NCBI GenBank assembly: GCA_965224465.1
Contig: OZ245049.1
Span: 4,890,001-4,922,000, forward strand
DNA from: Flavobacteriaceae bacterium
Lineage (GTDB): Bacteria > Bacteroidota > Bacteroidia > Flavobacteriales > Flavobacteriaceae
Length of the DNA stretch: 32,000 nt
Direction of reading: 5' to 3'
Made by a program: the position numbers and the translations under genes. This document shows, in pieces, positions 1 through 32,000 of the stretch (its first letter is position 1; the number at the start of each line of letters is the position of its first letter). Under the pieces are notes generated by a model. That model did no database searches. It had not been told where the DNA came from and saw nothing but the letters and a program-made list of their open reading frames with translations.

Positions 1-6
1 TATTTT

Positions 7-57
7 TTTTATTCGTTGCAACCAATAGGCGGGAGGTGCTCTTCCTCTAATCAGTCT
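7..57 (+). repeat. Left copy of a ~50-bp direct repeat bracketing the tandem array (partner at 5414-5465)
   Basis: TTTTATTCGTTGCAACCAATAGGCG is identical in both copies over the first 25 nt. The next ~25 nt are a diverged but alignable continuation (GgGAGgTgCTCTTCCtCTAA vs GaGAGaTaCTCTTCCgCTAA). Confidence 0.8.
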
Positions 58-78
58 CTGGTGCTGGCTATTATGGTC

Positions 79-773
79 GCACCTATGGTGCTACAAACAG
101 TTTGCTTCTACGGAGCATATTATAAGAGATAACTATGACCACATACCCCGAACAAATATTAGAAAACAACCTGCTTTCTCACTTACAAAAAAGGGCTTAC
201 AAATGTGTTGCCATAAAAGATGAAACACAAAGAAATTGCTCTTCTGGAGCAAATAAAAGTATACGTCCCAGAGGGACAAACTGTTCGTAGCAAATAAAAA
301 ATTAATAGAATATGAATCCCAGAGGGATGACCTGTTAAATTAACAAGCTGGTAAATACATATACGCAAATATACATTCAAATTGTTTTTACGGTAAAAGG
401 CAGGCAAAACCTAATGCCTAAACAAAACCGTGATGAATTGCACAAATATATTCTACCAATTAATTTCCAAGTGACGGTTTAGAAATGGAATTGTTTTTTG
501 TTTTAGCTAGGCGAAAAATGGATGGATAACCTTTGCACCTATGGTGCTACAAACAGTTTGCTCCTACGGAGCATATTATAAGAGATAACTATGACCACAT
601 AACCCGAATAAATATTAGAAAATAACCTGCTTTCTCATTTACAAAAAAGGGCTTACAAATGTGTTGTCATAAAAGATGAAACACAAACAGTTTGCTCCTA
701 CGGAGCATATTATAAGCGATAACTATGACCACATACCCCGAACAAATATTAGAAAACAACCTGCTTTCTTACT
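79..773 (+). repeat. Composite tandem repeat array, part 1 (terminal hairpin + C module, then unit 1 = A-B-C-A-C), cut on the right by the IS66 insertion
   Basis: Same module order and sequence as 3772-5170. Approximate modules: hairpin 79-94, C 95-180, A 181-230, B 231-550, C 551-636, A 637-686, C 687-773. This unit is more diverged than units 2-4. Confidence 0.9.
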
Positions 774-987
774 GTAAGCATACGGCGTCCTACATATTGC
801 ACATCTAAATGAATAGTTTTTGCTTTGTAATTCATAAAAGCAACCTATAACATGTTCAATTTATCAAGTTCCCAAAAGTTTTATTTGTACAGTGAAAGTA
901 CAGATATGCGAAAAAGTTTTGACGGTCTGAGTGGTCTTATATTGACTGCTTTTGATCAAGTACCCACAAGTAGTTCGGTTTTTATTT

Positions 988-1997
988 TATGCTTGTCCGC
1001 TAGTTTCCCTAATATTTTTGTTGTATTTTCATAAAACATAAATAATCGATATGAGATTAATTGAATTTAGTGAGCACTACCCAGATGAAGCCAGTTGTAA
1101 AGCAGCATTTAAGTCCTATCGCGAAAAAGAAGGGGTTAAGTGTAAAAAGTGTGGAGGAACTACTCATTATTGGAAAAAGAAACGAGAACAGTGGGAATGT
1201 AAAAACTGTACTCACAGAACAACGTTGAAAAGCGGTACTGTTATGCAAAGCAGTAAATTACCTTTTAAGTATTGGTTTATAGCTATGCATTTAATAACAA
1301 GCACAAAAAAATCATTTTCGGCTAAAGAGATTCAACGTCAGATAGGTCATAAAAGATATGAGCCTATTTGGGCAATGGTTCATAAGTTAAGATGCGTTAT
1401 GGGGTTAAGAGACGATGAATATCAGCTTAGTGATGAGGTTGAATTGGATGATGGGTTTTTTGAAACCGTTTCAATAACAAGAGATAAAACAGCACCTTTA
1501 AAAAGGGGGCGAGGAAGTCAAAGACAATCAATAGTATTAGTAAGTATAGAGTCTAAACTAGAATCAGAACACTATAACAGCAAGAAACACAGGGTGAATA
1601 AGAGAGTGAAATTCCTAAAGATGAAAGTAATCAGTTCTTTAAAGAAAGAAGAGGTAGCTCAAACTGTAAATCAAATGGTTGAAGGAGGTAGCAAAATAAT
1701 TTCCGATGGATCAAATAGCTTTAATGACTTGACTAAGGATTTTGAACTAGTCTCTAATGTTGTGCCAAAGAAAAATATCAATTCTATTTTACCTTGGGTT
1801 CACAAAGCAATTAGTAACGCCAAAAGGCTATTACTGGATGTCCATCATAGAATAGATGATGATTTTCTTCAAAATTACTTGAACGAGTACTGCTACAAAT
1901 TCAATAGGAGAACATTTAATAACTTATTCGACAGGCTTATGATTGCAGCGGTATCATATAGATGGAATTATCTTGGGGAAGTTAACGGATAAGCATA
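988..1997 (+). mobile_element. IS1595-family (ISXO2-like) insertion sequence nested inside IS66 tnpB
   Basis: Terminal inverted repeats are TATGCTTGTCCG (988-) and TATGCTTATCCG (reverse complement of the 1997 end). An 8-bp direct duplication TTTTATTT lies at 980-987 and 1998-2005. There is a single transposase ORF. Ends are accurate to about 1-2 nt. Confidence 0.8.
1051..1992 (+). CDS. IS1595-family transposase (N-terminal zinc ribbon + ISXO2-like DDE domain)
   Basis: 313-aa ORF. It has a CKKCGG...CKNC zinc-ribbon motif and the HLITSTKKSFSAKEIQRQIG helix typical of ISXO2-like transposases. It fills the element bounded by the IRs/TSD. Confidence 0.88.
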   Translation: MRLIEFSEHYPDEASCKAAFKSYREKEGVKCKKCGGTTHYWKKKREQWECKNCTHRTTLKSGTVMQSSKLPFKYWFIAMHLITSTKKSFSAKEIQRQIGHKRYEPIWAMVHKLRCVMGLRDDEYQLSDEVELDDGFFETVSITRDKTAPLKRGRGSQRQSIVLVSIESKLESEHYNSKKHRVNKRVKFLKMKVISSLKKEEVAQTVNQMVEGGSKIISDGSNSFNDLTKDFELVSNVVPKKNINSILPWVHKAISNAKRLLLDVHHRIDDDFLQNYLNEYCYKFNRRTFNNLFDRLMIAAVSYRWNYLGEVNG

Positions 1998-2279
1998 TTT
2001 TATTTTCATAAATAAGCGGCGAAACAAAATGAAATTATTACATTGGGCAGGAGGAGGGTTTGTTCTTTATTACAAACGATTAGAAGAAGGTACATTTGAA
2101 CTTTCTGAATATGATATTGACACAAGTTTGATTATTTTAGACTACACTAGTACAGTTATGTTAATTGATGGAATTAGTATTTTAAACATCAAAAAAAGAA
2201 AGAGATTTTAACAGGTAACTCCTTGGTATTACTTGGTTTTAATAGTGATATTTCAGCTTAAAAAGCGTATCTTTCTACT

Positions 2280-3743
2280 ATGGATAGAACGCTTGAGGTG
2301 GAATATGTTTCAAAAGAAAAGTACGATAAAGTTTGCTCTGACAACGCAGATTTAAAGTTTCAATTAGATCAGTTACAACGAGCTCTTTTTGGAAGGAAAA
2401 CGGAACGTTTTATCCCTAGTATTGATGCGCAAATAGATTTATTTACAGGGACTTCTGCATGCGATCAAGTAGAAGAAAAAGAAAAAACGATTACATATAC
2501 TAGAAAGCTCAATAAGAAAGAAAAGAAGAAGCCAATTCGTATGATTTTACCTGCTCACTTACCTAGAGTAACGGAGATTATAGAACCCCTAGATAAAGAA
2601 CATGGCGCAAAGAAAATAGGAGAAGAGATTACAGAAATATTGGAGTACAATCCCGCAAATATCTATGTACGTCAGATTATAAGACCAAAATATGCGTATA
2701 AACAAGGGGTTTTAATTGCAGATTTACCCAGTCTCCCTATTCCAAGATCTAATGCAGGGGCAGGAATGTTAGCTTATGTTTGTGTTTCAAAATTTATAGA
2801 TCATCTACCTTTTTACAGACAAATTCAAATTCTAAAGCGCCAAAACTTAATAATTAGCGCTTCTACTATGGGAGATTGGTTTAACGGAACTTGTAAATTG
2901 ATACGTCCTCTTTTTGAAGCCTTAGAATCTCAAGTTTTAGAAAATACAGATTATTTACAAGCAGATGAATCACCTATAAAAGTACAGGATAGTCATAAAG
3001 TAAAGGCTTTACATCAAGGTTATATGTGGCTTTTCAGAAATCCACAAAACAAGCTTGTACTATTTAAGTATGATCAAGGACGTAGCCGTAAACTTCCAGA
3101 ACGCGTTTTATCAAACTTTACAGGAATCTTACAGACGGATGGCTACAAAGTTTACCAAATACTTCAAACAAAAGGAGAAATAACACTTTTGGGCTGTATG
3201 GCACATGCAAGAAGGTATTTTGAGAAAGCCCTAGATAACGATAAAGATAGAGCTGGTCACGTTTTAAAACAAATACAACTCCTATATCAGATTGAAGAAA
3301 AAGCTAGAGATAGGAAAGTAGAAGTGGGCATTCTAAAAAGGTATAGACAATTATATGCTGTACCTATTTTGGATGCATTAAAAATATGGTTAGAAGAAAA
3401 TAGTTATAAAGTATTACCTAAAAGCGCAATAGGTAAGGCAATAGCCTATACCATGAATATTTATGAAAATCTAAATAGATACGTCTTGGATGGCAAATTT
3501 GAGATAGACAATAACAATATAGAAAATGCGGTCAGGCCATTAGCTTTAGGTCGTAAAAATTACTTATTTGCAGGTTCTCACAATGCTGCAGAAAATATTG
3601 CAATGATGTATTCCTTTTTTGCTTCCTGCAAAGCTTATGGTATTAATCCTTATACTTGGCTTGAAAATGTATTGGACAGAATCCAAGAACATAAAGCAAA
3701 TAAACTATATGAACTTCTTCCTGGTAATTGGAAAAACGTATAA
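2280..3743 (+). CDS. tnpC: IS66-family transposase TnpC
   Basis: 487-aa ORF. N-terminal coiled-coil/leucine-zipper region (LKFQLDQLQRALFGRKTERF), DDE core (LQADESPIKV, LQTDGYKVY) and C-terminal NNIENAVRPLALGRKNYLFAGS motif are characteristic of IS66 TnpC. Confidence 0.93.
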   Translation: MDRTLEVEYVSKEKYDKVCSDNADLKFQLDQLQRALFGRKTERFIPSIDAQIDLFTGTSACDQVEEKEKTITYTRKLNKKEKKKPIRMILPAHLPRVTEIIEPLDKEHGAKKIGEEITEILEYNPANIYVRQIIRPKYAYKQGVLIADLPSLPIPRSNAGAGMLAYVCVSKFIDHLPFYRQIQILKRQNLIISASTMGDWFNGTCKLIRPLFEALESQVLENTDYLQADESPIKVQDSHKVKALHQGYMWLFRNPQNKLVLFKYDQGRSRKLPERVLSNFTGILQTDGYKVYQILQTKGEITLLGCMAHARRYFEKALDNDKDRAGHVLKQIQLLYQIEEKARDRKVEVGILKRYRQLYAVPILDALKIWLEENSYKVLPKSAIGKAIAYTMNIYENLNRYVLDGKFEIDNNNIENAVRPLALGRKNYLFAGSHNAAENIAMMYSFFASCKAYGINPYTWLENVLDRIQEHKANKLYELLPGNWKNV

Positions 3744-3771
3744 ACATAGATGTACTTGACCGCATGCTTAC

Positions 3772-5170
3772 TTCTTACTTACAAAAAATGGGGTACAAAA
3801 GTGTTGTCATAAAAGATGAAACACAAATAAATTGCTCTTCTGGAGCAAATAAAAGTAGAAGTCCCAGAGGGACAAACTGTTCGTAGCAAATAAAAAATTA
3901 ATAGAATAAGAATCCCAGAGGGATGACCTGTTAAATTAACAAGAAGGCAAATACATGTATGCAAATATACATTCAAATTGTTTTTACGTTAAAAGGCAGG
4001 CAAAACCTAATGCCTAAACAAAACCGTGATGAATTGCACAAATATATTCTACCAATTAATTTCCAAGTGACGGTTTAGAAATGGAATTGTTTTTTGTTTT
4101 AGCTAGGCGAAAAATGGATGGATAACCTTTGCACCTATGGTGCTACAAACAGTTTGCTCCTACGGAGCATATTATAAGCGATAACTATGACCACATAACT
4201 CGAATAAATATTAGAAAACAACCTGCTTTCTCACTTACAAAAAATGGGTTACAAAAGTATTGTCATAAAAGATGAAACACAAACAGTTTGCTCCTACGGA
4301 GCATATTATAAGCGATAACTATGACCACATAATTCGAACAAATATTAGAAAACAACCTACTTTCTTACTTACAAAAAAGGGGCTACAAAAGAGTTGTCAT
4401 AAAAGATGAAACACAAACAAATTGTTCTTCTGGAGCAAATAAAAGTAGAAGTCCCAGAGGGACAAACTGTTCGTAGCAAATAAAAAATTAATAGAATAAG
4501 AATCCCAGAGGGATGACCTGTTAAATTAACAAGAAGGCAAATACATGTATGCAAATATACATTCAAATTGTTTTTACGTTAAAAGGCAGGCAAAACCTAA
4601 TGCCTAAACAAAACCGTGATGAATTGCACAAATATATTCTACCAATTAATTTTCCAAGTGACGGTTTAGAAATGGTTTTTTTTAGCTAGGCGAAAAATGG
4701 ATGGATAACCTTTGCACCTATGGTGCTACAAACAGTTTGCTCCTACGGAGCATATTATAAGAGATAACTATGACCACATAACTCGAACAAATATTAGAAA
4801 ACAACCTGCTTTCTCACTTACAAAAAATGGGTTACAAAAGTATTGTCATAAAAGATGAAACACAAACAGTTTGCTCCTACGGAGCATATTATAAGCGATA
4901 ACTATGACCACATAACCCGAATAAATATTAGAAAACAACCTACTTTCTTACTTACAAAAAAGGGGCTACAAAAGAGTTGTCATAAAAGATGAAACACAAA
5001 CAAATTGTTCTTCTGGAGCAAATAAAAGTAGAAGTCCCAGAGGGACAAACTGTTCGTAGCAAATAAAAAATTAATAGAATAAGAATCCCAGAGGGATGAC
5101 CTGTTAAATTAACAAGAAGGCAAATACATGTATGCAAATATACATTCAAATTGTTTTTACGTTAAAAGGC
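3772..5170 (+). repeat. Composite tandem repeat array, part 2 (rest of unit 1 junction, units 2 and 3 complete, unit 4 truncated inside module B)
   Basis: Period is 590 bp (3779->4369), then 583 bp (4369->4952). The spurious 65-aa minus-strand ORFs at 4369-4566 and 4952-5149 are 100% identical. Unit 2 modules: A 3777-3827, B 3828-4146, C 4147-4232, A 4233-4280, C 4281-4366. The array ends abruptly at ...TTAAAAGGCA/TAGCGCCC (5170/5171). Confidence 0.93.
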
Positions 5171-5413
5171 ATAGCGCCCAGCATAAACATTCTATTGCAG
5201 ATGCCAACTCAAAACAGGATACTATGGGGATTACGCGTAATTAATTAAGAGGCTAGCGACAAATACCTTAATAGATATCACTTGTTTTAGGTTATTTGTT
5301 AATGAATTGATTTGTACGATTTTTAGATACGAATAAGTATTGGTCAGTAGCGTTTTGGTATTCGTTTCCCATTACGTGACTACGTTTTTTTTTGTTCGCA
5401 TATTTGTACATGC

Positions 5414-5465
5414 TTTTATTCGTTGCAACCAATAGGCGAGAGATACTCTTCCGCTAAGCAGATAG
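5414..5465 (+). repeat. Right copy of the ~50-bp direct repeat bracketing the array (partner at 7-57)
   Basis: TTTTATTCGTTGCAACCAATAGGCGAGAGATACTCTTCCGCTAAGCAG aligns to 7-57. Confidence 0.8.
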
Positions 5466-5497
5466 ACTGCTTTGAGTTTCCCTGTCTTATACCAAAA

Positions 5498-5636
5498 ACA
5501 GCTCCAAATGACAGATGTAAATAGTTTGTTTTCCGTCGTTAAAAAACCGAAAGATAGCTAAGGCTATCCTTCAGTTTACCGTCTATAAAAAAAACAAAAA
5601 ATAATTCCATTTCTAAACCTTCACTTGGAAATGTAT
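5498..5636 (-). repeat. Dispersed ~150-bp intergenic element, full-length copy in inverted orientation
   Basis: The reverse complement reads ATACATTTCCAAGTGAAGGTTTAGAAATGGAATTATTTTTTG...GGATAGCCTTAGCTATC...CTATTTACATCTGTCATTTGGAGCTGT. It is colinear with 11214-11363 and 26598-26747. Confidence 0.8.
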
Positions 5637-5840
5637 TAAGTATCATTATCGAATGCAGCGTAATTGCATTGGTTTTGCCTATGTATTTTTTTGTTTTAGT
5701 AATGTCACCCTTTGATAATACCAATTATAAGTATACAAATGTAGTCTGTTAAGTTTCTCTCGTTATGCTATAATTAAAAGATGTTATAAGAATGTATAAT
5801 TGTATAAATACCGTACCTTTCACTATTAAATATTAAGTTT

Positions 5841-6689
5841 ATGAAAAAGTATAGAATTCAAGAAACCATAAAAATTGAGCAATTAGACACAAGAGAAGAA
5901 ATTAAAAAAGCAGAAAAAAAGTTAGTTAAGATTCGAAAGAAAATCAGTAAGCTACAGGATGTTATGTACGCTCAGGGGAAATATTCTGTATTATTATGTT
6001 TACAAGGGATGGATACTTCGGGAAAAGACAGTTTAATTCGTGAAGTTTTTAAGGAGTTTAACGCTAGTGGGATACATGTTCACAGTTTTAAGAGTCCAAG
6101 CAAAAAAGAATTGAAACACGATTATATGTGGCGTCATTATCAGAAATTACCGCAACGTGGTAAGTTTTCTATATTCAATAGAACGCATTATGAAAATGTA
6201 TTGATTACACGTGTTAGACCCGAATATATTGTAGGAGAGAAAATCCCTGGTTTAGATGATGTTTCTAAAGTGGATGATTCATTGTATTTTGATCGTATGA
6301 AATCTATGGTTAATTTTGAGAACCATATTGTTGATAATGGAACTATTGTAATTAAAATATTTTTACATTTGTCTAAAGACGAACAAAAATTACGTTTGTT
6401 ACGTAGGTTAAACATTAAAGAAAAGAATTGGAAATTTGAGCCAGGTGATTTAAAAGAGCGTAAACGATGGGATGATTATCAATCTTGTTATGAGGATATT
6501 TTGAATCATACTTCTACAGAAAAAGCACCTTGGTATGTTGTTCCTGCAGATGATAAACCTTCGTCTCGTTTAATTGTTGCTAGGATTATTTTAGATATTC
6601 TTAAAAATTATCATTTCGAATACCCTAAATTACCACAAAAATACAACGATGAGATTGAGAATTACAAAAAAGAATTGTTACAGGAATAA
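5841..6689 (+). CDS. ppk2: Polyphosphate kinase 2 family protein (polyphosphate:nucleotide phosphotransferase)
   Basis: 282 aa. Walker-A-like GMDTSGKD, then the FNRSHYE-like FNRTHYENVL, and WYVVPADDK near the C-terminus. Single-domain PPK2 architecture. Confidence 0.85.
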   Translation: MKKYRIQETIKIEQLDTREEIKKAEKKLVKIRKKISKLQDVMYAQGKYSVLLCLQGMDTSGKDSLIREVFKEFNASGIHVHSFKSPSKKELKHDYMWRHYQKLPQRGKFSIFNRTHYENVLITRVRPEYIVGEKIPGLDDVSKVDDSLYFDRMKSMVNFENHIVDNGTIVIKIFLHLSKDEQKLRLLRRLNIKEKNWKFEPGDLKERKRWDDYQSCYEDILNHTSTEKAPWYVVPADDKPSSRLIVARIILDILKNYHFEYPKLPQKYNDEIENYKKELLQE

Positions 6690-6749
6690 ATTAAGAATCC
6701 ACTCCGTTATTCGATATCAATCGAGTATATTTACAGTATAAATTTGATC

Positions 6750-7526
6750 ATGGAATTAAAATTACATAAACCAATCGTGTTTTTTGACTTAGAAACGACT
6801 GGGATTAATATTGCAAAAGATAGAATTGTTGAGATATCTATTTTGAAAATATTTCCAAACGGAAATAAGGAAAGTAAAACTTGGTTGGTAAACCCAGAAA
6901 TGCCGATTCCGAAAGAATCATCAGAAATTCATCATATAACTGATGAAAAAGTAATGAATGAACCTACTTTTAAACAATTAGCAGCCGAGGTTAGTTCTTT
7001 GATTAAAGATTGTGATTTGGCGGGGTTTAATTCTAATAGATTTGACATTCCGTTATTAGCTGAAGAAATGCTTCGTGCCGATATTGATTTTGACATGAAA
7101 AATCGTGTCGCTATTGATGTACAGGTTATTTTTCATAAAAAAGAGCAACGAACGCTATCGGCAGGGTATCAGTTTTATTGTGGGCAAGATTTGGAAGGAG
7201 CGCATTCTGCAGAAGCGGATACAAATGCTACCTACGAGATTTTATTGGCACAATTAGATAAATATACAGATTTAGAGAACGATGTAAAAAGCTTAAGTGA
7301 ATTTTCTACGCATAACAAACGCGCCGATTTTGCTGGATTCATTATGTTTAATGATAAAGATAAAGAAATTTTTACCTTTGGTAAATATAAAGGAAAAGAA
7401 GTAGAGTCTATTTTAGCAAAAGATCAAGGTTACTATGCTTGGATTCAGAAATCTGATTTCCCGTTGTATACAAAAAAAGTACTAACTGCGATTAAATTGC
7501 GTAGTTTTAATAATAAATTAGGTTAA
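6750..7526 (+). CDS. DEDDh 3'-5' exonuclease (DnaQ/DNA pol III epsilon-like domain) with C-terminal extension
   Basis: Exo motifs FFDLETTG (I), NSNRFDIPLL (II) and HSAEADT (III). The ORF track starts at TTG 6744; the ATG at 6750 (MELKL) is the more likely start. Confidence 0.85.
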   Translation: MELKLHKPIVFFDLETTGINIAKDRIVEISILKIFPNGNKESKTWLVNPEMPIPKESSEIHHITDEKVMNEPTFKQLAAEVSSLIKDCDLAGFNSNRFDIPLLAEEMLRADIDFDMKNRVAIDVQVIFHKKEQRTLSAGYQFYCGQDLEGAHSAEADTNATYEILLAQLDKYTDLENDVKSLSEFSTHNKRADFAGFIMFNDKDKEIFTFGKYKGKEVESILAKDQGYYAWIQKSDFPLYTKKVLTAIKLRSFNNKLG

Positions 7527-7528
7527 TT

Positions 7529-8014
7529 ATGGTGTTGGAATTTAATGAATTGCCAGGTAATTCTCGTGTGTGGGTTTACCAATCTAGTAGGGCATTTACA
7601 AATGAAGAGGTAGTGCGTATTGAGGCTAAAATGCTTGTTTTTCTTAAAGGATGGACAAGACATGGTGATGCCTTAAATGCCGCGGCAATGGTGAAATATA
7701 ATCAATTTATCGTTTTAGGAATAGATGAGAATGCAACATCTGCTTCTGGTTGCTCTATAGATGCATCTGTCTTTTTTATAAAAGAAATAGAAAAGGAACT
7801 TCAAGTAGTATTATTAGATCGAATGCAAACTGCTTATAAAGATAATGAATCCATTAACGTAGTTAGCCTTCCAGAGTTCCATGCTTTGGTCAAAGAAAAT
7901 AAGATTGATAAAGACACACTTGTCTTTAACAATATAGTGAGTACTAAATCTGAGTTTGAATCTCAATGGGAGATTCCTGCAAAGTTAAGTTGGCACAAGC
8001 GCTACTTTAACTAA
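7529..8014 (+). CDS. Conserved hypothetical protein (161 aa), probably translationally coupled to the exonuclease gene
   Basis: Clean ORF starting 2 nt after the upstream stop. I recognise no motif. Confidence 0.55.
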   Translation: MVLEFNELPGNSRVWVYQSSRAFTNEEVVRIEAKMLVFLKGWTRHGDALNAAAMVKYNQFIVLGIDENATSASGCSIDASVFFIKEIEKELQVVLLDRMQTAYKDNESINVVSLPEFHALVKENKIDKDTLVFNNIVSTKSEFESQWEIPAKLSWHKRYFN

Positions 8015-8096
8015 GTCCCTTTTTTTATTGAATACTTCTATTTTGAATTGTTTATGGTATCGTTATTATAATATTCCCCCTTATTAAAATATTTAC

Positions 8097-11000
8097 ATGA
8101 AATATAAAATACTATTATTAGTTCTGTTTCTTTTTGTCTTTTCTTTAACAAGTTTTTCTCAAATTAAAGACCCATTAATTACCAGCGATGCTGTAGCACA
8201 GCAAAAATGGGTTGATAATTTAATGAGCCACATGTCCGTTGATCAAAAGATAGGACAATTATTTATGGTGGCAGCTTATTCGAATAAAGGTAAAAAGCAT
8301 ACGGATTATATTCATGGTTTGATTCGTGATTTCCAAATTGGAGGACTTATCTTTATGCAAGGAACTCCTTTAAAACAAGCCCGGTTAAATAACAGTTACC
8401 AAAAGCAATCTAAAATACCTTTGTTGATTGGTTTTGATGGTGAATGGGGCTTAGATATGCGTTTAAAAAATACATATAAATACCCTTGGAATATGACTTT
8501 GGGAGCCATCAGGAATGATTCTTTGATAGAACAATTTGGCAAACAACTAGGAAAGCATTGTAAAAGATTAGGAATTCATATAAATTTTGCTCCAGTAGTA
8601 GATGTGAATACAAATCCAAACAATCCAATTATTGGTAATAGATCTTTTGGAGAAAACAAATTAAATGTTGCTTCAAAAGCCATCGCTTTTACAAAGGGAA
8701 TGCAAAGTCAAGGTGTACTTGCAAATGCTAAACATTTCCCTGGTCATGGCGATACAGCAACAGACTCTCATAAAACGCTTCCGTTTGTTTCCTTTTCAAA
8801 AGAAAGGATAGAAGCGGTAGAATTATATCCATATAAGGAATTATTTAAAAACGGACTCACCAGTATTATGGCGGCTCATTTAAGTATTCCTAGTTTAGAG
8901 CCTAATCCAGGACTGCCATCTTCGTTATCATACAATATTATTACGACGATTTTACAAGAGGATTTAGGATTTAAAGGATTGATAATTACGGATGCTTTAA
9001 ATATGAAAGGGACCTCAGATTTTGCGGAACCTGGCGCTATTGATTTGGCAGCATTACTCGCTGGTAATGATGTGTTGTTATTTCCAGAGAATGTGTCAAT
9101 TGCTTTAAATAAGATAAAATCGGCATTAAAAGAAGAAGTATTGACAGAGGAACGTTTGGATATTTCTGTTCGAAAAATATTAAAAGCCAAGTATTGGGCA
9201 GGTTTGTATAAAAAGAAATATGTTGAGTTGACCAATTTAAACAAAGATTTAAATACGATTACAGATAAACTGTTGCACGAAAAATTACTTGAAAATGCGG
9301 TGAGTTTGATTAAAAATTCTAGCAATGTATTTCCAATTCAAAATTTGGATAAGAAAAAAATTGCCTATGTGAAATTTGGGGATGCTCAGAATAAGGATTA
9401 CCTAAGAATGTTGCGGAAATACACGAATATCACCGTTATTTCTGGTAAAACTATAGATATTATTTTAGAAAAACTCAAAGGATTTAACGTAGTAATTATG
9501 GGCTATCATAAATCCAATAAAAACCCGTGGAAATCTTTTAAATTTAAGCATAAAGAATTGTTTTGGTTGCAAGAAATAGCGAGAGAAAACGATGTTATTT
9601 TAGATGTTTTTGCAAGCCCGTATAGTTTGTTAGATATTAAAACATTTGAGAATATTGATGGGTTACTAGTGTCTTATCAAAACAGTAAAATTTCTCAGGA
9701 GGTTTCTGCACAAATGATTTTTGGAGCAATTCCAGCAAAAGGAAAGTTGCCAGTTTCTATTCGAAACGAATTTTCTGAAGGGCATGGTCTTATGAGTTCT
9801 TCTTTAAAACGATTGGGATACGGCATCCCTGAAGAAGTAGGAATGGACAGTAATATTTTAAATAAAATTGATGCCATTGGTAGAGAAGTTGTAGCAAAAA
9901 AAATGGCTCCAGGTATGCAGGTATTGGTTGCTAGAAAAGGAAAAGTTATTTTCCATAGGACTTATGGCTACCATACGGATAAAAAAGTTCGAAGAGTCAG
10001 AAAAAATGACGTGTACGATTTGGCTTCTTTAACAAAAATATTGGGTGGATTACCAATGATAATGAGAAGTGAAGAATTAGGTAAATTTGATTTAGATAAT
10101 ACATTAGGTGATATTATGCCTATCCTGAGAGGTTCTAATAAAGATACAGTTACCATCCGAGAAGCATTGTCTCATAATGGAAAATTAAAACCATGGATTC
10201 CTTTTTATCTAAAAACGATAGATAGCGTTACCAAATTGCCTTCTTTAAAATATTATAGGTCTAAAAGATCTTATAAATTCCCTATAAAAATAGCGAAAAA
10301 TTTATATTTACGTAAGGATTATATTGATACTATTTTTCAACGAATTGTAGATGTGCCTCAACGTCGTAAAAGCGGGTATAAATATAGTGGTTTGCCCTTT
10401 TATTTGTTTAAAAAATATGTAGAGGATACATATAAGGAGAAAATGGATGTTTTGAATGATCGTCTTTTTTATAAGCCTTTAGGAGCCAATTCTTTGATGT
10501 ATAATCCCCTTAATAAAATATCAAAATATACGATTGTACCTACAGAAGATGATGATTATTATAGACATCAATTGCTACAAGGCTATGTACATGATATGGG
10601 GGCTGCTATGTTAAATGGGGTAAGTGGTAATGCTGGACTGTTTGGGAATGCAAATGATATTGCTAAGATGATGCAAATGTACCTTCAAAAAGGGTTTTAT
10701 GGCGGTAAACGCTATTTTAAAACAAGTACGATAAATACCTTTACCAAACGTCACTATGAAAAAGATAGTATTAGAAGAGGTTTAGGATTTGATAAACCTC
10801 AAATGGATCCTGATGTTTCTGCGACTTGTGGTTGTGTATCTGATCAGAGTTTTGGGCATAGTGGTTTTACAGGTACGTATGCTTGGGCAGATCCTGTATC
10901 CGAAATTGTATATGTGTTTTTGTCGAATAGAGTGTATCCAAAAATGAGTAATTATGGATTGGTGAAAGAAGGAATCCGAACAAGAGTGCAACAAATTATT

Positions 11001-11099
11001 CAAGATGCAATTATTGATGATGTGCAATTATTAAAGAAGAAACCTTTTTTAAAAGGCAAGCAAAATTCAAATAACAAAGGAAAGGTTTCTCAAAAATAA
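8097..11099 (+). CDS. Secreted fusion protein: glycoside hydrolase family 3 (NagZ-like beta-N-acetylhexosaminidase) N-terminal domain + beta-lactamase-fold serine hydrolase C-terminal domain
   Basis: Signal peptide MKYKILLLVLFLFVFSLTSFSQ. GH3 motifs KHFPGHGDTATDSH and GLIITDALNMKG. The C-terminal half has the S-x-x-K box (ASLTK) and HSGFTGT (the KTG-like box of the class-C/PBP4* type fold). Confidence 0.85.
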   Translation: MKYKILLLVLFLFVFSLTSFSQIKDPLITSDAVAQQKWVDNLMSHMSVDQKIGQLFMVAAYSNKGKKHTDYIHGLIRDFQIGGLIFMQGTPLKQARLNNSYQKQSKIPLLIGFDGEWGLDMRLKNTYKYPWNMTLGAIRNDSLIEQFGKQLGKHCKRLGIHINFAPVVDVNTNPNNPIIGNRSFGENKLNVASKAIAFTKGMQSQGVLANAKHFPGHGDTATDSHKTLPFVSFSKERIEAVELYPYKELFKNGLTSIMAAHLSIPSLEPNPGLPSSLSYNIITTILQEDLGFKGLIITDALNMKGTSDFAEPGAIDLAALLAGNDVLLFPENVSIALNKIKSALKEEVLTEERLDISVRKILKAKYWAGLYKKKYVELTNLNKDLNTITDKLLHEKLLENAVSLIKNSSNVFPIQNLDKKKIAYVKFGDAQNKDYLRMLRKYTNITVISGKTIDIILEKLKGFNVVIMGYHKSNKNPWKSFKFKHKELFWLQEIARENDVILDVFASPYSLLDIKTFENIDGLLVSYQNSKISQEVSAQMIFGAIPAKGKLPVSIRNEFSEGHGLMSSSLKRLGYGIPEEVGMDSNILNKIDAIGREVVAKKMAPGMQVLVARKGKVIFHRTYGYHTDKKVRRVRKNDVYDLASLTKILGGLPMIMRSEELGKFDLDNTLGDIMPILRGSNKDTVTIREALSHNGKLKPWIPFYLKTIDSVTKLPSLKYYRSKRSYKFPIKIAKNLYLRKDYIDTIFQRIVDVPQRRKSGYKYSGLPFYLFKKYVEDTYKEKMDVLNDRLFYKPLGANSLMYNPLNKISKYTIVPTEDDDYYRHQLLQGYVHDMGAAMLNGVSGNAGLFGNANDIAKMMQMYLQKGFYGGKRYFKTSTINTFTKRHYEKDSIRRGLGFDKPQMDPDVSATCGCVSDQSFGHSGFTGTYAWADPVSEIVYVFLSNRVYPKMSNYGLVKEGIRTRVQQIIQDAIIDDVQLLKKKPFLKGKQNSNNKGKVSQK

Positions 11100-11152
11100 A
11101 CTATTTATATCGGTTGTTTTGGATTGTAATATGTCTAAATAGCACAATGTGT

Positions 11153-11196
11153 AAAGGCGCAAAATTAATTCGTATTGATTTTGCGCCTTTTATTTT
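11153..11196 (+). terminator. Rho-independent terminator downstream of the GH3 fusion gene
   Basis: 13-bp perfect stem AAAGGCGCAAAAT / ATTTTGCGCCTTT (11153-11165 / 11178-11190) followed by TATTTT. Confidence 0.8.
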
Positions 11197-11213
11197 GACG
11201 AGTAGCAATATTC

Positions 11214-11363
11214 AAATACTTTTCCAAGTGATGGTTTAGAAATGGACTTGTTTTTTGTTTTAGCTAGGCGAAAAATGGTTGGATAGCCATTGCTATCGTT
11301 CTGTTTTTTAACAAGGTTAGAACGTAAAATAAACTATTAATATCGGTTGTTTTGGATTGTAAT
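11214..11363 (+). repeat. Dispersed ~150-bp intergenic element, full-length copy
   Basis: AAATACTTTTCCAAGTGATGGTTTAGAAATGGACTTGTTTTTTGTTTTAGCTAGGCGAAAAATGG..GGATAGCCATTGCTATCGTTCTGTTTTTT...CTATTAATATCGGTTGTTTTGGATTGTAAT. It contains the hairpin GATAGC-CATT-GCTATC followed by a T-tract. It is colinear with 26598-26747. Confidence 0.85.
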
Positions 11364-11465
11364 AGGTATCATCTTATAGAATAGGGAATGGCATGGATCG
11401 ACCTCAGAATCGAAATAGCCTTTCGAAATAAAATCTTGTGCTTTGGGACGATCTTGTTGATTTTT

Positions 11466-12137
11466 TTAATGACTAAATACGTATTCTATGATGTTACTAC
11501 CCATTTGTAAAGCTTTTTCTCTTGCATCTTGGCTGTCTCCATGCACTTCTGGATCTTCCCATCCATCGCTTAAGTCGGTTTCGTAATCATAAAAAACAAT
11601 CATTTTGTCTCCAGAAAACAAACCGAAACCTTGAGCAGGTTTTAAATCATGCTCATGTATTTTTGGAATCCCTTTTTTAAAAATAAAATGTTGATGGTAT
11701 ATGGGATGATTCTGCGGGATTTCTTTTAATGTTAATTCGGGAAATAATCTTTTTAATTCTCGTCGGATGTATTTGTCCAATCCATAATTGTCAGAAATAT
11801 GTAAAAAGCCTCCAGATAATAGGTATCCTCGTAAGTTTTTGATGTCCTTTTCTGAAAAATGAACATTTCCATGCCCTGTCATAAAAAGAATAGGATAGTT
11901 TAAAATGTCTTTATTACTGGCGGATACAACTACAGGTTTTTTAGAAATATTTGTATGAATATTGGCATTCGAATACTGTATTAAATTAGGAACAGCTGTG
12001 GGGTTTGCATACCAATCTCCACCGCCATCATATTTTAATATTGCCAGCTCTTGACCTATTAATATTTGGTGAAATAACAGGGAGAAAGTACATAAAATTA
12101 CAATGTTAAGATGGGACTTTAAGAATGGTTTTTTCAT
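11466..12137 (-). CDS. DUF4159-like secreted protein
   Basis: 223 aa with N-terminal hydrophobic signal. The LKYDGGGDWYANPTAVPNL motif is as I recall it for DUF4159. The ATG overlaps the rsmE stop (ATGA). Confidence 0.6.
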   Translation of the reverse strand: MKKPFLKSHLNIVILCTFSLLFHQILIGQELAILKYDGGGDWYANPTAVPNLIQYSNANIHTNISKKPVVVSASNKDILNYPILFMTGHGNVHFSEKDIKNLRGYLLSGGFLHISDNYGLDKYIRRELKRLFPELTLKEIPQNHPIYHQHFIFKKGIPKIHEHDLKPAQGFGLFSGDKMIVFYDYETDLSDGWEDPEVHGDSQDAREKALQMGSNIIEYVFSH

Positions 12138-12844
12138 TGTTCATTGGTAAACGCGATACTGTGTACGGCTACAATTCCAGCTGTTTCTGTTCGTAATCGG
12201 CTTGTACCCAAAGATACAGGAATATATTTGTGATCCAAGGCGAGTGCTATTTCTTTTGTAGAAAAGTCACCTTCAGGACCAATTAGGATGGTGTAGTTTT
12301 CGGATGCTTTAAGGAGCGATTTTAAGGATGTTTTGTCGGTTTCTTCGCAATGTGCAATGAGTAATGTTCCAGTAGGATTGGCCTTGAGAAATTCACTCAG
12401 TTTTATTGCTGGATTTAATATTGGAAAATGGTATTTTAACGATTGTTTAGCCGCCGTATGTATTATTTTCTCCATACGCTCTTGTTTGATTACCTTTCTT
12501 TCTGAATGATCACAAATAATTGGTGTAATTTCATCTACACCAATTTCGGTTGCTTTTTCCAAAAACCACTCAAACCTTTCATTTAGTTTTGTTGGAGCTA
12601 TGGCAATGTGAATGCTGTAGTTCCGTTGTTTCTTTTGTTGTTGAATTTCTTTTATTTTGACCAAACATTTTTTGTCACTGGCTAGCATTATTTCACAAAC
12701 AAACAGTGTTCCTAGCCCGTTGGTGATGTTTAGTAGGTCTCCTTCTGTTTTTCGCAACACACGAACAATATGTTTGCTTTCTTGCTTGTCGAAAGTAAAA
12801 TCTACGTCGGTTTCTTGGATGGTTTTATTAAAAAATAATTGCAT
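12134..12844 (-). CDS. rsmE: 16S rRNA (uracil1498-N3)-methyltransferase RsmE
   Basis: N-terminal PUA-like motif SKHIVRVLRKTEGD, C-terminal SPOUT region ILIGPEGDFS and LGTSRLRTETAG. The start is probably the ATG at 12844 (MQLFF), overlapping the upstream stop as TAATG, rather than 12868. Confidence 0.82.
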   Translation of the reverse strand: MQLFFNKTIQETDVDFTFDKQESKHIVRVLRKTEGDLLNITNGLGTLFVCEIMLASDKKCLVKIKEIQQQKKQRNYSIHIAIAPTKLNERFEWFLEKATEIGVDEITPIICDHSERKVIKQERMEKIIHTAAKQSLKYHFPILNPAIKLSEFLKANPTGTLLIAHCEETDKTSLKSLLKASENYTILIGPEGDFSTKEIALALDHKYIPVSLGTSRLRTETAGIVAVHSIAFTNEQ

Positions 12845-13962
12845 TATATTTTTTTTAGGTAAGTACACCTTTTTTTATAGGTTATTGGTTTAAAGTTTTT
12901 CCACAATTGATGAATGGCTGTGTTTTCCTCTAGTTCGGGTGTTCGTATACAGCTTTCAATACCATTTTTTTTAAATACTTTATGGTACTCTCTAAATAAG
13001 ATAGAATTTACACCTCTTTTTTGATAGGTTGGATGGATGCCTATCAAGTACGAAATTATTTCTTTACTTTTCTTTTTGGCTCTCAATAAATGAAAAATTC
13101 CAAACGGAAAAAGTTTTCCATTTGCTTTTTGTAAGGCTTTAGAAAATGAAGGCATGGTAATTCCAAAAGCAATCATCTTCCCTTCTTTATCCATTACAAA
13201 CTTAATGAATTCGGGGTTTATAAAGCTGATGTATTTTTTTTTGAAGTATTCTTTTTGAATGTCAGAAATTGGCACAAAAGAAGCCAAAGAAGCGTAGGAT
13301 TCGTTAAATAAATCAAACATTTCATTTATATAAGGCATAACATCCTTTGTTTTTTTAAAACTTACTGGATGTAAGTCATAGCGTTTTTCCAGTAAGGTAG
13401 AAATACGTTCAAAATATTTGGGATGAATGTTTTCGAAATCCATCTTGTTTTCTAGAAAAACTTTTCCTTTAACAAAACCTAATTGTTCTAAATGCTCTTT
13501 GTAATAAGAATGGTTATACCATGTAACCATTGTTCCAATATGGTCAAACCCTTCGGTAAGAACACCTACTTTGTCTAAATTCGAAAAACCTACGGGCCCT
13601 TCCATAAACTCCAATTGATGTGCTTGTCCAATGTTTTTCACTTCATTTAGCAATGCTTTGGTAACTTCAATATCATCAATCATATCGAGCCAACCAAAAC
13701 GCATTTTTTTTATTTTTTGCTGGTTGATTTCAATCCAATTTATAATGGCAGCCACTCGCCCTACAATCTTCCCGTTTTTAAGAGCTATAAAATACCGAGC
13801 TTCGGCATGATTGAATACAGGGTTTTCTGCAGGGTCAAAACTTGCTACTTCCTCTTTTATGATGGGTGGAACCCAATACTTATTATTTTTATAAAGGCTA
13901 AAAGGAAAGGTGACAAATAATTTCAATTCCTTTTGCGTATAAAGTTCTTGTATTTGAATCAT
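12844..13962 (-). CDS. Conserved 372-aa protein, probably GNAT-fold acyltransferase-like
   Basis: Long clean ORF. Weak resemblance to N-acetyltransferase cores (IVGRVAAIINW; YQKRGVNSILF resembles the acetyl-CoA-binding Q/RxxGxG/A loop). The product call is tentative. Confidence 0.5.
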   Translation of the reverse strand: MIQIQELYTQKELKLFVTFPFSLYKNNKYWVPPIIKEEVASFDPAENPVFNHAEARYFIALKNGKIVGRVAAIINWIEINQQKIKKMRFGWLDMIDDIEVTKALLNEVKNIGQAHQLEFMEGPVGFSNLDKVGVLTEGFDHIGTMVTWYNHSYYKEHLEQLGFVKGKVFLENKMDFENIHPKYFERISTLLEKRYDLHPVSFKKTKDVMPYINEMFDLFNESYASLASFVPISDIQKEYFKKKYISFINPEFIKFVMDKEGKMIAFGITMPSFSKALQKANGKLFPFGIFHLLRAKKKSKEIISYLIGIHPTYQKRGVNSILFREYHKVFKKNGIESCIRTPELEENTAIHQLWKNFKPITYKKRCTYLKKI

Positions 13963-13968
13963 ACTTTT

Positions 13969-14904
13969 TTAATGCTTTTTGAACAGTTTTGAAAAGAAAC
14001 CACGTTTTGATTTAATACGTTTAGGTCTCTTTTTTTGTCGTTTGATTTTAAATGAATCCTTATGAAAATCTAACCTCCAGCTACAACCTAAGCCACCATA
14101 GGTTTCCGTATAACTTTTATTGAGGTTTGTTCGCATTGAAATGTCAAATTGAAGGTTGGGAGTAAGCAAATAAGCAAATCCAGCTCCAATTTTAAATTCG
14201 TTATTGCTGTCTTTAATAAATATACCTTGGTTTTCTGCAAACATTGAAAATCGTGTCGAAGGAGCATAGGTAATTGTAGTTATATATCCGTATTCTGGAC
14301 TGTCTCCAGTAATTTTATCTCCAATAATATTGGTGATTAATACCAATTTGTCTGTAAAATCATTTTGTAATAGAAGCGCTGCTTTGGGTGTCATTCCTGT
14401 ATCTTTAAACCCTTCTGCTAACATATTTGTATTTAAACCAGCATAGATCCCTACCGATGGAATGATACGTCTCCAGTCAAAGGAATATTTTTTTTTCCAA
14501 CTTCTTATTTCTTTCGATATATCCCTGTATTTTTGTTTGTAAACAAGAAATTTAGCACCTACGGTAAATTTACTGATGCCGTTGATTTTTTTTGTAGTCG
14601 TAAAAGTGTTTTGAAATTTTTTACGGTCTTGTTGATAGGATAGATCTAGGTTTATCTCCAAACGTTCGAAGAACTGCCCTGTTCTTAATAATAAATTAGT
14701 ACCAATAGATCGCGTTGAATTAAAAGTAGATTGCTTGTCACTATTTTTATAAAAGAAACCTGCTTCTACCTGGTATACGCCAGTTCCTACACTATACGGA
14801 CTTTCTGAGAGTCCAGGTCTTTTTGAATTAATTATTTCTGTATACTGAGCTTGAATCCAGGTGCTTGAGCAAAGTAAAAATAGGAATAGGTATGTTTTTT
14901 TCAT
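13969..14904 (-). CDS. Outer-membrane beta-barrel protein (putative transporter/porin) with basic C-terminal tail
   Basis: Signal peptide MKKTYLFLFLLCSSTWIQAQ. Alternating hydrophobic beta-strand pattern ending in a terminal-strand-like GGLGCSWRLDF. The ATG at 14904 is preferred over the TTG at 14928. Confidence 0.55.
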   Translation of the reverse strand: MKKTYLFLFLLCSSTWIQAQYTEIINSKRPGLSESPYSVGTGVYQVEAGFFYKNSDKQSTFNSTRSIGTNLLLRTGQFFERLEINLDLSYQQDRKKFQNTFTTTKKINGISKFTVGAKFLVYKQKYRDISKEIRSWKKKYSFDWRRIIPSVGIYAGLNTNMLAEGFKDTGMTPKAALLLQNDFTDKLVLITNIIGDKITGDSPEYGYITTITYAPSTRFSMFAENQGIFIKDSNNEFKIGAGFAYLLTPNLQFDISMRTNLNKSYTETYGGLGCSWRLDFHKDSFKIKRQKKRPKRIKSKRGFFSKLFKKH

Positions 14905-15006
14905 AATTCTATTGGTAATTTTAGTCAAATATAAGATTTTATCTTTTTTTAACGTTTCTAGTTGCTAACAAATTGTTATTTTTGAACTAAATTAAAAATA
15001 TCATAA

Positions 15007-15270
15007 ATGATTGGAGTTCTAAAAACGATAGTATACTTATTTGTATTTTACTATATTTTTAAATTTATAGGAAAATTCATCATGCCTTTGATTTTTAAAA
15101 AGGCGGTGTCTACTATGGAAAAAAAATACAAAGCACAGCAAGGACAATCTTCTTATTCAGAACCTAAAGTAAAAGAAGGTGAGACTGTGATTGATAAAAA
15201 GCCAAGCCCAGAAAAGAAGAGTAATAATGTAGGAGAATATATAGATTTTGAAGAGCTAAATGATGAATAA
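15007..15270 (+). CDS. Small membrane protein (DUF4834-like)
   Basis: 87 aa: one N-terminal TM helix, then a charged, low-complexity tail. It overlaps the downstream gene start by 11 nt. Confidence 0.45.
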   Translation: MIGVLKTIVYLFVFYYIFKFIGKFIMPLIFKKAVSTMEKKYKAQQGQSSYSEPKVKEGETVIDKKPSPEKKSNNVGEYIDFEELNDE

Positions 15271-17698
15271 TATATTTTTTAAAAAACTGTTTCCGTACCT
15301 TATTTCTCTCGTTGTTTTTGCGTTAGTGTCCATTATTTATTTTTATCCAGTATTGGAAGGGAAAAAAATAGAACAAAGCGATATCAAACAGTTTATCGGG
15401 ATGTCTAAGGAAATTGTAGATTATAGAGCCGAATATGGCGCTGAACCGTATTGGACCAATGCTGCGTTTGGAGGAATGCCTTCCTATCAAGTGAGTACCT
15501 ATTATCCAAATGATTTTGTTAAAAAAGTGGACGGATTCCTTCGCTTTTTACCACGCCCTGCAGATTATTTATTTCTGTATTTTCTTGGTTTCTTTATCCT
15601 ATTACTAACCCTTAAATGTGATTGGAAAATTGCCTTAATTGGTTCCTTAGCTTTTGGTTTTTCTACCTATTTTATTATTATTTTAGGAGTAGGTCACAAT
15701 GCAAAAGCACATGCTATAGGATATATTCCAATGGTGTTAGCAGGTATCTTATTGGTGTTTCAGAAAAAGTATTTATGGGGTTTTATGCTCACTTCCATAG
15801 CGATGGCGTTGGAAATAAATGCGAGCCATCCTCAAATGACGTATTATTTATTGTTCTCAGTACTTATTTTAGGTATTTTTAAATTGATAGAAGCACTGCG
15901 TGCAAAAGAGCTTTCGGTATTATTCAAACAAGTAGGGGTATTACTAATTGCTGTTGTACTTGCTATTGGTACCAATGCGTCTAGTTTGATGGCAACAAAA
16001 GAATATGTTGCACATAGTACTAGAGGGAAAAGCGATTTGACTATTGACGTAGATGGCAGTCCTAAGAAACAAACCAGTGGACTCTCAAAGGAATATATTA
16101 CAGCATATAGTTACGGGAAATTAGAAACATTTAACTTGTTTATTCCTCGATTTATGGGAGGGGCGAGTGTAGAAAATCTGGGGACAGATTCTCATATCTA
16201 TAATTTTTTAAAAGGTAAGGTAGCTCCTAGACAAGCAATGGATTGGTCAGATAGAGCTCCAACTTATTGGGGGGAGCAGCCCGGGGTTGCTGCACCAGCT
16301 TATATTGGCGCTGTTTTTATATTTCTTTTTATTGTAGGATTATTTCTAGTGCATGGCCCTTTAAAACAATGGTTGTTAGCTTCCGTAATCTTTTTTATTG
16401 TTTTGAGTTGGGGTAAGAACTTTGCGTTTTTAACCGACTTTTTTATCGATTATGTTCCCTTGTATTCCAAATTTAGAGCGGTTTCTTCCATGCAAGTTTT
16501 GGTGGAAATTGCGATTCCATTGTTAGGGATACTCGGTTTAAAAGAGCTATTCTCTAAAGAGATCCCTAAGGAGAAGAAACAATTTGCCATTAAGTATTCG
16601 CTATTAATTACAGGTGGTTTTGCAGCTGTATTTACCTTGTTTGGCTCGTTTATCTTTGATTTTATTGGCGCAAATGATGGTCAATATGATAAAATGCTGC
16701 CAGGATTGTCTGAGGCGATTCAATCAGATCGAATAGAAATGTTTTTTTCTGATAGTTTAAGAACATTGCTTTTGATAATTGCTACTGCTGGGGTACTTTG
16801 GATGTTTTTAAAAGAAAAGATAAAACGTGATGTTGCCATTGTAATTATTGGGGCATTGTTATTATTTGATTTGTCTACGGTGGCTTATAATTATGTAAAT
16901 GCAACTAATTTTGTGACGGCAAGAAAAGTTGATAAACCATTTGTAGCAAGTGCTATTGATAAAGAAATATTAAAAGATACGAGTTATTATAGAGTTGCTA
17001 ATTTAGCTGGAAACCCTATGAATGATGGGGCAACTTCTTATTTTCATAAGTCTATTGGTGGTTATCACGCTGCCAAGCCAGGGCGTTATCAAGAATTGTA
17101 TGATTATCATATTGCCAACAATAATATGGAAGTGTTAAATATGTTAAACACCAAATACTTTATGTTTATTGGGGGGGATGACCGTTTAAATGCACAACAG
17201 AATTTTGAAGCTAATGGCAATGCTTGGTTTGTTTCCAATATTCATTTGGTAAGGACTGCGAATGATGAAATAATGGGCTTGAAAAAAGGTGTATTTAATT
17301 CTAAAACAGATGTAGTTATCAATCAAAATCAATACAAACCTGCATCTTTAATAATTCCTGTTGATAGTACTGCTATTATCAAATTGACGCATTATAAAGC
17401 GAATGAATTACAGTATAAATCAAGTGCTAAAAGCCCTCAGCTTGCCGTGTTTTCAGAAATGTATTACCAACCTGGATGGAATGCGTATATAGATGGTGAG
17501 CTAACATCTCATTTTAGAGTAGATTATGTCCTAAGAGGAATGGAAATCCCTACAGGTAATCACGATATTGTGTTTAAATTTGAACCTTCAGTAATTAAGA
17601 CTGGTGGAACTATTAGTTTGATTAGTTTTGTGTTGATGTTACTTATTTCAGGGGCTTGGTTTTTTATTGAAAAACGAAAAAAAACGAAATCAGTATGA
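15260..17698 (+). CDS. YfhO-like polytopic membrane protein (putative glycosyl/glycan transferase of envelope polymer)
   Basis: 812 aa with about 12 or more predicted TM segments in the first 550 aa, a large C-terminal extracytoplasmic domain and a final TM. It is operon-linked to glycosyltransferases. Confidence 0.6.
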   Translation: MMNNIFFKKLFPYLISLVVFALVSIIYFYPVLEGKKIEQSDIKQFIGMSKEIVDYRAEYGAEPYWTNAAFGGMPSYQVSTYYPNDFVKKVDGFLRFLPRPADYLFLYFLGFFILLLTLKCDWKIALIGSLAFGFSTYFIIILGVGHNAKAHAIGYIPMVLAGILLVFQKKYLWGFMLTSIAMALEINASHPQMTYYLLFSVLILGIFKLIEALRAKELSVLFKQVGVLLIAVVLAIGTNASSLMATKEYVAHSTRGKSDLTIDVDGSPKKQTSGLSKEYITAYSYGKLETFNLFIPRFMGGASVENLGTDSHIYNFLKGKVAPRQAMDWSDRAPTYWGEQPGVAAPAYIGAVFIFLFIVGLFLVHGPLKQWLLASVIFFIVLSWGKNFAFLTDFFIDYVPLYSKFRAVSSMQVLVEIAIPLLGILGLKELFSKEIPKEKKQFAIKYSLLITGGFAAVFTLFGSFIFDFIGANDGQYDKMLPGLSEAIQSDRIEMFFSDSLRTLLLIIATAGVLWMFLKEKIKRDVAIVIIGALLLFDLSTVAYNYVNATNFVTARKVDKPFVASAIDKEILKDTSYYRVANLAGNPMNDGATSYFHKSIGGYHAAKPGRYQELYDYHIANNNMEVLNMLNTKYFMFIGGDDRLNAQQNFEANGNAWFVSNIHLVRTANDEIMGLKKGVFNSKTDVVINQNQYKPASLIIPVDSTAIIKLTHYKANELQYKSSAKSPQLAVFSEMYYQPGWNAYIDGELTSHFRVDYVLRGMEIPTGNHDIVFKFEPSVIKTGGTISLISFVLMLLISGAWFFIEKRKKTKSV

Positions 17699-18882
17699 AT
17701 ATAGGAATGGTATTGGACAAAACGTTTCCTCCTGATCCAAGAGTCGAGAATGAAGCGATTTCTTTAATTAAAGCTGGGCATACAGTCTATTTGTTTTGCC
17801 TTACTTATGGACAAGAACTCCTAGAAGAAGATATAAATGGAATTCTTGTAAAAAGGTATGCATCCAATAAACTGACCTATAAATTTTCGGCATTGGCTTA
17901 TACAGTACCTGTTTATTCGATGCTTTTAAAAGGCGATATAAAGCAGTTTTTGATTGCTTTTTCTATTGATGTCATTCATATTCATGATATGCGTATTGCA
18001 GAAGCAGTTTTTTGGGCAAATGCATCGTTAAATTTACCAACGGTTCTGGATCTACATGATAATATGCCAGAAATATTAAAGTATTACCCACATACTCAAA
18101 ATTTCCCTGGAAAGTATTTGATTTCTTCTAAGAAATGGAAACAAAAAGAAGAAGAATTTATTAAAAAAGCGAGCAAGGTTATTACTGTTTCTAACGAGTT
18201 TATACAGGAGGTTGTAAGCAGAACAGCTATTTCTCTAGATAAGATTAAACTTGTTCCAAATACGGTGTTATCTTCTTTTTATGAGGATGCCGTAATTGAT
18301 CAAAAAATTATTGACAGGTATAAAAATAATAAAGTGTTGTTATACCTTGGTGATACAGGGTTGCGAAGAGGATTGCAGACAGTAATCGAAGCCATACCTA
18401 TTTTAAAAGAAAATTTCCCTGAGGTGAAATTAGTAATTGTAGGAAAAAATTCTTCAGACCAAGTATTGAAAGACCAAGTGGAATCTTTGGGCTGTTCGGA
18501 GTTTGTAGATTTTGAAGGTTGGAAAAACGTTTCCTTATTTCCTTCTTATATTATGGCGAGTACAGTGTGTTTGTCGCCATTGCATCGAAACATTCAACAT
18601 GATGTAGCTTATGCCAACAAATTGTTTCAATACATGAGTTTTGAGAAACCATTGCTTGTTAGTAATGCCACAGCTCAAAAGACATTGATAGAAAGGACGG
18701 AAACAGGTTTGGTACACGAGGAGCGGAATGCTGCTGATTTTGCTGAAAAAACAACATCTCTCTTTAATGATGAACAACAGCGCTTAAGGATGGGAGTCAA
18801 TGGGAAATCGTTTATTGTGAATGAGTTTTGTTGGGAAAAAGCATCTGGAAATTTAATTGATTTATACGAAACCATTTTATAG
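17695..18882 (+). CDS. Glycosyltransferase family 4 (GT-B, group 1)
   Basis: 395 aa. The C-terminal GT1/GT4 signature region has the E-x7-E-like motif (FEKPLLVSNATAQKTLIERTETGLVHE). ATGA overlap with the upstream gene. Confidence 0.8.
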   Translation: MNIGMVLDKTFPPDPRVENEAISLIKAGHTVYLFCLTYGQELLEEDINGILVKRYASNKLTYKFSALAYTVPVYSMLLKGDIKQFLIAFSIDVIHIHDMRIAEAVFWANASLNLPTVLDLHDNMPEILKYYPHTQNFPGKYLISSKKWKQKEEEFIKKASKVITVSNEFIQEVVSRTAISLDKIKLVPNTVLSSFYEDAVIDQKIIDRYKNNKVLLYLGDTGLRRGLQTVIEAIPILKENFPEVKLVIVGKNSSDQVLKDQVESLGCSEFVDFEGWKNVSLFPSYIMASTVCLSPLHRNIQHDVAYANKLFQYMSFEKPLLVSNATAQKTLIERTETGLVHEERNAADFAEKTTSLFNDEQQRLRMGVNGKSFIVNEFCWEKASGNLIDLYETIL

Positions 18883-20177
18883 TGATTAAAGTACTTATCA
18901 TAACATATTATTGGCCACCAGCAGGAGGTTCTGGAGTGCAGCGTTGGTTAAAATTCGTGAAGTATTTGCGTGGTTTTGGTATAGAGCCTGTCGTGTTTAC
19001 TGTTGCGCAACCTTTGTATGCTTTAAAAGATGATGCGCTAATAGAGGAAATACCGAAAGGTATTGAAGTATTGAGGCAAGCTATTTGGGAGCCAAATCAA
19101 TTGTTTTCATTTTTAGGAAAAAAAAACAAAGATGTCAGTGCTGGGTTTTTAAATCCAAATCCTTCTTTTTCTGGTAGGGTGATGCACTATATACGTGCGA
19201 ATTACTTTATTCCAGATGCACGGAAGTTTTGGGTGAAGCCTTCTGTTAAGAAATTAACAGAATACCTTTCTAATAATAAGGTAGATCTTATCATTTCTAC
19301 TGGGCCACCTCATAGTGTGCATTTGATTGCTAAAACCTTGAAAAATACAAGTCAAATTCCATGGATTGCGGATTTTAGAGATCCATGGACAGCCATTGAT
19401 TATTTCCATCAGTTGCCTTTGACAAAAGCATCAAAGAGGCGTCATTTCCAATTAGAAAAAGAGGTGGTTCAAACAGCAAATGCGGTTGTAGTTGTCGGTA
19501 AAACGATGCAGAAATCTTATTTAAAATTAAATCAAAATACCCATGTAATTTACAATGGCTTTGATACTTCTTCTGAACAAGAACATTCAGTTTCTTTGGA
19601 TAAAGAATTTAGCCTAACGCACATTGGATTGATGAATAATGATAGAAATCATTTGATTTTATGGCAAGTTATAGCGGAGTTATCTGAGGAGAATAGGGGA
19701 TTTAAAAATGATTTTAAACTCAAACTAATAGGTAAAGTAGCTCCAGAAGTACGGCGTTCTATTAAAGAGTTTGGATTGGAGGATTTGGTAGAAATAATTG
19801 ATTATGTTCCGCACAGTCAAGTCTTGGAATACCAGGAAAGATCTCAAGTACTATTGCTTTCTGTAAATAATGTGCCTAGTGCAAAAGGGATTTTAACAGG
19901 CAAGATTTTTGAATATTTGAATGCGAATAGACCTATTGTAGCTCTTGCGCCAACCGATGGTGATTTGGCAGCTGTTTTATCAGATTGCAATGCTGGAGCA
20001 TGTATTGGTTTTAAGGATAAAATAGCATTAAAGGAAAGGCTGTTGGACTTGTATCAGAAGTATAAAAAAGGAACCCTGAGTTGTTCTACAAAAAACATCA
20101 AACAGTTTCATAGAAAATCGTTGACAGAAACATTGTCAAAATTAATTTGTACTTTAGTACAAGACACTAAAAAATAA
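18882..20177 (+). CDS. Glycosyltransferase (GT-B fold, group 1-like)
   Basis: 431 aa with a GTG start overlapping the upstream TAG. N-terminal YYWPPAGGSGVQRW and C-terminal KIFEYLNANRPIVAL are typical of GT4-like enzymes. Confidence 0.7.
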   Translation: MIKVLIITYYWPPAGGSGVQRWLKFVKYLRGFGIEPVVFTVAQPLYALKDDALIEEIPKGIEVLRQAIWEPNQLFSFLGKKNKDVSAGFLNPNPSFSGRVMHYIRANYFIPDARKFWVKPSVKKLTEYLSNNKVDLIISTGPPHSVHLIAKTLKNTSQIPWIADFRDPWTAIDYFHQLPLTKASKRRHFQLEKEVVQTANAVVVVGKTMQKSYLKLNQNTHVIYNGFDTSSEQEHSVSLDKEFSLTHIGLMNNDRNHLILWQVIAELSEENRGFKNDFKLKLIGKVAPEVRRSIKEFGLEDLVEIIDYVPHSQVLEYQERSQVLLLSVNNVPSAKGILTGKIFEYLNANRPIVALAPTDGDLAAVLSDCNAGACIGFKDKIALKERLLDLYQKYKKGTLSCSTKNIKQFHRKSLTETLSKLICTLVQDTKK

Positions 20178-20184
20178 CATTTAC

Positions 20185-21267
20185 TTGAAAAAAATCGTGA
20201 CTATATTAGGGGCTAGACCTCAGTTTATAAAAGGGGCTGTATTGAGCAGAGAAATTGCTAAAAGCAAGACTATAGACGAAGTTATTGTACATACGGGTCA
20301 GCATTACGACACCAATATGAGCGCTGTTTTTTTTGAAGAAATGGACATTCCTACACCTGCGTATTTTTTAAATATAAACGGCTTGTCACACGGTGCAATG
20401 ACTGGGCAGATGTTGGAAGAGATAGAGAAGATTTTAATAATTGAAAAGCCAGATGCAGTAGTGGTGTTTGGAGATACCAACTCTACATTGGCAGGAGCTT
20501 TGGCAGCAAAGAAACTAGGAATTAAACTGGTTCATATAGAGGCTGGTTTGCGCTCTTTTAACATGCAGATGCCAGAGGAGATAAACCGTATTCTTACCGA
20601 TAGAATTTCTGATTTATTGCTTTGTCCAACACAACAAGCAATGGGTAATTTACAGAAAGAAGGTTTTGGGGATCTAGAAAATATAACTTGTAAGAGTGGC
20701 GATATCATGAAAGATGCTGTCTTTTATTACAGTCAGTTTTCTGAGGAAAAATCTACCATCTTAAAAACGTTAGGTTTATGCGATACTCCTTATGTTTTAG
20801 CTACCATTCATCGCCAAGAAAACACAGATGATATCAGTAAATTAAAAGCAATATTTGAAGGTTTAGAGACTATTTCAAAAAAGGAAAAAGTAGTAATGCC
20901 CTTACATCCTAGAACTAGGGCGGTGTTGGAAAAACAGGGGTTGACCTATAGTGTTTTATTTATTGATCCTGTCGGGTATTTTGATATGATGGAATTGTTG
21001 AAGCATTGTTCTGTTGTGGTAACAGATAGTGGAGGTTTGCAAAAAGAAGCCTTTTTTCATAAAAAACATTGTGTAATAGCACGTACAGAAACAGAATGGG
21101 TAGAACTGGTATCACATGATTTTGCAATGGTGGTTGGTAGTGATACAAAAAAAATAGAAGCATCGTATGTTTATTACAAGCTTAAAAACAGTGATTTTTC
21201 TATGAATCTTTTTGGAGATAATATTGGAAGTTCTATTGTTAAATCAATAGAAGAATTAATAGCGTAA
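20185..21267 (+). CDS. wecB: UDP-N-acetylglucosamine 2-epimerase (non-hydrolysing)
   Basis: 360 aa. GARPQFIK, VHTGQHYD, GDTNSTLAGALAA, HIEAGLRSFN, PEEINR and TDSGGLQKEA are all canonical WecB motifs. TTG start. Confidence 0.9.
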   Translation: MKKIVTILGARPQFIKGAVLSREIAKSKTIDEVIVHTGQHYDTNMSAVFFEEMDIPTPAYFLNINGLSHGAMTGQMLEEIEKILIIEKPDAVVVFGDTNSTLAGALAAKKLGIKLVHIEAGLRSFNMQMPEEINRILTDRISDLLLCPTQQAMGNLQKEGFGDLENITCKSGDIMKDAVFYYSQFSEEKSTILKTLGLCDTPYVLATIHRQENTDDISKLKAIFEGLETISKKEKVVMPLHPRTRAVLEKQGLTYSVLFIDPVGYFDMMELLKHCSVVVTDSGGLQKEAFFHKKHCVIARTETEWVELVSHDFAMVVGSDTKKIEASYVYYKLKNSDFSMNLFGDNIGSSIVKSIEELIA

Positions 21268-21279
21268 TTTAGCATTTGG

Positions 21280-22758
21280 ATGGGCATCATAATCAAACAA
21301 TCTTTTACAAACACTATTGTTATCCTTTTTGCTTTTGCAATTGGGGCTGTGAATACCTTATGGTTTTATCCTCGTTTTTTGCAAGAGGAGTATTATGGTT
21401 TGGTTACTTTTTTATTGTCGAGTTCAAACTTATTGATGCCTTTAATTGCTTTTGGTGTTCAGTATACGATTATTAAATTTTATGCGTCCTATTCAGATAA
21501 GATAGCGCAGGATAAGTTTTTATTAACCATGCTTGCCTTTCCTTTATTTGTAGCAATTCCTTTTGGTTTTATAGGAAATTTATTTTACGAAACATTGTCA
21601 GATTGGTTGTCAATAAAAAATGCAATTGTAAAAGAGTACACGTTTATTATTTATTTAATTGCCCTAGCAACGGCTTATTTTGAAGTTTTTTATGCTTGGT
21701 CAAAAGTTCAATTACAATCGGTATTTGGTAATTTGTTAAAGGAGATATATCCACGATTGATTGTTTTTCTCTTGTTGATTGGTTTTAGCTTCGAATTTTT
21801 TACAAAAACTACCTTTATTTATTTATTGACAGCGGGCTATTTTATACGGCTTGTTTTGATGATGTGCTACGCGTTTTATTTAAGAAAGCCTGTGTTTACT
21901 TGGGGAATTCCTCCAAACTTAAAAGATGTAATACGTTATTCTTTGTATGTGATTTTAGCGGGTTCAGCAGGAACTATTTTACTAGATATAGACAAAGTGA
22001 TGTTGCCTCAACACGAAGCTATTGCTATTACTGCCTATTATTCTGTTGCTTTATATATCGGATCTGTTGTAGAAATGCCAGGGAGAGCAATGTCTCAAAT
22101 TGTGAATCCTATTACTGCCTTGGCAATAAACGAAAACAAGTGGGCTAAGATTGCAGCATTGTACAAACAGACTTCTATAAATTTAATGCTTGTTTCTGGA
22201 TTGCTTTTTGTGCTGATCAACGTAAATATTAAACAGTTATATGTTTTCTTGGAATCGATATTGGATACATCAAATTATACAATGGGAATTCCTGTTGTTT
22301 TGATGATTTCTCTCTCCAAATTATACCACATGATTTTGGGGAATAATGGCGCTATTATTTCTAATTCTAAAAAGTATAAGATTTTATTGCCTTATGCTGT
22401 ATTAATGGCTTTGAGTGTTTATTTTTTAAATAGATATTTGATCCCAAAGATAGGGATGAACGGGGCTGCCTTATCTACTTTTATAGTTGTATTTGTATTT
22501 AATACTGTAAAGTTATGGTATGTTAAGCAAACGTTTGGCTTTTCTCCTTTTAGTAAAAAATCAATACAGTTGTTGCTGCTATTGGTTTTGTTTTATTTTG
22601 GATTTGTTTTTTGGGAATTTAACTTTCATCCCATTGTCAATATACTATGTAAAAGTACAATAGTAACTGTTTTATACTTGGTTCTTGTGTACGTTTTGAG
22701 TATTTCTAAGGATTTGAATGGCTATTTGAAATCACATTATAAAAAGAGTGTTTTATAA
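21280..22758 (+). CDS. Polysaccharide biosynthesis protein / Wzx-type flippase (MOP superfamily)
   Basis: 492 aa, about 12-14 TM helices throughout, located at the end of the glycosyltransferase block. Confidence 0.72.
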   Translation: MGIIIKQSFTNTIVILFAFAIGAVNTLWFYPRFLQEEYYGLVTFLLSSSNLLMPLIAFGVQYTIIKFYASYSDKIAQDKFLLTMLAFPLFVAIPFGFIGNLFYETLSDWLSIKNAIVKEYTFIIYLIALATAYFEVFYAWSKVQLQSVFGNLLKEIYPRLIVFLLLIGFSFEFFTKTTFIYLLTAGYFIRLVLMMCYAFYLRKPVFTWGIPPNLKDVIRYSLYVILAGSAGTILLDIDKVMLPQHEAIAITAYYSVALYIGSVVEMPGRAMSQIVNPITALAINENKWAKIAALYKQTSINLMLVSGLLFVLINVNIKQLYVFLESILDTSNYTMGIPVVLMISLSKLYHMILGNNGAIISNSKKYKILLPYAVLMALSVYFLNRYLIPKIGMNGAALSTFIVVFVFNTVKLWYVKQTFGFSPFSKKSIQLLLLLVLFYFGFVFWEFNFHPIVNILCKSTIVTVLYLVLVYVLSISKDLNGYLKSHYKKSVL

Positions 22759-22945
22759 TTAATAGTATTGCTAAAAAGCCACTCAATAGGTTAGTATTCA
22801 GTGACTTTTATGTGACAACTATAGTCAGAAGTTGTTGTTATTAAATCAATTAGTATCAAAAGTACATTATATTTTCAGAGTCAATGTGATATAGGTTACA
22901 TACGAAAGAAAAGAGATTTTAAAAGTATTATTTTTACAGTAAAAA

Positions 22946-23560
22946 ATGGAATATATACTACATATCATTTATGGATTTTTAATGGCGTTTTTTGGCTTGA
23001 TAGCTCCAGGAATGTTAAATATGACTGCTGTAAGAACGGCTATTGAAACAAGTAGGAGTGAGGCTTTTAAGTTTTCGCTTGGTGCTGCTGCTATTGTGTT
23101 TCCTCAAGCCTTAATTGCCTTGTTTTTTGCGAGTTATTTTGTGGCACATCCATCTGTTTTAGAAAACCTTTCCATGGCAGCAGTTGTCGTTTTCTTTGTC
23201 TTGTCTGTCGTTTTCTTTATACAGGCTCGTACAAAAAATGAATATGCAGGGAAAAAGAAACGTGGAAATCAGTTTTTGATCGGAGGATTTATGTCCTTAA
23301 TGAATATGATGGCAATCCCATTTTATTTGGGTTTAAGTACTTACTTTGAAAGGAATGGTTACTTAATTATGAAGCTTCCTTATATACTGTTTTTTGTTTC
23401 TGGAGCTTCTATAGGTGCCTTTACTTTATTTGCAGTGTATGTTCAGTTTTCAAAAGTAATTATAAAAAGAGCTCAATATATTGCGCGAAATATTAATTAT
23501 ATTTTAGCGGGACTGTTTTTGTTTTTAGGAGTGGTTTTATTATTGAGAATAATGACTTAA
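22946..23560 (+). CDS. LysE/RhtB-family amino-acid exporter-like membrane protein
   Basis: 204 aa, 5-6 TM helices, N-terminal FLMAFFGLIAPGMLNM (LysE-type PGP/PGM motif region). Confidence 0.7.
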   Translation: MEYILHIIYGFLMAFFGLIAPGMLNMTAVRTAIETSRSEAFKFSLGAAAIVFPQALIALFFASYFVAHPSVLENLSMAAVVVFFVLSVVFFIQARTKNEYAGKKKRGNQFLIGGFMSLMNMMAIPFYLGLSTYFERNGYLIMKLPYILFFVSGASIGAFTLFAVYVQFSKVIIKRAQYIARNINYILAGLFLFLGVVLLLRIMT

Positions 23561-23595
23561 TTTTTATATATTTGGTATAAAACCAACGGAATGCT

Positions 23596-24099
23596 ATGAT
23601 TGAAGCGATTGTAAATAATCTATTTAGAGGGGTTAAATTATTAGAAAGCATGAGTGATGAGACCTATTCGGATACTTCTATAGCTCCGTATTATTCGAGT
23701 ATAGGTGTACATATGAGGCATGTTTTGGATGTTTTTGAGTGTATTTTTGATGGGATTGAAATGGGTAAAGTAGATTTATCAGCACGCAAGCGTATGGAAT
23801 TGGCAGAACTTAAAACCGAGGATGGAATTGCGTATTTTCAAAAGATTATAACCAATTTATATGCCGTACAGTCAGATAAATTTGATCAGTTAATTCTTGT
23901 GTCTGATGATTTAGGTCAGGGCGTTGTAACGGTAAAGTATACCATTGCAAGTGCATTAGCTCAAGCACATAGCCACGCAATTCATCACTTTGCAAGCATT
24001 GGGTATATTATTGCTCAATTAGATATTGAGTTGCCAGACAATGATTTTGGATACAATCCTACAACACCTAGAAATGCTAAAACCAAATCTAATAAGTAA
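23596..24099 (+). CDS. DinB-family (four-helix-bundle, metal-binding) protein
   Basis: 167 aa with the histidine triad spacing typical of the DinB fold (HMRHVLD ... HSHAIHH). Confidence 0.6.
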   Translation: MIEAIVNNLFRGVKLLESMSDETYSDTSIAPYYSSIGVHMRHVLDVFECIFDGIEMGKVDLSARKRMELAELKTEDGIAYFQKIITNLYAVQSDKFDQLILVSDDLGQGVVTVKYTIASALAQAHSHAIHHFASIGYIIAQLDIELPDNDFGYNPTTPRNAKTKSNK

Positions 24100-25261
24100 C
24101 GTATATCCAGCCTTTTAATATTTTTGAGTTGTCGTTTAAACGAAGGATATAGAAATAAGTTCCCGTAGGTAATTTGTTGTTTTTGGCTAAGGTGAGACTG
24201 TTCTTAGATACCCCATTCCATGTATTGTTATAGTTTTTCTTTTTATAGATTAGAGATCCCCATCTATTGTATATGATAAGTTCGTTATTATTATATAAAT
24301 GTAAATCATCAAATACTAATATATCATTTTTACCATCGTTATTAGGAGTAATCGCAAAATTTAAATTTCCAGAGTTAACATCTGTTGTTAAAACTCCTCT
24401 TAGGTCACTACCAATAGTAAGAACCTCATAATTGTTTGGGATAAATGATTTGGATTGTATACTTCCAGCATTTAGATCTCCAGAAATTGCGGTATTTCCT
24501 AAATCTACCCATTTATCTGTTGTTTTGTCCCATCCTACAACACGTAATCTTGAAAGTATTGGGCTCAGAGTTGGGATATCGCTTACGTCATCCCAAGTTA
24601 AGGTTACCATTGTTTCTTCGGTACCGTCAAAGTCCCAGAATTCTAATTGAGTTACTTTTGATATCGTTTTTTCTATCTTATTTGTGTCAAATGGATTGTT
24701 AAATATAGAGGGTGTATTTGGGTTTTCGAAAAAATAGGCTGCTTTAAAGTACGGGCTTATTTTTTGAGTTGGAATTAAAAGTGGTCTTAATCGATCATCA
24801 TCACCTATGGGAAAAGTAAAAGCATCGTTGCCTAGTGTCAATGCATATCCATCGATATAATTTTGATTGTTCTCTCCAGCATAGAATGAGTTTTCTAGGT
24901 AATTAAAACGAATGGAATTAGTAGCTCTTGGCGTACGTATTTTTCCGTTGATAAACGACATAGAATTTTTTAGATCTACAGAGGTCTGTAATACCAAATC
25001 ATTTTTAACATCAATTTCTAAATCATGGAAAGCAGCAATATTACTTCCTGATATTGTTAATGTTTCAGTGTCGCTGTAAAAACCAACGCTCCCTAGATTT
25101 TGATTGAAGGTGCCTTCGTTGATTAGGTTTGTATGAATCCCAACAGTTGCGTTTTTATGTAGTTGCATATTTCCGTGTACAGCCAAGGCTTCTTGTGCCT
25201 TTATTCCAATAGTGGTACAGGTAAATAGTAACGATAAATATATAGATAGCTGGAGTTTCAT
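24089..25261 (-). CDS. Secreted protein with T9SS type-B sorting (gliding-motility-associated) C-terminal domain
   Basis: Signal peptide. The C-terminal ~90 aa (FAITPNNDGKNDILVFDDL...IYNRWGSLIYKKKNY...WNG...LPTGTYFYIL) matches the CHU_C/type-B T9SS CTD pattern. Confidence 0.85.
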   Translation of the reverse strand: MKLQLSIYLSLLFTCTTIGIKAQEALAVHGNMQLHKNATVGIHTNLINEGTFNQNLGSVGFYSDTETLTISGSNIAAFHDLEIDVKNDLVLQTSVDLKNSMSFINGKIRTPRATNSIRFNYLENSFYAGENNQNYIDGYALTLGNDAFTFPIGDDDRLRPLLIPTQKISPYFKAAYFFENPNTPSIFNNPFDTNKIEKTISKVTQLEFWDFDGTEETMVTLTWDDVSDIPTLSPILSRLRVVGWDKTTDKWVDLGNTAISGDLNAGSIQSKSFIPNNYEVLTIGSDLRGVLTTDVNSGNLNFAITPNNDGKNDILVFDDLHLYNNNELIIYNRWGSLIYKKKNYNNTWNGVSKNSLTLAKNNKLPTGTYFYILRLNDNSKILKGWIYVTY

Positions 25262-25567
25262 AACAAATGTGATTGTAAATACTTAGTTTTGCAAAGTAAA
25301 CCTATTTTAAGCAATGAGCAACTTAAAATATGTAAATTTTTCATGTAATTTATTGATTTAAACGTCTTTAAATTTTTAAATCTTACAAGAACTATGTTTT
25401 TTGACTTTAAATGAATTAATCTACTGATTATCAGTTGGTACTGTGTTTTTCGTATTTGTTTACTTGAGAAATAGGGGGTATGTACCCATTTTTATTCTTC
25501 AAGTGCTTAGTCTGATCTCTTTTATCAAGATGTCGGAAAGCTGTACATATTATACGAATAAGGTGTT

Positions 25568-26458
25568 TTAATCAAAAATAGAATACATAAATCCGGAATC
25601 AAATTTACTTCTATCTGTTCCTCCATTGTCGTTGTCACCAATACGTACTTTAAAACCTGTTGTTTGTTGGTCGTAATACGCAATTCCTGGATCGTCATTT
25701 CCAGCTCCATTTCTGCTTGGCTGGGTGAGTTGAATGATGTAGTTGGCGTCACTCATCGCTGTGGTAAACGTTATTTGATATTGACCGAGGCTACTAGGGA
25801 TTTTAGAGACCGTTGCGTTCTTTATTTTTGCAGCAGTTCCATCTGCATTAATTTTCCCATAAGATTTTAGAGGATTATTATAGTAGATACCGTTGTCTGT
25901 ACCTGCTTGCAAATTGTTGTTAGCATCAGAACTGATCATTGCACTAGGACTGATCCATTCTGTACCTGAATTTGTTGAGCTGAGTAGTTGCCCTGTTGTT
26001 CCTGGAGTATTATTAGAGTCGATATAACTTCCTGTCACCGCAATGTTTCCTGTTACTTTTGTATCATTCAAAAGAAGTATACCATTGGTTCCTTTAATTC
26101 TAGTGGTGTTAGCTGCATCTATCTCAATACTGTTTTGAGATGTGATTCTAAAGTAATTAGAAGTAGTAAAATAGATTTCCGAAAATTTATCAAACCAAAG
26201 ATAGTTTGTAGTAACACCTCTCACGTATCTATTGTTTGTGATTTGACCATCGTTGGTATAGATGTTCGTGTTCGGAATATTGGATAAAGGGTGGTAAACA
26301 CCATTTGTAAGTCCTATGTATATAGTACCACTGGAATCTTTATATAAATCTCCTTCACCAGCATTCATACTACTAATGTCTGCAGCGGTTATTAAACTTT
26401 GTCCATAAGAAAATACGCTTCCCAATAGGATTGTTATTATGCAAAAAATGTTTTTCAT
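25568..26458 (-). CDS. Secreted tail-fibre-like protein, short paralogue (296 aa)
   Basis: Signal peptide MKNIFCIITILLGSVFSYGQ. N-terminal AGEGDLY...IYIGLTNGVYHPL module is shared with the 520- and 716-aa neighbours. The middle module VTGNIAVTGSYIDSNNTPGTTGQLLSSTNSGTEW...DANNNLQAGTDNGIYY is shared with the 716-aa protein. The C-terminal domain is shared with the 520-aa protein. Confidence 0.75.
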   Translation of the reverse strand: MKNIFCIITILLGSVFSYGQSLITAADISSMNAGEGDLYKDSSGTIYIGLTNGVYHPLSNIPNTNIYTNDGQITNNRYVRGVTTNYLWFDKFSEIYFTTSNYFRITSQNSIEIDAANTTRIKGTNGILLLNDTKVTGNIAVTGSYIDSNNTPGTTGQLLSSTNSGTEWISPSAMISSDANNNLQAGTDNGIYYNNPLKSYGKINADGTAAKIKNATVSKIPSSLGQYQITFTTAMSDANYIIQLTQPSRNGAGNDDPGIAYYDQQTTGFKVRIGDNDNGGTDRSKFDSGFMYSIFD

Positions 26459-26597
26459 AGCAAATGTGTATGTACTTTAAATATAATGCACATATTATTT
26501 TGCAAAGGTATAAAAAAAAAAGGAAATGATGTTTAGAATTGCTTCATCGGGATTCGTTTTTTTCTTTATTCTCTTAAAATCTAATGGTACTATACTA

Positions 26598-26747
26598 AAT
26601 ACATTTTCAAGTGCTCGGTTTAGAAATGGAATTATTTTTTGTTTTAGCTAGGCGATAAATCTAAGGATAGCCTTAGCTATCGTTCTGTTTTTTAACAACG
26701 TTGGAACGTAAAATCAGCTATTTATATCGGTTATTTGAGATTGTAAT
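26598..26747 (+). repeat. Dispersed ~150-bp intergenic element, full-length copy
   Basis: AAATACATTTTCAAGTGCTCGGTTTAGAAATGGAATTATTTTTTGTTTTAGCTAGGCGATAAAT..GGATAGCCTTAGCTATCGTTCTGTTTTTT...CTATTTATATCGGTTATTTGAGATTGTAAT. Same hairpin stem (GATAGC/GCTATC) with a different loop compared with 11214-11363. Confidence 0.85.
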
Positions 26748-26809
26748 TGGTGTAAAATAAGACATGTCTTTTGGATGATGCGATTCCTGTTTTTTAAAAC
26801 GTATCGGTT

Positions 26810-26856
26810 AGCATAAGACAAGGGATAATTTCACTTAAAATCCCTTGTCTTATGCT
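26810..26856 (-). terminator. Strong stem-loop immediately downstream of the 520-aa fibre-like gene (probable terminator/RNA-stability hairpin)
   Basis: 16-bp perfect inverted repeat AGCATAAGACAAGGGA / TCCCTTGTCTTATGCT with a 15-nt loop, starting 8 nt after the stop codon. No canonical U-tract follows on the minus strand, so terminator function is inferred. Confidence 0.5.
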
Positions 26857-26863
26857 TAAAAAC

Positions 26864-28426
26864 TTAATTTAAACTAACATTTGTTATGACTTCTTTGGTG
26901 GACGTAACATTAAAATACCATGTAGAGTCTACGTAAGTGTCTGCTGTTCCTCCATTATCTCCAGTTGTTATTTCTATTGTAAAACCATCTGCATCTTGGT
27001 TTAATACTTGAATGTTTCTTCCATCTCTATCAGTATTCCCTTTATAACCAAACGTAATGTCGTAATAATAGCCGTTTGGATGCGGGCTTGTGAAAAGTAC
27101 AGAATACCTACCTGGATCTGTACGTGTAATACTTGCATCGGTAACATTGATATTATATCCGTTATTTAATCCGTCCCAGTTCACATGGGATGCAGCAAAA
27201 ATATAACCGATAGTTTCCTTTGTTACATTTAGCGTTGGAGTAGTGGTAGTGGTGTTAGAATTGTTGATCTGTTGCCATTTACTTCCGTCACTTTGCAATA
27301 GCAAGATGCGATTAGGTAAGAGTGTCGAAATTTCATTTCCAAACGCATCTACATAATTGTTCACAGTAATACTATTACTAGTAGGGTTTTTTATGATGTA
27401 ATTTCTCCCAGTTGTTATTGTTGCATCTGGTAGTGTAATGCTATGATTTCCACCAATTATTAGCGTGTGATGATCTTCTGATAAGGTTAAGCTTTGTGTT
27501 GTCGTAAAAATACTTGTAGAGATAGAACCATTTACTTGTAGCGTGGAATTTGCGATGTTATATCCAATATTGGCATCGTCACCATAATCGGTAACTATGG
27601 GTCTAGCTACAGGATTTATATTAATTCCAAACCTTGTTTTAGCATCTGCACTGTTACTGCTTCCTTGAACTCTGAATAGTTCTGAATGTGATTTGCTATT
27701 TCGATAGTCATAGCGCTTAAATATAATTGGTTCTGCACCATCATCTCCTATTATAAATTCTAAGCGTCCTTCATTTAGAGGACCCGCAGAACCTATTTCA
27801 AATAAATCGGATTTTCCAGAACTTCCTTTTAAACGAAAACTTCCATTGGTGGTTGTAAAAAACATGGGCTTGTAAAAATCAGCTTCAGAAGCCGCAAATT
27901 GTAATGCAGCTGTATTTCCATCTCCATTTAAATGTACAATTGCTTGATCGCTATTGTCATAATCTAAATAGGCAGCGACCAATCCTAAGGTCGCTCTTCG
28001 CCCAAATTCTAACATGGGTAAATTATTGGAGCGAATTTGCATCTTAGTGTCGTTGATGGTTCCTAAAAAATGAGCACCGCCCGGTGTAGGATTATTTCCA
28101 CTTAATAACCAATTGGTGTTTCCTGTTAAATTATCTACATATTGTTTGGTAGCAGCATCGTTTGGATTTATGGGCAATGCTAAGTTTGTTATTTTTAGGT
28201 TATTGGCGTCATTTGCTTGTTCCAATATTTCTTTTAAATTTTTATTGATAGGGTGGTAGCTGCCATTACTGAGTCCTATATAAATTACATGACTTGTTTC
28301 ATGTATGTATAGGTCTCCTTCTCCTGCATTGATTCCTGCCAAGACTTCAACATTTGTAACTGTTTTTTGAGCGGTTGTTATACCGATTCCTAAAATAGAA
28401 AAAATAATAATAAGTAAGTGTTTCAT
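26864..28426 (-). CDS. Secreted tail-fibre-like protein, 520 aa
   Basis: Signal peptide MKHLLIIIFSILGIGITTAQ. The N-terminal ~140 aa is homologous to the 716-aa protein (AGEGDLY, NKNLKEILEQANDANNLKITNL, DAATKQYVD, WLLSGNNPT..FLGTINDT). The C-terminal ~90 aa is homologous to the 296-aa protein. Confidence 0.75.
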   Translation of the reverse strand: MKHLLIIIFSILGIGITTAQKTVTNVEVLAGINAGEGDLYIHETSHVIYIGLSNGSYHPINKNLKEILEQANDANNLKITNLALPINPNDAATKQYVDNLTGNTNWLLSGNNPTPGGAHFLGTINDTKMQIRSNNLPMLEFGRRATLGLVAAYLDYDNSDQAIVHLNGDGNTAALQFAASEADFYKPMFFTTTNGSFRLKGSSGKSDLFEIGSAGPLNEGRLEFIIGDDGAEPIIFKRYDYRNSKSHSELFRVQGSSNSADAKTRFGININPVARPIVTDYGDDANIGYNIANSTLQVNGSISTSIFTTTQSLTLSEDHHTLIIGGNHSITLPDATITTGRNYIIKNPTSNSITVNNYVDAFGNEISTLLPNRILLLQSDGSKWQQINNSNTTTTTPTLNVTKETIGYIFAASHVNWDGLNNGYNINVTDASITRTDPGRYSVLFTSPHPNGYYYDITFGYKGNTDRDGRNIQVLNQDADGFTIEITTGDNGGTADTYVDSTWYFNVTSTKEVITNVSLN

Positions 28427-28510
28427 ATTTATTAATTTTAATGGATATGTTTATTTTTAATTAGATTAACATATTTGATCTAGGAATTTGTTTTTAGTAG
28501 TTATTAAGGT

Positions 28511-30661
28511 TTAAATGCCAGTTGGTGTAGCGCATACATCAAAACTCCAACCGCCTGAAATGCTATTGTTTGTTTCTGTCTTACAATTTGTATTCCCAAA
28601 AGAATACATTTCAAAAGAATAAGTTCCTATAGGAAGTTTATATTTTCTACTAGCACTGCAGGTGTCTGCAATGAATAGTGTTGGAGAAAATTTACCGTTT
28701 AGATGTGAAGGTAAATCGTTTATAGACGTCATTTGGTTTATTAGAGTGGTGCTTCCCGTAATATAGACTAATACACCTCTAAAATTATTGACTTTATCAA
28801 GTTTTTCAATGGTATAGGTAAAAATATAATCAAGAGATACAATACTTTCTTCTTCTAATGTTAGGGTGAGTTTAGAGACGAGTTCGTTATTATTTAACTG
28901 AGACCATGCCTGAGTACCGGAACTTTCAGATGTTAAGAGTTGTAATGTTTTTTCTTTTCTGTAAATTCCGTTGTCCGTTCCTATTACGATACTATTATTT
29001 GCATCATTACTTATTAGAGGACGCCAAGCTGTTCCAGTACCTGTAGAAGAAAGAATATCATTTGTGGCACCTGGGCTGGTACTACTGTCTATATAGCTTC
29101 CAGATACGGAAAGGTCTCCGGTGACTTGCGTATTGTTTTGTAATTGAATACCTGTTGCTCCAGCTATTTGGATATTGCCTGCTGTGGATCTTAGTTGAAT
29201 CAAGTTTTCACCAAAGGTCCTAAAATTTTTAAAATTATTAATTAAGGTCGTACCTATATTAGTTATTGTTGAAGAACTATTTGTAATGGTTGAACTACTA
29301 TTGGTCGTGATTGATGCACTGTTCGTGATAGTTGTACCACTGTTAGTTATGGTTGTCCCAGTATTGACTATAGTTGCAGCAGTACTTGTTATCGTTGGAG
29401 CTTTATTGGATATGTTAGTTTCAGCTTCATTTTCTATTTTTGTTACTTTAAATAGAAGTCGTTTTATCCCTCTGAAATATAAATTATTTTTATTTCCATA
29501 AAGAGTTCTGTGGGATGTAAGCGTCCCATTGGATATAAATATATTGGATGATGAATTATTAATCCATTTTGTACCAACATTTGTTGAACTTAATATTTGC
29601 CCTGCGATTCCTCTATCTCCTTGACTATCTCTCAGTATTTTTTTTACCCAAAGGTTTTCTTCAAAAGTACTGTTGTCATAAAAAAGAATACCAGATGAAC
29701 CCCACATTTGTGTATAACCAGCAGATGTGTTTATTTGTGTATTACCTGTAGCAGTAAGTAACAGGCTAGAGGAATCAATTGAATAGTTATTAATGGCACT
29801 AAACGATAGGTCGTTATTTTGTCCTTTTAGGCTTCTATTTGAAGTTAAAAGGCCACTGGTATTGTAAATGTTTTTTGAAGAGTTTTGTGTAACCCAATCA
29901 GTACCCGTTGCTGTAGAACTTAATATCTGTCCAGAAATTCCTGCATCACCGTCTTTATCTTTAAAGGCGTTGTTTACTTGTAGGTCTCCTGCAATATGTA
30001 GTTTTGCTTGTGGGTCGGTTGTATTTATTCCTATATTTCCGCCACTTTTTAAAAACAATCGAGAATTAAAAACACCAGATTCTTCAAAGTTTAGTCCGTT
30101 GGGGAGTAGGTTCCAATCCCATTTTGCGACTCCTGAAGCGTCCTCAAATGCTAATACTTCGTTTCCGTTTGCTCTTAGTACCAAAGGATGATCTTTATAG
30201 GTTGTTGCTTGGTTTATGAGTACCTGGCCTTTATTATTTACCAGTCGTAATTTTTCTACGCTATTTGATTTTAAAATAAGGTCTTGAGCATTTGTAGTCC
30301 CAATATAATTAGCATTTGTCGTAGGCGTATTTCCTGTTAATTTCCATGCTTTATTATTTGAAATATCTACGTATTCTTTGGTGACAGCATCTTTAGGATT
30401 TGTAGGGGTACCTAGGTTTGTTATTTTTAGAGCATTCGCATCATTTGCCTCTGCTAAAATTTCTTTTAAATTCTTATTTATAGGTTGAAAAGTACCATCA
30501 GTGAGTCCAATATAAATAATATTGGTAAACTTGTGTTTGTAGAGGTCTCCTTCTCCTGCATCTTTTGCAGCTATGTTGATGTTTGTTATTTCTTTTAAAT
30601 TCTGTGCAGTTGTATTTGTAATAGTAAAGAATAAAAGAATAAGGGGTATAACGTATTTCAT
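28511..30661 (-). CDS. Secreted tail-fibre-like protein, 716 aa, with internal repeats
   Basis: Signal peptide MKYVIPLILLFFTITNTTAQ. Motifs DAVTKEYVD, WKLTGNTPT..YIGTTNAQDLILKSN and GGNIGINTTDPQAKLHIAG. Three copies of G-x-x-G/N-Q/D-ILSST-x-x-GT-x-W. Eight TITNSxx heptads. Unique Cys-containing C-terminal domain. Confidence 0.78.
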   Translation of the reverse strand: MKYVIPLILLFFTITNTTAQNLKEITNINIAAKDAGEGDLYKHKFTNIIYIGLTDGTFQPINKNLKEILAEANDANALKITNLGTPTNPKDAVTKEYVDISNNKAWKLTGNTPTTNANYIGTTNAQDLILKSNSVEKLRLVNNKGQVLINQATTYKDHPLVLRANGNEVLAFEDASGVAKWDWNLLPNGLNFEESGVFNSRLFLKSGGNIGINTTDPQAKLHIAGDLQVNNAFKDKDGDAGISGQILSSTATGTDWVTQNSSKNIYNTSGLLTSNRSLKGQNNDLSFSAINNYSIDSSSLLLTATGNTQINTSAGYTQMWGSSGILFYDNSTFEENLWVKKILRDSQGDRGIAGQILSSTNVGTKWINNSSSNIFISNGTLTSHRTLYGNKNNLYFRGIKRLLFKVTKIENEAETNISNKAPTITSTAATIVNTGTTITNSGTTITNSASITTNSSSTITNSSSTITNIGTTLINNFKNFRTFGENLIQLRSTAGNIQIAGATGIQLQNNTQVTGDLSVSGSYIDSSTSPGATNDILSSTGTGTAWRPLISNDANNSIVIGTDNGIYRKEKTLQLLTSESSGTQAWSQLNNNELVSKLTLTLEEESIVSLDYIFTYTIEKLDKVNNFRGVLVYITGSTTLINQMTSINDLPSHLNGKFSPTLFIADTCSASRKYKLPIGTYSFEMYSFGNTNCKTETNNSISGGWSFDVCATPTGI
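29246..29401 (-). repeat. In-frame 21-bp imperfect tandem repeat (eight heptads of consensus T-I-T-N-S-x-x, the last degenerate) inside the 716-aa gene
   Basis: The translation reads TITSTAA TIVNTGT TITNSGT TITNSAS ITTNSSS TITNSSS TITNIGT TLINNFK. The nucleotide copies are diverged. Confidence 0.8.
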
Positions 30662-30925
30662 GATTAAAAACTTATTAGGGATAAAATTTTTTGGGATAGT
30701 TTTTTTTTGATGGTTAGATCAAATTTAGGAATCGGGTAGATAAAGTAAATGATTCCTGTTGTTATTGTTTGTTATTGATTTGTATATATGTAATCTTAAG
30801 TTTAATCTAAAAAATGAATCAGTAGTGAAAAATAGATATGTAATCGGGGTAATTAATATCTAAGATAATAAGGATAACCTTTGTTTGTTATAAAGGGTAT
30901 TGCTACTTTTTTTTAGACTTTAAAT

Positions 30926-30961
30926 AAAAAAAAGGGTGCATTGTCTAATGCACCCTTTTTT
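30926..30961. terminator. Bidirectional rho-independent terminator after the 3' end of the partial fibre-like gene
   Basis: A8-GGGTGCATT-GTCT-AATGCACCC-T6. A 9-bp GC-containing stem flanked by A- and T-runs, 5 nt downstream of the stop at 30966. Confidence 0.88.
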
Positions 30962-30965
30962 AAAA

Positions 30966-32000
30966 TTATATTTTTTCTATTAGAAGAGATGATCCATTTT
31001 GTTTGGTTGTTAAGTTAGCAGCTCCGCTATATCTATAACCTCTAACGGTTAGTACATCACCTGCATTCAATGCCATAATTTTTGTCATTGTAGCAGTAGT
31101 TCTGTTGATGTATCTATTTCTGTGATAGTTCGAACTATAGGTTCCTGGTACTACAGCTCCTCCTTTTAATAAAATATATTCAGACCCTGTACGGTTGTTA
31201 GAATTGTCTGATATTGTCAAAGTAACTCTATAAGTAACTTTGTAATTTCCAGCAACTTTTGGAGAAATAGAATTGCTTGTAAGTGTATAACCACTAGCAG
31301 AAACATCACTTATTGGTTCAATGTTTCCAAAAGTAATAATAACACCAGTAGTTTCTACATCAGAAGTTCCATCACCTGTAATGGTTGTGGTGTTTGCTGC
31401 AGCATCATATATTTCTGCTACAGAAGAGGTGAAAACGGTAGTTGCTACCCAGTTTCCTGTTCCTGCTAGAAGTGTCGGATCCCAAGCTAATACCTGCCCT
31501 GCAGTTGCACTGTTTTGATTGATGTCTTTTGCAAGTATAGTAGCATCTTTTATTTTACTAGTTGTAACAGCGTCTAGTGCTAAGTCACTGTTTTCAACAG
31601 CACCTGCGGCAATGTGTCCTGTTAGGATTCCATCTGCTTTTACTTGTAGTTTTGTAGCTGCTATTTCAATGGTTGCATTATCTACGTTTACATCTACTTT
31701 ATAATTACTAGCTGTAGTACCTGCACCTGCAACTGTTGTTGCATTACCATTGGCTAAGATAGTTTCTGAACCGTCGGCTGCTGTTACTTTTAAATCATAG
31801 TTAATTCCTGTAGGTGTAACTGTAACGGAACCGTCAGCAGAAGCTACTGTTTGGATTTCGTTAGTAGCGTTAGCATCACTGTCGTCTACATTTATTGTAA
31901 TGGCAGATTGTCCAGTTATTTTTATGTTTCCTGCGGTGTTATCTGTTGATAGGATTTGAGTTTCTGTTACTGTTAAAGTTGAAGGAGCAACAAGAATCCA
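30966..32000 (-). CDS. Large surface/fibre-like protein, 3' part only (reading frame open to the window edge), with C1q/TNF-like C-terminal head
   Basis: I translated the minus frame by hand from 31220 up to 31742 and found no stop. The ORF track's 84-aa entry only reflects the first in-frame TTG. The sequence is T/A/G/V-rich beta-repeat (..LQVKADGILTGHIAAGAVENSDLALDAVTTSKIKDATILAKDIN..GQVLAWDP..). The frame was not checked between 31743 and 32000. Confidence 0.7.
   Translation of the reverse strand, partial: WILVAPSTLTVTETQILSTDNTAGNIKITGQSAITINVDDSDANATNEIQTVASADGSVTVTPTGINYDLKVTAADGSETILANGNATTVAGAGTTASNYKVDVNVDNATIEIAATKLQVKADGILTGHIAAGAVENSDLALDAVTTSKIKDATILAKDINQNSATAGQVLAWDPTLLAGTGNWVATTVFTSSVAEIYDAAANTTTITGDGTSDVETTGVIITFGNIEPISDVSASGYTLTSNSISPKVAGNYKVTYRVTLTISDNSNNRTGSEYILLKGGAVVPGTYSSNYHRNRYINRTTATMTKIMALNAGDVLTVRGYRYSGAANLTTKQNGSSLLIEKI

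Follow-up and report, generated by a model that had tools for sequence, protein, structure and literature searches.

A composite array of REP-type repeats and gene fragments in a Flavobacteriaceae genome, probably derived from a decayed REPtron

Architecture of the array and its inserted elements

Positions 79-5170 of the window, the whole 32-kb stretch of DNA that was analysed, are occupied by a composite array to which no strand is assigned. An IS66-family element (774-3771, + strand) has duplicated an 8-bp target, TTCTTACT (766-773 and 3772-3779); without the element and one of the two target copies, 2,086 bp of array are left. The array is hierarchical, since 134-bp units with 93-94% matches (TRF) are nested in super-units of 583-590 bp, the spacing of which was 590 and 583 bp in a repeat search of the window. 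The original prediction, made from the sequence alone, had given the same periods and a length of ~2.1 kb. It had also described super-units 3 and 4 as nearly identical and unit 1 as diverged, which agrees with identities of 98.9% between the former and ~92.7% between unit 1 and both. A 48-nt direct repeat brackets the array.

Two kinds of module alternate on the + strand. Seven C-A units of 134 bp lie at 93-226, 549-682, 683-3822, 4145-4278, 4279-4412, 4728-4861 and 4862-4995; the third is interrupted by IS66 and retains array parts 683-773 and 3780-3822. As seen in the first, the order is an inverted outer REP, an hsdR leader and hsdR codons 1-30. The B modules lie at 227-548, 3823-4144, 4413-4727 (315 bp, with a 7-8-nt deletion within the dispersed-element piece) and 4996-5170 (truncated within the Y1 remnant, after codons ..TLKG). 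B module 1 contains, in order, a degenerate C-like hairpin (B1), the outer REP, the inner REP, the Y1 remnant, the dispersed-element piece and a terminal hairpin. This ~74-nt piece (464-537, also 4060-4133 and 4651-4716, + strand) belongs to a dispersed intergenic palindromic element unrelated to the Y1 locus and is fused to the truncated Y1 remnant; a scan with the core of the element returned chance matches only.

The tnpB gene of the IS66 element is split, its tnpC lies at 2280-3743, and no match to the element was found in the plasmid collection. Nested in tnpB is an IS1595-family element (988-1997, + strand) with 28-nt inverted repeats and an 8-bp duplication TTTTATTT at 980-987 and 1998-2005.

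Two copy types of the 134-bp segment differ by ~6%. Among the copies, only 2 variable sites fall in the REP core and its surroundings compared to 15 in the hsdR part, indicating that the former is more conserved (p=5e-4 for a partition chosen post hoc, p=0.09 when REP and hsdR are partitioned a priori). The lower variability of the REP core could reflect constraint or gene conversion.

Short hairpins in two orientations

All of the stem-loops described earlier were found at periodic positions. The C hairpin, TGCT[CT]CTACGGAGCA, starts at 103, 559, 693, 4155, 4289, 4738 and 4872; B1 at 236, 3832, 4422 and 5005; B2, GTCCCAGAGGGAC, at 265, 3861, 4451 and 5034; B3, ATCCCAGAGGGAT, at 316, 3912, 4502 and 5085; and the terminal hairpin of B, GCACCTATGGTGC, at 79, 535, 4131 and 4714. 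The palindrome AGGCA-N12-TGCCT is also present, at 398, 3994 and 4584. It lies within the transposase remnant (codons KGRQNLMPK), however, and is therefore conserved coding sequence and not the repeat hairpin it had been taken for. Terminator-like hairpins number 16 in the array compared to 3.2 +/- 1.7 in shuffled sequence, which is above chance.

The two hairpins located 5' of the Y1 remnant in the B module carry conserved tails, AAACTGTTCGTAG for the outer and GACCTGTTAAAT for the inner. The forward outer REP (GTCCCagaGGGAC plus AAACTGTTCGTAG, + strand) was found at 261-294 (41.4 bits) and, with 43.3 bits each, at 3857-3890, 4447-4480 and 5030-5063. The inner REP adjoining the Y1 start (ATCCCagaGGGAT plus GACCTGTTAAAT, + strand) was found at 312-340 (16.8 bits) and, by covariance model, at 3908-3936, 4498-4526 and 5081-5109. 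The C module has the same hairpin and tail as the outer REP in inverted form, reading CTACAAACAGTT and then TGCTTCtacGGAGCA on the + strand. These minus-strand copies lie at 87-120 (39.1 bits, one stem mismatch) and at 543-576, 4139-4172 and 4722-4755 (47.1 bits each), together with variants at the A-to-C junction, where CTAC is changed to ACAC, at 678-710, 4274-4306 and 4857-4889 (30.1 bits each). B2 and B3 point forward, whereas C and the terminal hairpin of the B module are inverted, so that the repeats to the left and right of the gene have opposite orientations.

The covariance model R1 yielded 15 matches at E<0.05 in the window, every one inside the array; in other Flavobacteriaceae DNA, 1.46 Mb in all, it scored no higher than 24 bits, compared to 30-47 bits in the array. 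No REP copy was detected by this model in the window beyond the array, so nothing in the window shows the REPs of this genome to be dispersed and high-copy as classical ones are. The exact C-hairpin pattern TTTGCTYCTACGGAGCATATTAT had 0 matches in genome, metagenome and viral collections. Two weak REP-like matches were seen at a Flavobacterium psychroterrae locus. When sequences were picked by the tail motif, and hence without selection on hairpins, a perfect hairpin preceded the tail in 7 of 8 occurrences in the window and 23 of 30 occurrences within Y1 loci, compared to 0 of 5 in the background. GTAG is conserved 9-10 nt from the stem of 5-6 bp. Between loci, 4 of the 5 stem pairs differ through double changes, a count that is partly circular because the sequences had been picked as hairpins.

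Gene fragments and their intact counterparts

The B-module frame matches the N-termini of PF01797 proteins, annotated 'REP element-mobilizing transposase RayT', with a best E of 9e-11 against 5.8e9 sequences, and 21 of 21 protein matches align from residue 1 onward. This Y1/HUH transposase 5' remnant of 35 codons, LVNTYTQIYIQIVFTVKGRQNLMPKQNRDELHKYI, lies at 348-452 on the + strand. Further copies on this strand are at 3944-4048 and 4534-4638, and a truncated one is at 5117-5170. The start codon is gone from the remnants, and all four copies end by codon 35. Full-length relatives are Bacteroidota proteins of ~153 aa with the HuH motif DH[VT]H, a WQ motif and the Y-motif YILNQKEHH, the last being the signature of class 1 subclass 1.2 (Y---Q--HH) and not of class 2 (Y---NP). 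The family is highly conserved, with >7,990 members at E<1e-20, usually of 153 aa. In Flavobacterium its genes are low-copy, with conserved synteny between fadB-like and thiolase genes. No intact Y1 gene or further PF01797 ORF occurs in the window, so a current enzymatic action on the array is unsupported. No Y1 protein was found in viral contigs.

The remainder of C together with A corresponds to the 5' end of an EcoR124-type hsdR gene, comprising its leader and codons 1-30 (MTTYPEQILENNLLSHLQKRAYKCVAIKDE). The copies lie on the + strand at 135-224, 591-680, 725-3820 (split by IS66 into 725-773 and 3780-3820), 4187-4276, 4321-4410, 4770-4859 and 4904-4993. Against 1.8e9 proteins, the A/C frame matched four hsdR N-termini (P0143, P0144, P0146 and P0147) at E 5e-6 to 5e-4. 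P0146 in turn matched residues 31-87 of EcoR124I HsdR (E 7.5e-6), with HSDR_N as its best Pfam match, and at another locus (L110) DNA identity to the hsdR part of the array is ~80% across 90 nt. The homology of the A/C frame to HsdR is thus traced through relatives that match EcoR124I HsdR. A word-indexed protein search with the hsdR-like ORF gave no candidates, whereas an exhaustive HMMER search did yield them; the fragments themselves, of 30-46 aa, are too short and had no match in Pfam, NCBIfam or PDB. A full-length HsdR ORF with HSDR_N, helicase and C-terminal domains is absent, and codons 1-30 alone are present in the seven copies. Another genome encodes the same composite junction (P0142), and both this protein and P0143 come from one 5.24-Mb genome carrying that junction. 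A lack of homologues outside this strain, which the original prediction had named as a reason to give it up, is therefore not what was found.

The earlier statement that the array has no credible coding capacity holds in that there is no intact gene and no coding bias in the substitutions; it misses that the modules are pieces of pseudogenes. Each 134-bp unit does contain an open frame of 45-52 aa, with stop codons overlapping start codons, for example the 45-aa + strand ORFs with ATGA overlaps at 4272-4409 and 4855-4992, and these frames could be read as tandem small protein genes or a type I toxin-antitoxin locus. This reading is scarcely credible. Synonymous and non-synonymous changes number 5/13, 4/14 and 6/12 in the three frames over the seven copies, which is no coding signal; the unit length of 134 is not divisible by 3; no Pfam or NCBIfam match was obtained; the sole homologous frame is the hsdR N-terminus, cut at codon 30; and the peptides are neither hydrophobic nor toxin-like. 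Nothing favours the type I toxin/antisense locus that was among the first candidates.

An intact counterpart of the fragments is found in a Luteibaculaceae MAG (L111), in the layout REP, REP, Y1 gene, REP, REP, hsdR. The outer REP and inner REP are followed by the ATG of a 153-aa Y1 gene, its stop, an inverted inner REP and an inverted outer REP, and 17 nt further begins a 983-aa HsdR (HSDR_N, ResIII, EcoR124_C). The left half of this locus is colinear with B (86% mean column identity), the alignment including the inner REPs at 312-340 and 4498-4526 and the Y1 remnants at 348-452 and 4534-4638, and the right half aligns with the B-end hairpin, C and A. Inverted hairpin pairs in the order outer, inner, gene, inverted inner and inverted outer were present at 8 of 8 other Bacteroidota Y1 loci examined (L093, L094, L101, L102, L104, L107/L108, L111 and L112/L113). 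In addition, two F. branchiophilum assemblies differ in having 3 or 5 tandem 48-49-bp units upstream of the Y1 gene.

Synteny anchored on the PPK2 gene was compared across 80 loci. A single one of them is from a close relative (L001, 90% aa), and the array is absent from all the others; tblastn with the Y1 fragment gave no match in any of the 80. Such arrays break short-read assemblies: the contig of the close relative stops just before the array region, 203 bp from the same PPK2 gene.

Origin of the array and comparison with known systems

A REPtron consists of a Y1/HUH single-strand-DNA transposase gene between inverted pairs of cognate short palindromic repeats. The B module represents the left half of such a unit, with outer hairpin, inner hairpin and the first 35 Y1 codons, while the terminal hairpin of B and the C hairpin (after CTACAAACAGTT) represent the right, inverted half. 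The array is therefore REP-type repeat DNA amplified with flanking gene fragments and not a new RNA system. With a probability of roughly three in four, it is a decayed and tandemly amplified REPtron that formerly lay immediately 5' of a type I restriction gene. In the proposed history, the Y1 and hsdR genes would both have been inactivated; the 134-bp segment of REP plus hsdR 5' end would have been duplicated first and the 590-bp composite multiplied next, with super-units 3 and 4 as the latest products; IS66 would later have inserted into the array, and IS1595 into IS66. The hairpins presumably act as structures on single-stranded DNA recognised by a Y1 transposase, with the GTAG/CTAC-containing tail as a putative guide or cleavage determinant. 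The array probably has no dedicated cellular function. What had been presented as an array of structured RNA of no known kind can thus be given a concrete history of decay, amplification and use as a landing pad by two IS elements.

Since the resident Y1 gene is dead, present changes in copy number most likely proceed between the long direct repeats, either by replication slippage or by unequal exchange of the RecA type; enzyme-driven events would require that another part of the genome carries an intact Y1 gene. It is conceivable, though unlikely, that just such a subclass 1.2 enzyme excises and reinserts hairpin-bounded single-stranded segments beside GTAG/CTAC sites, so that the array was built unit by unit and captured the hsdR 5' fragment without homologous unequal exchange. 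Unit junctions do fall at the REP tail: at the A-to-C junction, ..GATGAAAC/ACAAACAG, similarity to the canonical CTACAAACAG starts within the tetranucleotide. Copy number also varies in REP arrays adjoining intact genes, and E. coli TnpA-REP reportedly cuts at CT dinucleotides beside REPs. However, the window has no intact Y1 gene; the 134-bp and 590-bp repeats, at 94-99% identity, are ideal RecA substrates that need no enzyme-specific step; and the presence of foreign DNA and a dead gene in the 590-bp unit is more in keeping with segmental duplication.

Considerably less probable still is a reading of the array as a series of structured small or antisense RNAs. Here each B module would provide a minus-strand promoter, the REP hairpins would terminate transcription, and the resulting RNAs of ~120-190 nt would be antisense to what is left of the transposase gene, comparable to antisense control in IS200. 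Weak and indirect support comes from promoter matches (TTG-N17-21-TAnnTTTG) found in the array on the minus strand only, at 470, 4066, 4657, 4282 and 4865, which are 5 of the 11 minus-strand Bacteroidetes-type matches of the whole window. Minus-strand hairpins with T-rich runs number 15 in the array, compared to 3.2 expected on both strands, and two C-to-T stem substitutions preserve pairing, as G-T (G-U), solely on the + strand. On the other side, the promoter match arises from the fusion of remnant and foreign element and lacks conservation across intact loci, the hairpins are fully explained as DNA recognition sites, and the target gene is dead. The window gave 0 Rfam matches at the gathering threshold, as expected from the initial view that no named RNA family is involved; below it only noise appeared, the best being a Tetrahymena snoRNA at 31 bits compared to a 70-bit threshold. 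A tRNA/tmRNA scan found none.

The original prediction rightly set aside simple satellite DNA and also CRISPR, given that the would-be 'spacers' recur at 91-99% identity and neighbouring ORFs lack cas domains. Integron attC sites and iterons or an origin were considered and rejected. BLAST of the 590-bp unit gave no match in plasmid and phage collections. The exclusion of REP/BIME in the original prediction was mistaken, as the hairpins are cognate palindromes of the Y1 (RAYT-like) transposase whose gene remnant every B module contains, and they occur in both orientations. The expanded MITE-like element comes closest of the three candidates that the prediction offered, because a transposase-associated element gave rise to the array, which is itself non-autonomous.

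REP/BIME clusters and the REPtrons of RAYT/TnpA-REP are known from E. coli, Pseudomonas and Stenotrophomonas. The array shares with them short GC-rich palindromes with a conserved GTAG/CTAC-containing flank, occurrence in both orientations and as inverted pairs around a PF01797 Y1 gene, tandem clusters that include pieces of flanking DNA, and insertion of IS elements into the clusters. It differs in its stems of just 5-6 bp with a 3-nt loop, in a GTAG located 9-10 nt and not 0-2 nt from the stem, in a class 1 (Y---Q--HH) and not class 2 (Y---NP) protein, and in a resident gene reduced to 35 codons that is itself within the repeat unit. REPINs are said to be paired inverted REPs. Similarly, the forward outer REP (B2) and inverted outer REP (C) pair through tails and hairpins in the predicted single-strand fold; however, the spacer is ~260 nt with a gene remnant, whereas that of REPINs is short and non-coding, and no dispersed population of identical doublets was seen. 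IS200/IS605 elements and their PATEs/MITEs also have a Y1 HUH transposase that recognises subterminal DNA hairpins, and internally deleted non-autonomous derivatives exist. In contrast to these, in which the hairpins face the same way on one strand, the flanking hairpins here are mutually inverted, each intact gene is present as a single copy at a conserved chromosomal position without tnpB, and the array grows in situ without dispersing.

TnpA-Y1 subclass 1.2 is also close, as the relatives of the remnant share its size, Bacteroidota origin, motifs, low copy number and Flavobacterium synteny. This subclass was listed without REPs in a survey whose REP descriptor demands a stem of at least 7 bp and GT[AG]G 0-2 nt from the stem foot (PMC6006769; Quentin, Siguier, Chandler and Fichant 2018). 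Hairpins with a 5-6-bp stem and GTAG 9-10 nt away fail this descriptor and would be missed by it. Tentatively, and with appreciable doubt, subclass 1.2 may have overlooked cognate repeats of its own (5-6-bp stem, 3-nt loop, 3-nt spacer and CTGTTTGTAG tail, in inverted pairs around the gene), and the array may record how the enzyme, working in trans, amplified hairpin-bounded segments in place and captured and destroyed the neighbouring restriction gene. If the association holds genome-wide, an orphan subclass gains a testable DNA substrate, and REP/RAYT biology is extended to Bacteroidota. The novelty is modest and lies in the association of hairpins with Y1 proteins of the Y---Q--HH type: compared to the published description of the subclass as lacking REPs, the loci compared here indicate a large conserved Bacteroidota family regularly flanked, in 8 of 8 cases, by inverted pairs of short hairpins with a GTAG tail.

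Structure of the array and its insertion sequences

The hierarchical hairpin array (79-5170) described in the original prediction is present, with every hairpin named there at periodic positions. According to a motif scan of the array, the C hairpin occurs 7 times, B1, B2 and B3 occur 4 times each, AGGCA-N12-TGCCT occurs 3 times, and the terminal GCACC-TAT-GGTGC occurs 4 times. A period of 134 bp was obtained with TRF for the C-A unit, and super-unit spacings of 590 and 583 bp by repeat search. Self-BLAST showed 98.9% identity between super-units 3 and 4, and ~92.7% between unit 1 and these. Terminator-like hairpins number 16, compared to 3.2 +/- 1.7 in shuffles, a density well over chance. 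AGGCA-N12-TGCCT, presented as a stem-loop, is merely the codons KGRQNLMPK of a Y1 gene remnant. Synonymous and non-synonymous substitutions in three frames amount to 5/13, 4/14, and 6/12, and so no frame has a coding bias.

Without its insertion sequences the array measures 2,086 bp. An IS66-family element (774-3771) interrupts it inside an hsdR remnant, with terminal repeats GTAAGCAT.. and an 8-bp target duplication, TTCTTACT. The tnpC gene of this element lies at 2280-3743. An IS1595-family element (988-1997; transposase, 1051-1992), which has 28-nt inverted repeats and an 8-bp duplication, TTTTATTT, divides the IS66 tnpB into two parts (852-1034 and 2029-2211).

Origin of the modules and their intact counterparts

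The + strand of the B module in unit 1 codes for INKLVNTYTQIYIQIVFTVKGRQNLMPKQNRDELHKYI, which matches the N-termini of PF01797 (Y1_Tnp) proteins (best E 9e-11, 5.8-billion-sequence database). Every PF01797 match to the B frame starts at the match's own residue 1, and some of these proteins are named 'REP element-mobilizing transposase RayT'. This alignment with protein N-termini indicates that each B module carries what is left of a Y1/HUH transposase gene, a 5' remnant of 35 codons, joined past codon 35 to ~74 nt of an unrelated dispersed element. Full-length relatives of the remnant bear DH[VT]H, WQ, and YILNQKEHH, the signature of TnpA-Y1 subclass 1.2 (Quentin et al. 2018, PMC6006769), a group published as REP-less. 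The family counts more than 7,990 proteins at E<1e-20.

Contigs with related Y1 genes have the same hairpins in the same places. At L104, a Flavobacterium locus, an outer palindrome with its tail (GCCTCggaGAGGC AACCTGTTTGTAG) and then an inner one (GCTCCgtaGGAGC GACCTGTTATT) lead up to the ATG of the intact 153-aa gene; to the right of the stop lie AACAGGTC GCTCCtacGGAGC and then CTACAAACAGCAG GCCTCtccGAGGC. Each side of the gene thus has an outer and an inner palindrome, and the sides are mutually inverted. Of the array hairpins, B2 (GTCCCagaGGGAC AAACTGTTCGTAG) represents the outer repeat, B3 (ATCCCagaGGGAT GACCTGTTAAAT) the inner repeat adjoining the start codon, and C (CTACAAACAGTT TGCTCCtacGGAGCA) the outer repeat in inverted orientation; B1 is a C copy that has diverged. 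The L104-type arrangement was found in all 8 of the other loci examined (L093, L094, L101, L102, L104, L107/L108, L111, and L112/L113). At L104, L107, and L108 (2001-2462 in each), the intact 153-aa gene stands between fadB-like 3-hydroxyacyl-CoA dehydrogenase and thiolase genes. Synteny within this fatty-acid oxidation gene cluster is conserved in several Flavobacterium genomes, and the shared position suggests that the gene there is vertically inherited and domesticated. Upstream of the intact Y1 gene, two F. branchiophilum assemblies have 3 and 5 REP units of 48-49 bp, respectively, which shows that such arrays are dynamic.

A word-indexed protein search with the A/C open frame, MTTYPEQILENNLLSHLQKRAYKCVAIKDE, found nothing. 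In an exhaustive HMMER comparison with 1.8 billion representatives, the matches (E 5e-6 to 5e-4) were N-terminal fragments, among them MTTQPEQILENNLVAQLQKLGYKSVVIKDENDLLANLK.QLE.HNK. One of the matching proteins, P0146, aligns with the solved EcoR124I HsdR at residues 31-87 (E 7.5e-6), and its best Pfam match is HSDR_N, under the family cut-off. At L110, a locus in another genome, an hsdR-like ORF comes after a Fic gene, and the DNA is ~80% identical to the A module across 90 nt. Taken together, these matches indicate that the 134-bp C-A unit consists of an inverted REP, a leader of ~18 nt, and hsdR codons 1-30. The L110 hsdR (8460-10564, GCA_024279935.1, with the Fic-domain gene) is itself decayed: its first 55 codons are open, frame-shifted fragments including DVTLLINGLPLVQIE follow, and the contig ends ~400 bp on.

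An intact counterpart was found at L111, in a Luteibaculaceae MAG (1-2038). An outer and an inner REP precede a 153-aa Y1 gene there; after the gene come the inner and then the outer REP in inverted form, 17 nt, and a 983-aa HsdR with HSDR_N, ResIII, and EcoR124_C domains. This full-length EcoR124-type hsdR begins 88 nt downstream of the intact Y1 gene, in a neighbourhood that matches the decayed array. The left half of L111 is colinear with B2, B3, and the remnant (mean column identity 86%), and the right half aligns to B-end, C, and A. Judged from these alignments, the order of parts in the array is that of a real Y1-REP-hsdR locus, which is the strongest single evidence, and L111 shows what would be the ancestral layout in working order. 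Its neighbourhood raises the question of whether the Y1-REP module travels with type I restriction cassettes. The array stands as an observation. Rather than an unrecognised RNA or a novel architecture of repeats, it is now for the most part read as a REPtron relic co-amplified with pseudogene fragments, which we hold at about three chances in four.

Specificity and history of the repeats

A covariance model of the hairpin-plus-tail unit, R1, was trained on 13 distinct units. In the window it gave 15 matches at E<0.05, every one of them between 87 and 5109, and outside the array no window match fell below E 0.1. Other Flavobacteriaceae and control DNA, 1.46 Mb in total, scored 24 bits at best, compared to 30-47 bits for eleven array units. 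A second test was anchored on the tail motif alone, so that hairpins were not selected for. A perfect 5-bp hairpin with a 3-nt loop, 3 nt upstream of the tail, was found at 0/5 background occurrences, 23/30 at Y1 loci, and 7/8 in the window, the eighth having a hairpin with one mismatch. Between loci the stem varies as GTCCC, GCTCC, GCCCC, GCCTC, ACCTC, and ACCCC; 4 of 5 stem pairs are changed on both sides, a count that is partly circular, as hairpin formation had been a selection criterion. In F. psychroterrae L021 the REP model has two weak matches (23-24 bits), at 2042-2076 (+) and 8657-8691 (-), neither of them close to a Y1 gene of that locus. Both have an AT-richer hairpin, then ..TTGTAG, then a second hairpin, and a related repeat may be dispersed there.

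The two C-A positions inside one super-unit differ by ~6%, and the same position differs by 1.5-2.2% between super-units 3 and 4; thus, the 134-bp duplication predates the amplification of the 590-bp composite. The 134-bp unit has 17 variable sites, and 15 of these fall at positions 54-119, in the hsdR fragment; the clustering has p=5e-4 under a partition picked after seeing the data but only p=0.09 under the a priori REP/hsdR partition, and it is given no weight here. Restriction of array homologues to this strain, raised in the original prediction, does not hold: the database protein P0142, from a 5.24-Mb NCBI contig, aligns gap-free with the entire 51-residue product of window ORF 135-287, and the alignment extends through the B1- and B2-encoded part, so the composite also exists outside this strain.

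In the IS200/IS605 and RAYT groups, Y1/HUH transposases recognise DNA hairpins on single strands and cut at a short guide, e.g. GTAG; REP clusters are often tandemly reiterated with flanking DNA and draw IS insertions (PMC6006769, PMC3733652). The array hairpins would be recognition sites for such a transposase on single-stranded DNA. Amplification of the array in trans, by an intact Y1 gene elsewhere in the genome, is improbable. Because the resident Y1 gene is dead, the 98.9%-identical units and similar recent changes of the REPtron relic most likely arose where long direct repeats slipped or underwent unequal homologous exchange.

Transcription is a further possibility. The full Bacteroidetes promoter consensus TTG-N17-21-TAnnTTTG occurs in the array on the minus strand only (470, 4066, 4657, 4282, and 4865). 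The window as a whole has 11 minus-strand matches, these five included. A minus-strand transcript could start at 470, 4066, and 4657 and terminate at the REP hairpins. However, three array matches lie at the junction of dispersed element and Y1 remnant, and the promoter match, an accident of that fusion, is not conserved in intact loci.

Neighbouring repeats and relation to known systems

The dispersed element, an imperfect palindrome of ~135-165 nt, has solo intergenic copies at 5487-5643 (-), 11213-11347 (+), and 26592-26755 (+), and pieces at 464-537, 4060-4133, and 4651-4716, a 74-nt piece being fused to each Y1 remnant. With CAAGTGNNGGTTTAGAAATGG as its core, the element folds into one long palindrome, imperfectly paired, whose central hairpin, GATAGCCTTAGCTATC, is followed by a T-run. 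The element has no Rfam match and is absent from 80 other Flavobacteriaceae loci; pattern matches in metagenome and viral collections were dismissed as chance. Its nature may be that of a MITE-like element or of a module for a small RNA or terminator. A 48-nt direct repeat (7-54 and 5414-5461, 90% identical, with the palindrome GTTGCAAC inside) brackets the array together with ~240 bp of unique sequence. Neither an ORF nor a known motif accounts for it, and it may be a segmental-duplication remnant or an att-like site. In the closest available relative, MAG NORP129 (L001), PPK2 is 90% identical in protein and the contig ends 203 bp upstream of PPK2. The upstream sequence there (1-203) is unrelated to the window past ~120 bp, which would fit either a variable region or an assembly that broke at a repeat. 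Separately, a 21-bp tandem repeat (29257-29360, 4.7 copies, 69-82% matches) inside a 716-aa ORF (28511-30661, -) is presumably a 7-residue protein repeat.

In working and organisation, the array resembles a REP/BIME cluster around a RAYT gene, i.e. a REPtron. Canonical REPs, however, have a stem of at least 7 bp and GTAG 0-2 nt from the stem, and the array departs from both; therefore, despite its REPtron organisation, it is placed outside the canonical REP family, being neither a member of that family nor a new class of element. Short-stem, distant-tail repeats of this kind would be missed by the REP descriptor of Quentin et al. 2018, and no later description of them was found in the literature searched. 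The by-product is of more interest than the array itself: a candidate cognate repeat for an orphan, very widespread Y1 subclass of Bacteroidota.

Follow-up and report, generated by a model that had tools for sequence, protein, structure and literature searches.

Rows of signal-peptide-bearing, phage-tail-fibre-like proteins upstream of a type-B CTD protein in Flavobacteriaceae suggest a two-part display of surface fibres

Background

Why would a flavobacterial chromosome encode, one after another, several proteins that are built like phage tail fibres and begin with signal peptides? Tail fibres of phages and tailocins are assembled in the cytoplasm, that is, without a secretion signal. The question is raised by four genes at the end of the window (the whole stretch of DNA that was analysed, 32,000 nucleotides). 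Among the major colonisers of algae and particles are the marine Flavobacteriaceae, to which fish pathogens, e.g., Tenacibaculum, belong as well, and their surface recognition is poorly known.

In the present manuscript, we describe these fibre genes together with the gene that follows them, which encodes a 390-aa protein with a C-terminal domain (CTD) of the T9SS (type IX secretion system). The occurrence of fibre rows upstream of such a CTD protein suggests an undescribed two-part display of sticky surface fibres, and literature on PF26696 (PTL_trimer) and on tail-fibre-like T9SS-associated proteins yielded no description of the arrangement. Our overall reading, which we put at about an even chance, is that of a chromosomal cassette of modular surface lectin or adhesin fibres that are exported or anchored via the CTD-bearing partner. 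Within it, an adhesin role of the fibres is plausible, and we infer their coupling to the 390-aa protein, their surface location, their route across the outer membrane and their type of ligand, as well as their trimerisation, which is probable.

Results

Four fibre genes and a CTD protein gene on one strand

The fibre cluster consists of four minus-strand genes, co-oriented as a preliminary description of this DNA had it. The first is the 3' part of a gene (30966..32000; 344 codons visible in translation) whose N-terminus lies beyond the window, and directly 3' of its stop codon is a terminator-like hairpin of 15 pairs followed by a T-run (30928..30961, minus strand). The genes for the 716-aa protein (28511..30661) and the 520-aa protein (26864..28426) follow, both delimited as open reading frames and by BLASTP modules. 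A TAnnTTTG box stands 66 nt 5' of the start of the 716-aa gene, and just 3' of the stop of the 520-aa gene there is a perfect 17-bp inverted repeat with a 13-nt loop (26810..26856, minus strand), which may be the end of a transcription unit. The last fibre gene, for the 296-aa protein (25568..26458; open reading frame, AF2, Foldseek and PHROG evidence), has a TAnnTTTG box at -52. The next gene downstream, likewise on the minus strand, is that of the 390-aa T9SS type-B CTD protein (24089..25261), beyond which lies a 167-aa DinB-like gene on the opposite strand. A sigma-70 promoter scan gave fewer matches than were found in shuffles; the Bacteroidetes consensus differs from that of sigma-70. Judged from these sequence elements, the fibre genes of the window appear to have their own promoters and terminators rather than to form a single operon.

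Signal peptides and a shared N-terminal module

Each of the three complete fibre proteins (716, 520 and 296 aa) starts with M-K, continues with a hydrophobic stretch of 15-17 residues and reaches a small residue followed by Gln, with predicted cleavage after ..SYG in one and after ..TTA in the other two. The Sec signal peptides that had been claimed for all three are borne out as signal-peptide-like sequences, each ending in G or A before Q. In 15 paralogues and orthologues this Gln never varies, and it fits the Bacteroidetes "Q-rule", by which Gln follows the cleavage site in signal peptidase I substrates. In the AF2 model of the 296-aa protein, residues 2-18 form a helix.

Directly after the signal peptide, the three proteins share the module AGEGDLY..IYIGL..G, as had also been proposed; it spans residues 27-62 or thereabouts in the 716-aa protein and 26-59 in the 296-aa protein. 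All 15 of 15 paralogues of the window's lineage bear it, and the AGEGDLY module is restricted to this one lineage. Across genera, the N-terminal 110 aa are common to 15.5% of protein pairs, versus 3.6% for the C-terminal 110 aa. In precomputed Pfam annotation, PF26696 is assigned to neighbours and to relatives from other genera, with no entry for P0001, P0005 and P0024, the window's own proteins. When compared with PTL-type N-termini, the AGEGDLY module aligned in the expected register, at a level that was not significant (hhalign E 0.19).

Modular fibres with exchanged stalks and heads

The 716-aa protein is the longest complete fibre. Its signal peptide (1-19) and N-module are followed by a stalk base at 63-100 (NLKEIL..ANDAN.LKITNL..P..DA.TK.YVD), by a ~108-aa repeat that occurs about 3.3 times and closes with G..GQ.LSS...GT.W in every copy, and by a head of its own (about 600-716); orthologues with fewer repeats measure 535 aa at the related locus L001 (51%) and 523 aa for P0002 (65%). 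In the 520-aa protein, signal peptide, N-module and stalk base lead into a conserved core domain (residues 101-387, nt 27266-28126), behind which stands the C-terminal head (395-520, nt 26867-27244). This protein matches 31 loci in all and 1032 cluster representatives at E<=1e-3, and the core keeps 60-71% identity across 12 homologues that come from other loci. The 296-aa protein, with 92 homologues, combines signal peptide and N-module with a single ~108-aa repeat (63-170), after which comes its beta-sandwich head (197-296, nt 25571-25870). Its AF2 model has a mean pLDDT of 80, with the N-module at about 90 and the head above 90; the stalk (residues 62-130) is of low confidence in this monomer, which is compatible with an obligate oligomer. 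The head encoded by the partial gene ends in ...SSLLIEKI. The C-terminal 183 aa of this product share 52% identity with the first ORF at the related loci L001 and L002. Over residues 102-344 it has 37% identity to a 681-aa protein of the locus L007 that starts with a signal peptide and N-module, and its identity to the first ORF on the related metagenome contig L093 is 45%. The head of this product and that of the 716-aa protein are both uncharacterised beta-rich domains.

All-against-all BLASTP of the fibre proteins reproduced the pattern of shared modules given in the preliminary description. The 520- and 716-aa proteins have N-module and stalk base in common (residues 1-139/1-138, 50% identity, E 8e-37), a middle module unites the 296- and 716-aa proteins (68-277/446-649, 32%, E 7e-25), and a C-terminal domain is common to the 296- and 520-aa proteins (106-294/308-507, 21%, E 2e-8); the heads of the 716-aa and partial proteins do differ. 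Two further register matches between the 296- and 716-aa proteins arise because the "middle module" is the ~108-aa repeat, present once in the former and about 3.3 times in the latter.

That the family recombines, as had been suggested, holds in one sense and fails in another. L093 joins a head of the 520 type to a stalk of the 716 type, and its 520-type core stops without a head, which shows cassette shuffling between relatives. Ongoing recombination within the genome, on the other hand, was not borne out: shared modules reach only about 50% protein identity, and the 5' parts common to the 520- and 716-aa genes have only 76% DNA identity over 165 nt, so that the paralogues are old and not recent copies.

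Phage-type heads in a chromosomal setting

The likeness to tail fibres that had been drawn from motifs extends, for some modules, to motif, domain and fold alike. A structural comparison of the AF2 monomer groups the 296-aa head with the C-terminal domains of phage tailspikes and fibres and with H-type lectins. Foldseek gave 64 matches of the 296-aa model among viral structure predictions (BFVD) at E<=1e-3 (best 6e-10), and many among the matches listed are named tail fibre. In the PDB, the head matched the phiAB6, Pam1, phi297 and LKA1 tailspikes and the R1 pyocin fibre. Probabilities from the tailspikes to the Helix pomatia agglutinin were 0.75-1.0, and this H-type lectin itself had a probability of 0.75-0.85, E 0.1-0.3 and a target-normalised TM of about 0.45-0.5. 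At the sequence level, the 296-aa head matches the tail fibre family phrog_3484 (2.4e-7), the 296/520 head shows 39% identity to a tail-fibre ORF of a true phage contig, and the stalk-base motif matches annotated T7-like tail fibres; relatives of the window's fibres end in Peptidase_S74, Phage_tail_C or collagen repeats. The homology to phage heads is shown for the head of the 296- and 520-aa proteins, and PDB sequence searches with the 716-aa protein, a PTL_trimer neighbour and a profile of the 520 core found nothing.

Given this similarity in motif, domain and fold, and a window that stops inside the cluster, one could suppose a prophage-like element past the window end, whose ordinary tail fibres (phage, tailocin or eCIS) these proteins would be. 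We find this hardly credible. Besides the signal peptides, the surroundings speak against it: the window holds housekeeping genes, polysaccharide synthesis genes and two IS transposases and no phage genes, housekeeping genes border the related loci of Tenacibaculum haliotis, Maribacter algarum and Lutibacter holmesii on those sides that the contigs reach, and no phage structural genes were found in the syntenic or related loci examined. For the DNA past position 32000, the syntenic contigs L007, L001/L002, L093 and L094 served as stand-ins. L007 is the closest long relative, and there nothing but further fibre paralogues occupies the 10 kb upstream of the CTD gene. Searches of 50,697 phage genomes and IMG/VR gave almost no match, one head domain excepted: the 520-aa protein matches neither GenBank phages nor IMG/VR, the 716-aa protein has a single short match among GenBank phages, and the 390-aa protein matches one IMG/VR contig, via its CTD only. 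The chromosomal, non-phage setting proposed at the outset therefore stands.

A chromosomal family could still serve as phage decoys, receptor mimics or a shield layer (a "hairy nap" like that of Bacillus BclA) instead of adhesins. The collagen repeats and weakly BclA_C-like heads of relatives would suit such a role, and head diversity with cassette exchange resembles an arms race. The window proteins themselves, however, have no Collagen or BclA_C match at E<=1, the lectin-like head fold equally suits ligand binding, and nothing specific speaks in favour, so that we consider the decoy or shield reading improbable. A decoy or receptor-mimic function and a contact-dependent one had been offered in the preliminary description beside adhesins; we found no specific support for either. 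Two candidates were rejected on domain content: a contact-dependent toxin (toxin and immunity domains are absent, and the heads have beta-sandwich or lectin-like folds) and a trimeric autotransporter (there is no membrane-anchor domain).

The neighbouring 390-aa protein carries a type-B CTD

Contrary to the earlier statement that no T9SS-CTD signals accompany the cluster, the adjoining 390-aa gene encodes a type-B CTD at residues 299-390 (nt 24092-24367). Both models recognise it clearly: CHU_C (Pfam, PF13585) at 4.5e-26 with 91 bits against a cut-off of 27, and TIGR04131 at 2.2e-13 with 50.1 bits against a cut-off of 35. The protein begins with the signal peptide MKLQLSIYLSLLFTCTTIGIKA, predicted to be cut before Q (..IKA, then Q), and the "AQ" at this site is kept in the family consensus. 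An all-beta N-terminal region (about 25-288) and a linker (289-298) precede the CTD, and the AF2 model (pLDDT 87) has a helix at residues 3-18. With 547 homologues, which among the matches listed are 44-70% identical over nearly the full length, the 390-aa protein is much better conserved than the fibres. Its CTD matches the grappling hook protein GhpA (PDB 9flp, 2.7e-14), and it was through the CTD only that the profile of the protein matched PDB sequences. Foldseek of the model against the PDB gave no significant match, N-terminal region included, and an adaptor role is therefore not independently suggested by the fold.

No porP/sprF gene adjoins the 390-aa gene in the window, which makes the protein an "orphan" type-B substrate. 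Orphan type-B CTD substrates without an adjacent shuttle gene are a known class in F. johnsoniae (PMC12618676), and the missing gene hence does not exclude such a role. By its CTD and predicted Sec signal peptide, the 390-aa partner is a predicted T9SS type-B CTD substrate.

Fibre genes precede the CTD gene across species

We surveyed 80 species-representative loci of 390-aa homologues, assigning fibre families by BLAST. An ORF on the same strand lies immediately upstream of the homologue at 77 of 80 loci, and one or more fibre-family ORFs on the same strand occur within 8 kb upstream at 74 of 80; 136 of 224 upstream ORFs match the fibre set, versus 12 of 666 other ORFs. At L001/L002, L007, L094 and L106, the clusters are orthologous gene by gene and close with the 390-aa homologue. 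PorP_SprF was found downstream at 10 of the 77 loci with downstream ORFs scanned, in all cases next to distant homologues, which occur at several loci and have 26-33% identity, with matches that begin between residues 1 and 85 and run to about 373-389. In at least four such loci, examined in full, a large CTD-less fibre comes first, then the type-B CTD protein, then PorP_SprF and last a PorE-like PD40/OmpA protein; from the CTD protein onwards this is the arrangement of the F. johnsoniae operons, and the order is that of the static surface-anchor operon type described for that species (PMC12618676). Contigs end within 10 kb of the partner gene upstream at 39 of the 80 loci and downstream at 20; the locus appears to be an assembly problem.

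This conserved arrangement bears on whether the two parts belong together. Fibres and 390-aa protein might be independent of each other and merely co-clustered in a variable "adhesin island", with the fibres leaving the cell by some other route, e.g., a cryptic non-canonical T9SS signal in their heads or outer-membrane vesicles. The promoter-like and terminator-like elements between the genes fit that alternative, and the uncharacterised heads of the 716-aa and partial proteins could serve as export signals; F. johnsoniae ChiA provides a precedent for non-canonical T9SS signals. Against it, order and strand (fibres first, CTD protein last) are kept in 74 of 80 species, the whole fibre/CTD unit has been duplicated in tandem, and the 296/520 head has its homologues among phage receptor-binding heads and not among CTDs. 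Neither a type-A (TIGR04183) nor a type-B (TIGR04131) CTD was detected on the four window fibres, even at E<=1, and a profile search found the partner's N-domain or CTD in 0 of 262 fibre-family proteins. On this evidence, we regard independence as rather unlikely.

Discussion

If fibres and 390-aa protein are coupled, the locus could work as follows. Several separately transcribed fibres of phage-tail-fibre-type parts would be exported by Sec, with the 390-aa protein as the sole CTD component, onto which each paralogue would dock by the short N-terminal module that follows its signal peptide. The CTD would then take the complex through the T9SS translocon, or receive the fibre at the surface, and the complex would pass to a PorP/SprF-type shuttle, unlinked here as it is for F. 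johnsoniae type-B substrates of the orphan class. The variable heads at the distal end (beta-sandwiches resembling those of tailspikes or H-type lectins, along with other heads) may bind different glycan or surface ligands, and exchange of stalk and head cassettes would reshuffle this adhesin or lectin repertoire between lineages. For a CTD-less protein, passage through the T9SS in the company of another protein has, as far as we know, no established precedent. The separate promoters and terminators that the window genes appear to have, the missing PorP/SprF neighbour in this family, the confinement of the AGEGDLY module to one lineage and the lack of a significant structural match for the N-terminal region of the 390-aa protein count against the model as well. 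The strict form of this model, a split T9SS adhesin in which a small conserved type-B-CTD "carrier" exports and anchors interchangeable CTD-less, phage-derived trimeric fibres by N-module docking, is one that we put forward tentatively, as possible though short of an even bet.

Current T9SS models put the CTD on the cargo itself, and the fibre/CTD-protein cassette, found in dozens of genera and linking phage-type receptor-binding modules to type IX secretion or anchoring, falls outside them. Should the coupling be real, it would offer a directly testable example of T9SS co-export or adaptor-mediated display, explain many proteins annotated as "hypothetical" or "gliding motility-associated C-terminal domain", and provide a natural, exchangeable head repertoire of possible lectins. 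Should the carrier reading also be true, this would be the first piggy-back secretion via the type IX system and a domesticated tail-fibre repertoire for surface ligand recognition across marine Flavobacteriaceae.

Among known systems, phage tail fibres and tailspikes share with the window fibres a modular build, a conserved N-terminal end and variable distal heads, as well as cassette exchange at conserved junctions. The T7 gp17-type motif ..NL..P..DA.TK.YVD is common to both, PHROGs 3484, 11355 and 1640 are among the closest known tail-fibre families, and fibre heads of cyanophages and Flavobacteriia phages resemble the 296/520 head in fold and sequence. Unlike phage fibres, those of the window have predicted cleavable signal peptides, are chromosomal and lack virion or baseplate genes, and window-type fibres invariably have a gene for a T9SS type-B CTD protein downstream; nor is their N-terminal module among the known baseplate or adaptor-binding domains.

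The BclA-type exosporium filaments of Bacillus are trimeric surface fibres in which a stalk of variable length links the beta-sandwich head to a short, conserved module for attachment at the N-terminus, as proposed here, and relatives of the window fibres in other genera share with them collagen stalks and weak BclA_C matches. They differ in envelope and attachment machinery.

SprB is a surface filament of gliding Flavobacteriia with CTD-less accessory proteins in the same operon. It is one giant CTD-bearing repeat protein, without tail-fibre modules or a multi-paralogue head repertoire, and has both a T9SS type-B CTD and a shuttle (sprC-sprD-sprB-sprF; PMC12618676). The Aureispira grappling hook GhpA is likewise a Bacteroidota surface fibre with a T9SS type-B CTD; it is a single chain of 5898 aa, and its likeness to the 390-aa partner is confined to the CTD. 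Compared by class, the type-B CTD/PorP-SprF/PorE-like operons of F. johnsoniae are near to the partner, which likewise has a genuine type-B CTD and is orphan-like. In the model published for that species, the CTD-bearing protein is itself the putative adhesin (PMC12618676), whereas in the cassette described here a small conserved protein bears the CTD, and the variable fibres are separate, CTD-less and encoded upstream.

The fibre genes and their partner

Four fibre ORFs lie on the reverse strand: a 5'-partial ORF running from 30966 to beyond 32000 (344 codons visible), followed by complete ORFs of 716 aa (28511-30661), 520 aa (26864-28426) and 296 aa (25568-26458). Next on this strand comes the gene (24089-25261) for a 390-aa protein, hereafter the partner. 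The preliminary description had delimited a cluster of four fibre ORFs, which stands, but the adjoining 390-aa gene that it left outside proved central. The partner has an all-beta N-region between its signal peptide and a type-B T9SS CTD (CHU_C, 4.5e-26; TIGR04131 above cut-off). Its AF2 model has a pLDDT of 87, and the CTD has a match in GhpA, the grappling-hook protein. It is this T9SS partner, overlooked before, that defines the system. The partner is highly conserved: it has 547 homologues, and identity is 44-70% along almost the entire length in the 120 listed, which come from Tenacibaculum, Aquimarina, Lutibacter, Maribacter and others. Just 22 relatives were detectable for the 716-aa fibre. 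Searches of Pfam and NCBIfam gave no above-threshold match for any of the four fibre proteins.

The partial ORF and the 520-aa gene are each followed by a terminator-like hairpin (30961-30928 and 26856-26810, respectively, both on the reverse strand), and the 716-aa and 296-aa genes each have a Bacteroidetes-type TAnnTTTG box ahead of them. Judging from these signals, the fibre cluster is probably made up of several transcription units rather than one operon.

The remaining window is ordinary chromosome, encoding IS1595 (1051-1992) and IS66-family (2280-3743) transposases, PPK2, an exonuclease, RsmE, LysE and the genes described below; a scan of the whole window returned no tRNA genes and no Rfam matches. 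Directly downstream of the two transposases, a non-coding nested tandem array (3772-5235) comprises ~2.5 copies of a ~585-bp unit (98% and 82% identical), each unit holding a 134-bp internal duplication (93-94% matches); it has no match to Rfam or tRNA. A 1000-aa fusion (8097-11099, forward strand) joins a GH3 N-terminal domain (5.6e-76) to a beta-lactamase-fold domain (3.2e-34). Flanking the fibre cluster is a YfhO / GT4 / GT4 / UDP-GlcNAc 2-epimerase / flippase polysaccharide block (15260-22758, forward strand), which is syntenic in the related contig L007 (13312-20809) and might glycosylate surface components, fibres included. A 167-aa DinB-like gene (23596-24099, forward strand) is convergent with the partner gene. 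It keeps its position in the related contigs L001 (67% identical) and L007, and T. jejuense has a 166-aa gene there. Of the 77 census loci scanned, at least 6 have a DinB-family gene directly downstream; there is no evident functional link.

Signal peptides, shared modules and tail-fibre likeness

All three complete fibre proteins start with M-K, followed by a hydrophobic stretch, a small residue and Gln. When 15 paralogues and orthologues, drawn from four related contig sets, are aligned, this Gln, directly following the predicted cleavage site, never varies, and neither do the A, G-D, G-L and G of the ensuing AGEGDLY..IYIGL..G stretch (the N-module). Sec/SPase-I substrates of Bacteroidetes typically have Gln as their mature N-terminus, and the fibre N-termini fit this class.

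All-against-all BLASTP bears out the reticulate module sharing proposed for these proteins. The 520- and 716-aa proteins have residues 1-139 in common (50% identity), the 296- and 716-aa proteins a middle module, and the 296- and 520-aa proteins a C-terminal head (21% identity, E 2e-8), from which the heads of the 716-aa and partial proteins differ. The middle module is a ~108-aa repeat ending in G..GQ.LSS...GT.W, present once in the 296-aa protein and in ~3.3 copies in the 716-aa protein. Very large proteins elsewhere, such as P0305, P0307 (5398 aa) and P0376 (3108 aa), contain 6-33 tandem copies of a 40-aa stretch from the stalk base of the 520-aa protein (residues ~61-104, with DA.TK.YVD at its end); this stretch thus behaves both as a single-copy module and as a repeat unit.

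The resemblance to phage tail fibres holds at the level of motif, domain and fold. The stalk base (..NLKITNL..P..DA.TK.YVD) matches PHROG tail families (2.5e-6) and is 53-67% identical over 24-32 residues to annotated T7-like phage tail fibres, with marginal E-values. The 296-aa head matches phrog_3484 and phrog_11355 ("tail fiber protein") and shares 39% identity with that of a 262-aa ORF; the IMG/VR contig bearing this ORF has further genes for head, virion-structural, other tail-fibre and DNA-ejection proteins. In phage searches with whole fibre proteins, similarity is otherwise almost absent. The AF2 model of the 296-aa protein (mean pLDDT 80) is best in the N-module (~90) and head (>90) and poor in the stalk as a monomer. 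It has 64 BFVD structural matches at E<=1e-3, with cyanophage "tail fiber" proteins accounting for many of the ones listed, and its PDB matches include the phiAB6, Pam1, phi297 and LKA1 tailspikes, the R1 pyocin fibre and H-type lectins. Relatives in other bacteria carry Peptidase_S74 or Phage_tail_C at the C-terminus, or collagen repeats, and some have BclA_C matches below threshold.

Conserved gene order without phage genes

The order 716-like, 520-like, 296-like, CTD protein, with the DinB-like gene on the opposite strand, recurs in the related contigs L001/L002 and L007. In two others (L094 and L106), 296-like and other fibre genes lead straight into a partner of 66% identity. Upstream of the L007 partner gene, the adjoining 10 kb hold only further fibre paralogues: seven complete genes, each with the N-module and one of them orthologous to the window's partial ORF.

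Named genomes have the same kind of unit: ORFs encoding 314, 235 and 645 aa before a 390-aa partner in T. haliotis; 2700, 521, 135, 637 and 240 aa before 383 aa in T. jejuense; collagen 341, 247, 328 and 309 aa before 389 aa in L. holmesii; two tandem units in M. algarum; and a further unit in A. muelleri. On whichever sides the contigs reach, the unit has housekeeping genes as neighbours, and these five loci showed no phage genes. The earlier interpretation is upheld in part, in that the fibres are chromosomal, modular, tail-fibre-like secreted proteins, and no prophage context is seen.

A signal-peptide protein of ~300-330 aa recurs between fibre genes in many clusters (L001:3676-4602; L093:1842-2834; upstream ORFs of census loci L013, L014, L018 and L026) and is absent from the visible part of the window. 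It has a weak alpha-L-arabinofuranosidase B catalytic-fold match (6.4e-5, below cut-off) and may be an additional component of the system.

Census of partner loci

A partner-family profile identified 562 relatives in GTDB species representatives, of which we analyzed the best 80 loci. The nearest ORF upstream of the partner is on the same strand in 77 of the 80, and 74 have at least one fibre-set match (BLASTP E<1e-5) within 8 kb upstream on that strand. Such matches make up 136 of 224 upstream ORFs versus 12 of 666 other ORFs; most of the 12 are directly downstream, as expected if they start another tandem unit. In every case the partner is a polypeptide of its own, and some loci have two; none of 262 fibre-side proteins carries its N-region or CTD.

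Between loci, the N-terminal 110 aa are shared in 15.5% of pairs, compared with 3.6% for the C-terminal 110 aa. The largest N-terminal class (122 ORFs) is of a "QVKIGDNP..ILELES.." type, assigned to PTL_trimer by precomputed Pfam. The AGEGDLY module is rare and lineage-restricted, occurring in only three further metagenome loci, two of them with a partner gene seen; its relationship to PTL_trimer is unproven.

Contigs end less than 10 kb from the partner gene upstream in 39 of the 80 loci versus downstream in 20, which suggests that short-read assemblies often break off at the repetitive fibre genes, so that draft genomes probably under-represent the fibre repertoires.

Cassette exchange between lineages

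In 12 homologues at other loci, the core of the 520-aa protein (residues 101-387) is conserved at 60-71% identity. The whole protein matches 31 loci, and 1032 cluster representatives at E<=1e-3, with sub-modules in varied positions. In the related metagenome contig L093, a 388-aa ORF combines a 716-type N-half (65% identical to residues 2-257) with a 520-type head (66% identical to residues 376-520), joined directly after "...GTGTDW". The adjoining 520-type ORF (396 aa, 70% identical) is headless and ends just past "...SDGSDWQQIKSQ". Elsewhere, the 716-aa orthologue in P0002 and L094 has 523 aa and fewer repeats, and in L002 three additional genes separate the orthologue of the partial ORF from that of the 716-aa gene. 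Within the window, the best DNA stretch common to fibre paralogues reaches 76% identity over 165 nt, which marks these paralogues as old. The suggested cassette recombination is thus substantiated as exchange between lineages but not as recent conversion within this genome.

Proposed mechanism and comparison with known systems

We propose that the fibres are exported by Sec, as their sequences support, and would be trimeric, given their homology to trimeric phage fibres and the disordered stalk of the monomer model. The common N-module may then dock on the conserved CTD protein; pointers to this are the strictly kept synteny, the sharing of the N-terminal end and the presence of the sole sorting signal on the partner. 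The partner CTD and the related operons suggest T9SS translocation and anchoring via a PorP/SprF-type shuttle, and the lectin-like fold of the heads suggests that they bind ligand. The weakest step is the outer-membrane crossing of a CTD-less fibre; to our knowledge, there is no established case of piggy-back export through T9SS.

A PorP/SprF gene follows the partner in 10 of 77 loci whose downstream ORFs were scanned. These are distant partner homologues (26-33% identity, matches beginning at residues 1-85) in Flavobacterium, Winogradskyella, Pseudotenacibaculum and related genera. At no fewer than four of these loci, each checked in full, a 1300-1600-aa CTD-less fibre precedes a type-B CTD protein of ~330-360 aa, PorP_SprF and a PorE-like protein with PD40, CarboxypepD_reg and OmpA domains. 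Within L076-L089 (e.g., L077:5032-13967), the four-gene set starts with a large CTD-less PTL-type fibre, one of which has YadA-head repeats.

The cassette would belong to a known kind, T9SS-associated surface adhesins. Our literature search returned no paper describing a cassette of fibre and small type-B-CTD protein. In F. johnsoniae, five operons with a type-B substrate, an SprF-like shuttle and a PorE homologue have been proposed to form a static complex that is attached to the cell wall, and three "orphan" type-B substrates have an unlinked shuttle in common and are able to get to the gliding track (Commun Biol 2025, PMC12618676). The operons of the distant partner homologues are of the former type; the partner in the window falls, by gene context, into the orphan group.
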